64,000 bases of DNA from Fibrobacteria bacterium (GTDB lineage: Bacteria > Fibrobacterota > Fibrobacteria > UBA11236), in assembly GCA_041746255.1 (NCBI GenBank), contig JBGTHM010000005.1, positions 1 through 64,000 on the forward strand. Direction: 5' to 3'. Position 1 is the stretch's first letter, and every line of letters begins with the position of its first letter. Of the stretch, positions 1 through 64,000 are shown in pieces. The notes under the pieces were generated by a model. That model was not told the origin of the DNA, did not search any database, and worked only from the letters and a program-made list of their open reading frames with translations. A program made the translations under genes and the position numbers.

Positions 1-321
1 TATACGCGGGAGTGTCCCGGACTCCTTGCTGATTATAGCTTGACGGGAAAAAGGGTAGCAGATTTTCTAGAGCGCATTTCCTTTGAGCGCCGGCTCCCTA
101 AATCCATTACAGTTGATAATGGCACCGAATTCTATTCGAAGCAAATGGATATCTGGGCATTTAGGCGAAAGGTGGAACTAGCATTCATTCGTCCCGGCAA
201 GCCGGTGGAAAATGGATTTTCGGAATCCTTCAATGGCAGACTCAGGGATGAATGCTTGAATACCCATATTTTCGCCACCTTGGACGATGCCAGAATTATC
301 CTGGAGGAGTGGCGTAATGAC
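1..321 (+). mobile_element. IS3-family transposase (OrfB integrase core), partial at window edge and truncated at 3' end
   Basis: Frame +1 reads [19 protein letters not shown]...ITVDNGTEF...[26 protein letters not shown]...EEWRND. The expected YNxxRPHSSL tail is replaced by unrelated AT-rich sequence, and the ORF runs on to a stop at 426. Confidence 0.9.
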
Positions 322-474
322 TCCGCAAGCTTTCCGTTAAATTTTTTAAGCCACATAAATCCTTATTTTCGCAACCACAAGTCTAAAAAGTGGGCTTGTG
401 GAACGGTTACAAATGTCTTATTCTAAACCAAAAGGATGGTTAAGGAAATGGCATCCAAGGAGTGGAGATAACAT

Positions 475-2238
475 TTAATTTTTAATACTTCCAGTAAGTA
501 AGTTGTAACCAGATCCGATAGCAAAATTACTTAACCATTTTCCAGAGCTTGTAAAAGAATTATCGGTACTTAATGCCACATACCAATCTCCATTCCATTT
601 TACTTTTGCAAGTAGATCTTGACGTCCATCTCCGTTTACATCCTCGACTAGCAGGTCGTAATCAGTACCTATAGCCCAACCGGTTAACCATTTACCACCA
701 TAATCCAAACCACCCCAGTAATTATTAAGAGCAACATGCCAGTCACCATTTGCTTTATCTTTACCTATTAAATCCGATTTTGAATCACCATTCACATCTG
801 CTACAAAATATTCGTAGGACGTATTTCTAAACCCTACCGATCCCGCCCATTCTCCCTTACTGGTAAACTTACTCCCATCACTGATGGCTTTGTACCAGTA
901 ACCCGTATATTTGTCTCTGGCAAAGAGATCAGTGAATCCATTCCCAGATAAATCGCCAGTATAGAGATCGTATCCAGTTCCTATGGCCCAACCGGTTAGC
1001 CATTTACCGGTATCGGTAAATCCATTTCCATTGTTTATAGCCACATACCAATCTCCAGATGATTTCTCCTTTGCGATTAAATCATCGCGACCGTCCCCAT
1101 TTACATCGCCGTACATGAGGTAGTAATTCGTACCTATTCCCCAACCAGATAATAATCTTCCAGCGTCAACAAAGGATGTTCCGGTATTGTAGGCTACATA
1201 CCAGTCACCATTATACTTGTTTTTAGCTACTAAATCTTTGAAACGGTTACCATTTATGTTTGCAGCGAACAACTCATATCCAGTTCCATAAGCCCAACCT
1301 GAAGGCCATTGTCCGAATGTATTAAATGCATTACTTCCATTGCTATACGCGAAATACCAATTTCCCGTGTGTTTCTCTTTGGCGATTAAGTCTCCATTGC
1401 TTTGCGTTGGATACATTACTCTAGCTGCAACAAGATCATATTTACTGAAACCAACCCATAAATTATCAGCAGTACCTCGGTTCATGACTGAATTCGGATC
1501 AGGATTATAACCTTCGTCAGGGGTACCCGGAATAGCGGTAGAACCTGCCTCAGTCTCATCTAGGCGCCAATTTGTATGCCTAATTCCAAGACAATGACCA
1601 AGTTCATGCACCATATTCTGTAATTTTTGCGAACTTGGGAGAGTCTTATTACTATGGTAATTCAAGTTAATCCAAATTCTCGGCCCCGGTTTTCCATTCA
1701 CAGGAGGGTCGGCAAGGCCGAGATAGTTATCGAACATATTTTCTGCGCTAATTACAATATCGGCTTCCCCTGTAGTGACAAGCCTTAAGTGTATTTCTGA
1801 TCCGGCTATTTTGTTCCACTGGCCAATTGCTTGGGCAATTTCAGGTCTCCAATTATCGACTCCCGAAGTAGGCATAGAGCCATCAATTCTAACGGAAATA
1901 TTGGATACTTTATTTTGAGCAACTATGCTATTAAACCTTCGCTGCGAAGTTTTATTTAATGGCTTGCTTCGTAAATTGTCTTTTTGAATTCTTATACATT
2001 CCTCTATTACAAAATAATCATCAAACTCTTCGATCATATCAGTACGGTACCCTAATGCCTTAATTTCTTCCAAATAATTAAAATTATCGCTTTTTGTTCC
2101 GACTACTTATTCTACTTTATTCGATTCCTGTGAAATATTACAACCTAACACTAGGTTCACAAGACATACCATCATTGTAATTTTAATACTTCTAATTTTA
2201 AAATCCGTTTTCGCCATTTTACCAGCATGGAATTTCAT
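475..2238 (-). pseudogene. M57-like zinc metalloprotease lipoprotein with C-terminal FG-GAP/VCBS-type repeats; in-frame TAA at 2107-2109
   Basis: HELGHCLGIRH zincin motif and SVM Met-turn; repeated GDVNGDGRDDL...GDWYVA units; ATG at 2238 with AGGAG RBS and lipobox LVLGC is in frame with the 475..2073 ORF but separated from it by one TAA. Confidence 0.75.
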
Positions 2239-2350
2239 TCTCAATGACTCCTATCGTTTAAATTTAATTCTCTTCGCTATTGTATAGAAATACAAATTGA
2301 CCCAATCTCTAACAGCAACCATAGCTGGGATTTCGTCCAAACCCATTTTG

Positions 2351-2392
2351 ATTGATACTTAATTTATGATTATTGATACTTAATTTATGATT
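2351..2392. repeat. Perfect 21-bp tandem duplication ATTGATACTTAATTTATGATT x2
   Basis: Read directly: 2351-2371 and 2372-2392, upstream of the protease gene. Confidence 0.95.
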
Positions 2393-2745
2393 AGAAAACT
2401 GTGACGTCAAGTACCAATTTGGATGGTCCTTTTTTTGTATTACCTAAAATACTCCATTTTCCATGTGTTTATCCTTAACTACTTTTAACCGCACTATTTT
2501 TTCATTTTTATGTGAATTTTCCTTATTCCGTGCGGTTTTAGCATCTCTTGAATTTAAAGTCGCTTAGCAATCCAACCCATTTCCGAATTTTATACATCTA
2601 AATTTCCAGTAACCATCTCCACAACCGCCCCCATAACCATCTATCACCTACCTTAGACTCCCCAAAGCAACAATCGGTTACCCCACCCACCCCCATTTTT
2701 TTCTATTTTCCACCCAAACACCTGCTCAAAAAGGAGCCTTTTCTC

Positions 2746-3726
2746 ATGGACTTGACCTTTATCCTTCTAATCGCCATTATCATCGCCGGCATCATCTTCT
2801 TCTTCGTGATAGCCAGTTTTTTCTCCCTCTGGCTCCAAGCCTTCATGTCCAAGGCCGATGTCAGCATCGCCGCGCTGGTCGGGATGAAGCTTCGTAAGGT
2901 TCCCCCTAAAGTCATTGTTGAGGCCAAAATCATGGGTATCAAGGCCGGCCTCGACCTTTCCACCGAGGCCATGGAAGCCCACTACATGGGTGGCGGACAT
3001 GTCATGCGCGTGGTACAGGCCCTGATTGCGGCCGATAAGGCCAATATCCCCCTCACTTTCAAGCGCGCCGCCGCCATCGACCTGGCCGGTCGAAACGTGC
3101 TCGAAGCGGTGCAAATGTCGGTTAACCCCAAGGTTATCGAAACTCCGGTGGTATCCGCCATGGCTGTCGACGGTATTCAGCTTAAGGCCGTGGCCCGCGT
3201 CACTGTACGCGCCAACCTCGACAAATTGGTGGGTGGCGCCGGTGAGGAGACCATTCTGGCCCGTGTGGGTGAGGGTATCGTTTCCACCATCGGTTCGGCT
3301 AAGAACCATAAGTCGGTGCTGGAGAATCCCGACCAGATTTCCAAGACGGTTTTGAACAAGGGGCTCGACTCCGGAACCGCCTATGATATATTGTCCATTG
3401 ATATCGCCGACGTGGACGTGGGCAAGAACATCGGCGCCGAGCTGGAAACCGACCGCGCCGAAGCCGATAAGAAAATCGCCCAGGCCAAGGCCGAAGAACG
3501 GCGTGCCATGGCGATTGCCCATGAGCAGGAAATGTTTGCCCGGGTTGCGGAAATGCGCGCCAAGGTGACCGAGGCCGAGGCCCAGGTGCCGCAGGCCATT
3601 GCAGAGTCTTTCCGGAGCGGAAATCTTGGGGTGATGGACTATTATAATATGCGCAACGTTATTGCCGATACCACCATGCGGGACCGCATCGGCGGCGCGG
3701 GCGAAGGAAAGGGCAAAGACTCTTGA
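2746..3726 (+). CDS. floA: Flotillin-like protein FloA (YqfA/SPFH family)
   Basis: N-terminal TM helix; [62 protein letters not shown]. Confidence 0.95.
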
Positions 3727-4724
3727 GCATTGAGCTGATATTTATCCTTATCATCGTTTTCAACGTGGTGACAAGCCTTATCGCGAGGCAAGCCAAGAAG
3801 AAAAAGGCGATGGAGGAGGCCCAGCGGACGGGTCGCCCGGTGGAAGCCTTGGAAGAGGATGAAACTGATTTCGACCTGCTTATGGAAGAGGAGGAGGAAG
3901 GCGCGGCCTATGGAGACCGCGACGAGTTGGATAAGCGGCGGCATGGCTCCCATCCAGGCGCTCCTTCTCGATCGGAAGAGCGCACGGCCCAACGCTCCGA
4001 TGAGCATTGGGGCGGTTATTATGACCCGGAGTCCAAACGCTATAACTCCGAAGATAGGATGCGTGAAAACAAGCGCCGGCTGGATGAGGAAAGTCGTAGA
4101 CGGCCTTTGAGCCGCGAGGAACGCGAGGAGCAGAACCGCCTTAGGACAATGCTTGACCGGCTTCCCAGTAAAGAGCGGGCCGTTAAAGTCGGGCGCGATG
4201 TCATGAACGAACTGGCCAAGGAATTGGGGATAACCTTTCCCGGTTCCGAGGAGGAAAAAAAGCAGGAGGCTCAGCAACGTCGGCCTGGTACCATCCCGGC
4301 GAGTGATGCCCGCCGAAAAGTGGAGGCCGAAGCTAAGACTTTGGAAGCGCGCGATGTTTCACGCGAAGCCACTATTCTTGAGCGGAAGCTCCAACGCGGC
4401 GAAGATCAGTACGGGGTGCACGCCACGCATGAAAAGGCCTCGTGGAAGAAAAAAGAGTACAAGGAATACGGTCGTAGTCGGACTGAAATCGAACAGCAAC
4501 GAAAGCGCGAGGCGCTGGAAGCCGCGGCAGAATCCCAGCGCTTTATCGATTTGCGCATGCAGCAGATTATCGCCAAGGCGCGCACCGCCGGCGGGTTGCA
4601 AGAGGCCTTTATTTTAAGGACCATGTTGGACTCGCCGGTGTCGAGGGGCGGCCGCGAAGGCATGCGTCCCCGAGTCCGTCCCTCCAAGGGCCCTTCCGGC
4701 AAAAGACCTCCCGGCGCGTCCTGA
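3723..4724 (+). CDS. Hypothetical membrane-anchored charged protein, probable FloA operon partner
   Basis: TTG start overlaps the floA stop; single N-terminal TM helix followed by a long E/R/K-rich region. Confidence 0.7.
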
Positions 4725-4770
4725 AAATTGTTTTGCAATGCCTATCATGTTCACTGTATAGGAGGCGCCC

Positions 4771-6105
4771 TTGGCGAACTCGGCTACCGATAAGCTCCTG
4801 GAATTCATCCACTCCAGCCCTACGCCCTTCCATGTCGTGCAATCGGCGGAAAAGCGGTTGGGAGAAGTGCAAACCGGTCTTTTGGATGAAAAGGACTATT
4901 GGCGGCTGGCCGAAGGCAAGGCCCATTATCTTACCCGCAATCACAGTTCCTTAATCGCTTTCCGGCTTCCACCCAATCTTGATTTTCCCAATGAACTTCG
5001 CTTCCATATCGTGGGAGCGCATACCGATAGCCCTTGCCTTAAACTCAAGCCCCGGCGGATGGTGGCGCCCGGCAATTACCTGCAATGGGGTGTCGAAGTT
5101 TATGGCGGCGTTTTGCTCAATTCCTGGCTCGATCGCGATCTCGGTATCTCTGGCCGCCTTTGCCATACCCATCAGGGAGAAACGCGCAGTGCTTTGATTG
5201 GGCTTCGAGAAGCATTTCGTATTCCCCAACTAGCTATTCATCTCGATCGTGGCGTCAATGAAAATGGCCTTATCCTCAATCCCCAGCGTCATCTGCCGCC
5301 TGTAATTGGACTGACTGGAAATAAAACCCTGGAGCAGGAGTTGTTGCGCTTGGCGCGCGAAGCTTTTCCCGAAGCGGATATTCCCGAGGGCACAGCAACC
5401 GAGCAATTGGAAAAATTCGGCGTCTCTTTCGACCTGTTTTTACATGACCTCGAAGCCCCGCGCTATGGAGGGCTCAATGAAGAATTCATTTATGCTCCCC
5501 GGCTGGATAATCTGGGCATGAGCCATGCCGCCCTCGAAGCATTTTGTGAATCGCAACCGCAAGAAGGGATTATCCAGGTAATCGCCCTTTTCGATAATGA
5601 GGAAGTGGGAAGCACATCGGCTCAGGGGGCGCAGTCTAATATGCTACCTCTGACCTTGGAACGGATATTCTTGTCGCTGGGGTTTTCCCGGCAGGACTTT
5701 CTCTCCGCCTTGGCCCGTTCCTTCCATATCTCCGCCGACATGGCCCATGCACTACATCCTAATTATGCGGACAGGCACGACCCGCATCATTTTCCCCTGA
5801 TTAATGAAGGGCCGGTACTCAAGGCGCATGCCGCACAACGCTATGCTTCCAGCGCCGAAACCGCCGCCTATTTCCTGCACCTGTGCCAAAAAGCGCAGGT
5901 ACCGAGCCAAAACTTCATCAACCGCACCGACCTCAGCTGCGGTTCGACCATCGGGCCCATGCTGGGCGCTTCCCTCGGCGTACCCACCGTCGATGTGGGC
6001 AATCCCATGCTCTCCATGCACTCCATCCGCGAAATGGCGGGATCGCTTGATCACGAACGCATGATCCGCGTCATGCAAACTTTTTTCGGCGACGAACGCG
6101 TTTAA
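4771..6105 (+). CDS. M18 family (aspartyl) aminopeptidase
   Basis: SPTPFH, GAHTDSP, RLDNL, FDNEEVGS, SADMAHA.HPNY, GSTIGP and MHSIRE motifs; GGAGG RBS. Confidence 0.95.
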   Translation: MANSATDKLLEFIHSSPTPFHVVQSAEKRLGEVQTGLLDEKDYWRLAEGKAHYLTRNHSSLIAFRLPPNLDFPNELRFHIVGAHTDSPCLKLKPRRMVAPGNYLQWGVEVYGGVLLNSWLDRDLGISGRLCHTHQGETRSALIGLREAFRIPQLAIHLDRGVNENGLILNPQRHLPPVIGLTGNKTLEQELLRLAREAFPEADIPEGTATEQLEKFGVSFDLFLHDLEAPRYGGLNEEFIYAPRLDNLGMSHAALEAFCESQPQEGIIQVIALFDNEEVGSTSAQGAQSNMLPLTLERIFLSLGFSRQDFLSALARSFHISADMAHALHPNYADRHDPHHFPLINEGPVLKAHAAQRYASSAETAAYFLHLCQKAQVPSQNFINRTDLSCGSTIGPMLGASLGVPTVDVGNPMLSMHSIREMAGSLDHERMIRVMQTFFGDERV

Positions 6106-6235
6106 GCGGCACATTCACCGCCATACTCCACCAGACTTGTGGGTGATAGACGTTAGGGATATTTTCCCTAATAGAATCGAATGCTTAATTCGATTTTAGG
6201 AAAAACTTCCTTCACACAAGCAAAAGGAGTCCAAA

Positions 6236-6901
6236 ATGAGAATTTCCCAACTGACAGCTGCCTCTGCCTTGAGCGTGTTTTTGGCGATCGGTCACGCGAA
6301 ATCCCCCACACCGAACCCAGGTCCCGAGCTGAGGCCCGGGAACGGCGAATACAATGGGAACGGCATGGAAAACGGCCAGCATGAGAAGAAATCGAATGGA
6401 ATGCAAAATGGTGCGTACCATGGAATGCAAAACGGCGTCGGATCCCCATCCGTAGGCCAAATCGGTGAGATGCAAGCTCCGACACCCGAATACTGGGTAG
6501 CGGACGCTTCCATTTTCCTCCACAGCGCCGTGACAACCGCCGAAATTCTTGAGCAGGAAGCCTCTTTGGAACAGCATTCCGGAGAAATCCTCGGGAATCA
6601 AGCCCAATTCCTGCATAGCTCAATCAGCCGGGCCATCAACAGCCTGGAAACCTTGCAGGCCGATGCCCGCGAGTCCAATCCTCAGGCGGTTTCATCCATC
6701 GACCGAGCCTTGACTCAATTGCAGGCGGCTAACCAATCCGCCCAGCAAATCGTACAGGCATCGCAAGGTGAACTACTGGGCGAACAGTTCAGCAATAATG
6801 TCCAGCAGCTCTCCCAAAGCCTACAGGATGCGCTGCAAAGCCTGAACCAAGTGGCCACCGCATATAATGCCACTCAGTTCATACCCGGAGAAGTTTCCTG
6901 A
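6236..6901 (+). CDS. Secreted hypothetical protein with N/G/M/Q low-complexity N-terminus and Q/S-rich helical C-terminus
   Basis: AAGGAG RBS, Sec-type signal peptide, terminator downstream. Confidence 0.7.
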   Translation: MRISQLTAASALSVFLAIGHAKSPTPNPGPELRPGNGEYNGNGMENGQHEKKSNGMQNGAYHGMQNGVGSPSVGQIGEMQAPTPEYWVADASIFLHSAVTTAEILEQEASLEQHSGEILGNQAQFLHSSISRAINSLETLQADARESNPQAVSSIDRALTQLQAANQSAQQIVQASQGELLGEQFSNNVQQLSQSLQDALQSLNQVATAYNATQFIPGEVS

Positions 6902-6931
6902 GCATATCATCCGATATAAACTCAACGAACA

Positions 6932-6957
6932 AGGGACAGGGCCGAAGCCCTGTCCCT
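6932..6957. terminator. Intrinsic terminator hairpin between convergent genes
   Basis: AGGGACAGGGC-CGAA-GCCCTGTCCCT, 11-bp perfect stem. Confidence 0.85.
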
Positions 6958-6981
6958 ATTAATTAGTGCCGGAATAGAGTC

Positions 6982-7446
6982 TTAGACGCGCGAACGACTA
7001 CCACGAAAAGTCGAGTCGTCATAATAGGCGTAATCGTAATAACCCTTCGTGCTTACCGGCGTCCAGTCCTTCTTGTCGGAGAAGATTTTATTACGAAGGG
7101 AATCCTCGTAGCTTCTCTCGACTTCGTCCCCGCTGTAAACCGGCCAATCACGTACCGTGTCACGGGTCAGCTTGTCGACAAAGAGGTTCTTGTCCTCTTC
7201 ATGCAATGCCGCCATGCCGATGGGAATCAGAATACGGTCTCCCATACCCTCGACCCGGAAATCCTTGTTCAATTCCACGTCCGCATAGCGAACTTTCATC
7301 AATTCCTTTTCGAAGAAAAGATCCTTCACTTTGCCGAAATGGATGCCTTCCGGGCCGATGAGATCCCAGCCCCGGATGTCGGGCTGGTCTCCGGCGACGT
7401 CATAATCCTTTTGTTCAGTTAGGCGTACCAATATTTTCTCGTTCAT
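6982..7446 (-). CDS. PRC-barrel domain protein
   Basis: DYDVAGDQPDIRGWDLIG..G..FGKVKDL......KVRY..V...ILIPIG pattern; ATG at 7446 with GGAGAG RBS. Confidence 0.85.
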   Translation of the reverse strand: MNEKILVRLTEQKDYDVAGDQPDIRGWDLIGPEGIHFGKVKDLFFEKELMKVRYADVELNKDFRVEGMGDRILIPIGMAALHEEDKNLFVDKLTRDTVRDWPVYSGDEVERSYEDSLRNKIFSDKKDWTPVSTKGYYDYAYYDDSTFRGSRSRV

Positions 7447-7477
7447 AATCGCTCTCCTCTCACAACGGGAAGGTGGC

Positions 7478-8224
7478 CTAGCTGGCCAATCCACCCGCTT
7501 GCGTCATGTTTTGGTTGAATGTCGTCAAGGATTCGCTGGCCTGTTGAAATGCGCCCATGACTTGCTCTCTTTGATTGAGCAACAATTCATTGGGCTGGAT
7601 ATCGGCGCCAGCCTGACGCAATTGTTCGATTTGGTCTTGAGCCTGTACTCCGGCCTGAGCCTGGATTCTTTCCAAGGCTTGGGCGGCCGTGGTGAAGGAT
7701 TGGCGAATCAGGATTGCATGGCCCGTAGAAGCCTCGTTTTCCTTCAATTGATCGGCATTCTCTTCGAGTTGAGAGGTCAGGGTATTGAAGGCGTCATCTC
7801 TCACGTCGGCTTCATCAGCCAACGAATTAAGCGCCGCGGCGAGATGTCCCAGACCTTCGCCCGTAAACTCCCCTTCACTTCCCATTTCCACTTGGGCCGG
7901 ATCGCGCAAAGCAAAAGCGCGGAGTTCGGCGACTTCGTCGGTAATGGCCACCGGGTCAGTCCCAAGGGCTTCCCTTTGTTGACCCGTAAGGCCTTCCCGA
8001 TCGCCTTCACCGTACATGCCGTTTCCAGCCGCTCGTTGGTCTTCCCCGAAACCAGGTGCGGGAGTTTGTTCTGTAAACGCGCCATTTGGATCCGTTGCGC
8101 CTACGCGAGTGTCCCTCCCTCCTATCGCAGAGAATAAAACCCAAATTAGGACCACGGCCAGAATGATTCCGATAATCCATGCCCACATATTCGTTTCTTT
8201 TCTTTCTACCCCTAAATCTGCCAT
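7478..8224 (-). CDS. Hypothetical membrane-anchored protein
   Basis: WAWIIGIILAVVLIWVL TM segment, helical C-terminus, AAGGAG RBS. Confidence 0.75.
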   Translation of the reverse strand: MADLGVERKETNMWAWIIGIILAVVLIWVLFSAIGGRDTRVGATDPNGAFTEQTPAPGFGEDQRAAGNGMYGEGDREGLTGQQREALGTDPVAITDEVAELRAFALRDPAQVEMGSEGEFTGEGLGHLAAALNSLADEADVRDDAFNTLTSQLEENADQLKENEASTGHAILIRQSFTTAAQALERIQAQAGVQAQDQIEQLRQAGADIQPNELLLNQREQVMGAFQQASESLTTFNQNMTQAGGLAS

Positions 8225-8415
8225 ATTCGCTCCTTTTTAAATGAATGGCCACTTTTACTGTGAAGGCAGAACCGCGCTTATCAGGTAAGCTATGGAATAC
8301 CTCCACACTTATTTTTAAAGAAGCCTTTAAGACAGGTGATGGCAATCCTAAAGCGGACATCGAATTCGCCAGGCGCCGTCAAGATCGTGGCGAGCTTGCA
8401 CAAAATGCGCAGATG

Positions 8416-8435
8416 GTGCGCAAATTTTTGCGCAC
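8416..8435. promoter_or_regulatory. Dyad GTGCGCAAA-TT-TTTGCGCAC, candidate enhancer (bEBP) site
   Basis: Perfect 9-bp inverted repeat about 50-70 bp upstream of a sigma54-type promoter; related TGCAC/TGCGC half-sites at 8396-8411. Confidence 0.55.
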
Positions 8436-8485
8436 TCGAATCTAAATCAAGCGTGGAAATAAAGAGAAAACCGACTTTTTAGCCC

Positions 8486-8501
8486 TGGTACGGCAATTGC
8501 T
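8486..8501 (+). promoter_or_regulatory. Sigma54 (-24/-12) promoter
   Basis: TGGTAC-GGCAA-TTGCT versus consensus TGGCAC-N5-TTGCW, with correct GG-N10-GC spacing. Confidence 0.75.
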
Positions 8502-8548
8502 TTAACTATTCTTGTGTGGCAATCATTCACTTTGAGGAAAACATATTT

Positions 8549-9226
8549 ATGCAACGCAAGCTAATTCAAAAATCTATTTTCGCCTTTTCCCTATCGATAT
8601 TTATCGGGCTTGCTCCCGGTCAGTACTCCGACAATGCACCCGCACCCAGGGCTCCGGAAAAGTCCCTCAAGAAACATAATGTGGGTATTGGTGCGGGGTA
8701 TATTTCCGGATATGGCCTGACCTACCGCCATTGGGGCGAAAATAAACACGGCTTCCAGGCATCTTTTGTCCCAATCGCGAGAGTAAATGAGGATGAGACC
8801 TATATCAATACCAGTATTGGCGGAATCGGAATGCGCTCCTTGCATGAAACCCGACATACCAACTTTTTCGCTTATTACGGTGGAAGCTACAATTACACTT
8901 ATGAATCAAGGAACCCCTATTATAATTATAGCCCATATAACCCCGAAAATTTGGGTAAATTCCAATTGACCGAGCATACCATTCATGCTGGAAGCGGAAT
9001 GGGGATAGAAATCCACTTTTGGAATTTGAACTATTCCTTGATGATTGGATATCGAGGAACCAACATTGATTACCGTCATGTCAATGCCACTGAAAACGGG
9101 GATTATTATTACTACCGCGGACTCTTCGATTCCGGTCGTAGTTATAAGGCGGAGAACAACGGCAAGTGGATTAAAAATTTTGATTTTCGCCCGAGCGTTG
9201 AAACGGGGTTGTTCTACAGTTTTTAG
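8549..9226 (+). CDS. Outer-membrane beta-barrel-like protein
   Basis: Signal peptide, alternating Gly/aromatic beta-strands, terminal ...GLFYSF; GAGG RBS before ATG 8549. Confidence 0.7.
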   Translation: MQRKLIQKSIFAFSLSIFIGLAPGQYSDNAPAPRAPEKSLKKHNVGIGAGYISGYGLTYRHWGENKHGFQASFVPIARVNEDETYINTSIGGIGMRSLHETRHTNFFAYYGGSYNYTYESRNPYYNYSPYNPENLGKFQLTEHTIHAGSGMGIEIHFWNLNYSLMIGYRGTNIDYRHVNATENGDYYYYRGLFDSGRSYKAENNGKWIKNFDFRPSVETGLFYSF

Positions 9227-9304
9227 TAGATTTTTCAGCGGGTAAATCGGGTCGAGGATATCGGTAGGAGAAATTGTACCTTGCATGATTTTAGACTTAG
9301 CTCC

Positions 9305-10474
9305 ATGAGTTATTCTTGCCACCCTTATCCAATTTTCCTCACCTTGATTATCCTAACCCTGTTTCCGAAGTCCAGCCTCCAGGCCCAAGAACCCTTACGG
9401 GCCTTGGCCGCAAAACACAAATTCCATGTCGGCGCAGCCGTGGGCGCTGCCTTCTGGGGCAACGATGCGCGCTACCGCGAAGTTCTCACACGGGAATACA
9501 ATGTCTTGGTAGCGGAAAACGAAATGAAGGCCAGTTTCCTCCAGCCCAGCCGTGGTAATTTTTCCTGGAACAAAGCCGACGAACTCGTACAATTTGCCGA
9601 GGATAACGGAATGAAAGTACGGGGACATGCCTTGGTTTGGCATACCCAAGTGGGGTGGATGGAAAATCTGCAAGCGGATCGCAACGAAATGCTGACGGTG
9701 ATGCGGGAGCATATTGAAGCCGTGGCGGGTCGATACAAAGGCCGCATCTGGGAATGGGACGTGGTTAATGAAGCCATCGACGACGGCAACGCCATTTTCC
9801 GCAACACTTTCTGGCTTCAGCGCATCGGCGAAGACTATATCGATTCCGCTTTTCATTTTGCCCATCGCGCCGATCCCAATGCCCTGCTTTACTATAACGA
9901 CTATTCCTCCGAAGACATGGGCGCCAAATCCAACAAAGTCTATGCTTTGGTCAAGGGCTTGAAGGAAAGGGGCGTTCCCATCCATGGCGTAGGATTTCAA
10001 TGCCATTTCGAAAGCGCCGCGACTTGGCCGGCCTTCAGTGGCATTGATGCGAATATGCAGCGCCTGCAGGCATTGGGGTTGAAAATTTCCCTCACCGAAG
10101 TGGATTTCCGCATGCAAATGCCGCCGGACGCGGCCAGCCTGGCGCAGCAAAAACAAAAGTACCAGGACCTGATGCAAATCTGCCTAGCCAATGCGAATTG
10201 CACCAGCTTTCTTACCTGGGGAGTTACCGATGCCCATTCTTGGGTACCCCACTTCTTCACGGGAATGGGCGCAGCCCTTCCTTTCGACAGCAATTACCAA
10301 CCCAAACCGGCCTATGAGGGGTTGAGCGAAGCCCTTTCCCAGCCACCCATGCGCGTCAAGCCCCGTGGATCACGGGGAACGCCGTGGTTGCACCGGAATT
10401 CCCCTAGAGCTTATCGCATAGACGCCCTGGGACGCCTAACCCCGGCGCAAGCCCCCGTGCTATCCTGGCAATAG
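9305..10474 (+). CDS. Endo-1,4-beta-xylanase, glycoside hydrolase family 10
   Basis: AENEMK, RGHALVWH, WDVVNEA (acid/base), YYNDY, GFQCH, LTEVD (nucleophile), signal peptide; start codon uncertain (9281 or 9305). Confidence 0.93.
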   Translation: MSYSCHPYPIFLTLIILTLFPKSSLQAQEPLRALAAKHKFHVGAAVGAAFWGNDARYREVLTREYNVLVAENEMKASFLQPSRGNFSWNKADELVQFAEDNGMKVRGHALVWHTQVGWMENLQADRNEMLTVMREHIEAVAGRYKGRIWEWDVVNEAIDDGNAIFRNTFWLQRIGEDYIDSAFHFAHRADPNALLYYNDYSSEDMGAKSNKVYALVKGLKERGVPIHGVGFQCHFESAATWPAFSGIDANMQRLQALGLKISLTEVDFRMQMPPDAASLAQQKQKYQDLMQICLANANCTSFLTWGVTDAHSWVPHFFTGMGAALPFDSNYQPKPAYEGLSEALSQPPMRVKPRGSRGTPWLHRNSPRAYRIDALGRLTPAQAPVLSWQ

Positions 10475-10554
10475 GATAATTCCTCCGTTTATGGCCCATT
10501 TGGGCAGCGATTGGCTATTTTTAGACTTGGTTATTCCCCAGCAAAGGATTGAAC

Positions 10555-11448
10555 ATGTCGAACCGCCGCCTTGCCATTTGTCCCGACGACAAGATTCCTA
10601 TGCGCACCGTCACGCAACCCGATTTGACTTATGACGAATGTGAAAAGTGCGGGGGGCTCTATTTCGATCAAGGAGCTCTCAATCAACTCATCACCAGCGT
10701 ATCGGGTGATGTGGAAAAAGCCAGCCTCATCGATTTGGATCCGGTAGTCGACAATCATCCCCTTCGAGCCTGCCCCGTCGCACCCGAACATACCATGAAA
10801 AAAATCGAATTCCTGGTGCATACCGACATCGTCTTGGATTATTGCGAAGCCTGCCAAGGTTTTTTTCTGGATAAGGGCGAATTGGAAAAGGCCAATGAAT
10901 CCTTGCGCGACTCCGCTCTGGGACGCGAATCCGACGAGTTCCGGAAAACCGTGGACGGCTATCTGGTTGTGGGCAAATACAATCGGGGTGTTTCGGCCGC
11001 CCAAGCGGCCAGCGTGCTCGGCCAGGGATATGCCATTCCCGTCAAATATATTTCCATCGGTGTTTATTTTCCTTCGCCACTCGGCCTGGGGCTGGTCGTA
11101 ACGCGCGAGACTTTTCCGCATCGGCTGGGACGCTTCTTCGGCCTAAACAAAGAAGATTTGAAAACCGGCGATGCGAGCTTCGACGACATTTTTCTGGTCA
11201 AGGCGAAAAAGAGTGAAAAAGCTCTCAAAGCCTTGAATCCGGATGTGCGCGCACGTATGTCCGATTTTCTACGTCAGGAAAACTCCGTCTTGCAGCCGGA
11301 CGGTTCCGAACTCGTCTTAAACGACCAAGGCCTATTTTACAGCGAAGGCCCTTATAGCGAGGAGATGGAAATCGATTTGGAATCGCAAGCCAAGCCCCTT
11401 GTAGCGGCTCTCCTTGAGACGGCACAGCGCCTAAAGGCTTCCGTGTGA
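10555..11448 (+). CDS. Protein with two zf-TFIIB-like zinc ribbons
   Basis: CPDD...CEKCGGLYFDQGAL and CPV...DYCEACQGFFLDKGEL. Confidence 0.75.
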   Translation: MSNRRLAICPDDKIPMRTVTQPDLTYDECEKCGGLYFDQGALNQLITSVSGDVEKASLIDLDPVVDNHPLRACPVAPEHTMKKIEFLVHTDIVLDYCEACQGFFLDKGELEKANESLRDSALGRESDEFRKTVDGYLVVGKYNRGVSAAQAASVLGQGYAIPVKYISIGVYFPSPLGLGLVVTRETFPHRLGRFFGLNKEDLKTGDASFDDIFLVKAKKSEKALKALNPDVRARMSDFLRQENSVLQPDGSELVLNDQGLFYSEGPYSEEMEIDLESQAKPLVAALLETAQRLKASV

Positions 11449-11885
11449 ACCCGGCCGAGCGCTTGCGCACCTTTCGGGAAAGAATGCAATTGGGAGCGGA
11501 GGCGGTGGCCGCTCAAATTGGTGTGGATGCCGATTGGTATACCGATATGGAAGCCGATCCCGAATATCTGGAAGAGAGCCTCGATTTCGAACAAGTGAAA
11601 AAACTTTCCGTGGTACTTGAGGTTTCTTTAACCACCCTTTTGACGGGTGATCCGCCCGACGATCCACAGGGTTCCTTTTCGCTGCCCGAATTACGCGCCA
11701 AGGTAAACCGCCACCTGGGCGAGGGTTCCGAGGCTCGCGAAGAATTGGAAGAGCGAATCGGGTGGGACCTCACTCCTTTTCTCCGCGACGCCGAAGAAGG
11801 TTGGGGCTATAAGCCCGGGTTTTTCCGCGACCTCTGTTCGGCGATGGGCCTCGACTGGAAAAAGTTGCTGAGTCGTTACGAGTGA
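11445..11885 (+). CDS. XRE-like helix-turn-helix protein
   Basis: ERLRTFRERMQL..EAVAAQIGV...WY..ME pattern; GTG start overlaps the upstream stop. Confidence 0.55.
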   Translation: MNPAERLRTFRERMQLGAEAVAAQIGVDADWYTDMEADPEYLEESLDFEQVKKLSVVLEVSLTTLLTGDPPDDPQGSFSLPELRAKVNRHLGEGSEAREELEERIGWDLTPFLRDAEEGWGYKPGFFRDLCSAMGLDWKKLLSRYE

Positions 11886-11970
11886 ACCCATTTTCTACTA
11901 GCCTTCTCCCCTCATAAAAAGCCTGTTTTAACTATAGCAACGGCTATTCCCCTGGAATAGCAAGACCGAG

Positions 11971-12558
11971 GTGGCTTTTATGAATTTACCCCAATTGCAG
12001 CTTTCCCATGAATTCATTCCCTTGCCGGAATCCTTGTTTTCGTCGGACAGCCATAAACCTTTCCATGAATGCCTGATTTGCAATCGATACTTGCTAATGG
12101 AAGGCACCCAATATCTCATTGAAAAGGCTTTTCGCGGATTGGAAATCGTCTTTGAATATGCCATCTGCACCCGATGCTTTTCGGAAGTAGCAGCCGGTTT
12201 TTCCGAGGATTCGCGGCAAAAGGTCGATGAATATTATGCCGATCGTGTCGATTTGGTGGGAAGACGACGATTTTTGATGCAGCGTTACCCGCTAAATCTG
12301 GAAGAGTGGATTTCCCAATGCCTGGTGACCGGCTTACCTCGGCAAACCTATACTGAATACAATGTTGTTGTCGAATGCGATGGGAATAATCTCTTATTCG
12401 CCTATTCGCCTTTTCTGATTTCCGGGGATGCGCTGGAAGAAATCTATGACCTGCTTTCGGAGCATACCCGGGCGGAGTTGGGTGGATTCATGGAACATTA
12501 CCTTGGGCTCCCGCCCGAAGCGGTGGAAAACACCCCGCCTCGTTTTTTGGTGAGTTAA
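11971..12558 (+). CDS. Cys-rich hypothetical protein (possible Zn binding)
   Basis: CLIC, CTRC and additional Cys residues; coherent ORF. Confidence 0.6.
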   Translation: MAFMNLPQLQLSHEFIPLPESLFSSDSHKPFHECLICNRYLLMEGTQYLIEKAFRGLEIVFEYAICTRCFSEVAAGFSEDSRQKVDEYYADRVDLVGRRRFLMQRYPLNLEEWISQCLVTGLPRQTYTEYNVVVECDGNNLLFAYSPFLISGDALEEIYDLLSEHTRAELGGFMEHYLGLPPEAVENTPPRFLVS

Positions 12559-12799
12559 TCCGGCCTGCGGCCCGCTGAAACCTCGAAGGACCTTCGAGTA
12601 AAACCTGCCTCCTTTCCCGATATCAGGGAAAATTTTGCTGGTCGATACCATTCCTAATGGACAAGTTAAAGTCCGGCTTCATCAAAAACCTCCCATTTTC
12701 GGCCAAATTTCCCGATTCTTTCTCCCGTTTAATTCTTGGCCCGGCCCTTGCTTTACCATGGGAATCGGTTCAAAGGCGAAATCGCTTAGGGAGGAACCC

Positions 12800-13195
12800 A
12801 TGCTAGTTGATACAATGGAAGATGTAATCCGAGAAGAAGACCAATTGGTAAGCATACGCGATGCCGCCAGAATAATCGGTGTTCCCGCCCATACTCTTAG
12901 GTATTGGGAAAAGGAATTTGCTGACTATTTGATACCGCCACGAACCCAGGGTAAACAGCGCCGCTATGGAGACGAACAAATCGATCGGCTCCGCAACATT
13001 TTTCGCATGTTGAAGGAAGAAGGCTACTCGATTGCGGGTGCCAAGCGCTCCTTGAGAAAACAACACCTCAAAGAGAACTCTGTGGTACAACCGGCCAAAG
13101 TGTCCGGGGTCCGGGGTTCAAGCCTGGACCATCTCAGCACCGACATGGCCCAGAAAATCATGGCCCTTGTGCGCAGCCAACTGATGTTTTCCTGA
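12800..13195 (+). CDS. MerR-family transcriptional regulator
   Basis: SIRDAARIIGVPAHTLRYWEKEF...P.RT.GKQRRY...I...L.EEGYSIAGAK; GGAGG RBS before ATG 12800. Confidence 0.9.
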   Translation: MLVDTMEDVIREEDQLVSIRDAARIIGVPAHTLRYWEKEFADYLIPPRTQGKQRRYGDEQIDRLRNIFRMLKEEGYSIAGAKRSLRKQHLKENSVVQPAKVSGVRGSSLDHLSTDMAQKIMALVRSQLMFS

Positions 13196-13235
13196 AATAA
13201 TGGTATAAACTCAACCCGGAAAAACTTAGCGGACA

Positions 13236-16200
13236 ATGCCTCCACATAGCCCATTATACTCCGTTATTATCGTCTCGTATAACGGTAAATCCAACTTGGA
13301 GCGCTGCCTCGACAGCTTGAGAAAAAATCCTCCTGTGCAGGGAGGTCAGGAGATTATTGTGGTAGACAATGACTCACTGGACGGTAGTGCTGATTTCCTG
13401 CGGGAGCAAAAGGACGTCCTCAGCCTGTGGAACCCGGAAAACAGAGGCTTCTCACGTGCCTGTAATCAGGGGGCTGCACAAGCAAGCGGCGAATTCCTGG
13501 TCTTCCTAAACCCCGATACGCAAGTAGGGCCAGGTTGGCTGGAGGGCATGAGCGCCTATTTCGCCGATAAAGCGGTGGGAGCAGTGGGACCCCTTTCCAA
13601 TTATGTCGCCGGTTTGCAGAAAATCGCCTTGCATGCCCGTTGCGAAACCCCGGTTTTTTCGGCGGGGTCGGACTCCGATCTTCCCGTGAAAATCGCCAAT
13701 TTTTGCACTACTCTCTCCCGGGAAAACCGGGGGCTCGGCAAACTGACTAAACTCCTGATTGGATTCTGCCTCATGATTCCCCGCTCACTCTTCTCGGAAA
13801 TGGGAGGTATGGATGAAGATTTATTTCTGGGGAATGACGATTTGGATTTGAGTTGGAGACTTTCTTTACAAAAGCGTAAGCTGGTTGTCGCTACCGATGT
13901 TTTTGTTTTTCATGAGGGCCAGGTCAGCTTCAACTCCCGGGAAAAATCGGATGTGAATGATTTGGTGAAACAATCCACCGACGCTCTATATGCCAAGTTG
14001 GTTCACTATTATGGAGGAGCGGAAAACGTTCCAACTCCCGCGGAAATTTGGGGTATGTCCTGGTTTCAGCCTTCTCCGGAAGCCAAGGCCCGATTTGCAA
14101 AAGCGAAGTCGGAGCTACCGGCTTCAAATCGGGATAGTGATGCGGCCTGGAAAAGCTGGACCCATTGTATCTATTTGCAAGGTGATGTTAACGAAGTAGC
14201 CGGCGCACTCGTCTCCACCCTGGAGTCTTTGCCCGCCACTCCTTGCTTGGACGTTCTATTGCTGAACGCAACGGGAAAAAGCCTTCGTCATGTCTCTACC
14301 CGCATCGATATGCGCGAAAGGCTCTGTACGGAGTCGGCGACACCCTGGGAAGCCTTGCGTGAAAGCCTTCCGCAAGTTACCCGCGAAGGTATTCTCTTCG
14401 TTTGCGCCGGTGTGGAATTCTCGGCGCTGTTTAATTTCTGGTTTGCACGTCAGGCCGACCCCAACGGTCCACCTTTATCGCCATTGATAAAAGTTCCCGC
14501 CTCCGGAGCAGCGGAAAAATCGCGCGAAGACAAACTTCTACCGCCGGGCGCCTGGGCTTTCGCCTGGGGCCGAAAGGCCGTTGAACAATTTTCCGAAGCC
14601 CCCCTCCTGTTGTGGCGCAACGCCCGGCCGGAAACATTCATGTCCACCAACCCACCCGTATTATCAGGGAGCAACCCCATGGCAACTACACAAACTGAAT
14701 CCCCCAGTTGGACCGCTGTTTCCACCTCTGGTGGTACCGCATCCGAAGGCGACAAATACTCCGGTTTCCCGGATTCGTTGCAATCCCATATGCGCGACGC
14801 CCGCGACCTGGGCCTGGCCGGAAAAAGTACCGAGACGCCACCGGTTTTCGGCCCCATAACGGGAATCGATTTGGAAGGCCGTGCCGTCAAACTGGAAAGC
14901 CAGGACGTTTGTATCGTACGCGTTACCCCAGAAATGCATGAAGGATTGCCCGACCGGTTGGCTAATTTCCGCAAGCAAATGCCCGCGTTGAGAAAATTGA
15001 TTGTGCTGATTAAAGATTTCAAACCGGCGCCGGCGGCCGCGCCCGAAGCGAGTGAAGCCGATAAAGTCCGTAATGCCCTATGGCGAGCCGGCTATGTGGT
15101 TCAAGAAGAAACCGGATACGCTGGCCTCGCCGCCGGAGCGAAGAACCTGGGGGAGCGGGGACTGGACGAGAGCGTAGGTCGACAATTCATCGCCGAGCCC
15201 AGGCCGCAAGCCTATACATTGGACAAGATGGTATCCATAATAATTCTGGGCTTCAATCAAGTCGACTATACCCGCCAATGCATCGAGTCTATCCAAGCCG
15301 TTACCCGCCAGCGCATTGAACTCATTTTAGTGGACAATGGCAGCAGTGACAAAACCGCGGAATATTTCCGCAGCGTGTCCGGCGCCAAGGTGGTCATAAA
15401 TGCCGAAAACTTAGGGGTATCGCGCGGATGGAATCAAGGACTTCGCCGCGCCGAGGGGGATTACCTCCTCATTTTCAACAACGATACCTTGGTTACGCCC
15501 GGATGGCTGGAAAACATGGTCCGTCTCGCCGAATGCCATCCCGATATCGGTTTGGTAGGCCCGCGCAGCAATGTCATCAGCGGACCGCAACTCATCGAAA
15601 ACGTCCCTTATAAAAATCGCCCCGAGCTGGAAGAGTTCGCGCGCCAATGGCGCTCCAGCCACGATCTCAGCGCCTGGGAATTCAATCGCGTGACGGGATT
15701 CTGCATGCTTATTCCCCGCCGCGTTTTTTCCAAAGTCGGTTTTTTCGACGAACGCTTCGGCAAAGGAAACTTCGAAGACGACGACTATTGCGTGCGCGCG
15801 AGGCAATACGGTTACCGCCTGATGGTAGCCGATGACAGCTTCGTGCATCATTACGGCAGCCTGAGTTTCCGTAGTAACGATTCCGTCGACTTCAATACGC
15901 AAATGGCGAAGAACCAAGTGCTTTTCCAGCAAAAATGGTCGCGCGGAAAAGCGGCCTTGCACGATACCCAGGTCAGCGAAGAGCCTTCCCACGCTATGAC
16001 CACTTCCCTTTCCGCATGGCGGCTCGAAATCGAAGCCCTGCTGGAAAAAAAGGAATACCCTAAGGCCCTGGAAAAAACCGAGGCCGCGCTTCGCAGCGGA
16101 GAAGATCAGGGAATATGCCTGAACTATATGGGCGTACTGGCTTTGGCCTTCGGAGAAAAATCCCTGGCGTGCCGGAACTTTGAATTGGCCCATGCCGCCT

Positions 16201-17165
16201 CGCCGCATGTAGCCGATATCCAACTCAACTATTTCGACGCATTGATGTTAAATGGCCGTTCCCGCGAGGCTCTGGTTTTCGCGAATAGGATTTTATCCCA
16301 ACCCGCGCTTTCGACTCCGGGTACGGAGGAAAACTGGGAATTGGCTTTGAGCCGGGATTATTTAGCTTGGGCATTGGAATTAGGCGAGCCCGACGCCGAA
16401 ATACTTTTTGCTTCGCGCGAAACCAATAGCCGGGCCGAAAAGCTTCTGCAAGTCGGCCAAGCCGCCGAGGCCCTGCAAATTCTGGAGGAATTTCTTACGC
16501 GCATACCCAACGATTATCAGGCTTGGAACAATTTGGGCATCGCCCAATTCTACCTGAAAGATTTCGACGGAGCACTGGGAAGCTTCGGCAGTTCGCTCGA
16601 ATGCCATCCCCTGGGTGCGGATGCGCTGAGCAACGCCTTGGACGCTGCGCTCAAACTCAAATGCGGCGAAGGCATGGTCCCGGCTTTGGATATCATTCTG
16701 GAACGAAGGCCCGATGCCCGGGCCGTGAGCGACTTACGGGAAATCCTGCGCAAGGAAGGTCGCGGCATCAATGCCTATAAAAACTTGGCGCAGGCCAAAG
16801 CTCTCGCCCCCTATCTTCAGGCCGCGGAAACCAAATTGGAGGCCGGAGACCTTCCCGGCGCCATCGCCGATTTCTCACGCGTGCTCCAGGAACATCCCCA
16901 CAACCCGCGCGCCTTGAACGGCATGGGAGTGACGGCCTTCGCGCAGGGATCGGTCAAAGATGCCTTCGGGCTTTTCCGCGAAGCGCTCAAATACAATCCC
17001 ATGGATCAAGACACGCTCCTCAATCTCTGGGACGCCGCCGAAAAACTCAATTTACGCCGCGAAACCCTCCCGGTTCTGGAGCATGCCTTACGTATCGAAC
17101 CGAAACTCACGGGCGTAAAGACGGCCGTGGCGGAAATGCGGGGACTTTCGGGAATGGGAGCTTGA
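13236..17165 (+). CDS. Large multidomain glycosyltransferase: two GT2 domains plus C-terminal TPRs
   Basis: SVIIVSYN..IIVVDNDS.D..FLNPD and SIIILGFN..LILVDNGS.D..IFNND...FEDDDY; TPR motifs AWNNLGI and ALNGMGV. Confidence 0.9.
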   Translation: MPPHSPLYSVIIVSYNGKSNLERCLDSLRKNPPVQGGQEIIVVDNDSLDGSADFLREQKDVLSLWNPENRGFSRACNQGAAQASGEFLVFLNPDTQVGPGWLEGMSAYFADKAVGAVGPLSNYVAGLQKIALHARCETPVFSAGSDSDLPVKIANFCTTLSRENRGLGKLTKLLIGFCLMIPRSLFSEMGGMDEDLFLGNDDLDLSWRLSLQKRKLVVATDVFVFHEGQVSFNSREKSDVNDLVKQSTDALYAKLVHYYGGAENVPTPAEIWGMSWFQPSPEAKARFAKAKSELPASNRDSDAAWKSWTHCIYLQGDVNEVAGALVSTLESLPATPCLDVLLLNATGKSLRHVSTRIDMRERLCTESATPWEALRESLPQVTREGILFVCAGVEFSALFNFWFARQADPNGPPLSPLIKVPASGAAEKSREDKLLPPGAWAFAWGRKAVEQFSEAPLLLWRNARPETFMSTNPPVLSGSNPMATTQTESPSWTAVSTSGGTASEGDKYSGFPDSLQSHMRDARDLGLAGKSTETPPVFGPITGIDLEGRAVKLESQDVCIVRVTPEMHEGLPDRLANFRKQMPALRKLIVLIKDFKPAPAAAPEASEADKVRNALWRAGYVVQEETGYAGLAAGAKNLGERGLDESVGRQFIAEPRPQAYTLDKMVSIIILGFNQVDYTRQCIESIQAVTRQRIELILVDNGSSDKTAEYFRSVSGAKVVINAENLGVSRGWNQGLRRAEGDYLLIFNNDTLVTPGWLENMVRLAECHPDIGLVGPRSNVISGPQLIENVPYKNRPELEEFARQWRSSHDLSAWEFNRVTGFCMLIPRRVFSKVGFFDERFGKGNFEDDDYCVRARQYGYRLMVADDSFVHHYGSLSFRSNDSVDFNTQMAKNQVLFQQKWSRGKAALHDTQVSEEPSHAMTTSLSAWRLEIEALLEKKEYPKALEKTEAALRSGEDQGICLNYMGVLALAFGEKSLACRNFELAHAASPHVADIQLNYFDALMLNGRSREALVFANRILSQPALSTPGTEENWELALSRDYLAWALELGEPDAEILFASRETNSRAEKLLQVGQAAEALQILEEFLTRIPNDYQAWNNLGIAQFYLKDFDGALGSFGSSLECHPLGADALSNALDAALKLKCGEGMVPALDIILERRPDARAVSDLREILRKEGRGINAYKNLAQAKALAPYLQAAETKLEAGDLPGAIADFSRVLQEHPHNPRALNGMGVTAFAQGSVKDAFGLFREALKYNPMDQDTLLNLWDAAEKLNLRRETLPVLEHALRIEPKLTGVKTAVAEMRGLSGMGA

Positions 17166-18715
17166 GGGTTCCTTCCCGCCCATCCCTGTTGCCCATGAAT
17201 CTCAGCGTTTGCAGTATCATCCGGGACGAATCTTCCCAGATAAAGGCTTGGGCGGATTGCCTGCCTTTAGGTGAAATCGATTGGGTGGTCGTCGATACCG
17301 GATCCATCGACGATTCGCGCGAAATGCTGGAGGGTATGCACATACCCGTTTACCCTTTTTCATGGTGTGACGATTTTTCCGCCGCCCGCAACCATTCCCT
17401 TGATAAAGCCACCCGCGACTGGATACTTTGGCTCGACGCCGACGACAGGATTGATCCGGAAACCTGGCGGCGGATCAAAGGCCTGATTTCGAACGGCCCC
17501 GCCGCCTATCGCTTCAAAATCACCAGCCCGCGCGAAGACGGCAGTGGGGACAGCTTTCGTCAGATTCGCTTATTCCATCGCTCTTACAATCTTCGCTTCG
17601 AAGGCAAGGTGCATGAGCAATTGGCCACCTCCGCACAAAGACAAAGAATCTCCATACTCGATTCCGAAGTGGAAATCCGCCATATCGGATATGCCGACGA
17701 AGCAAGACGCAACCTGAAGCGAGAGAGAAATTTCAAATTGCTGCAAGCTGAAGTCGCAGCCCATCCCAACGATGCCGTCGTGGTGCTGGAGTGGGGTAAT
17801 TGCCTGGGACAGATGGGGCGGTTCCCGGAGGCCCTGCAAGCCTATCATTCTTTGGTTCCCGGCGATACCCAGGCCGACACGCCCGCTCCGGAAGACGAGG
17901 CCTTGCGGATTTTTCCGGAACTCATCGCCGATACTTACGTGAAAATGGGAAGGGAAAACGACGCCTTTTCCTGGTATTTGCTGGCAAGGCAATGGGAACC
18001 CGATGCCCCCATGCCCGCCTATTGGCTCGCTCAGCGCGCTTTGCGCGAAGGGGATTTACCCAAAGCCCTCGAACTTTTCCGGGGAATCGTCTCCGCACCG
18101 GCGCGCATCGGCAGGGTTGCGCGCGACGTCGACTCCGTGCGCCGCAATGCCCTGGCGTTTCTCATAAGCAGCGAATTGGAGCTAACCGGCATGGCATCGG
18201 TTCCCCTGCGCACCTATATGGACGAATTGGTTGCGGGCGACCTGCAACATTTTCCCCTGCAACCTTCCGTGGTCATCGGCTATTTCCGAGATTTACCCCA
18301 AGCCGATAAACTGGTCTCTTTTTGTGAACGCTACCTGGCAGCACACCCGAGAGAAACGGAAGTGTGGATCGATTATCTGGAGGCCTTGTTGATGCTCGAG
18401 CGCCCCCTCGACCTCCTCTCCGCTGCCGCCCGCATGCGCCAAAACCTGCCCGCGCATGGAACGGTCGAAGCGCTCGCGGGAAAAGCCCGCGAAGCCTTGG
18501 ATATTCCCTTCCAGGATATCTACCGACACTACTTTGCCCAATTGCAGAACTTTCCCTCCGATCCGTCGCTGCGGGTTTTCTTTACCGACTGGGTCAATCA
18601 GCATAATCTTCATGCTCAATGCTATTCCGACCTCAAAAGTCTGCGTCGTCCCTCACCCGAATTGCAGGAATTCATCTTACAACTGGAGAATCAGGGCCAC
18701 GGTAAAGGAAAATAG
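17162..18715 (+). CDS. GT2 glycosyltransferase with TPRs (SunS/flagellin-GT-like architecture)
   Basis: VVVDTGSID, DDFSAARN, WILWLDADD, FEGKVHEQ, IRHIGY; alternative ATG at 17195. Confidence 0.9.
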   Translation: MRVPSRPSLLPMNLSVCSIIRDESSQIKAWADCLPLGEIDWVVVDTGSIDDSREMLEGMHIPVYPFSWCDDFSAARNHSLDKATRDWILWLDADDRIDPETWRRIKGLISNGPAAYRFKITSPREDGSGDSFRQIRLFHRSYNLRFEGKVHEQLATSAQRQRISILDSEVEIRHIGYADEARRNLKRERNFKLLQAEVAAHPNDAVVVLEWGNCLGQMGRFPEALQAYHSLVPGDTQADTPAPEDEALRIFPELIADTYVKMGRENDAFSWYLLARQWEPDAPMPAYWLAQRALREGDLPKALELFRGIVSAPARIGRVARDVDSVRRNALAFLISSELELTGMASVPLRTYMDELVAGDLQHFPLQPSVVIGYFRDLPQADKLVSFCERYLAAHPRETEVWIDYLEALLMLERPLDLLSAAARMRQNLPAHGTVEALAGKAREALDIPFQDIYRHYFAQLQNFPSDPSLRVFFTDWVNQHNLHAQCYSDLKSLRRPSPELQEFILQLENQGHGKGK

Positions 18716-18727
18716 GGAGGAATCCCT

Positions 18728-21070
18728 ATGACGAACTCAAAATCCCATCCCCCCGCCACGCGGGAGCTCTTGCAAGCCCTAAAGGGAATCGGAACCCGGC
18801 AAAAGCCATTGATAAGCCCCCATACCCCGAATACTCTTTCGGTGGTGATGATAGTCAAAAACGAAGCCAAAAATATTCGCGCCGCGGTGGAAAGTTTTCA
18901 AGCTTTCGCCGACGAAATCATCGTCAACGATACCGGTTCCACCGATGGCACCCAACAAATTCTGGCCGAACTGGGAGTTGTCTGGTTTCAATCCGAATGG
19001 ATAAACGATTTCAGCCATTCCCGCAATCAAACCTTGGAGCGGGCTTCCTGCAGTTGGATTTTATGGCTCGACGCCGACGATCGCATTCCTGCGGACCAAG
19101 CCGCCACTTTTCGGCGACTGAAAACCGCCCCTCTGGATAGGGCCTTCGGGTTCCAGGTGGTCAATACCCAGGCCGGACGTCCCATAGGCGCGCGTTTCCT
19201 GCAAATCCGCATGTTCCCCAATCATCCTAAAATACGGTTTCGTTACCGTATTCACGAACAAATAATTCACAGTGTCGGGCTTCTGGGTCTACATTGCTTT
19301 TATCTGGAAACCACCATTCACCATACGGGTTATGAAGACGAGCCCCTGAAAAAAATCAAGGCGCGCCGCAATCTCGAAATTCTGGCACAAGAACAGGAAA
19401 GGCTGGCCACCGAGCCCAGTCTGGCCATGAGCGTCGGCGATTCCCACTATATTCTCGAAGAATGGGAGCAAGGCATAGCCGCCTATCAGGCAGCCCTCGC
19501 AGTACCTGCCTGCGAAGAAATCAACCGCGACATTTATAACGAACTCCCCAATTGCATCGGCAGGGGTTTGCAGAAACTGGGCCGCCTCGAGGAAGCGCTT
19601 TCCTGGTTCGACCGCTCGCATACCCTTCAGCCGGGGAAATTGGAACCGCTTTATTACAAAGCCGAATGCATGATGGGTTTGCAAAAAAAAACGGAAGCAC
19701 GAATACTTTTTACGAAGCTGATCGCAATGCCGGACCTCTTGTCCGGTACCGCCAGCCAAAACCATGGCATCCGCGCATTCTCCTATTTCCACCTGGGGAC
19801 TCTATTATACGAAGCCGGTGACTACGAGGAATGCCTGACTACGGCCCAGAGCATGGTGGATAAATTTCCGGAGGTGTTGGAAGGCAGGCAATTGCTGGAA
19901 AAATGCCTCGTGAAAATGAAAGGTTCTCTACCCACCCTTTCGGTGACGATGATAGTGAAAAACGAAGCGAGGAATATACACAGCGCGGTGGAAAGCTTGC
20001 GTTCCGTTGCCGACGAAATCATCGTCAACGATACCGGGTCTACGGACGGTACCCAGCAAATATTGACTGACCTAAGCGTCACATGGTTCCAATCCGAGTG
20101 GAAAGCCGATTTCAGCCATGCCCGCAACCAATCTCTGGAGAAGGCTACAGGAGATTGGATTCTCTGGCTAGATGCCGACGATATTCTCCTCGAAGAGGAT
20201 GCGCGCGCCATCCGCCAGCTCTTAGAAAAACACCCGCATGGTGACCGGGCATTCGGTTTCGTAGTGAAAAATTCGCAGGACCGGGGCAAAACTGGTGCGG
20301 TATTCAACCAGGTTCGGCTTTTTCCCAACCGGCCCGAACTGCGTTTTACTTCTCCGGTGCATGAACAAATCCTTCCAGCGCTGGAAAAGGCGGGGATTCC
20401 GGTGGAGTATACCGGTATCCGAGTCATCCATACCGGCTATACCAGTACGGAAGTCATGCGCGCCAAGCAGGTGCGTAACCGGGAAATTCTCGCTCGGCAA
20501 ATCCGAGAGGGGAGGGAAGTCACATCGGTGACGCTTTTTTCCCTAGGAAATGCCTGCCTGGACTTAAAGGAGTATGAAGAAGCCATTGAGTATTTCCGAC
20601 AGGCTGGAAAAATGGCGGAGGAGCAAAAGAATAACCCCCATATTCGAGAGAGCGCCCCGGTGAAGATAGCCGCCTGCCTTTGCTATCTCGAACGCTTTGC
20701 CGAAGCCTCTGCGTTGCTGAAAGAAGTTTTCCCCGGAGGCCGAGTGACGTCCCATGCCAATCCTGAGGCGATTCTCATACAAGCTCAGGCCGAAGCCGCG
20801 CTGGGAAATGCCGACTTGGCGCGCATGGGATACGAAAGCCTTTTGGATTGCACGGAGGGTCCGGTATTCATTCCGGTGGATTTCCAGCTGCTTAAGGTAA
20901 AAGCCTTGCGGTTCCTGGGGGAATATTGGCAACAGCGTGGACAAGGCGAATTGGCGATAAACCTGCTTAAAGCCGGTATCGCCCTGCAATCTGGCCTTGA
21001 TTTTCGCGTATCCGATTTACACCAGGCCTATGCGAAATGCGGAATACCCCAGGCAATTCCTGGGATTTAA
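18728..21070 (+). CDS. Tandem (GT2-TPR)x2 glycosyltransferase
   Basis: LSV.MIVKNEA.NI...ADEIIVNDTGSTDGT...DFSH.RN...WILWLDADD...HEQI occurs twice, each copy followed by TPRs. Confidence 0.92.
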   Translation: MTNSKSHPPATRELLQALKGIGTRQKPLISPHTPNTLSVVMIVKNEAKNIRAAVESFQAFADEIIVNDTGSTDGTQQILAELGVVWFQSEWINDFSHSRNQTLERASCSWILWLDADDRIPADQAATFRRLKTAPLDRAFGFQVVNTQAGRPIGARFLQIRMFPNHPKIRFRYRIHEQIIHSVGLLGLHCFYLETTIHHTGYEDEPLKKIKARRNLEILAQEQERLATEPSLAMSVGDSHYILEEWEQGIAAYQAALAVPACEEINRDIYNELPNCIGRGLQKLGRLEEALSWFDRSHTLQPGKLEPLYYKAECMMGLQKKTEARILFTKLIAMPDLLSGTASQNHGIRAFSYFHLGTLLYEAGDYEECLTTAQSMVDKFPEVLEGRQLLEKCLVKMKGSLPTLSVTMIVKNEARNIHSAVESLRSVADEIIVNDTGSTDGTQQILTDLSVTWFQSEWKADFSHARNQSLEKATGDWILWLDADDILLEEDARAIRQLLEKHPHGDRAFGFVVKNSQDRGKTGAVFNQVRLFPNRPELRFTSPVHEQILPALEKAGIPVEYTGIRVIHTGYTSTEVMRAKQVRNREILARQIREGREVTSVTLFSLGNACLDLKEYEEAIEYFRQAGKMAEEQKNNPHIRESAPVKIAACLCYLERFAEASALLKEVFPGGRVTSHANPEAILIQAQAEAALGNADLARMGYESLLDCTEGPVFIPVDFQLLKVKALRFLGEYWQQRGQGELAINLLKAGIALQSGLDFRVSDLHQAYAKCGIPQAIPGI

Positions 21071-21567
21071 AGGCCGACGGCCGACATGCCGGCGAGCAGC
21101 TGAGGCTGAGGCTGAGGCTGCCTCTGCCCATTCTCCCTGGAATTCTTTTCCCAAGTCGCCAAAACCTCGACCTCATAATTTAGTGTTGCGCTGTGTTGTG
21201 TCCCAGGACTCCAAGTAAAGCCCCCGGTGACCGGATCCAATTCCAATACCGTTCCGGTAGGATCCTCCAAGCCACTCCCCCTCAAGCCACCGGTTTCCCG
21301 CAGTTTCAACTCCTTGATAAGGAATTTTCCGGACTGCTCCGAAAAAGCAAGCGGGTCATCCAATTTAAACGAAACCGAAAAATCGGGGAGATTATTGCTG
21401 ATTCGCAATCTGGCGATGGGAATATCCCGTCCCCCTAGACGGAAATCAATTCCGGAAATCGAAACGACATCCACCCTATTAATAATAGGGATGCTTCCTC
21501 CCACCTGCATGGAAGCGGGCAGAACGATGGAAATCAGTATAGTCAGCAACGCAAGTGCTTTAAACAT
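21067..21567 (-). CDS. Secreted pilin-like subunit paralog (inverted copy)
   Basis: Signal peptide; shares GG.I..IN, IA....NN...F...F and G.F.W.P..Q..AT.NY.V...A.W with 22313 and 23009. Confidence 0.65.
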   Translation of the reverse strand: MFKALALLTILISIVLPASMQVGGSIPIINRVDVVSISGIDFRLGGRDIPIARLRISNNLPDFSVSFKLDDPLAFSEQSGKFLIKELKLRETGGLRGSGLEDPTGTVLELDPVTGGFTWSPGTQHSATLNYEVEVLATWEKNSRENGQRQPQPQPQLLAGMSAVGL

Positions 21568-22221
21568 GGTATAAGCCTTTCAAGTTTTTGAGGTACTCCG
21601 AGAGGCCGAATCCGTGACCGGAAACCACTCCGCTTATTCCCGCGAATTTCAGCAATTTTGCGAGGCTCGCCGAAAATCGCTTTAGGAATTAAGGAGCTTC
21701 GCTAAAAATAGCTGCTTCACAAATACCCACAAGGGCTAAAATCTTCCCGCAATTCTTAAAACTCCCCTATGCGTATGGGATGGCCGTCGGAAATCCTTTG
21801 GAGACAATCGATTAGGGGATGGGATTACGGGTAATGACGCGCTGGAGGTAAGCTGAATATTTCGGGATCGAAGCTGCGAAAACCCCGGTAACGTACCTCC
21901 CCAGCCCAGGCCCAGCGCCCGGGAAGGGCTCTACGGCGGCCTGCGGACGGAAAGCGCCTACGTAACATCAATGTTTACATCAGGGTTTACGATAATGCTG
22001 GGATTAAGTTGGGTGCTTCGAATACATGGCGATAATTTTTTCAATACCATCGTACATAGTGCATGTAATTTAGCCCCATGTATATGGGAAGATCCTCAAG
22101 AAGGCCCAATTCTATTTGGACACCTGAATAGACCATGCAAATTTTCTTTGCAAAACCGGATCCACCCTCTACAATGGTTGTAGATGTCGGATGTCTTTTG
22201 GATGGACCCAGGATTTAATGC

Positions 22222-22249
22222 TCAAGATCAAAAAAAAGACGGTCGATAT
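22222..22249 (+). promoter_or_regulatory. Sigma28 (FliA)-type promoter of the putative major subunit gene
   Basis: TCAAG-N15-GTCGATAT; same -10 box and spacing as the promoter of the flgM-like gene; consensus TAAA-N15-GCCGATAA. Confidence 0.7.
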
Positions 22250-22312
22250 TGTAAACAAGAACGCCCGTATGGGCTTCGAGAATCAAGAGCAACGTTCACA
22301 AGGAGGTACTAA

Positions 22313-22855
22313 ATGAAACTTATCAATAAAATTAAATCGGGACTCGCTGTCGCCGTACTGTCTACAGGCCTGTCCTACGGTCTCGATGTGACCATGGGTG
22401 GCAACATTCAAACCATTAACTCGATAACGGGAAATGGTGAAATGGGCCTGGATTTCACTTCGCCGGCTACGGATTTTCGTATCGCAACGTTTGTGGTCAA
22501 TAATAACACCTCATCGTTCGATCTTTCCTTCGACCTTAACCATGCAACGGCCATTTTCAACAATGCCACCCATGGAGGCATCGCCATGACCGATGTTTAC
22601 GTGGATAAACTTACGGCGTTCGGCGCTCCCAATGGTGTTCTGGATCCCTTGGTTGCGAGTGGCGCCTCCGGCCCCACCAATTCGAACCTGAAGGTTGTAT
22701 GGGACGCCGCCGGCGTGTGGACATGGGATCCGGTTGACCAAACTGCCGCCACCGTGAACGGACAGCTGGGATTATACGCTTCCTGGGCAGCTTCCGACAA
22801 ATTGGCCGGCTTATATACTGCCGTCGTCACCTGCATATTGACCCCGACCCTTTAA
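22313..22855 (+). CDS. Putative major subunit of a chaperone-usher filament
   Basis: Strong AAGGAGG RBS, signal peptide, beta-rich 180 aa, C-terminal AGLYTAVVTCIL strand, own terminator, upstream of chaperone and usher genes. Confidence 0.7.
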   Translation: MKLINKIKSGLAVAVLSTGLSYGLDVTMGGNIQTINSITGNGEMGLDFTSPATDFRIATFVVNNNTSSFDLSFDLNHATAIFNNATHGGIAMTDVYVDKLTAFGAPNGVLDPLVASGASGPTNSNLKVVWDAAGVWTWDPVDQTAATVNGQLGLYASWAASDKLAGLYTAVVTCILTPTL

Positions 22856-22890
22856 TTGGGGGCCGGTTCTTCTTTAGCGGTTACATAGCC

Positions 22891-22922
22891 AAAAAAGAAG
22901 GGAGGCAACTCCCTTCTTTTTT
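22891..22922. terminator. Intrinsic (bidirectional-type) terminator after the major subunit gene
   Basis: AAAAAAGAAGGGAG-GCAA-CTCCCTTCTTTTTT. Confidence 0.9.
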
Positions 22923-23008
22923 AGTTTTACCGCTTGAATGAAAGCATTTCGCCATGCTAAACTCATTTATCCTTTACCGGAAAGGAATTCTGTAAAGCAG
23001 GCCGAATC

Positions 23009-23551
23009 ATGCCCTATTCCTCTCGAAGCATACCTCCGAATAGGCCAATGTCGGTTTGGAAGGTAGGGTCGATAGTGCTGGGATGGACGCTATTGCTCAC
23101 CCCACCCAAGGTCCTTGCAGGGGTAGGAGACTTACCCGTTATCAACTCATTGCAGGCAATCGGCACCATGGGCCACAACTTCAACCAAGCGGGAAGCAGC
23201 GTTCAAGTCGCAATATTCATGATAAACAATAATCACGCAAATGGTTTCGACATCACTTTTACCTTTGCGAACAGGGGAAAGTTCATTCATGGAGCCAACG
23301 AAATCGCCATGACTTCCATATTACTCGACAAAATGGGAATAGGCACCTTGGGAAACGGGCTGACAGAGCCAAATAATACCGTAGTAACCTTGGACGGAGC
23401 AGGCTCGTGGCTGTGGAACCCCGGCGCCACCCAGACCACAGAGACAAGCAATTACCATGTGCAGCTGAAGGCCAGTTGGCACCATCCTTCCGGCATTCTG
23501 GCAGGCTATTATTATGAAACCGTCAGCGCCACCATATCCATTGGGTTGTAA
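23009..23551 (+). CDS. Putative minor subunit paralog of the chaperone-usher filament
   Basis: Signal peptide; VAIFMINNN..GFDITF, GSWLWNPG.TQT.ETSNY..QLKASW, AGYYYETVSATI; start may be 23048. Confidence 0.7.
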   Translation: MPYSSRSIPPNRPMSVWKVGSIVLGWTLLLTPPKVLAGVGDLPVINSLQAIGTMGHNFNQAGSSVQVAIFMINNNHANGFDITFTFANRGKFIHGANEIAMTSILLDKMGIGTLGNGLTEPNNTVVTLDGAGSWLWNPGATQTTETSNYHVQLKASWHHPSGILAGYYYETVSATISIGL

Positions 23552-23603
23552 GTCATAACTCGCCATTTTTTTGCATGCAACTTGAATTAAACCAGGAGAA
23601 AAG

Positions 23604-24449
23604 ATGATTTCCGTAACCCGGTGCAATGCCCTCGCCATCCTGTCACTTTCGCTGCTGCTACCGGTTCCTAATGCCTATGGAGCTGGGTTCTCCCTGAATC
23701 CCTGGATCATTTTCCTGGAGCCGGATAAAAATAAATTGAGTCACGAACTTATCCTCACCCACGACGCAGGCGACAATTCCGACCTGGGAGCCGGCCCCCG
23801 GGTCCAAGGTCCCCTAGTTGCCCAACCCGTCCCTGTGGAGCTAAAAGTCGTACAGCGGGAGGTAGACATTGAGGGAATGGTCAGGAATAATCTGGACCAG
23901 ATTTCCACCGATTTTGTGGTCTTCCCTTCTCAAATCATCCTCTATCCCGGCGATATCCAAAAGGTGCAATTGCAATGGGTGGGCACTTCACTTCCTTTAT
24001 TTGAAACATCCTATGGATTGATAGCCGAGCAAATCCCGGTGGGAATTCCGGATGCAGGCGGCGCCCCGGTGCGTGGGGGTGTGAACATCATGGTCCGCTA
24101 TGAAGCTATTGTGGTCGTAACACCCAAAGGGGCCACACCCGCAGTCGTGGTAGATACGGCTTATGCTCTAAAAGGGCAAAATGGCTCGGACAGTTTATTC
24201 CTTTTATTTTCCAACCCCGGAACCGGGAGACAATCCCTGGGAGAATGCCACCTCGCTTTGACACCCCGCGATGCCGCCGGCAAGCTGGTGCTTAGGAACA
24301 ATGTGAAGGTTTCCCTCACAGCGGAGGAGTTTCCCATACTGAAACAAGCCTTGTTCGCGCGTGGTAAACGACGCCTGGTTATACCCTGGCCTAAAAATCT
24401 GCCGATTGGTCAGGTTGCCGCCACCTTGGCATGCCCATCGGCAAAATAA
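23604..24449 (+). CDS. PapD-like periplasmic pilus chaperone
   Basis: Signal peptide; FSLNP..I, DFVVFPSQIILYPGD.QKV...W, E.SY.LIAEQIP and NPGTG motifs; AGGAG RBS. Confidence 0.8.
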   Translation: MISVTRCNALAILSLSLLLPVPNAYGAGFSLNPWIIFLEPDKNKLSHELILTHDAGDNSDLGAGPRVQGPLVAQPVPVELKVVQREVDIEGMVRNNLDQISTDFVVFPSQIILYPGDIQKVQLQWVGTSLPLFETSYGLIAEQIPVGIPDAGGAPVRGGVNIMVRYEAIVVVTPKGATPAVVVDTAYALKGQNGSDSLFLLFSNPGTGRQSLGECHLALTPRDAAGKLVLRNNVKVSLTAEEFPILKQALFARGKRRLVIPWPKNLPIGQVAATLACPSAK

Positions 24450-24575
24450 AATGTCCCTCTCTTCCTTCCACCGATTGGAAGGTCAAGTTATCTCTCCGTT
24501 CCTTGCATCACTTTTAAAATAATGCTAGGCTCAATGCATGAGATTTTAATGTTTTTGGTATAGTTTGGGAGTGTG

Positions 24576-24600
24576 CCGGATAACCTTGTCGCTTATCCGG
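24576..24600. repeat. REP-like palindrome between chaperone and usher genes
   Basis: CCGGATAA-N9-TTATCCGG. Confidence 0.5.
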
Positions 24601-24649
24601 TTGGGAGGGCTCATCGATCCCGAACCGTGACTCCAGCCTAAAGAACCCT

Positions 24650-27600
24650 ATGCTGTTTTCCTACCGAAAAAAAGGTCTTTTTTTTCCTTTCACCGGGAAA
24701 TTTTCGGGCATCCTGACACCTTTGCTCATGGTAGGATTTTTGGCTACGAAGCCCGCCCTGCCCCAAGCGGTGGAGGACTTGTTGCAAACAAATCCCCATC
24801 TTGAATCCCAACAGCCGGAAAAAGAAGTTCGCCCTGCAAATATTCGAAAGCCAGCTGCCACTACAACGCCCAAGGCGGAAAAACCACAGGTCGACACTCG
24901 CACAGTAGCCTTGGATAATGGGTTTAACGCCTACCTGGTGGTGAATGGAAGCGCCAAGGATGTTGTGCGCGCTATTACCGGCCCTGAAGTCGGTTCCGAC
25001 ACTCTTTTTCCATCAGGGCAACTTCTGGTTTATCTGTCCCAAATGATGAAACCCGAGAATATCGCCCAATTGGAATCGCTTTCCACTCCGGATAATTGGA
25101 TAAAGCAACAGGATTTACGGGCCATGGGCATTACCGTCAAGTACAATGAGGCCGGCGGCGAGATTTCCCTCTCTGTGCCCTCCAAATATATTTCACCCAG
25201 GCAGACTGCCGCTCCAGATACCACGACGGATCCATCTGCCGCCCCTCAAACCAAGACCTACGCTTTTTCCAAAACCCGCGAAGAACTATTTCGTGAAATT
25301 TTCAAGAGTGAACCTCCACCTCTGCCCGATCGAATTGAGGTTACCCTCAACCTCAACGAACGGAATCTAGGCAAGGTTTGGGTTCGCATACAGAAAAATG
25401 GCGTAGATTATTCCTTTCCCACAACTCCCCTGATGGAAATAATGGCGGAATCCCTCCAGGCCGAAACCGTGCGCGAGTTGGAGGAAAAATTGGATCATTC
25501 CGATACCTTGACTTCGCAATTGTTACGCAGTTGCGGAATTCTTTCGGAATTCAACCTCGCACAATTCACCTTGAACGTGACGATCCCTTCGAACTTGCTG
25601 GCTGTACAAACTCATATGCTCACACCGCAGAGGATCGCCCCCAACCCCTTAACCACCTTGAACCCCAGTATACTTTCCGCATATGTGAACTTCAGGTTGA
25701 ATGAAAGATTTCAGTATTTGCAGAATTCTCCCCGGTCGATTGATACCGGCTTTTTTAGCCAAGGGCAGCTGGTCAGAGCCAATGACCAGTCTCGTCAACC
25801 CTTGCTGGTGCAATTGGATGGAGCGATTAATTACCATGGCGCTGTTTTGGAAGGTGAAGTACTCGCTCAGGAAGACACCGACAATAAAATTTTCGTATGG
25901 GAAAGAAAACCTACCCGCCTGGTATATGATTTTCATCGGCATGCCATTCGATCCATGGCAGGTGATGTCTTATTCCCCACCGCAGGATATCAGCGCTTTC
26001 TCCCCATGGGGGGGGTGGGATTCGCTCGCAATTTCAGCTTGAAGCCCCATGAAATCGCCTATCCTACTGAGCAATACGAATTTTATCTCGAAAACCAGGC
26101 AGAAGTGAAAATCTTTGTAAACGGACAGTTGGTACGCACTCTCTTTTTGAATCCGGGTTCGCATAATCTCAAGGGTATTCCCCTTCTGGCCGGTGAAAGC
26201 GACGTCAATATTTTAATTCGGGATATCAGCGGAAGGGAACAGAAAATGGCATTCTCCACCATTTTTGAACCCTCCTTATTGGCTCCCGGTCGTAGCCTTT
26301 TCTCATACAATCTCGGCTTCCCCTCCCGCAGGCCACATATTTCTGATCCCATTAGAGGAAATGAAGCCGTATTCCTGCATTACGTCTATGAATATGAAAA
26401 CCCCATATTTTCCTTTTTTCACAAGCAGGGATGGACGAACTTCCGCACAGTGGGAGTCTATGGCCAAGTGGGCCCAAAAGAAGGCCTGTTGGGAATGGAA
26501 GGACTCCAGGCGTTGAAAATCGGGAATGCACATCTCGATGTGGCAGGACTATTCGACTCATCCTCCTCATTTGAATTTGCGGGACGATTGGCCTATACCC
26601 GTGTTCCCAAACAGCAACCTGGCGTGGCGCGCACGAAAAAGCTCACTTGGCGCGGAGAAGTTGAATTCTTATCCCGCGGTTTTTCTCCTTTTCACCCTGA
26701 GAATGCTCTCCAGGAAGCCCTGAATTTTACCGGCTTTATGACTTTACCTTATGAGAAAGTCAATGCGAATATCGGTGGCGGCTACTCTTTCCGATATGAC
26801 ACCAGCGGCCTGTACAACATTACGCTTAACCTCAATAAACAATGGAAGAATCGCCTATTAAGCGCGCTTTCGCTCCGATATTACCTGGATAATACTGGAA
26901 TATCCAATACCTCCATTTCAGCCCGCCTCAGTTATTCTTTCTGGAATGAAAATCACGGATTTATCGCCAATCACCGTTCGCAGTCGCATCGGTATGACGT
27001 TTACAACGGTACGGAACCGCGCCAATGGGACAATTACTCCGATATAGCTTGGGAGTATAATACCAGCACACCCTTTCCCATCAATCCCACCGCCTCGACC
27101 GGCTTGAGCTTCAGCCCCGAGACGAATGACTTTGAAGGTCGCCTGGGATTCCGCGCCAATGAAGGACTGGCAGACATTGTGGTACGACGATTGGAACCCA
27201 CGGCCATTTCCACTCAGCGCTTCCATCAAAATTACGCCGAGCTTACCTTAAGAAACGCCTTGGTTTTTGCCGATGGAAGATTCGCCTTGTCGCGTCCCGT
27301 CAACGGCGGCTTCCTTATGGTAAAAGGCATTAAAAGCCATCGCCATTCCGACGTAATGGTCAACCCCAACCAAATCGGGTATGATGCCAAAAGCAACCGC
27401 CTCAATGCTGGAGTACTTCCCAATCTTTCCGCATATAATCTAAAAAACGTGCGATTGGAACCGATAAACCCACCCCTCGGCGCCGGCTTACCGAAGACCG
27501 ATTTTATCCTGTATCCGACCTATAAAGCCGGTTATGCCATTCTGTTGGGCGTGGAAGCGACTACGGTAGCCACCGGAACATTGGTGCAACCGGATGGAGA

Positions 27601-27832
27601 GCCCGTTAAGCACAAGGTTATAAACGTCACTTATCTTGGAGACAAAGATAAGGAAATTATTACAAGTTTTACAAATACGGCGGGTCGTTTCCAATTACCC
27701 TCACTTGTGGCGGGCCGCTACCGCATACAGGTATCAGGACATTCTGATTGGGAACCGGTGGAATTTGAAATTCCGGCCGGAACCGAAGGGCTCCACCTAT
27801 TAGGGGTTTTGGCTATTAAGAGCCGACCTTAG
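24650..27832 (+). CDS. Fimbrial outer-membrane usher protein
   Basis: SAYVNF, RLVYD, GDV...T.GYQ....MGGVG..RNF, V.IFVNG......L.PG, G...V.I.IRD.SG, LLAPG...FSY..G, ALSRPV..GF and FTN.AGRF motifs. Confidence 0.88.
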   Translation: MLFSYRKKGLFFPFTGKFSGILTPLLMVGFLATKPALPQAVEDLLQTNPHLESQQPEKEVRPANIRKPAATTTPKAEKPQVDTRTVALDNGFNAYLVVNGSAKDVVRAITGPEVGSDTLFPSGQLLVYLSQMMKPENIAQLESLSTPDNWIKQQDLRAMGITVKYNEAGGEISLSVPSKYISPRQTAAPDTTTDPSAAPQTKTYAFSKTREELFREIFKSEPPPLPDRIEVTLNLNERNLGKVWVRIQKNGVDYSFPTTPLMEIMAESLQAETVRELEEKLDHSDTLTSQLLRSCGILSEFNLAQFTLNVTIPSNLLAVQTHMLTPQRIAPNPLTTLNPSILSAYVNFRLNERFQYLQNSPRSIDTGFFSQGQLVRANDQSRQPLLVQLDGAINYHGAVLEGEVLAQEDTDNKIFVWERKPTRLVYDFHRHAIRSMAGDVLFPTAGYQRFLPMGGVGFARNFSLKPHEIAYPTEQYEFYLENQAEVKIFVNGQLVRTLFLNPGSHNLKGIPLLAGESDVNILIRDISGREQKMAFSTIFEPSLLAPGRSLFSYNLGFPSRRPHISDPIRGNEAVFLHYVYEYENPIFSFFHKQGWTNFRTVGVYGQVGPKEGLLGMEGLQALKIGNAHLDVAGLFDSSSSFEFAGRLAYTRVPKQQPGVARTKKLTWRGEVEFLSRGFSPFHPENALQEALNFTGFMTLPYEKVNANIGGGYSFRYDTSGLYNITLNLNKQWKNRLLSALSLRYYLDNTGISNTSISARLSYSFWNENHGFIANHRSQSHRYDVYNGTEPRQWDNYSDIAWEYNTSTPFPINPTASTGLSFSPETNDFEGRLGFRANEGLADIVVRRLEPTAISTQRFHQNYAELTLRNALVFADGRFALSRPVNGGFLMVKGIKSHRHSDVMVNPNQIGYDAKSNRLNAGVLPNLSAYNLKNVRLEPINPPLGAGLPKTDFILYPTYKAGYAILLGVEATTVATGTLVQPDGEPVKHKVINVTYLGDKDKEIITSFTNTAGRFQLPSLVAGRYRIQVSGHSDWEPVEFEIPAGTEGLHLLGVLAIKSRP

Positions 27833-27984
27833 AGGCCGGGCCTAAAATCGACTCACAACCATAAACCCGCCGGTATGTCCAGAAATCAATCAGGTTTTCA
27901 GCTCAATTTCGGTGCTAAACTATGGTATTTTCAAAACTTAGTGGTTTTTACGGTAATATTCACCCCACAATTTCGATTTTCAGG

Positions 27985-28012
27985 TTAAGCCCCCCCATTT
28001 TCAAGTCGATAT
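27985..28012 (+). promoter_or_regulatory. Sigma28 (FliA)-type promoter of the flgM-like gene
   Basis: TTAAG-N15-GTCGATAT, ending about 70 bp upstream of ATG 28081. Confidence 0.78.
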
Positions 28013-28080
28013 ACTAATAGCACACAGTGGAGTGGAGGCGACCGCATGAAGTGGTCAAGCCCGAACCAGGGTGGGTAATT

Positions 28081-28368
28081 ATGAAAACAGAAATAGTATC
28101 ACAACTGGCCCATATTCTCAGGCAGGAGCTGAACCCCAAGGACCCTAAGGACTTGAAGGTGAGGAAACCTGTTGATTTCCCCAAGGATGCGGTGGAAATC
28201 AGCAAGTCGACAGAGGCCTTGCTGGTGGCGACCCAGAACGATCTCGAGAAGGAGCAGCAATTCAAGGTGGAACGCCTTAAATCCCTGGTCCAAAGTAATG
28301 GCTACCACCTGGACGACTCTACCATCGAGAATATCGCCGGACGGATTGCTAAAAGCTTATTGATGTAA
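28081..28368 (+). CDS. flgM: FlgM-like anti-sigma28 factor
   Basis: 95 aa; DAVEISK motif and KVERLKSLVQSNGYHLD...IAGRI C-terminus match the FlgM pattern; sigma28-type promoter upstream. Confidence 0.72.
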   Translation: MKTEIVSQLAHILRQELNPKDPKDLKVRKPVDFPKDAVEISKSTEALLVATQNDLEKEQQFKVERLKSLVQSNGYHLDDSTIENIAGRIAKSLLM

Positions 28369-28390
28369 TCCTTGAATCCACCCCCTGTCG

Positions 28391-28425
28391 GCGGGTATAA
28401 TTAGGTTCACATCAATTATACCCGC
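28391..28425. terminator. Inverted repeat downstream of the flgM-like gene (terminator or operator)
   Basis: GCGGGTATAATT-N11-AATTATACCCGC, 12-bp perfect stem, no clear U-tract. Confidence 0.5.
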
Positions 28426-28517
28426 GCAACGGATTTCGCTTGCGGAAACCGGCTCCAATCCCCCGATTCGAGCCGGTTTTTTTATTTTACTCCCCCGATG
28501 CGCCACTTAACCTCACC

Positions 28518-29483
28518 ATGTTGATTCCCCTGCTCGACCCAAATATCCAACCTTTGGAGCGGGCGGCCGCCGCCCTCCGGGCGGGGAAACTGGTAGCCTT
28601 TCCCACCGAAACGGTCTATGGCCTGGGAGCGGATGCCTTCAATCCCCTGGCATTGGCCCAGGTGTTCGCCGTCAAGCAACGACCCCATTTCGATCCGCTT
28701 ATCGTGCATGTGGGAGAAAGGGACTGGCTGGTTAAACTGTGCCGGGATATACCTCCCATTGCGGAGCGTTTGATGGACCGATTTTGGCCCGGCCCTCTCA
28801 CCCTGGTATTGCCCAAACTCCCTGCGGTGCCCGACCTCGCTACGTCGGGCTTGGCGTCGGTAGCCGTGCGCATGCCCTCCCATCCCGTGGCCCTGGAACT
28901 AATTCGTCTGGCCGGATGTCCCGTTGCCGCCCCCAGCGCCAACCCCTTTGGACGCCTAAGCCCCACCCGCGCGGAGCATGTGCAGGCGGCCTTCTCGGAG
29001 GGCATTGAATATATCGTCGATGGAGGCCCCTGTGAAGTCGGTGTCGAGTCGACGGTATTGTCGCTTACCGGCGAGATCCCATTTTTACTCCGTGCCGGAG
29101 GGGTTTCCCTCGAAGCCTTGGAAGCCGTAATGGGGCCGGTACAAAAAGCCGGTAGCGCCCTTGTCCCCGAAGCGCCTGGGCAACTGGCCCATCATTATAT
29201 GCCCCGCACTCCTATGGAACTTGTTCCCATGGGAAATCCTCCGCCTATTCCGGTGGGACGATGCGGTTATCTGGCCTTCCGGACCAAACCCTCTGATGCG
29301 GGATTCGCCCAAGTCGAAGTGCTTTCGCCGAGTGGAAACTTGACTGAAGCCGCAGCCGAATTATTTTCCGCCCTGCATCGATTGGACCGAGCCGGTTTGG
29401 AGAGGGTGTATGCGGAGGCGGTGCCTCCGCAGGGGCTGGGTTTGGCCATTATGGACCGGTTACAGAAAGCATCGCACGGTTAA
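28518..29483 (+). CDS. sua5: L-threonylcarbamoyladenylate synthase (Sua5 type)
   Basis: VAFPTETVYGLGA, K.RP..DPLIVH, FWPGPLT, AAPSAN, GVESTV, APGQL..HY.P, plus SUA5 C-terminal domain. Confidence 0.95.
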   Translation: MLIPLLDPNIQPLERAAAALRAGKLVAFPTETVYGLGADAFNPLALAQVFAVKQRPHFDPLIVHVGERDWLVKLCRDIPPIAERLMDRFWPGPLTLVLPKLPAVPDLATSGLASVAVRMPSHPVALELIRLAGCPVAAPSANPFGRLSPTRAEHVQAAFSEGIEYIVDGGPCEVGVESTVLSLTGEIPFLLRAGGVSLEALEAVMGPVQKAGSALVPEAPGQLAHHYMPRTPMELVPMGNPPPIPVGRCGYLAFRTKPSDAGFAQVEVLSPSGNLTEAAAELFSALHRLDRAGLERVYAEAVPPQGLGLAIMDRLQKASHG

Positions 29484-31501
29484 AAGTACAGCTTGACGCC
29501 CCCCACCACTTGGAATGGTGTTCCGGGTACGAAATGGATGTCTTCGACGGGACCTGTTTCCCCGGGAAGCTGGGATTCGTTGACGAATTGCACTTCGCTC
29601 CACTCGGTGTCGAATAAATTGGCCACATCGGCATGGACTTCCCAATTTCCCCGGCGATACCCCACACCCAGGTTGACTATCGCAAAACCATCGGCGGTTA
29701 TGGATTCGTCTTCGGTGGCCGGTCTGTCGCCCAGATGAGCGAGACGCAAACTGCCGAAAAATCCGGAGGGATGGGAAACCGCGATTCCACCTGTTGCCGC
29801 CAGGGTGGGAGCCAAGGCCACGGCTTGGGCGTTACCCGGATTCTCGGTGAAAACCGCGTCGGCCAGGGTTATATCTCCATCGAGCCATAGCCAGGGGAGT
29901 ATGCTAACCCTGGCTTCCAGGTCGGCGCCGATGCGACGGGTCTCGCCTCGAGGTTCGGTGACGCCTTCATCGCCTACCCAAACCAATTCGCTTTCGAGAG
30001 CGAGCCTCCATAGAGCGGCGGCCAAGTCCAACCTGTCCCACAGACGCGTACGGGTTCCAAATTCGTAGCCGCGGGCTTTGGACAATGGCGTAACTGGATC
30101 GTTACCCAAAACGATGCCGCGGGCGTCGTTGGAATGGAATCCTTCGCCGAAGTTGAGGTAGAGTTGCCAGTTTTGCATCGGTGAGATCACCGCGCTGGCC
30201 TTGGGGCTGAAAATCGAAGCCTGCTGCACCCCTGAGGTTTTAGGTGCATCCGGGTCTCTCTCTTCGAGACGATCGGTAACGTCGAAACCATAATAGTCGG
30301 CACGGATACCTGCGATGAGGCGAAGCCAAGGCAAGGGCTCCACTTCTTCCTGTGCATAGACGCCGAAACTTCCCTGGCGGACGTCGCTATTGACGTCTTC
30401 GGTGAAACGCTTGCGGCGGACACTTTGACCGAGTTCGTTATGGATGATATCGTTGCGGCTTTCCACTCCCATGCGCGTGCGCCAGAGCATGCCGAAGGCC
30501 GTGTTTTCGAATCCATATCCAGCGTGAAACCCCGCGACCAGCCTCCTGTCGTTTTGTTCGATTTGATCGCCATGTTCGGAGTCGCCCGCGAAAAAGGTGA
30601 AATTCGAATAGAGCGCCAGGCGATAATTGATGAGATAGGCCGTGGCCTGGAAATAATCCCTCTCCCCCTGATTATCGAAACGCAATGAAGCGCTATGACG
30701 CTGCGAATTACCCCCTTCGGTCGGGTCCACCGAGCCGTAGCGCGAAAGGCTGCCGTCTTCCACCGCTCGCAGCGGAATCTGTCCCGATCCATTCCAGCCG
30801 CTTCCATAACCCATAAGCGTCAATCCGAGCGATGCTTCTCCATGGCGCCAAATATTGGAACGCATGAAAAGATTGTAGCGCTCCATGTCATCTGGGTTGT
30901 CGAAATAAGCATCGGTACGATAGACCTCGGCCGCGATGGTCGGACTGAAAGCCTCCTCAGAACCTGCTACCAGACCCAAGGCCCGATAAGTGTGGAACAT
31001 TCCCGTTTGCAGCGAAAGAAAACTCTCCCTAGGCTGGTGGGTATGCAAATGCACCGCCCCGGCAGTGGCGAAGTCGCCGTATTCGGAGAAATACGGTCCT
31101 TTTTTCATCTCCACGCGGTTCACCAATTCGGGAATGATGAAATGCATATCGGTATAACCTTGCCCGTGGCCGTGGCTCACATTGTTTACCGGCATGCCGT
31201 CGAACCAGAAGGCGATGTCGGTTCCATGGTCGCCGTCGAATCCACGGATGAAATACTGATGCGCCTTACCCCCTCCCGCATGTTGCGAAACGTAGAGACC
31301 GGGCGTGACTTTCAATAAATCCGCCGGCTCGAGAATAACGCGGAGGGAAAGGTCGAGATCGCGGATATCCTGACTGGAGGCCGCCGTATAAGGTTTGGAA
31401 AAAGTCACCACTTTTTCCGGTAGTTTTAACGAAATGGAATCGTGGCCATATATGCCGGCGGCAACCGCCAAGCCGAACACTGAAAAATATTTTAAAAACA
31501 T
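29480..31501 (-). CDS. TonB-dependent outer-membrane receptor (probable metal uptake)
   Basis: Plug region PGL..SQHAGGGKA.QYFIRGFD.DHGTD...NNVSHGHGQGYTD; KGPY; C-terminal NLFD...PG.PF...GVKLYF; AGGAG RBS. Confidence 0.92.
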   Translation of the reverse strand: MFLKYFSVFGLAVAAGIYGHDSISLKLPEKVVTFSKPYTAASSQDIRDLDLSLRVILEPADLLKVTPGLYVSQHAGGGKAHQYFIRGFDGDHGTDIAFWFDGMPVNNVSHGHGQGYTDMHFIIPELVNRVEMKKGPYFSEYGDFATAGAVHLHTHQPRESFLSLQTGMFHTYRALGLVAGSEEAFSPTIAAEVYRTDAYFDNPDDMERYNLFMRSNIWRHGEASLGLTLMGYGSGWNGSGQIPLRAVEDGSLSRYGSVDPTEGGNSQRHSASLRFDNQGERDYFQATAYLINYRLALYSNFTFFAGDSEHGDQIEQNDRRLVAGFHAGYGFENTAFGMLWRTRMGVESRNDIIHNELGQSVRRKRFTEDVNSDVRQGSFGVYAQEEVEPLPWLRLIAGIRADYYGFDVTDRLEERDPDAPKTSGVQQASIFSPKASAVISPMQNWQLYLNFGEGFHSNDARGIVLGNDPVTPLSKARGYEFGTRTRLWDRLDLAAALWRLALESELVWVGDEGVTEPRGETRRIGADLEARVSILPWLWLDGDITLADAVFTENPGNAQAVALAPTLAATGGIAVSHPSGFFGSLRLAHLGDRPATEDESITADGFAIVNLGVGYRRGNWEVHADVANLFDTEWSEVQFVNESQLPGETGPVEDIHFVPGTPFQVVGGVKLYF

Positions 31502-31644
31502 GCACACTCCTGCATTGAAAATGGAGATGATACCCGTCTGCCGCGCTACGCGCCTTAACGGTATTTTTATAGGAAAGGGAAAACGCTTTTTGATGCAAAG
31601 CGACGCGCTTTGGTGTTCTTTGGCGTTTAATTAATCGGGGAAAC

Positions 31645-32178
31645 CTAAACGGCAGGAGGCGCGCGTGCCTGCGCGGAGAAGGCGGGAAGACTGCGGGTAT
31701 CCGGATTCAGTTCCGAGGCGGGAACCACATAGGCATGAAAGGAAAGCGAGTGAGGCGGACTGGATAGTGAAGTTTCGCCAGCCAAAGCGGGGTTGAGAAT
31801 ATGTTCATGTCCCGCATCGCGCCCGGGTCGTAAAAGATTTCCGGCGATTGAGCCTGGAAGAAAATGGGAAGGAGTTGCTTCCGAAAGCGAGTCGGAAGGG
31901 GCATGCGTCGCATGCGAGGTCGGGAGGGTATTGACTTCGTTCGAACCTTCCCAAGCAGAAACCTGACCGTAAGTCAGCCCCATGACTTGATTTTTCAATT
32001 TGAGAAAATGTCGGGACTTTTCCGTATGAATGTGGGAATGACCGTCTTCGTGCTGATGGTAAATCGAAACGCCATGAGGCAGAAACGTCCACAGGGCATA
32101 GGCTAGGACCGCGATCCAGCCGGGAATCCGCCGGAAGGAGGGGTTGCGCAAAATACGGTTGAGGTTGGGTTTGGTCAT
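31645..32178 (-). CDS. His-rich leader protein with C-terminal RAPP motif (DUF2946/CruR-like architecture)
   Basis: N-terminal TM or signal segment, HQHEDGHSHIH, ends FSAQARAPPAV*; directly upstream of the TBDR. Confidence 0.72.
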   Translation of the reverse strand: MTKPNLNRILRNPSFRRIPGWIAVLAYALWTFLPHGVSIYHQHEDGHSHIHTEKSRHFLKLKNQVMGLTYGQVSAWEGSNEVNTLPTSHATHAPSDSLSEATPSHFLPGSIAGNLLRPGRDAGHEHILNPALAGETSLSSPPHSLSFHAYVVPASELNPDTRSLPAFSAQARAPPAV

Positions 32179-32382
32179 GGATTTTAAAAATATAGTCCAA
32201 AATGGAGGGGTAGGCAGGACGTCTTTTGTCCGGAATTGTCAAGTGAAACCCGGGTATGGAATTTTTTTCACCGGTATAAAATAGGGTCGAAGGCAGGCGA
32301 AAGGATTTTCGCCAATTATATTTTCCACCATGCAGGCTAGCCGGATCGCACCGTTCCCAAATCATTTCGCGCCGAGGCATGC

Positions 32383-33027
32383 ATGACTGATGCCTCCATA
32401 CTGCTGGTAAGCGCAGCGTCCATCGCATTTACCCATACGTTACTGGGTCCCGATCATTACCTTCCTTTCATAGCCATGGCCAAAGCCCGGTCCTGGACCA
32501 TGGGCAGAACGGCCCGCATCGCCTTTTATTGCGGCCTCGGACATGTTTTGGGATCGGTACTGCTGGGATTTTTAGGCATTGCGGCGGGTTGGTCGTTGGA
32601 CGGCTTGGTTCAATTCGAATCGGAACGGGGATCCCTGGCGGCCTGGCTTCTCATCGGCTTCGGGTTATTCTATCTCGCCATCGGTTTGCGCCGCCTGTTA
32701 TCCAAAAAAAACCTTAGGGCTTCGGATCCGCACGGTCGCCCGAAAATGAACACGCCCTTTTTCCTATTTCTCATATTCCTGTTAGGCCCTTGCGAACCGC
32801 TGATTCCGCTGCTGCTCTACCCTGCTGCCGCCGCGAATACCGGTTTGGTTTTTCAAGTGGCTATTCTTTTTGGATTTGTGACTTTATGTACCATGCTGGT
32901 AAGCGTACTGATCGGGTTGAGGGGGATCTCCCGCTTGCCCAATTTAAGAGCACGGCCTTACGCCCATGTACTGGCCGGGCTTACCATCTGCGTTTCGGGT
33001 TTGGCCATTCGTTACCTGGGATTGTAA
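32383..33027 (+). CDS. Ni/Co transporter-like membrane protein (UreH/NicO/DsbD_2 type)
   Basis: HTLLGPDHYLP, CGLGHV and GPCEPLIP motifs; about six TM helices. Confidence 0.78.
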   Translation: MTDASILLVSAASIAFTHTLLGPDHYLPFIAMAKARSWTMGRTARIAFYCGLGHVLGSVLLGFLGIAAGWSLDGLVQFESERGSLAAWLLIGFGLFYLAIGLRRLLSKKNLRASDPHGRPKMNTPFFLFLIFLLGPCEPLIPLLLYPAAAANTGLVFQVAILFGFVTLCTMLVSVLIGLRGISRLPNLRARPYAHVLAGLTICVSGLAIRYLGL

Positions 33028-33030
33028 CCC

Positions 33031-34062
33031 TCACTCCGCCACGGTGTCGGCCTTATGCGCGCCCCGCTCTCCCATCGGCTTTTCCGGCCCCGTGGTACTG
33101 TCCTTGGAGGTTTGATGTTCCATTTCGGCATTGACCTCCGCACCCAATAAAATGATGAAGGAAGACAACAGCAGCCATAGCATCAAGATGACAACCGCGC
33201 CAACCGATCCGTAAACTTCATTGAAGTTACCGAAGTTGGATACATAAAAAGAAAAGGCGCCTGAACCTAAAAGCCATAGAAACGTGGCGATAGCCGAACC
33301 CGGGGTCACCCATTTCCATTTCGCATTTTCGCGAACCGGAGCATATCGGTATACCATCGAAAGCGCGAATAAAATGATACCCGCCAGAAAAACCCACCTG
33401 ATCGTGCGCAAGAAAAACTCTGCGGTTTCCGGTATGCCGACGAAGGCCATGGCGATGGGGAGCGCCACCACCAGCGCTGCGCTAATCAGCGCCAGCAGAA
33501 TTCCCCCGAAGGTGAACAATAAAGTGAGGGCGTTGAGTCGGACAAAGCTTCTAGCGTTTGACTCCTGGTAGGCGATATTCAACCCTTCGAAAAGCGCGCG
33601 CGTTCCTTTATTGGCGGCCCAAATTCCGAGTACAATTCCAAATGCCACGGCCCATCCCAGGTTGCCACCGGCTTGGTTTACAAAAGCCGAAAGTTGTTGC
33701 CCGATTACCTGCTGGGCTTCTTGCGGAAGGACACCCGCCAGGGCGGCGATATGTTCTTCAACCGTGGCGGGGTCCACTGCCAGGGCATAAATCGAAACTC
33801 CGGCAGCTATCGCGGGAAAAATGGAAAGGAACGCGTAAAAGGCCACACCCGCCGCTATGGCGGTTATATGATCCTCGCCGATACGGTTTTTAACCCGAAG
33901 GAAAATTTCCTTCCAACCCCTAAGAGGTATCTGGATCGGATTTATGGCGTCCTTACCACGTTCGTCTTGAGCCTTACGCGCAACCGGCCTGGCCGAACCG
34001 CCGCTGCGCCGAGGATCACCGGCTTTCCTGTCGTCCTGTTTTTTACGCTCTTTTTCGGCCAT
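33031..34062 (-). CDS. YihY/virulence factor BrkB family membrane protein
   Basis: AAGVAFYAFLSIFP, YR.AP, YGSVGAVVILMLWL, GAEVNAE motifs. Confidence 0.92.
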   Translation of the reverse strand: MAEKERKKQDDRKAGDPRRSGGSARPVARKAQDERGKDAINPIQIPLRGWKEIFLRVKNRIGEDHITAIAAGVAFYAFLSIFPAIAAGVSIYALAVDPATVEEHIAALAGVLPQEAQQVIGQQLSAFVNQAGGNLGWAVAFGIVLGIWAANKGTRALFEGLNIAYQESNARSFVRLNALTLLFTFGGILLALISAALVVALPIAMAFVGIPETAEFFLRTIRWVFLAGIILFALSMVYRYAPVRENAKWKWVTPGSAIATFLWLLGSGAFSFYVSNFGNFNEVYGSVGAVVILMLWLLLSSFIILLGAEVNAEMEHQTSKDSTTGPEKPMGERGAHKADTVAE

Positions 34063-34174
34063 CAAGCCTCCTTGGCATAAACCTTTAACGGGAAAATGCC
34101 TTTTTGGAGGCCCGAGGGCCAAGGAATTATCAGCTATTTCAATGGCGAATTCGGAAGCAGTTTTAGGGTACAGC

Positions 34175-35254
34175 CTACTTCACTACCGGGACCAATCGGG
34201 TGAATTGATAATCACCCACACTAAGCTTGACCGTATAGACCCCCGACCGGGTAACCGGAAAGGAAAAAGGGGCGGCATCTTTTATGTCCATCGAATTGAT
34301 CGCTTTTCCCCGGGAATCATATACCGTCACTTGATATCGCCCGGGTTCCAGAGTGGCGCCACTGATGGCCGCTGGAGTGGATGTCAAAGAAAAATATCGG
34401 TCGGCAAAAACCCGGGCTTGGCCCGGCTTTCCCACCTGGATATCCGTTACGGCGGGTTCACCGCATACTCCCGTTTGGGGCGCCCGGCCACCGGCCCATT
34501 CCAGCGCCCGCCAGATATGTTCGCTCACGTCGGGGTGGGTAAAGTCCGTGGAGTCATGGCCGAGGGAAGAATAAAATGCGCGCGCACCCTCGTAATATTG
34601 GCACCAGCTTACGGGCAGATCCTCTTCCAGCGGTTCGCCGGCTCCGGCGGTTCCCTTTTGTATGGATACCAGCAAGGTGACCGGAGTATTTTTGGGGAAC
34701 ACCGGGAAGTGAAACCATTCTGTTACATGCGTAACGAATTTTTCCGGAGCGTTCTGGGTGGAATAATGATTTCTTTCATCCACTCTTAAAACCGCCGAAG
34801 CATTCGGATTGGGATGAGCGCCTCCGACATCCTGGTTGGCCGTGATGCCGGCGAGGAAAGCCCATCGGTTGGTTCTTGCGGCCGCCGCCACCGCGTGAAG
34901 GCCCACATAACCTTTACCCGACCTCATGAACTTTTCCACGGAAGCCCGCTGGGCGTCGGTTTCGAAGATTTTTTGGGTGCAGCAAACATTGTCGAAAAGT
35001 ATGACGTCGAATTTTTCCAGATTTTTATCGGTGAAGTAAGCCGGGTCTTCGGTATGGGCAACAAACCAGTCTCTTGATTTTTTGACCGAATCCAAAGATT
35101 TGATCGCCTGCGCTTTGGCAAACCGATGGGAGGACTGTCCAGGCACCGTGTAGTAATAGTGAAGTATATTCAGGGTTTGCGTCATACCCATGCTTACCGA
35201 AAGGAATGAGATGACCAACGCTAAACCGACTGAGTCGAGCATTCTTTGTTTCAT
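34175..35254 (-). CDS. Secreted ThuA-like domain protein with C-terminal sorting-type domain
   Basis: G.GYVGLHA, EWFHF, PVSW...YEGARAFYSSLGH; tail VYDSRGK...SGVYTVKL. Confidence 0.8.
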   Translation of the reverse strand: MKQRMLDSVGLALVISFLSVSMGMTQTLNILHYYYTVPGQSSHRFAKAQAIKSLDSVKKSRDWFVAHTEDPAYFTDKNLEKFDVILFDNVCCTQKIFETDAQRASVEKFMRSGKGYVGLHAVAAAARTNRWAFLAGITANQDVGGAHPNPNASAVLRVDERNHYSTQNAPEKFVTHVTEWFHFPVFPKNTPVTLLVSIQKGTAGAGEPLEEDLPVSWCQYYEGARAFYSSLGHDSTDFTHPDVSEHIWRALEWAGGRAPQTGVCGEPAVTDIQVGKPGQARVFADRYFSLTSTPAAISGATLEPGRYQVTVYDSRGKAINSMDIKDAAPFSFPVTRSGVYTVKLSVGDYQFTRLVPVVK

Positions 35255-35663
35255 GAATTCCCCTAAATATTGAACTCTCGGAAATTACCGAATCGTCGTG
35301 GCTAAGTTCTTTAGGAAAAATATACCTCGGGAAATTGCTTTGTCGTGCCTATTCTTCACGATTATACCCTGCTAGAAGGTTTCCAAGGGCCCTATCTAAC
35401 TGGATTCCGTTAGCTTCCCATTCGTTGTTTTTTAGAGAATACAGATTCTTCGTGGCACTCAAGACCACACGCTGATTAAGTATGGATTCGGTAATATTTT
35501 AACATCGTGGGATTATTTGCAAAAGGCGGGATCACCCGGAGCTTGAGAGTTTATCCCTTCATCATAATTTATGTCACTTTCAATAAAATTATTTCTTCGC
35601 ACTAAAGTACAGCCGGCGTCTAAATTTTTTCCAGCATTTGCTCTCCTTTCAGAAAGGTTCCCC

Positions 35664-37448
35664 ATGAAGGTCCTAACCAAAGTGGTCATTTCCATGATTA
35701 TGGCATCTTCCTTTCTGTTCGCCCAGGATACCTGGCTGGATAACGGTACTTTCAACCATCAATCCCATTTCAATAAAATGCCTGATGAGCCGCCGGCGGC
35801 CAATCCGACAAAACCAGATCTGCATCCGGGATTCGACGCACAAATCGCTCATCCTAAAGGCAGAAACTGGAGGGTCAGCGGACTGGATTATCTGAAAGAT
35901 GGACGCATGGTTTTGGGTGAATGGGCGCTCGCAAACGCAAAGATTTACTTGATCGTTGGCGCTGACGGCGACCCCGAAAAAATGCAAATAACAGAGATTG
36001 CTACCGGTATAACCAATCTTTTCGGGGTAAAAGTGGTTGACGGTGAGATTTATTACGTAGAACGATCGGGGCTCTACAAATTGACCCCCACTGGCGGAAA
36101 CAATTGGGGGAAAAAACTTGTTTCCGCCCAACCCGTGCCCGTGAGAACGGATTTGGGACCGGGAAATTTCCCCTTTACCAACGGCATCGCTTGGGATGGA
36201 ACCTATTTTTATTACGCGATTTCCGGATATAAAAACTATAACTTTCCCAATAATGACGGCACCGTAGTGAGGGTATCCAAGGCAACCGGAGTTTCGGAAG
36301 TCTACGCGACGGGAGTCCGTAATTCGAATGGCATGGGCGTAAACGCCGCGGGAGAACTCTTTATAACGGACAACCAGGGTACCTGGCGGCACTCGAACCC
36401 GATATACCATATCACCCAGGGCGTTTTTTGCGGTTGGCCCCGATTGTCCCAGGTAGAGGGAAATGAATCGGGCCACATGACGGAATTTACTCCCCGGCCA
36501 CCGGAAGAATCCATCCAGCACCCCGCCATCCACATTCCCTATAGGTTTGGGAGATCTCTGACCGACATGCAACTTTTGGATAAGCCTCCCTTTAAGGATC
36601 AATTTTTAATTGGGGACATCACCACCGGTCGTGTCCATAGAGTGGATTTACAGAAGGTCAAGGGCGTGTATCAAGGCGCATCTTTTCTCTTCAGCGGAGT
36701 CCTGGAAGCGGGAATTCAGTCCTTCACCGTGGGTTCGGACGGCAGTATTTACGGAGGAGGTCTCGGACTGGGCGACAAAACCTGGGCTTTTGAGCGTCGC
36801 ACCACCGCCATGATGAAATGGAAGCGAAACTCGAAAAGTCTGAATGACATCCACACGATACACTCCAACAGTAAGGGATTCGACGTGGTCTTCACCGAAC
36901 CACTTACCGCGGGGGCCGCCAACCCCGAAAATTTTTGGGCTGAATCCTATCACTATACCTTCACCAAATCGTATTTCGGTGATAGACAAAATGTAACGAA
37001 AGTTAAAATTACCGGAGTCCAGGTTTCCGAGGACAGAAAAACGGTGGCGCTTACCCTTGAGGGTCTCAAGGCCGGCCTGATTTATCGCTTCGCGTTTTCA
37101 CCGAACCTCAAATTTCAAAATGGGAGCTCGCCCTGGCATACCCAAGCCTGGTACACCTTGAATGTTATCAGCGACGCGACCCCCCTGAATCCGACTTCCG
37201 TGACAGGCTCACCTGCGAAAAACCCCGGCTTAGCTTACCAGATTCAGGACAATATGCTCATGCTTGGACTTAAAGCAGACGGTCCGTTTCAAATCCGAGT
37301 GCTGGCTCCCAACGGACGGGTCGTGGCGGAGGAAAGCGGTATGCAGGCCCGTAACATTCAAGTTATGCTCACACAACCGGGAGTGTATATCCTCCAGGCC
37401 ACTCAAAATAACCACACTCATACCCTCAGGATTCCGCATCTAAAATAA
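35664..37448 (+). CDS. Secreted beta-propeller protein (sugar-dehydrogenase-like) with C-terminal sorting-type domain
   Basis: ATGVRNSNG.......LFITDNQG.W motif, Ig-like domain (GFDVVFTEPL), tail PNGR...PGVYIL. Confidence 0.7.
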   Translation: MKVLTKVVISMIMASSFLFAQDTWLDNGTFNHQSHFNKMPDEPPAANPTKPDLHPGFDAQIAHPKGRNWRVSGLDYLKDGRMVLGEWALANAKIYLIVGADGDPEKMQITEIATGITNLFGVKVVDGEIYYVERSGLYKLTPTGGNNWGKKLVSAQPVPVRTDLGPGNFPFTNGIAWDGTYFYYAISGYKNYNFPNNDGTVVRVSKATGVSEVYATGVRNSNGMGVNAAGELFITDNQGTWRHSNPIYHITQGVFCGWPRLSQVEGNESGHMTEFTPRPPEESIQHPAIHIPYRFGRSLTDMQLLDKPPFKDQFLIGDITTGRVHRVDLQKVKGVYQGASFLFSGVLEAGIQSFTVGSDGSIYGGGLGLGDKTWAFERRTTAMMKWKRNSKSLNDIHTIHSNSKGFDVVFTEPLTAGAANPENFWAESYHYTFTKSYFGDRQNVTKVKITGVQVSEDRKTVALTLEGLKAGLIYRFAFSPNLKFQNGSSPWHTQAWYTLNVISDATPLNPTSVTGSPAKNPGLAYQIQDNMLMLGLKADGPFQIRVLAPNGRVVAEESGMQARNIQVMLTQPGVYILQATQNNHTHTLRIPHLK

Positions 37449-37498
37449 GCGGAATGAATGCTTTCCCACTAAGGGGAAGGCGCGGTACCGAACAGGGA

Positions 37499-40400
37499 TT
37501 AGGCGCCTACAACCTGCTTCCGCCGGCGGGGCGCCTTGGCCGGAACTGTCTGCAAGCCCACGGCGACGTTCCGGCGTTTTTCTTCGAGCAGGAGCTTCTT
37601 GAGCCATTTTCCCGTATAGGATTGGGAGGACGCCGCGACTTCGGCGACAGTACCCGTGGCGATGATTTCTCCTCCACCTTCCCCGCCTTCCGGGCCCAAA
37701 TCGACAATCCAATCGGAGTTCTTGATGATGTCGAGGTTGTGTTCGATCACGAGGACGGTATTGCCTTGGGCCACCAGGGAATGCAAAACCACCAGCAGTT
37801 TACGCACGTCTTCGAAGTGAAGGCCCGTGGAAGGCTCGTCCAGGATGTAGAATGAGCGGCCGGTGGAGCGACGCGACAATTCACTGGCCAGCTTCATGCG
37901 CTGGGCTTCACCACCGGAAAGCGTGGTGGCCGATTGGCCCAATTTGATATAGCCCAGCCCCACTTCCATCAGGGTTTGCAATTTGGCGCGGAGCGCGGGA
38001 AGGTTTTCGAAAAAGCGCAAGGCTTCTTCAATAGTCATATTGAGAACGTCGGCAATATTCTTGCCCTTGTAGTCGATTTGCAAAGTATCGCGATTATAGC
38101 GCTTGCCTTTGCACACTTCGCATGTCACGTAAACGTCGGGAAGAAATTGCATTTCGATGCGGATAAGGCCGTCTCCCTGGCAATTTTCGCAGCGCCCGCC
38201 TTTCACGTTGAAGCTGAAGCGGCCGGGTTTATATCCCCGGATTTTGGCTTCGTGGGTAAGAGTGAAAAGGTTACGGATTTCCGTGAACAGTCCGGTATAG
38301 GTGGCCGGGTTGGAGCGGGGCGTGCGTCCTATGGGAGATTGATCGATCACAATGACCTTGTCAAGTTGATCCAATCCCTTGATACTTTTGTAACTACCGG
38401 GCTTTTGCTTGCTTCCATTGATTTCCCGGGAAAGGATGCGGGAAAGCACGTCGTTCACTAACGACGATTTACCGCTGCCCGAAACTCCGGTTACGCAAAC
38501 GAATTTTCCCAAGGGAAATTCCACGTCCACGTTTTTCAAATTGTTATGGGTTACTCCCGTCAGCTTGAGGGTGCCTTCGGATCGTGCTTCGGTTTCCCGG
38601 CGTTTCAAGTTGAGTAAATCGCCGGTAATGCTCTCGCGGTCGATGCGGCGTTTCCCGCTCAAAAAGGCGCCGGTATCGCTATTGCCCGAAGCCAACAATT
38701 CATCCGGGGTTCCGGAGAAAATCACTCGGCCCCCATGCTCTCCCGCGCCGGGTCCGATGTCGATGACATAATCGGCGGTGCATATGGTGTCGGCGTCATG
38801 CTCCACCACAAGTACGGTATTGCCCAGATCGCGCAGCCTTTTCAGGGTTTTGAGCAGCCTGTCATTGTCGCGCTGATGCAGGCCTATGGAGGGTTCGTCC
38901 AGCACGTAGAGAACACCGGAAAGTCCCGTACCGATTTGCGAGGCGAGCCGGATTCGCTGCGATTCCCCGCCGGAAAGAGTGCGCGCGGAACGGGTGAGGG
39001 AGAGATAATTAAGGCCCACGCTTACCAGAAAAGTGAGTCTGCTTAAAATCTCTTTGAACACCTGCTTGGCGATGGCCCGCTCCTGCTCGGAAAGGTCGTC
39101 GTCCTTCCATCCGATGGGATCCACCTTGAAAAACAAATGCAGGCTGGAGCGGATTTCCAAGGGCGCGGGCTCGGAATCCTGCAACGCTTTGCACCAATCA
39201 TAGGCGTTTTGAATGGACATGTTGCCGATGTCCATGATATTGAGGCCGCGAATGGTAACCGCCGCGGTTTCATGCTTCAGGCGCAGGCCTTTGCAGGTGC
39301 CGCAGGGTTTCTCATCCATATACTCCTCGATATCGCGGCGGACGAAATCGGAGTCGGTTTGCTCATAGCGACGCAGCATGCTGGTAACGATGCCTTCGAA
39401 CTTCGCGTTCCAGGTATTGCGCGCGCCCCCACCTCCTGCGGGCTCATAGCGTACGGCGTATTTCGTTTCACCCGTGCCGTTAAGCAATATCTCCAAATGT
39501 TTTTTGGAAAAGGTTTTGATTTTGGCGTCGAGGGAAAACTTCTCCTGCTTGGCGACATGCCTCAGAATCTGCATATACCAGGAATCGGAATTGTCGGCCA
39601 TGCGGGCCCAGGGTAGGATGCCGCCTTCGTTGATGGAAAGTTCCATGTCGAGAACGGATTTGGCGTCGATTTCCTTGATGAATCCCAAGCCATTGCAGTT
39701 GGGACAAGCGCCATGGGGCGAATTAAAGGAGAAAGTATGCGGTTCGATTTCGGGAAAGGAGATGCCGGTAGCGGGGTCGACCAAACGCTCCGAATAGAAA
39801 ATGTCCTCTTTGGAGTCGACCAAGTTGACCAGCAATTCGCGTTCGCCATGCGACAAAGTCAGCTCTACCGAATCGGTAATACGTTTGAGCAGCTCGGCAT
39901 TCTCCCGCGAATCGCGCCGGATGACCAGACGATCCACCACCAATTCGATATTATGCTTTACATAGCGATCGAGTTTGATTTTCTCTTCGAGCTGGTAGAC
40001 TTCTCCGTCGACTCGGGCCCGCACGAAACCCTGGGCGAGGTAGCGCGCGAATAGCTCTTCGTAGGTTCCCTTGCGGTCTTTGACCAAAGGCGCGAGCAGG
40101 ATGATTTTGATATTCTCCTGTTTCCGCTCGGTGGGAAGCGACAAGATGGCGTCGACGATTTCCTGCACGGTTTGGCTGCGCAAGCGCTTTCCCGTTACGG
40201 GGCTGCGGGGATGGCCCACGCGCGCGTAGAGAAGGCGCATGTAGTCGTAGATTTCCGTAATGGTGCCGACGGTGGAACGGGGGTTGTGCCCCGCCGATTT
40301 CTGATCGATGGAGATGGCGGGAGACAAACCTTCGATGAGGTCGACATCCGGCTTTTCCATCAACCCGAGAAATTGCCGGGCATAGGCGGAAAGCGACTCG

Positions 40401-40567
40401 ACATAGCGGCGCTGTCCCTCGGCGTAAATGGTGTCGAAGGCTAAGGAAGATTTACCCGACCCCGAAAGCCCGGTAATGACCACCAGCTTATTCTTGGGGA
40501 TATCGACATTCACATTTTTCAGATTGTGGGCGCGAGCCCCTCTAACGCGTATGGTGTTGTCAGCCAT
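37499..40567 (-). CDS. uvrA: Excinuclease ABC subunit A
   Basis: [44 protein letters not shown], second ABC domain GVSGSGKS and LSGGEAQR. Confidence 0.98.
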
Positions 40568-40653
40568 GGATTTGCAGTCTTTGGATTGGGGGAATTAGAT
40601 GATAATTTGTGCAGGTAAAATAGGAAGTTAGCGAAAGGCTGGCAATGCGGAGA

Positions 40654-40677
40654 ACCGCCTGGGGGGCGGCGGTTCCG
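40654..40677 (-). terminator. GC-rich hairpin downstream of the 40723..41400 gene
   Basis: GAACCGCC-N8-GGCGGTTC. Confidence 0.5.
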
Positions 40678-40722
40678 CTCAGCGGTGGCAAACACCGGTA
40701 CGGAATCGAAATATCCCGGTAT

Positions 40723-41400
40723 TTAAAAGAGTACGCCCAGACGAGCGGCATATACTACGGGATTACCGAGGCCCTCGCCCGCATTGGCCAGAAGTACGTT
40801 GGTTTTACCTTCGATGTTCATTTGCGTGGAGGATGTCCGGAAAAGCAGCGCCCCTATGGAGGCTCCTAAATTAAAGCCGAATGCGTCGTCCCGGTCGGGG
40901 CCATTTCCATAGCCGAATCCCAATCCACCCCCGACATAGGGTGAAATATCGGTATTCATGGCATAAAAATTCGCGCCCAAATTCATGTCTACCATTAGGG
41001 AGTTATCGAAATTCGAAGTAACTTCTCCAAGGGTTTTAATCGCCGCGAAAGGATTAACTTCCCACAAATGGCCAGCAAAGAAATTATAGGCTAGCCCGTC
41101 CGCCATATTATGCATCGAAGCGGGCCCGAACCCCGCCGTGCTGAATCTCTTGGATTCCTTTCGAACCCGGATATCATCCCTTTTGACCGGATCGATTTCG
41201 CCCACCCGGTCTCCTTCCGCATACGGATCTGCCTTAGGAACGGTATCCGCCGGAACGGCTGCTTGAGTCGTATCGGTTTGCTGCCTGTTGTTCTCTTCAG
41301 AATTATCGATATAAATGTTATCCGCCAACAATGGGGCTGCGGTAAGCGCCAAGGCAAAGAACGACGGTGTGATAAGCCGGAAAAGGTTATTGCTCGTCAT
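40723..41400 (-). CDS. Outer-membrane beta-barrel protein
   Basis: Signal peptide, SPYVGGGLG strand, terminal ARLGVLF; GGAGG RBS. Confidence 0.75.
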   Translation of the reverse strand: MTSNNLFRLITPSFFALALTAAPLLADNIYIDNSEENNRQQTDTTQAAVPADTVPKADPYAEGDRVGEIDPVKRDDIRVRKESKRFSTAGFGPASMHNMADGLAYNFFAGHLWEVNPFAAIKTLGEVTSNFDNSLMVDMNLGANFYAMNTDISPYVGGGLGFGYGNGPDRDDAFGFNLGASIGALLFRTSSTQMNIEGKTNVLLANAGEGLGNPVVYAARLGVLF

Positions 41401-41483
41401 GAAAGCCCTCCTTTGTTACACCTGCTTATTAATCAAATTCTGAAATTGCGGAGGGCAAATGATATTTTTCCGGTTACCCGCAC

Positions 41484-42542
41484 TTACTTACAAGCGGGCA
41501 TTCCCCAAAGTAGCAGGGAAATCCCCTCCTTTTCCAGAAGTTTTCCGCATAATTCCCCATCCCTTTCCAATACCCACAACACAGCCGCACCCTTTTCCCG
41601 GGCCAGATGCTTTCCCTTTTCAGGACCCAAGACGAACAGCGCCGTGGATAAGGCGTCCGAGAGAATTCCTTCCCGTGTAATTACCGTTACCGAAACCGTT
41701 CCATAAACCGGTTTTCCGGTAGCGGGATCGAAAAGATGGTGATAGCGCTTGCCGTTTTTTTTGAAATACCGTTCATAATTCCCCGAAGTGGAAATAGCCA
41801 TTCCACCTTTTTTAGAAACGGTCGCGCAAATGGAATCGGCATGTGCGGGATGACGGATACCCAATTTCCAGCCTCCGGGTTTTTCACCACCCGCGAGCAT
41901 GTCTCCTCCGGCCTTGAGCAGGTGAAGCGAAAGTCCCAACGAATCCAGCATACGGTGCATGCGATCGACGGTATACCCTTTGGCGATGCCTCCCAAATCC
42001 AGGAGTAAGTCGTGCTGTTGCAAAACCACGCGGTCCTTACCGATTAAACGGAGCGGAAGATTATTCGAGGGGAGCTTTTCATCGACCCCCTTTTTTCGCA
42101 TGGGCAGTGCGGCGCGGATTTCTTTCTCGCCGGGGACTTTGGGAGTCTCACCACTTCCGAGGCCGTAGGATTTTTTAAGCGCATGTAACCCGATATCGAA
42201 AGCGCCTCCGCTCTCACTTTGCATGCGCAAAGCCGCTGCTAAAACAAAATAAAGTTCCGCGGATACCCTGACCGTGTCTCCAACCGCACCCCGCACATGC
42301 GAAAGTTCAGAATTGGGATCGTAATCGCTAAAAACGGCATTGAGGCGCTGTGATTCCCGCTCCATCAGCAGCGCGACCGAATCCGAGGGAAGAGCGCCCT
42401 CGCCATAGAGAGCCACCGAGAAATCGGAATCCATCGCCGACCATTGATAATGGAGGGGAGTCGTCGCCTGACCGAAAAGATTGAAGGCGCAAAAAGGCAA
42501 AAGGGTTGAGAATTGCTTTAATCGGAAGCGATACCTGACCAT
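41484..42542 (-). CDS. apbE: FAD:protein FMN transferase
   Basis: SGGAFDI, DLGGIAKGY.VD, GGD, STSGNYERYF, YHHLFDPATG, DALSTALFVLG. Confidence 0.93.
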   Translation of the reverse strand: MVRYRFRLKQFSTLLPFCAFNLFGQATTPLHYQWSAMDSDFSVALYGEGALPSDSVALLMERESQRLNAVFSDYDPNSELSHVRGAVGDTVRVSAELYFVLAAALRMQSESGGAFDIGLHALKKSYGLGSGETPKVPGEKEIRAALPMRKKGVDEKLPSNNLPLRLIGKDRVVLQQHDLLLDLGGIAKGYTVDRMHRMLDSLGLSLHLLKAGGDMLAGGEKPGGWKLGIRHPAHADSICATVSKKGGMAISTSGNYERYFKKNGKRYHHLFDPATGKPVYGTVSVTVITREGILSDALSTALFVLGPEKGKHLAREKGAAVLWVLERDGELCGKLLEKEGISLLLWGMPACK

Positions 42543-42666
42543 CCGTCCAAAATAGTAAGGCTAGGGAATTTCCACCCTGCGATAAATTTTCTAACTCCCC
42601 AATGCTACGAAGAACCTAATGAAAACCCCATGCAACAGGCAATTCTGCAAATTTTTCGGAAAAAAT

Positions 42667-43500
42667 ATGTCGTATCTACAGTTTAAATTTGGAATTGTCT
42701 TCACTTCCCTGGCACTATTCAACGCGCCTGCAACAGCAAGTTGCGGCCTGCAATTCTGCCCTCTTCCGACTCCTGAAACCGAATCGAAATGGAAGGTGGG
42801 ACTCACCTCGGAGCTGACCGGATTTGATTTTGCTTATGGAATGGGTACCTACCTGACGACATTGCCTCGCGTGCAATACCGTCCGGTACCTGCTGTTTTA
42901 CTCAGCCTGCATATTCCCGTCACCTTTCTGGATATATACGGCGAATCCGATGCGTTCGGCTTGGGAAACCCCTTTGTCCAAGGCGAATACCGACTTAATC
43001 TGGCTTTAACCCATTCGCTATCCTTCGGCGCGCAACTGGAAATCCCTTTGGGAGACCATAGCGCGGGATTAGCAGACGATCATTTCATGCTCCTTCCTTT
43101 TGTGACTTATGTGGGTTTTGGGGGTAATCTCAAATGGGCCTTGCAAACGGGCTGGGCCCAATCTTTGTCCGGGCATCATGACCACGCGGAAAGCCAGGTC
43201 TATGTGCGTCCGCATTCTGAAAGGGAATGGGTTTTTAACGCGGTGGCCGGTTACCTTATTTCCTTATGGAACTTAGAGCCCCAGTTCGGAATCGATGGAC
43301 AAATACCTGTGGCGGATAACCATGATCATGGTCCCGGACTTGTGAGTGAAGGTGAGAGCGAAGAGGCCCGACTCTTCGGATTCACCGCTCTGGCCATCGA
43401 TGTTGCGGGAACCCGTTTTTCCCCAGGTTTCAAATGGCCTCTGACCCGGGCGAGAAATCTCGATTGGAGCCTCTTCGTGAAAATCGATCGGGAACTCTGA
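42667..43500 (+). CDS. Putative outer-membrane transporter-like beta-barrel with Cys/His motifs
   Basis: Signal peptide then SCGLQFCP; GLGNP and LEIPLG strands; His clusters HHDH and NHDH; start may be 42619. Confidence 0.55.
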   Translation: MSYLQFKFGIVFTSLALFNAPATASCGLQFCPLPTPETESKWKVGLTSELTGFDFAYGMGTYLTTLPRVQYRPVPAVLLSLHIPVTFLDIYGESDAFGLGNPFVQGEYRLNLALTHSLSFGAQLEIPLGDHSAGLADDHFMLLPFVTYVGFGGNLKWALQTGWAQSLSGHHDHAESQVYVRPHSEREWVFNAVAGYLISLWNLEPQFGIDGQIPVADNHDHGPGLVSEGESEEARLFGFTALAIDVAGTRFSPGFKWPLTRARNLDWSLFVKIDREL

Positions 43501-43790
43501 AAGGTGCGACCTTGAAGCACCCTTGAGGATCAATCAAGCTCCAGCTAAAGCATTACAAAAGGCAGACAAAAAGGCTGGGAATGCAACTGATGGAATTGTC
43601 GGGGTGAGCCTTCCGAGGGCCGGGCCTGATTTTTTCACTATACTCAATTTGCGGATAGCTATTTTGGGTAAAATTCGGCAAAATTGGGGCTATTCTGGCG
43701 ATTCTGGCTTGTTTTGCGTGTACTCAAAAAGAGTATAGCGGAAAAAATGGAACCCCAACACCCCATGGCTTAACAAGATCGCCGCTCCGC

Positions 43791-44735
43791 TTAACAATAC
43801 CGCCGCACCAATTCCGAAAATCCCGTGTCCAAATGCTCCGCTACCCAAGCAGGCGTAATCTCCTGCTTGAGAAAACGGTGCTCAACCGAATTGTACCAAT
43901 GCACCACCGAAGTCTCGGACCGCAATAGTTCCGAAACTTGCCGAGCGGTGCCGGGGAAAAACCAATGGTTGGAGATTTCCGGGCCCAAGGGAAAGAAATG
44001 CCCGCTGGGAAGCAAAGTGAAATCATCACGCGATCGATTTTCCGTCATTTCCTGTAAGAGGTGCGTTCCCAGGCGAAAGCGCCGCAATCTATCCTTTTCC
44101 GGAATTGATCCCAAGGCTGCGAAGCATTCCGCCAAAAAGGGATGGCCCGCTTCCGCGCCCAACACCGCGTTGTTGGCGGCCTGAAAATAAAACCTTTCCA
44201 GAAAACGGAATCCACGCCATCCGGAAGGCATGCGCGCCAACACCTCGCGCATACCCAGGCGCGCGCCCGCCAGCGGCCACTTCCCCGGGTTTTTCCACTT
44301 TCGAAATTGAGCGGGAAATACCACGGTTTCCATCCCCGCGAAACCCCGCAAATCGCGAAGCGGAGAAAGGTCGCGCACCGTTATGGTATCGCAGTCGAGA
44401 TAAATCCCTCCGACTTGATACAAAATCGCCAAGCGCAATAAGTTCGCCTTGGACGCGGGAGAGGCGCTGCGCGCATACAATTCCCGCGCGAGATCTCCGC
44501 CTTCGGGCAAACCTTCAAACCACCGTCCATCCGCCTTTTCCACTTTCAGTTCCGGCCACGCAGCGATATCATCCAGTCCATCTATTTGCGAACTAACCAT
44601 CGCCTCCGGATTACCCGCAAGGAAAAGAATTTCATCAGGACGACACTGCTTTCGAGCCGACCTTAAAGCCAGCTTGCAGGCATAGGGGAAACGATTCCCA
44701 AACCAGATGAAAATAAGGCGATTGGGAACACTCAT
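43791..44735 (-). CDS. Glycosyltransferase, DxD sugar-binding (GT32-like)
   Basis: VPNRLIFIWFG, NLLRLAILYQVGGIYLDCD, NNAVLGAEAGHPF. Confidence 0.85.
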   Translation of the reverse strand: MSVPNRLIFIWFGNRFPYACKLALRSARKQCRPDEILFLAGNPEAMVSSQIDGLDDIAAWPELKVEKADGRWFEGLPEGGDLARELYARSASPASKANLLRLAILYQVGGIYLDCDTITVRDLSPLRDLRGFAGMETVVFPAQFRKWKNPGKWPLAGARLGMREVLARMPSGWRGFRFLERFYFQAANNAVLGAEAGHPFLAECFAALGSIPEKDRLRRFRLGTHLLQEMTENRSRDDFTLLPSGHFFPLGPEISNHWFFPGTARQVSELLRSETSVVHWYNSVEHRFLKQEITPAWVAEHLDTGFSELVRRYC

Positions 44736-45919
44736 GCCGCTGCGGGTTTCCCCGTTATCTCGTGGTAAAGGTCTACCTCATGCGAAAAACAATTGTCCCA
44801 AGTCAAACCCTGGGAGTATTCCATGGCAAGCCGGGATTTCTCCGCTTTATCCGAACTGTGATATAATTTCACTATCGCTTCAACCAAAGCTTCGGCGTCG
44901 GAAACCGGTATTACGATACCCGCGCCCGACTTCTCGATATGTTCGCGGGCAGCACCTAGATTGGCGCCGACCAGAACCTGTCCCGAGGCCATGGCTTCCA
45001 AAATGGATAGGCCGAAAGTTTCCCAACCGCTCAAAGCCAAACCCATTTCACAGGACGCATACCAAACGGCCATATCCTTGGGATCGCGCACGAATCCGAT
45101 ATAGCGCACATGCGCATGCTTAATCGCGGCTTGTTCCACCAACTCCAAATCCGGCCCAGTGCCCGCGAAAACCACGGCGGGCTCATGCCCCAGGCGTCGG
45201 CATAACTCCGGATAGGCTTTCAGGAAGGTTCGTAAACCTTTTTCTTCCATGAAACGATGGCCGAAAAAAATCGTGAGGCGCTCGGGCAGCCCGGCCTTCA
45301 GCTCTCGTACCCTCGCCTCGCTGCGACGCTGCGGGCTGAAACTCTCCGTATCCACCCCCAAGGGCACATACTGCAGGTTTCGCATGCCGCGCTCGCGCAT
45401 ACGCTCGAGTATGAAACGGCTGGGCACGAAAATCCCGTGCATGCGATTGTAGTGAAGGCGGGCATAACTCCACGCCAGCGACTCGAACAGTTTACCCGCG
45501 AAGTTTCCGAAGCGCGCGAAAAAGCGGCCCACATAGGTTACGGGAAAATCCGCATGCCAAAACCCCACCACCTTGGGCTGCCATGATAAACCGCGCAAGG
45601 CACGCCGCACCATGAAGGGCATGATATACGGCGAACCGATTTCGATGACGTCTGGGCGATGTTTTTCGATCACCTCGCGTAATAACCTGCTTTTCAGGAC
45701 AAAACGGTATTCCCAATTTCCGGGAGCTTTGAACGCGGGAACATGCTCGATCACCGTATGCGCGTCCAATGCTTCGGTGCGGCGATGGTTGTCGGGCATG
45801 AGAAAAACATAATGGATAGCCGGATGCTTACGGAAGTAGTCCAGCTTCTGTAAATGATAGCGCCGCACGCCGCCACCGGAAGGGCTCCAGAAATTATTGC
45901 AATCGAGGATGGAAAGCAT
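44732..45919 (-). CDS. Glycosyltransferase family 4 (GT-B)
   Basis: SGGGVRRY, PLGVD...F.P, EKG, ETFGLSILEAMASG. Confidence 0.9.
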   Translation of the reverse strand: MLSILDCNNFWSPSGGGVRRYHLQKLDYFRKHPAIHYVFLMPDNHRRTEALDAHTVIEHVPAFKAPGNWEYRFVLKSRLLREVIEKHRPDVIEIGSPYIMPFMVRRALRGLSWQPKVVGFWHADFPVTYVGRFFARFGNFAGKLFESLAWSYARLHYNRMHGIFVPSRFILERMRERGMRNLQYVPLGVDTESFSPQRRSEARVRELKAGLPERLTIFFGHRFMEEKGLRTFLKAYPELCRRLGHEPAVVFAGTGPDLELVEQAAIKHAHVRYIGFVRDPKDMAVWYASCEMGLALSGWETFGLSILEAMASGQVLVGANLGAAREHIEKSGAGIVIPVSDAEALVEAIVKLYHSSDKAEKSRLAMEYSQGLTWDNCFSHEVDLYHEITGKPAAA

Positions 45920-45954
45920 TTAGGCGGACCGGTAGGGATAAGGGCGCAGGGTAT

Positions 45955-46836
45955 TCAAATGGAAAGGTGCCCGTCGATGCAGGTTATGCAATAGCCGCCG
46001 ATGCGGATGGACTCGGTATTCGCATCCACTTCCACATCCACGAAACCGTTGCGCCCCAACTCAACCCCTTGGTTGGCCCTGTAAGCGTGGCCGGTTTCAT
46101 CCAAAAGGCGCGCATGCAGGAGGTAGGCGCCTACCGCGGCGTTGCCGCTGCCGCAAGTCGGGTTTTCCGGTATGCCCACCTCGGGAGCGAATGTACGCAA
46201 GTATACGGCATGGCTTTCCGCCTCAGATAGGGAAAATACGGTAACACCTCCGGTACCGGCCTCCCGGCTGAGGGCGGAAATGCTTTCCAGGGAAGGTTGT
46301 ACTTCGTGTACTGCTTTTTCGGAAGCGAGGCGCATGACCAGCCATTGCGCCCCGACGTTGATGATGCGGGCGCCTTCGCCCTCAATTCCAATCGCTCCCA
46401 GGGCGGCTCCCACGCGTCGGGACAATTCCACTCCCACCCTGCTCACCTTGGGTTGCGGAACCTGCACCGAAATTTTTCGCTCCGATCCTTCTCCGTTGAT
46501 GTGCAGTTCCAAAAGACCGGCTTGACATTCTTGCATCAGCCGGGTTTTTCCGGAAAGGCTTGCATCGCTTTCCAGCAGAGCATGCGCGCTTCCCAGCGTG
46601 GGATGGCCCGCGAAAGGCAATTCTCCCCGGGGAGTGAAAATACGTAATCGGTAATCCGCCCCGCTTCGGGAGGGGGGAAGCACAAAGGTGGTGGAGGTTA
46701 TACCCGTCCAACCGGCGATGCGCTGCATATCTTGAGTGGAAAGATCCTGAGCGCCCAATACCACGGCGACCGGATTGCCCTGATAGGGTTGTCGGGTGAA
46801 AACATCGACCTGTTTGAAAGGAAAGCGCTTAATCAT
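45955..46836 (-). CDS. PhzF-family isomerase/epimerase homolog
   Basis: FKQVDVF.....GNPVAVV, DYRLRIFTP..ELPFAGHPTLG, QG.ELGR.G; ATG at 46836. Confidence 0.9.
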   Translation of the reverse strand: MIKRFPFKQVDVFTRQPYQGNPVAVVLGAQDLSTQDMQRIAGWTGITSTTFVLPPSRSGADYRLRIFTPRGELPFAGHPTLGSAHALLESDASLSGKTRLMQECQAGLLELHINGEGSERKISVQVPQPKVSRVGVELSRRVGAALGAIGIEGEGARIINVGAQWLVMRLASEKAVHEVQPSLESISALSREAGTGGVTVFSLSEAESHAVYLRTFAPEVGIPENPTCGSGNAAVGAYLLHARLLDETGHAYRANQGVELGRNGFVDVEVDANTESIRIGGYCITCIDGHLSI

Positions 46837-47839
46837 TACGGCCTTTGGCGCTTGCCATCCACTTTTCCCAGGCCGTAACCATGCGGTCCATGGCCCCATC
46901 GAATTCCTTATCCAACACACGTCTTTCCGGCGAGGCGTCAAACCAGGCTACCGCATCCCGCGCCGCCGTTTTAAAGGAGGTGGTACAGGTGAATTTCGGA
47001 ACCAAACTCTTGATCTTGGAATTATCGAAAATAACGCTATGCGCCTTGTCGCCCAAAAGGCCGCCTCCCGTCTTGGGATCAAAAGCCGCGATGATCTCCG
47101 AAGGCAAGTGGACAATGGGTGGCTCGACTCCCGCCGCCTCACCCAGGAGGGTATAGATTTGATTCCAATTGAGAAGTTCGTCGGAGGTGATATGAAAAGC
47201 CTCTCCGATGGCGCGCGCATTGCCCAGGAGCCCCACGAAGCCGCGGGCGAAATCACTATTATGGGTCAGCACCCAAATGGAAGTACCGTCGCCGTGCACC
47301 ACGATCTTTTTACCCCGGCGCATTCGATCGATAACGGAATAACCGCCCGGAACGGGCATCATTCCTGGTCCATAAGTATGCGAAGGCCTCACAATGGTAA
47401 CCGGAAAGCCGCTTTCTTTATGGTAGCGAAGCAATGCCTTTTCGCAATCGGTCTTGTCCTGGGCATATTTCCAATAGGGGTGGCCGATGGGCATATCCTC
47501 GGAGATAGGCAATTTGTTGACCGGCTTGGAGTAAACCGAAGCGGAACTGATGAAAATGTATTGCCGGGTACGCTCGCGGAAGAGTTCATAGTCGGTGCGC
47601 ACATGCTCGGGCGTGAAAGCTATCCAATCCACCACGGCGTCGAAAGACAGGCCGTCCAGCTTCGCGCGCACGGAACCGGGATCGCGGATGTCCGCGACGA
47701 TTTGTTTGACGCCGGGAACCGACTGCGCTGATTTGCCGCGATTGAGGTGATACAAATCGATTCCCTGGGCCAAAGCCTCACGGGAGCAAGCGGTGCTGAT
47801 AACCCCGGTACCTCCAATAAACAAAACCTTTAATGCCAT
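46829..47839 (-). CDS. NAD-dependent epimerase/dehydratase (SDR)
   Basis: LFIGGTGVIS, YIFISSASVY, YAQDK, TIVRPSHTY. Confidence 0.92.
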   Translation of the reverse strand: MALKVLFIGGTGVISTACSREALAQGIDLYHLNRGKSAQSVPGVKQIVADIRDPGSVRAKLDGLSFDAVVDWIAFTPEHVRTDYELFRERTRQYIFISSASVYSKPVNKLPISEDMPIGHPYWKYAQDKTDCEKALLRYHKESGFPVTIVRPSHTYGPGMMPVPGGYSVIDRMRRGKKIVVHGDGTSIWVLTHNSDFARGFVGLLGNARAIGEAFHITSDELLNWNQIYTLLGEAAGVEPPIVHLPSEIIAAFDPKTGGGLLGDKAHSVIFDNSKIKSLVPKFTCTTSFKTAARDAVAWFDASPERRVLDKEFDGAMDRMVTAWEKWMASAKGRND

Positions 47840-47943
47840 AAAACGTCCTTTCACGCCGAATTCGGCCAATTTCCTCAGGAGGCGCCCGGGAACTCCATTC
47901 CGGGATTAAATTTAAAATTCATTCGCCCGAATCGGAGGCATCC

Positions 47944-48723
47944 TTGTCCGTTACCGCTGAACCCACCGTTTTCGCATGGCTCAACAATTCCTGGACTATC
48001 GGGATTGGCGGAGGCATTGTCAGCGGAATCATCGTTACCGGGGTAACGAATTGGCTTATCGGCGCCAAACAGAAAAAGGAATATCGCGGCCGGGTTCAGG
48101 CGGCCGATCAGGAAATAATGGCGACCATCCGGCCGTCGGTGGCTGAAAAAACCTTTCCGCCTTTTTCCGTCATCGAATCGCTGATGCGTTCCACCGCGAA
48201 CAAATATGCGGTGCGATACGCCGACCTGATGGGTGTAAACGCCATTTGCAACAACATCATCAAAGAAATCATGGACAATGTTTTTTTGTCGGTGCAGCAA
48301 AAGAAAAACTTTTGCGAATTGGTAACGAATTTAAGAAACCGGGAGTCGCTGGAACATAAATCGCGCCATCCCCATGATTCCACCCATGCGCCCAAGCGCG
48401 AGGTTTCGCATGCCGCCGGACTTACCATGGGATTCGCAGCGGCCGCTATCAGCCTGTTCCTGTCTCTGCGTCCCGAACTCACCACCATGATAGCCGGTAT
48501 CAGCGAACAGGGACGATTACCTTCGTGGCTCGGAATCATTGGAGTAACCTTGATGATTCCTCTGCTCCATTTTCTGGTCTTCACCCGTTCCCACGCCCGA
48601 CGGAAAAAGGAGGCCGCTTTGGAAAACCTGGCTAAATTGCAACAGGAAAAGCAAGATGCCCATAAAGCCGTCACCAAAACCATGCGAAAAATCAGGAGAG
48701 CCGAAATCCGCAAGACCCCCTAG
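47944..48723 (+). CDS. Hypothetical membrane protein (3 TM helices)
   Basis: GGAGG RBS before TTG; three hydrophobic segments. Confidence 0.65.
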   Translation: MSVTAEPTVFAWLNNSWTIGIGGGIVSGIIVTGVTNWLIGAKQKKEYRGRVQAADQEIMATIRPSVAEKTFPPFSVIESLMRSTANKYAVRYADLMGVNAICNNIIKEIMDNVFLSVQQKKNFCELVTNLRNRESLEHKSRHPHDSTHAPKREVSHAAGLTMGFAAAAISLFLSLRPELTTMIAGISEQGRLPSWLGIIGVTLMIPLLHFLVFTRSHARRKKEAALENLAKLQQEKQDAHKAVTKTMRKIRRAEIRKTP

Positions 48724-48930
48724 GCAGGGAATATCCGGATGCAAGCAGGTTGAGAGGATGTTGAAAATGCCATCTTGTTTGCCAGTTCGGCAAAAGTCGA
48801 GCCGCCAGCAGCGGCAGGCATCCTTACCCCAAAGGGTATAATATCGATTGCACCCTGAATATCCGCTTTTGCGCCGTTACCCCTGCTTGGCTCGGTCCTT
48901 GCTGTTATAGGTAAGAATAGAGGGGTTCTT

Positions 48931-49140
48931 ATGGAAATGCAGCAGCGGATTTTTCTGGAGAGCGGCGCGGTTGTCGCCCTACTCACCGCAGCTTTACTGG
49001 TTATGGTTTTCGTCCAGCTGGGAGCCTCGACTTGGTCCCTACCCAACGCCGCTAATACCCAGAAAACATCCCTGCTGCAAATCCAATCCGCCTATCAGAG
49101 CAGCGTCCCGCTCAATAACCAAGCCGCCACCGTGAAATAA
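48931..49140 (+). CDS. Possible small single-TM protein
   Basis: GAGGGG RBS and hydrophobic helix; 3' end overlaps mgtE on the opposite strand by 46 bp. Confidence 0.35.
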   Translation: MEMQQRIFLESGAVVALLTAALLVMVFVQLGASTWSLPNAANTQKTSLLQIQSAYQSSVPLNNQAATVK

Positions 49141-50507
49141 AGGAAAACGCCGGCAACATCCACCAGGGTGGCGACAAAAGGCGTCGACGAGGTGGCGGGA
49201 TCGGCTCCCAATCGACGCATGATAAAAGGGAGCATGGCCCCGAAAATCGTTCCCAGCATGACCACTCCCACCAAAGTCGCTCCCACCGTCAGGCCGATAC
49301 GGAACCAATGTTCGCCATAGCTCTCGAAAAGGCGCTCCCATAGAAAAACCCGGAACATGCCGATCGCGCCCAGAATCAGGCCCAAGCAAAGCCCCGTAAT
49401 GATTTCCCGCTTGAATACCCGCGACCAGTCGCGTAAACGCACCTCGCCCACAGCCATGGCGCGCACGATAAGCGCGGCGGTTTGCGATCCGCTATTGCCG
49501 CCGCTGGCGATGATGAGGGGAAGGAACAATGCCAATACCACGGCCTGCGCCAGCAGCTCTTCGTAATGGGCCATGGCGGTAATCGTCAGCATCTGGCCCA
49601 CGAAAAGCACGATAAGCCAGCGGACTCTTTTCTGCATGAGCGTTACCACCGGCGTACTCATATAGGGGTCGTCGAGGGCTTCGGAACCACCCATCATCTG
49701 AATATCTTCCGTGGCTTCCTCTTCGGCCACTTCCAGCACGTCGTCGATGGTAACGATGCCTAAAAGGGCTCCGCTAGAGTCCGTAACCGGAAGCGCCGTT
49801 CTATCGCTGTTCTTGAAGACGCGGATGGCGTCTTCCTGGGGGTCGGTCGCTTGCAGGGATAAAAAGCGCCTGTCGATCAAATCCGCGATTTTGGAATCCG
49901 GATCGGTTAGAATCAATTCCCGCATGCGAATATCATCGATGAGGTGAAAATCGCGATCGACGACATAGATGACGTTCAAAGTCTCGCTATCGCGGCCGAA
50001 GCGACGAATATGGTCCAGCGCCTGATGCAGGGTCCATTCGGGCAGCACGGCCACGTAATCGGGCGTCATGAGCCGTCCGATACTGTCTTCGGGGTATCCC
50101 AGCAAAGTATCGGCGACGCGTCTTTCACTGGGCGAGAGCAGACCCAGTAACCTTTGGGTAACCGGGGCCGGCAATTCCTCCAACAGGGCGGTGCGATCGT
50201 CGGGCGACATCTCATTCAGCAGGTCGGCCAGCCGCGTTTTGTTCTTGGCAATTGATTCCAGCAAATCCTGCTGCCGGTCGGAATCGAGGTATTCGAATAC
50301 CCGCGTCGCGGATTCGCGCGGCAACAGGCGGAAAAAAATCACGTCCTCGCCTTCGGGCAGGGAACGGATCAAATCGGCGAGCTCGGTGGGCGCCCAACCG
50401 GCCACGGCGCGCCGGAGATTGCGGTAGTCGCGCGCCTGAATCATTTCTTCGATTTCCGGCTGAATCAGCCGACCCAGCATTTCCTGGCTTTCGCGAGTCT
50501 CTTCCAT
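49095..50507 (-). CDS. mgtE: Magnesium transporter MgtE
   Basis: MgtE N-domain, CBS pair (GRLMTPDY, GIVTIDD), GGNSGSQ, DPA..S.PFVATLVD. Confidence 0.96.
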   Translation of the reverse strand: MEETRESQEMLGRLIQPEIEEMIQARDYRNLRRAVAGWAPTELADLIRSLPEGEDVIFFRLLPRESATRVFEYLDSDRQQDLLESIAKNKTRLADLLNEMSPDDRTALLEELPAPVTQRLLGLLSPSERRVADTLLGYPEDSIGRLMTPDYVAVLPEWTLHQALDHIRRFGRDSETLNVIYVVDRDFHLIDDIRMRELILTDPDSKIADLIDRRFLSLQATDPQEDAIRVFKNSDRTALPVTDSSGALLGIVTIDDVLEVAEEEATEDIQMMGGSEALDDPYMSTPVVTLMQKRVRWLIVLFVGQMLTITAMAHYEELLAQAVVLALFLPLIIASGGNSGSQTAALIVRAMAVGEVRLRDWSRVFKREIITGLCLGLILGAIGMFRVFLWERLFESYGEHWFRIGLTVGATLVGVVMLGTIFGAMLPFIMRRLGADPATSSTPFVATLVDVAGVFLYFTVAAWLLSGTLL

Positions 50508-51181
50508 TACCGTCCGCCTTTCCCAGCCTCGGATATACCCGCCGCTATTTCGGCGAACAAGTCCTTCACGGCCGCTTCTACATCGACGGCCAGACTGATT
50601 TCCGTCACCATGGCCACCGTTGTCGCCCCGCGCGCGAAGAGTTCCCGCACATGGCGTTTTTTAATACCACCCATCGTGGTGAAAGGAAAGGCGCTCAGCC
50701 GCGCGAGCTCGAAAACCTGATCGGGCCCGAGTGCGGGATAGCCTGCATGATCCTTGGTCTCAGTCGGAAACATCGGTCCGATATTGATATAATCGACCGG
50801 CTGGGTCGCCGCCGCCAGGACCTCTTCGCGATTGTGCGTCGAGAATCCGATTATAGCCTGAGGCCCCAACAGCCGCCGCGCCTCCACGGGCGGCATATCG
50901 TCCTGCCCCAAATGCACCCCATCGGCGCCGATACGTCGGGCTATTTCCACCCTGTCGTCCACGATAAGGAGAGCCCCTTTTCTTCGGCACAGGGCAAGCA
51001 CCTGGCGGGCTTCCGCCTCAAAATCCGGTTCTTTCGCACTTTTATCGCGATATTGGACGAAACTGACTCCCGCATCAAGAGCGGCCGCAATCAAATCGGA
51101 ATTCCTGCGCCCGCCGGTGAGGCGCTCGTCGGTGACGAAATACAGGGGGTGGTTTTCCAATTTAAACACTGCCGCGCCCAT
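50507..51181 (-). CDS. thiE: Thiamine-phosphate synthase
   Basis: LYFVTD, VQYRDK, IVDDRV, DGVHLGQDD, IGFSTH, GPMFPTETK, MGGI; stop overlaps the mgtE ATG. Confidence 0.95.
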   Translation of the reverse strand: MGAAVFKLENHPLYFVTDERLTGGRRNSDLIAAALDAGVSFVQYRDKSAKEPDFEAEARQVLALCRRKGALLIVDDRVEIARRIGADGVHLGQDDMPPVEARRLLGPQAIIGFSTHNREEVLAAATQPVDYINIGPMFPTETKDHAGYPALGPDQVFELARLSAFPFTTMGGIKKRHVRELFARGATTVAMVTEISLAVDVEAAVKDLFAEIAAGISEAGKGGR

Positions 51182-51300
51182 CTTTAAATGGCCTCAAAGT
51201 TAATCGGGTCCCAGCGGGACGCCAAGGCATGTTAACGATGAGTTCGAGAGACCGTGAAGTTTTATATTAAATTCCGGGTCATCGAACAGGAGAATTAATC

Positions 51301-51615
51301 ATGGACAAGACCTTGCCCTCCGGCTTCAGCGAATTGCTTTCCACCCACGACAAACCCATACTCGTGGATTTTTGGGCCGATTGGTGCCAGCCCTGCCACA
51401 TGGTATCACCGGTGGTGAAACAACTCGCCCAGGATTGGAGGGGACGGTTAACCGTTATCAAAATCAACACGGAGGAGAAGCCCGCCCTCTCCCAACAGCA
51501 CAAAATCAACAGCCTCCCCACCTTGGTCCTGTTCAAAGCGGGCAAGGAGGCGCATCGCGTCAGCGGAGCCCTCCCCTTGGCCCAACTGAAAAATGAATTC
51601 GAAAAATTCCTATAA
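51301..51615 (+). CDS. trxA: Thioredoxin
   Basis: LVDFWADWCQPC, S.PTL.LFK.G; AGGAG RBS. Confidence 0.93.
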   Translation: MDKTLPSGFSELLSTHDKPILVDFWADWCQPCHMVSPVVKQLAQDWRGRLTVIKINTEEKPALSQQHKINSLPTLVLFKAGKEAHRVSGALPLAQLKNEFEKFL

Positions 51616-51645
51616 CCCGTAAGCCAATCCTTCGAGGCCTCTGAA

Positions 51646-52281
51646 CTATCCGGTCGACGCGAGTCGACTCAACCATTCGGGGTAAGAAGCCGGTTGCGCG
51701 GATGCGGCTTCAAAAGGCGGGGAAGTTTTCGAAAGGAGCAGGGATGCGGCCCTTTCCAGGCCCTCCTGGCGCAGACCCTCTTCACCGAAAGCCTCCAGGC
51801 CCAGGGTCCAACCTCGATGCCCGCGAACGTGCAAGGCGGTCAACTCCATCAAGCAGCCATTTTCGATATGGGAACCGGGTTCCTTTTCACGGTTTTCATC
51901 CAGGGAGAAGAGGCGCGCCCGGCGTTTTTTCTCTACCGCCATCCAATCGCCCTCTCTATGCGAACGCAGGAGCTGAACCGCCTCGGAGTGAGCCATAGAC
52001 CATTTCACCCACTCTTCCTTATTGCCCAAAAGACCCAAAGGCCAATCCGTTGCTATGGGAGAGCCCCGAAGCGCTTTGATTTCGAATCGGCCTTCGCGCA
52101 CCTTAGCCCCCAGGGTTTTACAACCGGGTAAAACCAGATAGTCGTCGGTTCGCTCCCCCTCGTTTCGGGCCAGTCCCTGAGGATCGAACCACTGCCACAT
52201 TTCGGCGGGTATTTCCCCTGAAAAAAACCAGCGGATTTCGCTGGTGAAATAATACGCAGGTTTAAATTCGGGCAAGGTCAT
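51646..52281 (-). CDS. Hypothetical protein, CYTH-like
   Basis: E.RWFF, RTD.YL, K.REG.FEIK, W.KWS, V.K.R, C..ELT and SYPEWL pattern. Confidence 0.6.
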   Translation of the reverse strand: MTLPEFKPAYYFTSEIRWFFSGEIPAEMWQWFDPQGLARNEGERTDDYLVLPGCKTLGAKVREGRFEIKALRGSPIATDWPLGLLGNKEEWVKWSMAHSEAVQLLRSHREGDWMAVEKKRRARLFSLDENREKEPGSHIENGCLMELTALHVRGHRGWTLGLEAFGEEGLRQEGLERAASLLLSKTSPPFEAASAQPASYPEWLSRLASTG

Positions 52282-52298
52282 GCCTGCAAAATAACCTA

Positions 52299-53558
52299 TC
52301 AAGGCCAGAATGCGGTGGATGGGGGTTTCCCCCAAAGCAGCCGGAAAATCCGATAGGCGTCATCGCGCAAATCCTTGCCGTCGTTAAATCGAGGCATAAG
52401 ATGGAAAAGGCTGGAAGCGATATACAGGCCGCCATCCGGCCCGAAAGCCATGGCCTCCGGCCAGAGCATGGATTCATGTTGCAATAGGGTGGAAATCGCT
52501 CCGGTTTCCGTATTGAAAGTGACGATGGAATTGTCCTCCACCGAAGTCAGATAGAGAATCCCTTCCGAATCCATCGCCATGCCGCTGCTGACAACGCTTC
52601 CTGCAATCCGCTCCACGGCTGCCGACAGGCTGCTGTCCGAGGCCCGCCTATCCCGTAATATTTCCGTAGGTATCCGATATAAGGAGCGCCCCGTCAGGGC
52701 CTGGTAATAAAGATATTCTCCCTCTAAACTCAGTTCGATAGCGTTTATATGCAGGCCCTGCGTCTGACCCTTTTCGGAGCCCAAGGCATTGTTACCCACC
52801 TTGATTGGGATGTTTCCGGCCTTCAGGGAAGGATGCTCCGCCAGCACCCGATGCGCGTTGCCGTTTTCCAAATCCAGCACGATAAGCGCGCCGGTTCCGG
52901 ACTCCGCGATATAGGCGACCTGCCTGTCCAAATCGACGCGCACCTCTTGTAAATAGCCTCCACTGGGAATCACCCGCTTATCCAGAGGATAAACCTTAAC
53001 CACAGCTTCCGCATCTATATCCACTTGGACCAACTTGGGCCCGCCGTTAATCGTACCCTGCATAAATGGGCTGGCGGCGTCCAGCACCCATAAATGGCCT
53101 CTCCCGTCCGCCCATAGGGCTTGCACCGACACGAAACGCTCCTCGGCGTTCCACCCCCATTGCCATTCATTCCAGGTTCTGGAAGGAAAAGCCTCCAGCC
53201 TGCCGATTTCATTGATTACCGCCACCGAAATACGATGATGGTTGGCCCATCTGGGAAAGGAAACGAAGATTTTTCCTTTTTCACTTACGGCGATGCTTGT
53301 GGGTTGATGGAGGGGAAAGGCCGCCACGGTATCGAATCGCACCCTACCGTCTGGAATGAAAATCTCATCCTCCTCGTAGGGCACCCCCAACTCTGATCCT
53401 CCTAACACCTGGATTCCACTCGCGGCTTCGTCCCAATGGGATTTTCCCAACCGGGTCTCTTTCGGGTTGGAGGCAGAGCAGGCCGTGAGAGTGCCCCCTA
53501 CCAAAGCCGTAAAGAGGAAAACCAGAATAAAAGTGACTGGGAGATTATAACACCGCAT
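52299..53558 (-). CDS. Major royal jelly/yellow-family beta-propeller lipoprotein
   Basis: Lipobox LTAC; IFVSFPRW, FVSVQ......LWVLD, GGPKLV, AYI.ESG, WPE. Confidence 0.85.
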   Translation of the reverse strand: MRCYNLPVTFILVFLFTALVGGTLTACSASNPKETRLGKSHWDEAASGIQVLGGSELGVPYEEDEIFIPDGRVRFDTVAAFPLHQPTSIAVSEKGKIFVSFPRWANHHRISVAVINEIGRLEAFPSRTWNEWQWGWNAEERFVSVQALWADGRGHLWVLDAASPFMQGTINGGPKLVQVDIDAEAVVKVYPLDKRVIPSGGYLQEVRVDLDRQVAYIAESGTGALIVLDLENGNAHRVLAEHPSLKAGNIPIKVGNNALGSEKGQTQGLHINAIELSLEGEYLYYQALTGRSLYRIPTEILRDRRASDSSLSAAVERIAGSVVSSGMAMDSEGILYLTSVEDNSIVTFNTETGAISTLLQHESMLWPEAMAFGPDGGLYIASSLFHLMPRFNDGKDLRDDAYRIFRLLWGKPPSTAFWP

Positions 53559-53677
53559 GAATTGAACCTCCCTCTTCGCCTTTTCTGAAAATAATTCTGA
53601 TGCGGGGGAAGGATAGTCTTTTCTTCATTCGCCTCGAAGTGGCGCAATGGGGAGATTATAGGCCAGAACTGGGGAAG

Positions 53678-54175
53678 TTACGGAAGACTTGCGGGTTGCG
53701 TACGCGGGGCCCTCCAAACCTGCCATATGTATAGGATTATCCCGATGCATATAAGCGAGTCGGCGATATTGAATATGGGATAACTCCACACATCTTTCCA
53801 ATGCACGTGGATGAAATCGACGACATAACCATGGCGTACCCTGTCAAGAATATTTCCCAAAGCGCCGGCGAGAATAAGCATCAAGGGAAGAATTTGATAA
53901 GTTGAGAAACGTCGGCTTTCCCAAATCATCCAGAACAGAAAACCAAAGGCCAGGGCCGAAAATCCGAGGATAAGCGGCGCCCGGATTTTTTCGTCCATAC
54001 CCGACAGCATGCTGAAAGCAATGGCGGAGTTTTCCGCATAGCGGAACTCCAGCAGGTTGCGTATGAGGGTAATGGGCGGTTCCGCTTTCAAAGCCGATGC
54101 CGCCGCGGCCTTGGTAGCCAAATCGGATCCACAGCCCACGAATACGATGGCCAAAAGGATAATCCACTTCTTCAA
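53678..54175 (-). CDS. lspA: Lipoprotein signal peptidase II
   Basis: DLATK, N.AIAFS, GALGNILDR, VVDFI, FNIADS; TTG start at 54175 with GGAG RBS (ORF extends to 54232). Confidence 0.93.
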   Translation of the reverse strand: MKKWIILLAIVFVGCGSDLATKAAAASALKAEPPITLIRNLLEFRYAENSAIAFSMLSGMDEKIRAPLILGFSALAFGFLFWMIWESRRFSTYQILPLMLILAGALGNILDRVRHGYVVDFIHVHWKDVWSYPIFNIADSLICIGIILYIWQVWRAPRTQPASLP

Positions 54176-54235
54176 AATTTCTCCGGGTTTGCTTAATGGG
54201 TGAGTCGCGTTAGGTTTATCCGAAACCTGCAAAAT

Positions 54236-55063
54236 TCATTTCCTCCCGATGCCGATAAGGGCTCGGCCTACCGAAGTGACGGGGCCTTCACCCAGTTCCC
54301 GGCCCAGTTTTTCTCGAATGTTGATGCGCATAGACTCCCATTTGGCTTCGCCCATTTTGTGTATGAGCAATGCGACCGGCGCCGTGGTGCGCTGCACCCT
54401 TTGCCAGAATTCGTCCACGGAAGAAAATTCCATGGCATGCTCCACCCGATGCATTTCTACTTCGTTAAAACCTGCGGATTGCATTTCTTGGGCAAACTCC
54501 CCGGGGTCTCCTAATGGGGCCTTGCCTTTTCCGAAAGGCACACCCGGTAATTCGGCCCGGAGGCATTCCATCACGGTTACGATCGGGCCTTCAAAAGGCA
54601 TCCAACTGGAAATCAGCGCCGGGGCTCCCGGTTTGATGACGCGTCGCAGCTCGCGCATGCCCTTGATGCGGTCCGGAAAAAAAATCAGCCCGAACAGGGA
54701 AAAAGCGGCGTCAAAGCCCTCGTCTTCGAATGGCAAGGCTTGGCCGTCACCCTGGTGAATTTCCACTCCCGTTGCTCCCTGGGTTGCAACCCTATGGCGA
54801 AATCGTTCCAGCATAGGGGGAGAGAAATCGATGGCGCTGACTCTCGTCCCATTCGCCGCAGCCAGCAAGCTCAGGGTACCGGGGCCTGCCGCCACGTCCA
54901 CAATGCGCGAGTTGGATGGCAATTGCGCCAGGCGCAGGGCATCCTTGGCATAAAGCTCAAATTGAGGAACCAATTCGAGGGCGTAGGCATCGGCAACCAG
55001 GTCCCACGGCTCGGGAAAGGCCAGTGGACTATTTGTGACATAGGGGGCTTGGGGTTCAGACAT
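54236..55063 (-). CDS. Class I SAM-dependent methyltransferase
   Basis: VDVAAGPG, IDFSPPM, GDGQALPF....FD, RVIKPG. Confidence 0.9.
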   Translation of the reverse strand: MSEPQAPYVTNSPLAFPEPWDLVADAYALELVPQFELYAKDALRLAQLPSNSRIVDVAAGPGTLSLLAAANGTRVSAIDFSPPMLERFRHRVATQGATGVEIHQGDGQALPFEDEGFDAAFSLFGLIFFPDRIKGMRELRRVIKPGAPALISSWMPFEGPIVTVMECLRAELPGVPFGKGKAPLGDPGEFAQEMQSAGFNEVEMHRVEHAMEFSSVDEFWQRVQRTTAPVALLIHKMGEAKWESMRINIREKLGRELGEGPVTSVGRALIGIGRK

Positions 55064-55285
55064 GGGGAAAATTTACATAATCCCGAGGCCGGGAATTATG
55101 TTCAGCTCGTCAGGCCACCGCGAACCGCTCCCCGGACTCCCATTCCGGCCCTTCAACAACTCTAACCGGACTCAATCTTGGAGTCTTTCTGACATTTTTT
55201 TACATGGGATTGCCACCTCAACTCGGCATTTTACCTACAATGAAGAGACATCAGGGGATATCTCCCCCACCTTCGGATTGGCTGC

Positions 55286-57124
55286 ATGTATAATACCCAC
55301 CACTCTTTTCATATTCCCGTCATGGGAACCGGTTTCACCATCGATGCACCTTTGAAGGTGGCCCGTTTTGGGATTTCCTCCGTAATCAGTATTGTGGACG
55401 ACATGCTCATCGACCGAATCCGTCGCCACTATGCCAAGCAGCATGGGAGGCCGGATGCCGCCATTCCCGCCTCCCATCCCGACGCTCGAGCCGCGCGCAT
55501 CACCACCTACCTCGATTTGGTCCACGACCTGTTGGAAGAGCAAATGGCGGCCATCAAAGCCCTGCCTTTCGCAGCGGGCAACGAAAAAACCGCCTATTTC
55601 GAAATGCTGCCGGACAGCGCTGCGCTCAAACAGCGATACCTTCAATATCTTTCTATGGAAGAGGGCGCCGAAAAGCAGACGTTGGATGCCCAACTGACTG
55701 CGGCCATGCGTGCAGGCCATATCGACTGCAATATCATGACCAAGTTGGATCCCCCCGCCTACGATACCCAGGGCCAGATGCGTCCCCCGGAATTTTCGGA
55801 CGCCAAAGCCGCCTTGCGGGGATTCGCGCTTTCGAAAGTCCGCGCCTCCATCGTGATGTCGGCCGGTATCAATCCTTCGCTATACGGCTATCTGGAAAGT
55901 TTTCCGGATTTTTACCGCCTCGGCGATGAGCCCCCTAAAAAGGGCGTCATACTCAAAGTTTCCGATTTCCGCTCCAGCATGGTGCAAGGCCGCTTTCTGG
56001 GAAAAAAGGGAATAGAGGTCCGCGAGTTCCGCATCGAATCGGGCCTGAATTGCGGCGGACATGCTTTTGCCGCCAATGGTTATTTGCTTGGACCTATTCT
56101 GCAAGAATTCCGGGATAGTCGGGAACAATTTCCGGAAATGTTCGAGCCGCTTATTACCACCTATTTCGAGAAAAAGGGCAAGGCTTATCCTGCCTCCGGC
56201 CTCAATCGCCGCATACCGGTAACCGCCCAAGGCGGAATCGGAAATTTCGGTGAAGTTCGCCGTTTGATGGAATATTACGGCATGGACGCAACCGGTTGGG
56301 CCAGTCCTTTTCTTTTGGTACCCGAAGTCACCGCCGTGGACGATGATACCCGTCAGCAATTGATGGAGGCACGCGAAGAGGACCTTTATCTGAGCGACGT
56401 TTCTCCCTTGGGAGTCGCCTTCAATAACCTGCGGAACTCCGGCACCCATCGCTGGACCGAAGCGCGCATCCGTGCAGGAAAGCCCGGCTCGCCCTGCCCC
56501 AAAGGCTATTTGGCCTTGAATACCGAATTCACGGAAAAGCCGATTTGCACCGCTTCGATGCAATACCAAAAAATCAAATTGGCCAGTATCGGTTACGACT
56601 CGCCGCCTCCCATCGACACCGAGGATGCTCGCGTACAGGCGATTTACGAAAAAAGCTGCATTTGCGATCAACTGGGCAACGGCGCCTTGATTCAACTGGG
56701 CATGAGCCGAAGGGAAATGCCGGTTTCGGTTTGCCCAGGCCCCAACATCGCCTATTTCAATAAGCTTTATTCACTACGCGAAATGGTGGATCATATCTAT
56801 GGGAGAGGTGAAAGCCTGGTACCCGCCGAGCGACCGCATTTCTTCGTTAAAGATATGCTCATGACCATCGAGTTTTTCGGTAAGCGCGCCGCCAAACTCA
56901 CTGCCGGCGATGAAAAGAGTTTCAACATTCTAGTCGAGTTCCGGCAAAACGTGAAAGACGGCATTGAATATTATCGGACCTTCGTAGGTAACACGCCTTT
57001 TCCGGGCGAAAACCTGGAATCCCTGAAAGAAGCGCTCCCGGATCACGAAGCCCGCTTGGAATCCATTTGGGATGCGACATTGAAACGGCTGGGGCAGCCC
57101 CACACAGCCTCATCTCCGGCCTGA
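55286..57124 (+). CDS. Conserved hypothetical protein, possible flavin/Fe-S oxidoreductase
   Basis: 612-aa ORF; HIPVMG, SAGIN, ESGLNCGGHAF, QGGIG, Cys-rich C-terminus. Confidence 0.65.
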   Translation: MYNTHHSFHIPVMGTGFTIDAPLKVARFGISSVISIVDDMLIDRIRRHYAKQHGRPDAAIPASHPDARAARITTYLDLVHDLLEEQMAAIKALPFAAGNEKTAYFEMLPDSAALKQRYLQYLSMEEGAEKQTLDAQLTAAMRAGHIDCNIMTKLDPPAYDTQGQMRPPEFSDAKAALRGFALSKVRASIVMSAGINPSLYGYLESFPDFYRLGDEPPKKGVILKVSDFRSSMVQGRFLGKKGIEVREFRIESGLNCGGHAFAANGYLLGPILQEFRDSREQFPEMFEPLITTYFEKKGKAYPASGLNRRIPVTAQGGIGNFGEVRRLMEYYGMDATGWASPFLLVPEVTAVDDDTRQQLMEAREEDLYLSDVSPLGVAFNNLRNSGTHRWTEARIRAGKPGSPCPKGYLALNTEFTEKPICTASMQYQKIKLASIGYDSPPPIDTEDARVQAIYEKSCICDQLGNGALIQLGMSRREMPVSVCPGPNIAYFNKLYSLREMVDHIYGRGESLVPAERPHFFVKDMLMTIEFFGKRAAKLTAGDEKSFNILVEFRQNVKDGIEYYRTFVGNTPFPGENLESLKEALPDHEARLESIWDATLKRLGQPHTASSPA

Positions 57125-57172
57125 TTCGTCATACAGCCCAATCTTGGGTTACCCTTGTATTTTGCTGCCATA

Positions 57173-59368
57173 ATGCGGTTATTGCGAAACAAAATATCCC
57201 CTCCTTGCCAGGCTTTTTGGACCTGCTGGGCCGGCGCCTTCTTCATTCTCCTCACATTTCCACCCACCTCATCGCATGCGGAAACGGTACATGCTCCCTA
57301 CACCGAAGCGGAACTGGTAAGTGAACTCGCTACCGTAGCGCCAGGAGACACCCTCTGGGCCGCGCTTCGGCTCAAACCCCACCCCGACTGGTATGTTTAC
57401 TGGAAAAATCCCGGTGATGCGGGTATGCCCCCCTCTCTGGAATGGACCCTTCCCGAGGGTGTTACTGCGCAGGAAATCCTGTTCCCCTACCCGGAGGTCA
57501 TCCCCAGCGGACCGCTTGCCAGTTTCGGTTTCTCGCAGGAAGTATTCTATCCCGTGCGCATCGCCATTTCCTCCGATTTTCCTATCGGTACGCCTTTGGT
57601 CTTGAATGCCCACGCTGATTGGCTGGTGTGCAAGGTGGAATGCCTGCCCGCCGATGCGGAACTGACTCTGATTTTGGAAACGGGCGAAAAGACGCCGCAT
57701 CCGGTCTGGGGGGGGAAGTGGCAATCCATCCTGGAACGCCTGCCCCACGACTCACCCGAATGGAAATGGCGCGTCCGCTTCGAACCTGAAACGCTAACCG
57801 TAACAGGAACGATACCTAGGGGCTGGAAAACCGGAACGGGCGGGGTGTTTTTCTTTCCCGACGAACAGGGCATCATCGACAATGCCCAACCGCAAAGCTA
57901 TTTGGTTAACGACGGAATGCTGGAAGTGAAAGTGGTGCGCGATCCGGTTATCGGCTCGGAACCCGATTCCCTGCAGGGCGTGTTGGTGGCGGACTCCGCT
58001 TGGCGTTCGCCTGACGGCATCGCCTATCCGGCCCTTACCATCGCCGTGACCCCTGTAACAGGACTCGAAACGGCCGCCCCAGCGGCGGTTCCGCTTTCCA
58101 TGGGCCGGGTCCAGGGAATGGGATGGGCGCTGCTGTTCGCCTTGTTGGGCGGCGTTTTACTGAACCTGATGCCCTGCGTATTGCCCGTGCTTTCGCTTAA
58201 GATCATGGACTTCGTCAACCGGGCGGGCCAACGGCGCAGCCTCACCATCGTCCATGGTCTGGTTTTCACCAGCGGCGTGCTGCTTTCCTTTTGGATCCTG
58301 GCGGGCACGCTGATTCTGCTGCAACAGGGTGGGGCCCAACTCGGTTGGGGCTTCCAATTGCAATCGCCCCTTTTCGTTTTTTCCCTGTCGGCATTCCTTT
58401 TTCTTTTCGGGCTAAACTTGCTCGGAGTTTTCGAAATGGGAGTTTTGTTCACGCGCTTCTCCGCCGCCGGAAAAACCGACTCGCATTATCTCGGCAGCTT
58501 CGCCGGAGGCGTAACGGCCACCTTGGTGGCCACTCCCTGTACCGCCCCTTTCATGGGCGCGGCCTTGGGCTATGGCTTTACCCTGTCGCCCCTGGCGAAC
58601 CTCGCGCTTTTCACCGCCTTGGGCTTCGGCATGGCCTCACCTTACCTTCTGCTCTCCTTTTTCCCGGGCTTCCTTCGCTTTCTTCCCGCTCCGGGAAGGT
58701 GGATGGAAACGCTTAAGCAATTCATGGGGTTTTTACTGCTGGGCACCGTGATATGGCTGGCGTGGGTATTGGGTCATCTAGTGGGTAACGATGGAATTAC
58801 CGTCTTCTGGATGTCACTGCTTTGCATTGGAATCGGCGCCTGGATGCTGGGACGTTGGGGCGTTCTCTCCGTGTCCCCGCGTACACGCTTTTTGGCCATA
58901 GCCGCCGCTATCGTCATCTGGGCGCTCGCGTTGTGGTTCGGAAGCGCTGCCATGAAACTATCCGCACCTGTAGCGGCCCTGCCCATAGGCGCAACCGCGG
59001 AGGGTTCGCAGGCTGCGTCCATCCCGGAAATCGACTGGGAGCCCTTCTCGCCGGAAAGGCTGGAGGAATTGCGGACCCGGAAAGAGCCCGTTTTCGTGAA
59101 TTTCACCGCCGCCTGGTGTATTACCTGCAAAGTGAATGAACGCATGGCATTACGCTCACCCGAAGTGATTGAACGTTTCTCGGAACTGGGAATTCACGCC
59201 CTTAAGGCCGATTGGACGGCTCGCGACGCTTCGCTGGCACGGGTACTGGCGGGTTATGGGAGAAATAGCATTCCGTTCTATGTATTTTACGACGGCAAAG
59301 CCGATAAGCCGAAGTTTCTGCCGGAACTTCTAACCCCCGGGTTGTTATTGGAAATTCTGCACCGATAA
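57173..59368 (+). CDS. dsbD: Protein-disulfide reductase DsbD family
   Basis: YWKNPGDAG, CKVEC, LNLMPCVLPVL, ATPCTAPFM, FTAAWCITC; start uncertain. Confidence 0.92.
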   Translation: MRLLRNKISPPCQAFWTCWAGAFFILLTFPPTSSHAETVHAPYTEAELVSELATVAPGDTLWAALRLKPHPDWYVYWKNPGDAGMPPSLEWTLPEGVTAQEILFPYPEVIPSGPLASFGFSQEVFYPVRIAISSDFPIGTPLVLNAHADWLVCKVECLPADAELTLILETGEKTPHPVWGGKWQSILERLPHDSPEWKWRVRFEPETLTVTGTIPRGWKTGTGGVFFFPDEQGIIDNAQPQSYLVNDGMLEVKVVRDPVIGSEPDSLQGVLVADSAWRSPDGIAYPALTIAVTPVTGLETAAPAAVPLSMGRVQGMGWALLFALLGGVLLNLMPCVLPVLSLKIMDFVNRAGQRRSLTIVHGLVFTSGVLLSFWILAGTLILLQQGGAQLGWGFQLQSPLFVFSLSAFLFLFGLNLLGVFEMGVLFTRFSAAGKTDSHYLGSFAGGVTATLVATPCTAPFMGAALGYGFTLSPLANLALFTALGFGMASPYLLLSFFPGFLRFLPAPGRWMETLKQFMGFLLLGTVIWLAWVLGHLVGNDGITVFWMSLLCIGIGAWMLGRWGVLSVSPRTRFLAIAAAIVIWALALWFGSAAMKLSAPVAALPIGATAEGSQAASIPEIDWEPFSPERLEELRTRKEPVFVNFTAAWCITCKVNERMALRSPEVIERFSELGIHALKADWTARDASLARVLAGYGRNSIPFYVFYDGKADKPKFLPELLTPGLLLEILHR

Positions 59369-59382
59369 GCAAAGGAGAAGAC

Positions 59383-59997
59383 ATGTTGAAGAAATTAGGG
59401 ACCTTGACCTTGGTATTGGGAATGATGCTGGCCGTCCCCTCGGCTTACGCCGCGGCTAAACCGGGAGCACCCGCGCCCGACTTCACCCTCACCGACGTCG
59501 AAGGAAAAGAGCATAAGCTCTCCGACTTGGCGGGCCGCTATGTCGTGCTCGAATGGGTCAACTATGATTGCCCTTTCGTGGCCAAGCATTACAAATCGGG
59601 AAACATGCCCGCCCTGCAAGCGAAATGGAAGGAAAAGGACGTAGTCTGGTTTTCCATTAACTCGTCGGCGGAAGGGAAGCAGGGTCATTTCGAAACAGCC
59701 GCCTTGAAAGAGCGCATGGCCAAGGAGAAAGCCGCTCCCACGGCCTACCTGCTGGATACCGACGGAACCGTCGGCAAGCTTTACGGAGCCAAAACCACTC
59801 CGCATATGTATGTCATCAATCCCGAGGGCGGATTGATATACGCCGGCGCCATCGACGACAAACCGACAACCCGTGTCAAAGACGTGGAAACCTCCAAGAG
59901 CTATCTGAACGCCGCTCTCGAAGCGGGCATGGCGGGAAAACCGGTGGAAACCGCTTCCACCAACGCTTATGGTTGTTCTGTGAAATATGCCAAATGA
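59383..59997 (+). CDS. Periplasmic redoxin (AhpC/TSA-like thioredoxin family)
   Basis: Signal peptide, APDFTL, LEWVNYDCPFV, YGAKTTPH, Y.GAIDD, YGCSVKY. Confidence 0.9.
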   Translation: MLKKLGTLTLVLGMMLAVPSAYAAAKPGAPAPDFTLTDVEGKEHKLSDLAGRYVVLEWVNYDCPFVAKHYKSGNMPALQAKWKEKDVVWFSINSSAEGKQGHFETAALKERMAKEKAAPTAYLLDTDGTVGKLYGAKTTPHMYVINPEGGLIYAGAIDDKPTTRVKDVETSKSYLNAALEAGMAGKPVETASTNAYGCSVKYAK

Positions 59998-60016
59998 GGC
60001 GTTGACCCGGGCGGGT

Positions 60017-60772
60017 CTAAAAACTCGCCCCCGTCACCAAGCCTAATTGATAATAGGAATATTCGCCTTTCAGGCTTTCCCAGCGTATTCCGAGGAACCC
60101 GGTTCCAGTGTTATCCACGAATTTATCGATGCCCAGACTCCAATAGGTACCGCCGGTCTCGCCTTTTTCACCCTCGAGCGGATCCCAATCCGCTCCGAGT
60201 CTGAGCCCCGTGATAAAGTCGGTGGAAAATCCGAAAACATTGCTTCTGCGATAGCCCCTGAAATGGGAACCCTCGAAATTCACCAGAGGGTTATGGGCGA
60301 CTCGCCGAAACCACCTCCCGGTGAATTTACGACCCGGGTAAGGCGAGAACGTGGCGGATAGCCCGTAATCATAGTCCCAAGTATAAACCCAGGTCCGCTT
60401 GGCAACGGGTCCGGGGGGGTTGACCGCGATGCCGTACTTTTCCAAATGGCCGGCCTTTACCCGATTTTTATCATCGGTCCAATCGCCCATGTTGTCGAAG
60501 CCAAAGCCCATTCCCAATCCGATTTTCCCATAGATTCCCGCGCGGAATAACTTTCCGAGCAAGGGCAGGTCAAAATCCCCTTCGATGGGAACCGCATAAA
60601 GACGCGAACTCCCGTACATTTCCTCCTTGGGGAAATCGCCGACCAAGTAGAGCTCATTGTCGCGATAATTCTCATAAAAGGAGACGGAGTTAGCCCACCC
60701 GTAATGGGTGGAGAAACCACTGCACATCGCCTCGACGCACAGCCAGGCCACCAAAAGGAGTGTCGCCCTCAT
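60017..60772 (-). CDS. Hypothetical secreted or outer-membrane protein
   Basis: Signal peptide, aromatic beta-rich sequence, terminal Phe; start overlaps the OYE stop. Confidence 0.6.
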   Translation of the reverse strand: MRATLLLVAWLCVEAMCSGFSTHYGWANSVSFYENYRDNELYLVGDFPKEEMYGSSRLYAVPIEGDFDLPLLGKLFRAGIYGKIGLGMGFGFDNMGDWTDDKNRVKAGHLEKYGIAVNPPGPVAKRTWVYTWDYDYGLSATFSPYPGRKFTGRWFRRVAHNPLVNFEGSHFRGYRRSNVFGFSTDFITGLRLGADWDPLEGEKGETGGTYWSLGIDKFVDNTGTGFLGIRWESLKGEYSYYQLGLVTGASF

Positions 60773-61920
60773 TGGATTTCACGAGCGGAGTGCGATACGG
60801 AAGCCGAGAGAGAGGGATAATCGATCATACCCTCGGCTCCGCCTGCAAACAAGGTATCGCGATTCAGGGAGTTGAGTTCCGCGTGGGTGGAGATGCGCAA
60901 AGGCAAATCGGGATTGGCCAGGAATGCTCTCCCGAAGGCGACGAGATCCGCGGAATCCAACTGAAGGGCGGCATGCGCTGTTCGCGGCGTCAGGCCGCCG
61001 CAGAGCAGAAAAGGGCCCCGGAAATTTTCTCGCATGCGATGGGAGAGCGAATCCTCTTCGATATAAGGCGAATTCCCGGAGGATTCCAGTGAATTCACCG
61101 CAGGTGCATCGAATTTCCGCACGACATGCAAATAGGCTAAATCAAATCGCCCCAACTCGGTGGCCAATTCTCCGAAGGTAACTTCAGGGTGACTATCGCT
61201 CATGCCATTGGCGGAATATTCGGGAGCCACTCTCACGCCCACCCGGTCCGAATCCCAGACGGTGGAAACCGCCTCCAGCACCTCGAACAAAAACCGCATC
61301 CGCCTTAAGGGCGAACCGCCATATTCGTCTTCGCGCTGGTTGGAGCCGTCGCGGAGAAATTGATCGAGCAAATGCCCGTTGGCGGCATTCACTTCCACCC
61401 CGTCGAAGCCCGCACTTTTGGCGTAGGCCGCGGCCCGCGCATATTCTTCGACCAATGACGGAATTTCATGGGTTTCCAATTCTCTGGGAATGGGATAAGC
61501 CTGCATGCCCTTGGGGGTCATGGCCTCTCCCGGAGCCGCCAGGGGAGAAGGACCAACGGGTCTCCGGCCACCCAGAAGGTCGGGATGGGAAAGCCGGCCG
61601 GCATGCCAAAGTTGCAGGAAAATTCGACCGCCCGCCTCATGAACCGCTTGGGCTACCCGCCGCCATCCGAGCATTTGGTCCTGGGTATGGATGCCCGCAA
61701 TTCCCCAGGCGCCGACCCCGCAGGGCGACACATGGGCGCCGCCGGCGATGATGAGCCCGGCCGTAGCCCGTTGCCGGAAGTATTCGATTTCGAGTAAGCC
61801 GGGAATGCCTTGTTCGCCTGCCCGATCGCGGGCCATGGGAGCCATGACGATTCGGTTAGGCAGTCGCAGGGAACCAAGGAAGTAGGGTTGGAAAAGCGGA
61901 CCGTTCACATAGCGTAACAT
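60769..61920 (-). CDS. Old Yellow Enzyme / alkene reductase homolog (NemA-like)
   Basis: LPNRIVMAPM, QRA.AGLII, QLWHAGR, AGFDGVE, N.R.DEYGGS, DLVAFGR.FLANPDL. Confidence 0.9.
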   Translation of the reverse strand: MLRYVNGPLFQPYFLGSLRLPNRIVMAPMARDRAGEQGIPGLLEIEYFRQRATAGLIIAGGAHVSPCGVGAWGIAGIHTQDQMLGWRRVAQAVHEAGGRIFLQLWHAGRLSHPDLLGGRRPVGPSPLAAPGEAMTPKGMQAYPIPRELETHEIPSLVEEYARAAAYAKSAGFDGVEVNAANGHLLDQFLRDGSNQREDEYGGSPLRRMRFLFEVLEAVSTVWDSDRVGVRVAPEYSANGMSDSHPEVTFGELATELGRFDLAYLHVVRKFDAPAVNSLESSGNSPYIEEDSLSHRMRENFRGPFLLCGGLTPRTAHAALQLDSADLVAFGRAFLANPDLPLRISTHAELNSLNRDTLFAGGAEGMIDYPSLSASVSHSAREIQ

Positions 61921-61979
61921 ACATAAAGCGCCTCCCTTACCGAAGGCGCTTCTCAAAAAGTAGCGATAATCCCGAGTGC

Positions 61980-64000
61980 TTACGGCCGCAGGAAGCCCAT
62001 GCGGATGATCTTGCTTTCGATTTCGGATTTCTGCCCACCCTGGGGTCTCAAGGTGAGCACGGTACGGAAGACATAGGCTCCGGTTCCGACCTTGACGCCT
62101 TTATCCGTGAACCCATCCCATTTGATATCGATGCGACGCTTCCCGCCTTCAGAACCTTCTTGAAGTTGCAGGAATTGTTCCGGCGGAAAATCCAATTCCA
62201 ATTGATTGATGTATTCACCCAGGTTGCTGTACACGAAAATTTCCGCCTTGAAGGAACGGCTCGCTTCCAATCGCACACCCAGCGCCGAATCCGGTTTACC
62301 GGAGGGAGGCGCCGGCTCGACCAGCACCACATTGCGGGAGCTGCGGGAAATAGTCTGTTCGGTAATTCCGGGAACGGTGCGGACGATGGCCCAGTGATCC
62401 GGATACTTGGGCGCTTCCGGATAGGAAGCCACCGGACTCAGCGCGCTTATGATTTTTACCGAGGGTAAGGGCTTGATTGCCAGTAACACCCGCTTGTTAT
62501 TGGGATCGCTTTGAACGTTACCCGCGACATCCGCGATCTGTCCTAGCTTGATCCACAAACTATCCCTATCCTTGGGTAGTAATACTCCCTCCACCGACAC
62601 GATTTCAAACAAAAGGGTGTCGCCGCTGGAGGGAAGGGGCTTCAACACGAATTCATACAGCGTTCCATCGGAATTTCTCAGCTGGAACGGGCGGGGTGCG
62701 CCGTTGACCAACACCGCGGGTTTATTGAATACTACGGCCAAGGTATCGTTTTTCGGCGTCTGACCTTTAACGGGATAATAAGGTATCAGGGTGGCGGAAA
62801 CTGTCTCCGGCGCGCTTTTGTCCAGGATGGAAAGCTTCACCGACGCCTTATCGCGATCGTCGCGCGGGTGGGTCCAAGTTATGGTGACGTCATCCCCTAC
62901 TTGCGCTTCCACTACCTTGTTCATGCCCTTGCCGCCGCCGGTAATTACCGAGAAAGCGATTTCCCCGGAGTAAGTGGCGGTTAAGGCGTTCGCCCCCTTG
63001 CGGGTCATCGCCAGGGTTTCGGAATCCTTACTGCGTGTGGCCGTAATGCCGGAAGCCGCATCGCCGACAAGAGAGGGGGCGGTTTGCAATTCCACTGCGA
63101 ATTTGGAATGGGTATTATCCAAGGTTTGGATGGGTTGGTTGGCAGGATTGGTCGCCGTGAGCTTGCTCGGATCGTAACACCGCACCCCGAAGGTGGCATC
63201 CACGTTTTTTTGCCCCTTTTGAGTTGACGGAGCCGCCGCGACATTCAGGACGAACTTGGCGGTTTTGGCATTTTCCAGCTTGCCGGAAGCCGCGTTCCGG
63301 CTTGCGATTTGGACGGTTATGGAGTTCGCTCCTTCGCGCAATCCCACGACATCGTTCAGTTGAACGGAGTATTTACCCGCTCCGTCGAGCACATGGCCGT
63401 CGGCGAGAGCTTGCGCAGATTGGCCATTGGTGGAATTGGTGAGTTGGGTGTAGTTCACCGCCTGCACGGCCACCACCTGGTTCACGATATCGCGCATGGC
63501 CTGTTGCAATTTGGCATTATCACCCGAGGCGACGGCATAGAAGGTGCCGCCGCTTCTTTCCGAAAGAGAACGCAGCGGCGCGCCATTTCCTTTTCCGATA
63601 AAAATGGAGAATACCGGGGGCAAGTCGGGATTGGCGACATTGGCACCATAAGTCTGGTTGTATTCAGTCAACTGGGCATTATTCCCAGTCGGTTCGCCAT
63701 CGGATACAAAAATGATGGCTTGGCGGGGTGTTTTCACATGGGGAGGAGAAAGGTAGGTTTTGGATTGATTCAAAACCGCGTAATAGTTGGTCCCGCCCTG
63801 ATTACGCGAACCACAATCATAATCGTCCGGGGTATAGGATGTCGCAAGCGCCTTTAAAGCGGCAAAATTCCCCCCCTGGTTCAGTTGCAGCAATGGCGAC
63901 ACCAAGATTTTTTTAACCCCTTTGGGGCCGGTACCGTCGCAATTGCCGTTTGCGAATCCAATATATCCTGCGGTGGAGGCGGGCGATAAATCGTAAAGCT
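61980..64000 (-). CDS. vWA-domain secreted protein with C-terminal FlgD/sorting-like domain, 5' partial
   Basis: Frame is open to the window end; GTNY, AIIFVSDGEP, LS..SGG.FY (vWA); tail VYSNLGEYI...WDG....G.KVGTGAYV. Confidence 0.8.
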   Translation of the reverse strand, partial: LYDLSPASTAGYIGFANGNCDGTGPKGVKKILVSPLLQLNQGGNFAALKALATSYTPDDYDCGSRNQGGTNYYAVLNQSKTYLSPPHVKTPRQAIIFVSDGEPTGNNAQLTEYNQTYGANVANPDLPPVFSIFIGKGNGAPLRSLSERSGGTFYAVASGDNAKLQQAMRDIVNQVVAVQAVNYTQLTNSTNGQSAQALADGHVLDGAGKYSVQLNDVVGLREGANSITVQIASRNAASGKLENAKTAKFVLNVAAAPSTQKGQKNVDATFGVRCYDPSKLTATNPANQPIQTLDNTHSKFAVELQTAPSLVGDAASGITATRSKDSETLAMTRKGANALTATYSGEIAFSVITGGGKGMNKVVEAQVGDDVTITWTHPRDDRDKASVKLSILDKSAPETVSATLIPYYPVKGQTPKNDTLAVVFNKPAVLVNGAPRPFQLRNSDGTLYEFVLKPLPSSGDTLLFEIVSVEGVLLPKDRDSLWIKLGQIADVAGNVQSDPNNKRVLLAIKPLPSVKIISALSPVASYPEAPKYPDHWAIVRTVPGITEQTISRSSRNVVLVEPAPPSGKPDSALGVRLEASRSFKAEIFVYSNLGEYINQLELDFPPEQFLQLQEGSEGGKRRIDIKWDGFTDKGVKVGTGAYVFRTVLTLRPQGGQKSEIESKIIRMGFLRP

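Follow-up and report, generated by a model that had tools for sequence, protein, structure and literature searches.

A divergent chaperone-usher cassette with a sigma28-type pilin promoter, inserted into a glycosyltransferase-flgM locus of Fibrobacteria

The window analysed here is a 64,000-nucleotide stretch of Fibrobacteria bacterium UBA11236 (GCA_041746255.1, contig JBGTHM010000005.1, positions 1 to 64,000), and the block of interest lies at 12800..28368. When the sequence was re-read, all of the open reading frames of the block were found where an earlier sequence-only reading had placed them, and the gene content was as described. A MerR-family HTH gene (12800..13195; PF13411, E=1e-21) is followed on the plus strand by three glycosyltransferase genes. 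By Pfam and synteny, GT1 (13236..17165) is a cytoplasmic GT2-GT2-TPR enzyme with two GT2 stretches, and the GT2 gene (17162..18715) encodes a GT2-TPR enzyme with one GT2 domain. GT3 (18728..21070), assigned by PDB match and co-occurrence, is a GmaR/SunS-like (GT2-TPR)x2 enzyme with two. The block therefore has five GT2 domains. Next is subC (21067..21567), a divergent pilin paralogue on the minus strand that converges on GT3 and diverges from subA. The major pilin gene, subA (22313..22855, plus strand), has a sigma28-type promoter in front of it (TCAAG-N15-GTCGATA, 22222..22248, plus strand) and an intrinsic terminator, a 14-bp hairpin with a U tail (22891..22929, plus strand), behind it. It is followed on the same strand by subB, a minor pilin gene (23009..23551) conserved immediately 5' of the chaperone gene, and by genes for a PapD-like periplasmic chaperone (23604..24449) and an outer-membrane usher (24650..27832). 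A sigma70-like site with 8 of 12 matches by eye, below the scanner's cut-off, lies before subB (22934-22963). A second sigma28-type promoter (27985..28011), a flgM-like gene (28081..28368), and sua5/tsaC (28440..29483; Pfam and synteny), all on the plus strand, complete the region.

The genes merR-GT1-GT2-GT3-flgM-sua5 form an old Fibrobacteria locus that is a separate unit from the pilus cassette, with merR as its first gene and sua5/tsaC as its right border. Of 12 same-family loci compared by synteny, 10 have GT3, flgM, and sua5 contiguous, with no pilus genes in between. In one of the other two the contig stops in GT3, and the other is the congener, which has the order of the window. In the congener's genome, GT2-GT3-subC lie on one contig, and the usher, the promoter, and the start of flgM lie on two others. 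Because the same order is seen there, an assembly error does not account for the arrangement. MerR orthologues (47-62% identity) lie immediately 5' of GT1 in 11 of 20 loci, and the GT2 gene is fused to GT3 in G003 and G012. The flgM promoter is also ancestral, and the same motif was found 5' of 14 of 16 flgM orthologues tried. In this genus, a five-gene chaperone-usher cassette, running from subC on the left to the usher on the right, has entered the locus between GT3 and the promoter of flgM; no other genus has it at this position. The cassettes of other genera are flanked by unrelated genes, and in genus g4 subC is downstream of the usher. The sequence-only reading had taken the block to be one system and had proposed that its synteny be checked in relatives, where lack of conservation would count against it. 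As the pilus genes are missing from those 10 loci and the gene order is not kept among relatives, a conserved GT-pilus system was rejected.

As that reading had noted, no flagellar structural gene was found by Pfam within the window. It had also proposed a genome search for fliA, fliC, and the export apparatus. Elsewhere the genome carries fliA, three flagellins, and flhA, together with flgL, flgI, fliD, and six rod/hook matches. FliA is encoded in the region G000:C14:62679-63356, and flagellin on G000:C130. A flagellum-less host with repurposed FliA and FlgM was therefore rejected. The genome has two FlgM paralogues, of which the flgM-like gene of the window is one. This gene scores 17.6 bits against PF04316, where 25 are needed, and its orthologue in G004 passes with 27.2 bits. 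The second paralogue (G000:C88:10413-10718) scores above the cut-off.

The glycosyltransferases are of the cytoplasmic GT2+TPR type and co-occur with flagellin. Hydrophobic N-termini are absent from all of them, in keeping with the earlier statement that they lack signal peptides. The top PDB match of GT3 is GmaR (22ao, E=1e-26), and GmaR acts on flagellin. Listeria GmaR and the GT2-TPR enzymes of clostridial flagellar islands are alike in having GT2 and TPR parts and in being cytoplasmic, whereas the enzymes of the window have tandem double GT2 domains and are linked to flgM and sua5, not to flagellin. A GT3 homologue does adjoin flagellins in G034. The GT2+TPR combination serves as a predictor of flagellin glycosyltransferases in the accessible part of PMC13317340. 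Across 41 genomes, the GT3-bearing and flagellin-bearing sets are identical, with 27 genomes each. The pilus chaperone occurs in 9 of the 41; it is not tracked by GT3 and was not found in 18 of the 27. Among 296 genomes of the phylum, GT3 was counted in 113, fliA in 128, and the chaperone in 39. Since a full flagellum is present and GT3 tracks flagellin, GT1-GT3 most likely modify flagellin. The caveat attached to the sequence-only reading, that a flagellin encoded elsewhere is the target, thus appears to be the likely case. Its central proposal, that the filament subunit occupies the regulatory and perhaps the glycosylation role of flagellin, is not supported, as flagellin genes elsewhere in the genome carry promoters of the type seen before subA.

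The co-occurrence pattern leaves room for the pilin, which may be a second substrate. It could further be argued that a single system comprises the glycosyltransferases, the pilus genes, and flgM, and that in it the pilin receives its sugars in the cytoplasm, ahead of Sec export, and replaces flagellin. Some autotransporters are Sec substrates that are glycosylated in the cytoplasm. The genes are adjacent in both genomes of the genus, pilin and flagellin have the same promoter class, and mature subA contains 18.5% Ser+Thr compared with 16-21% in flagellins. Even so, a single system is very improbable given the flagellins in the genome and the many genomes with GT3 and flagellin in which the chaperone was not found. 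GT3 and the chaperone are unlinked wherever both occur outside this genus, and as subC converges on GT3, the two have no common transcript.

The subC/subA/subB/chaperone/usher cassette is a divergent chaperone-usher system. Its three secreted subunits are paralogous, as had been claimed, with 31% and 27% identity to subA; the strand of subC had to be corrected to minus. SubC does not have the C-terminal AGxY strand motif. SubA has one cysteine, and subB and subC have none. SubA has a signal peptide and a putative N-terminal extension, and its AF2 model (pLDDT 76) predicts an all-beta, Ig-like sandwich with a free N-terminal segment. Its best fold match is to archaeal cannulae (Z 8.4, rmsd 4.5, 129 aligned), not to a chaperone-usher pilin, and is followed by Caf1 (7.0), CfaE/B (6.5), and Csu/CupE (5.7-6.0). 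Many pilins match at Z 5.2-7.0, which is the range of the shared Ig arrangement only. The model had no Foldseek match at E<=0.001. The Foldseek list was headed by the pond fibrils TLP-1a/b (E 0.003-0.02, TM 0.4). Identity with them was rejected because the subunit profiles have no PDB sequence match and the closest model, in the accessible part of PMC11494351, comes from Flavobacteriales.

The window chaperone has no Pfam match of its own and a weak TcfA match under the cut-off. Its family comprises 1118 representatives found, with 150 listed and 35 sampled; 19 of the 35 pass the PapD_N cut-off. A modelled chaperone-subunit complex scored 0.75, compared with 0.24 for the best control, with at least 79% of contacts agreeing between runs and partner pLDDT of at least 72. 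The mark used for this score is reached by 116 of 157 solved pairs and 2 of 215 mismatched pairs. In the model, chaperone strand 160-167 pairs with subunit strand 146-153, which suggests that the chaperone complements the subunit (donor-strand complementation), although the model may score high through likeness to solved chaperone-pilin pairs. The Pfam match of the usher is weak and below the cut-off (PF00577, E=0.0017), but a protein named as a fimbrial usher matches it with 26% identity over 831 columns (E=7e-55). A relative at 31% identity passes PF00577, and 3 of 13 relative rows pass the Usher cut-off. When PDB sequences were searched with profiles of the chaperone and the usher, nothing useful came up. 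An Atlas search returned unnamed clusters only, and the nearest named cluster has SCPU on 14% of its members.

Like the alternate (alpha-clade) pili CFA/I (CfaABCE), Tcf, and Ecp, the system has a chaperone, an usher, and cysteine-poor or cysteine-free subunits with a predicted Ig-like fold. The weak matches to TcfA and, in related ushers, to a TcfC domain are all far under cut-off, and CfaE/CfaB are among the subA fold neighbours. It differs in its larger usher (1060 aa), its Fibrobacterota host, its sigma28 promoter, and in that no tip adhesin was found. The archaic (sigma-clade) pili, Csu of Acinetobacter and CupE of Pseudomonas, share the compact subunit-chaperone-usher operon and are also fold neighbours. 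Archaic pili are recognised by the SCPU family and a conserved disulfide; the window subunits have neither an SCPU Pfam match nor a cysteine pair. The cassette would probably form a fibre with an adhesive role. Another possibility is a sigma28-driven structure that is not an ordinary adhesive pilus, either a tipless, capsule-like polymer such as Caf1 or a fibre or coat associated with the flagellum. No two-domain tip adhesin was seen in the cassettes examined, and an adhesin could be encoded at an unlinked site. Cannulae and Caf1 are among the nearest folds, the cassette is in flagellated genomes only, and it adjoins a flagellin gene in G117 and G060. The Z values are no higher than the shared Ig arrangement gives. 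In addition, at least 91 fliA-positive genomes have no chaperone match (128 have fliA, 36 both), so the cassette is not needed for the flagellum. Such a polymer or coat is quite unlikely.

The matching sigma28-type promoters that had been described before the major subunit and flgM are both present. The pattern TNAAG-N15-GYCGATA occurs twice in the window (22222 and 27985), where 0.06 occurrences would be expected, and none of 100 shuffles has it two times. An earlier matrix built from flagellin sites only separated poorly (subA 11.0, subB and subC about 11, 79 genes at 12 or above). Sites of flgM were therefore added, for a matrix of 14 flagellin and 14 flgM sites with none from this genus; the pattern used to gather them was picked after the window's motif had been seen. 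With this matrix the subA site scores 15.7, the same as the fliD site (0 of 200 shuffles). It is 5th among the genome's 13 sites that are intergenic and lie upstream of a gene. By matrix scan, 19 of 26 loci have the site 5' of the major pilin, wherever the cassette lies; these related genomes share ancestry and are not independent samples. In one usher clade that spans several host families, 17 of 18 loci have it, with first-pilin scores of 11.2-22.9 in families f1 (11 of 11 genes), f13 (5 of 5), and f21 (1 of 1), each reached by 0-7 of 200 shuffles. The score is 10.8 in G129 and 12.0 in a deltaproteobacterial locus, and all 52 control regions score 8.4 or below. No site was found at the other seven first-pilin genes (G102, G117, G275, two in G274, G264, and G143). 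The positive loci fall in one clade ordered by host family (SH-aLRT 89) in a quick usher tree, where clade support is unstarred and reference CFA/I, Tcf, and Ecp ushers are left out. Of twelve more distant loci, only G059, G060, and a single G064 locus have a site of 12 or above upstream of the cassette; sigma28 control therefore does not extend to the family as a whole. A chaperone-usher filament system with a sigma28-type subunit promoter is supported, and conservation of the promoter reaches well outside this locus; the single-system block is not supported.

SubA has a sigma28 (FliA)-type promoter, and its transcription is probably FliA-dependent. A TAAAG-N15/16-CCGATA-type promoter before subA and fliA in the genome are both present, and chaperone-positive genomes carry fliA in 36 of 39 cases and flagellin in the other three. 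The motif could instead be a relic or be read by another sigma factor, with the pilus regulated apart from the flagellum. The modest rank of the subA site (28 of 372 genome-wide sites at 11 or above, 51 being at 15 or above), the several other sigma70-family genes in the genome, and the outlying branches without the site are consistent with this. It is nevertheless unlikely: the site and its spacing are kept throughout the clade except in G102, although the ushers are 30-40% identical, flanking DNA has diverged, and the distance from site to start codon varies from 65 to 283 nt. The G102 loss, the only one in the clade, coincides with a frameshifted pilin gene. In addition, a single FliA scores above the cut-off in the genome.

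A hairpin with a U tail follows the pilin gene in 19 of 21 loci, counted without a shuffle control. The terminator of subA was read from the sequence and was not called by a consensus terminator scanner. Because it closes off the gene, the subA transcript is likely monocistronic. The matrix scan found no sigma28 site before subB, the chaperone, or the usher, nor upstream of merR, and no sigma54 pattern was found upstream of subA, subC, subB, or the usher.

A literature search outside subscription journals returned no FliA-driven chaperone-usher pilus and no study of Fibrobacterota chaperone-usher systems, and no link to either was seen in the accessible part of one preprint (10.1101/2024.11.25.625174). 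A close regulatory likeness is to Bdellovibrio bacteriovorus, which has the same promoter consensus in its FliA regulon, mapped as TTAAG-N16-CCGATA. There FliA drives non-flagellar surface proteins during the swimming phase, and the accessible text has no mention of ushers or fimbriae (PMC3627812). With 13 intergenic sites only, FliA does not look global in the window genome, unlike in the available account of Bdellovibrio. In Synechocystis PCC 6803, the sigma factor SigF, which belongs to group 3, also drives a major pilin gene, pilA1 (PMC2532724). That protein is a type IV pilin, the host is non-flagellated, and the promoter is a different one that is not read by E. coli sigma28.

The reading preferred here, with a probability of roughly 0.72, is a composite block: a flagellin-directed GT-flgM locus and an inserted pilus cassette whose major subunit gene belongs to the late flagellar class. 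The GmaR-like cytoplasmic enzymes of merR-GT1-GT2-GT3 would glycosylate flagellin. The pilus would be built by the usual route of Sec export, donor-strand complementation by the chaperone, and polymerisation at the usher. SubA would be a sigma28 transcription unit with its own terminator, and subB, chaperone, and usher would be outside sigma28 control. As a sigma28 unit, subA would have its product timed to FlgM export, so that the shaft protein is made with flagellin once FlgM exits through the finished hook-basal body. The pilus would then be present on flagellated cells and would probably help them, while motile, to catch hold of surfaces or insoluble substrate. The flagellar-type promoter of the main fibre gene is retained in distant relatives, so the cell probably makes fibre and flagellum together, not alternately. 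A possible but doubtful view is that the flagellar assembly checkpoint has the pilus as a built-in second output. The export machine would be made first, the shaft would be polymerised after FlgM exit, and the fibre would work with the flagellum as an attached or surface-landing partner. In this genus the flagellin enzymes encoded next to it may also coat it with sugar in the cytoplasm.

In enterobacterial models, PapX and MrpJ repress flhD, and pili and flagella are regulated oppositely; FliA goes unmentioned in the accessible part of this review of chaperone-usher regulation (PMC9820224). If the preferred reading is true, a pilin with a flagellin-class promoter across several families would be wired the other way round, with adhesion turned on once the flagellum is complete. 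A defined 27-bp promoter, together with the cognate FliA and FlgM, allows the "swim or stick" assumption to be tested directly. The analysis also provides a sigma28 consensus for the phylum Fibrobacterota, describes a pilus family that is unannotated and present in 39 of 296 of its genomes, and marks merR-GT1-3-flgM as the phylum's probable flagellin-glycosylation locus.

All of the genes that the sequence-only reading had named were found in the window (genome G000, contig C5, 1-64000). There is a MerR gene (12800-13195), followed by three GT2-TPR glycosyltransferase genes, GT1 (13236-17165), GT2 (17162-18715), and GT3 (18728-21070), with 2+1+2 GT2 domains. The pilus cassette contains subC (21067-21567), subA (22313-22855, major pilin), subB (23009-23551, minor pilin), a chaperone (23604-24449), and an usher (24650-27832). 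SubC is on the minus strand and its stop overlaps the GT3 stop. The small subunit proteins are paralogous (31% and 27% identity to subA). The 281-aa chaperone is without a Pfam match of its own, while the 1060-aa usher and the product of flgM (28081-28368) have weak Usher and FlgM matches. The window has exactly two copies of the motif TNAAG-N15-GYCGATA, one before subA (22222-22248) and one before flgM (27985-28011). Only 0.06 copies are expected, and two were reached in 0 of 100 shuffled windows. A GH10 glycoside hydrolase (9281-10474) and a separate glycosyltransferase pair (GT32-like and GT4, 43791-45919) are also present and are unrelated to the pilus.

The cassette represents a divergent version of the chaperone-usher system, belonging by homology to that pathway and predicted to work like it. 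A chaperone profile found 1118 representatives, and 19 of 35 sampled family members were above the PapD_N cut-off. The usher is 26% identical, over 831 columns, to a protein named fimbrial usher. The model of mature subA (pLDDT 76) is an all-beta sandwich whose N-terminal segment is free. Its fold neighbors are donor-strand polymers, none decisive: cannulae (Z 8.4), Caf1 (7.0), CfaE/B (6.5), and Csu (5.7-6.0). Foldseek gave no match to this model at E<=0.001. The chaperone-subA complex model scored 0.75 vs. 0.24 for the best control, with contact agreement of at least 79% and partner pLDDT of at least 72. Of 157 solved pairs, 116 attained the score mark, as did 2 of 215 mismatched pairs; resemblance to solved chaperone-pilin pairs may help the modeled complex to pass. 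In the model, chaperone residues 160-167 pair with the last strand of subA, as in donor-strand complementation. No tip adhesin was found in the cassettes and no cysteine pair in the subunits. The cassette differs from the archaic class in the class features tested here. Weak family matches lean to the alternate (Tcf/CFA) side, and the cassette is not clearly a fit to that class.

Several related cassettes vary in their pilin genes. Near-identical major pilin genes stand in tandem in G003 (L035:10047-11459) and G007 (L044:9149-10372), with a sigma28 site for each copy in G003 and for the first copy only in G007. The G007 cassette and a large PATR-repeat autotransporter-like gene are divergently oriented. 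In G060 (contig C9, L241:4260-9994), a complete 632-aa flagellin gene immediately precedes the genes of a distant chaperone and usher, in the usual pilin position, and no pilin was detected in the 10.6 kb fetched around them.

The conserved putative sigma28-type site before the major pilin is the main finding of this analysis. A matrix was trained on sites upstream of flagellin (14) and flgM (14) genes of other genera and applied to the 300 nt upstream of the first pilin gene of each cassette (27 rows, one of them usher-first and the other 26 pilin genes). Scores of 11.2-22.9, reached by 0-7 of 200 shuffles, were obtained in host families f1 (11/11), f13 (5/5), and f21 (1/1), counts that come from related, non-independent genomes. 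G129 scored 10.8 and a deltaproteobacterial locus 12.0. The maximum in 52 control regions (18 subB, 16 usher, 7 subC, and 11 merR) was 8.4. Seven pilin genes scored at or below 6.1 (G102, G117, G275, two in G274, G264, and G143), and widening their upstream span to 750 nt gave a best score of 8.9 and no rescue. The site is mostly absent from 12 more distant loci. In the host genome, the subA site (15.7) ties with that of fliD. It ranks 28th of 372 sites scoring at least 11 and 5th of the 13 intergenic, gene-upstream sites. Both flgM-like genes, fliD, a flagellin, and the flagellin-like gene are among the genes behind the latter.

A quick tree of the ushers places all 15 promoter-positive rows from Fibrobacterota in a single clade (SH-aLRT 89, not starred), and the subclades within it correspond to host families. 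By gene, 17 of 18 testable members of this clade have the site. The only negative is G102, whose pilin gene is frameshifted, and all other negatives fall outside the clade. In 19 of 21 loci, as counted without a shuffle control, the major pilin gene is followed by a hairpin and U tail. FliA was found in 36 of 39 chaperone-positive genomes and flagellins in the other three. In G013, the contig ends about 2 kb from flhA, where fliA would be expected next.

In G102, the frameshift is near the start of the gene (L220:5460-6046) and the promoter is degenerate; G291 (L222) has no major pilin gene before subB. Each could be decay or assembly error. The G117 cassette (contig C100, L228:598-7245) is divergent from a flagellin gene, and the sigma28 site is at the flagellin, not at the pilin. 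The site is 164-283 nt ahead of the pilin start in f13 and f21 (L219, L224-L227, and L221), so pilin mRNAs begun there would have long leaders, possibly with regulatory RNA structure. The host genome's top-scoring sigma28 site (G000:C90:33074, minus strand) lies before a gene for a WecA/MraY-family sugar-phosphate transferase, a hint that surface-glycan synthesis may be in the FliA regulon.

The glycosyltransferases, pilus genes, and flgM had been proposed to form one system. Synteny around 20 GT3 homologues (12 same-family and 8 other-family loci) does not bear this out. Ten of the 12 same-family loci have flgM and sua5 immediately after GT3 and no pilus gene within, with merR-GT1-(GT2) upstream where the contig reaches. 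One remaining contig ends inside GT3. The other is from the congener G001, which like the window has subC next after GT3; its two usher contigs both continue into the promoter and the start of flgM. The eight other-family loci have the glycosyltransferases without pilus genes, adjoining flagellins in G034, and pilus cassettes of other genera have unrelated neighbors. In this genus, the cassette appears to have entered the block between GT3 and the flgM promoter, and the closeness of the pilus genes to flgM and the glycosyltransferases is a local rearrangement. Cassettes also lie beside flagellar or chemotaxis genes in G117, G060, and G004. Such insertion fits shared regulation and shows no shared biochemistry.

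GT1-GT3 are predicted flagellin glycosyltransferases, because GT3 tracks flagellin, the best solved-structure relative of GT3 is GmaR (E=1e-26), and no signal-like N-terminus was found on the three proteins. Of 41 genomes, 27 have both GT3 and flagellin, and neither was found in the remaining 14; nine of the 41 gave a chaperone match. Among 296 genomes of the phylum, GT3 was found in 113, fliA in 128, and the chaperone in 39, with none of the three in genera g16 (101 genomes) and g15 (19). The tallies for these genes and flagellin take in the unpublished genome G021, on which no conclusion depends by itself. The glycosylation link to the pilus is most likely incidental.

The host genome is 100% complete and contains three flagellins, flgL, flhA, flgI, fliD, six rod/hook matches, and one FliA above the cut-off. 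FliD and the flagellins are preceded by the same sigma28-type motif as subA. The host therefore has its own flagellum genes, and the pilin does not replace flagellin as had been suggested. The window flgM has a FlgM-like paralogue, only 18% identical, at G000:C88:10413-10718 (L257:1414-1722). Each is behind its own sigma28-type site in a genome with a single FliA, and both persist across the family's flagellated members (24 of 41 and 20 of 41 genomes). A divergent flagellin-like gene without the usual N-terminal motif (G000:C88:21541-22371) has a strong sigma28 site, and similar N-truncated matches are found in many relatives.

There are partial precedents for this regulation. FliA drives non-flagellar surface proteins in Bdellovibrio, where the experimentally mapped motif equals the consensus found here (PMC3627812), and Synechocystis has a type IV pilin driven by SigF (PMC2532724). 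A review of chaperone-usher regulation names no FliA and describes pilus regulators that repress flagella (PMC9820224). A FliA-driven chaperone-usher pilus was not found in searches of the open literature, and supplements and regulon tables could hold one.

The cassette would mirror the flagellar hierarchy, with the abundant shaft subunit as a separate sigma28 unit. SubB, the chaperone, and the usher are without a sigma28 site and would be transcribed by read-through or from a putative weak sigma70-like site. In FliA/FlgM regulation, FlgM is exported by the hook-basal body and FliA-class genes are then expressed. Given this established logic and the sigma28 unit, the pilin would be produced upon FlgM export through the hook-basal body, alongside flagellin and FliD. 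Newly flagellated cells would carry the pilus and could plausibly attach upon contact with surfaces or polysaccharide particles.
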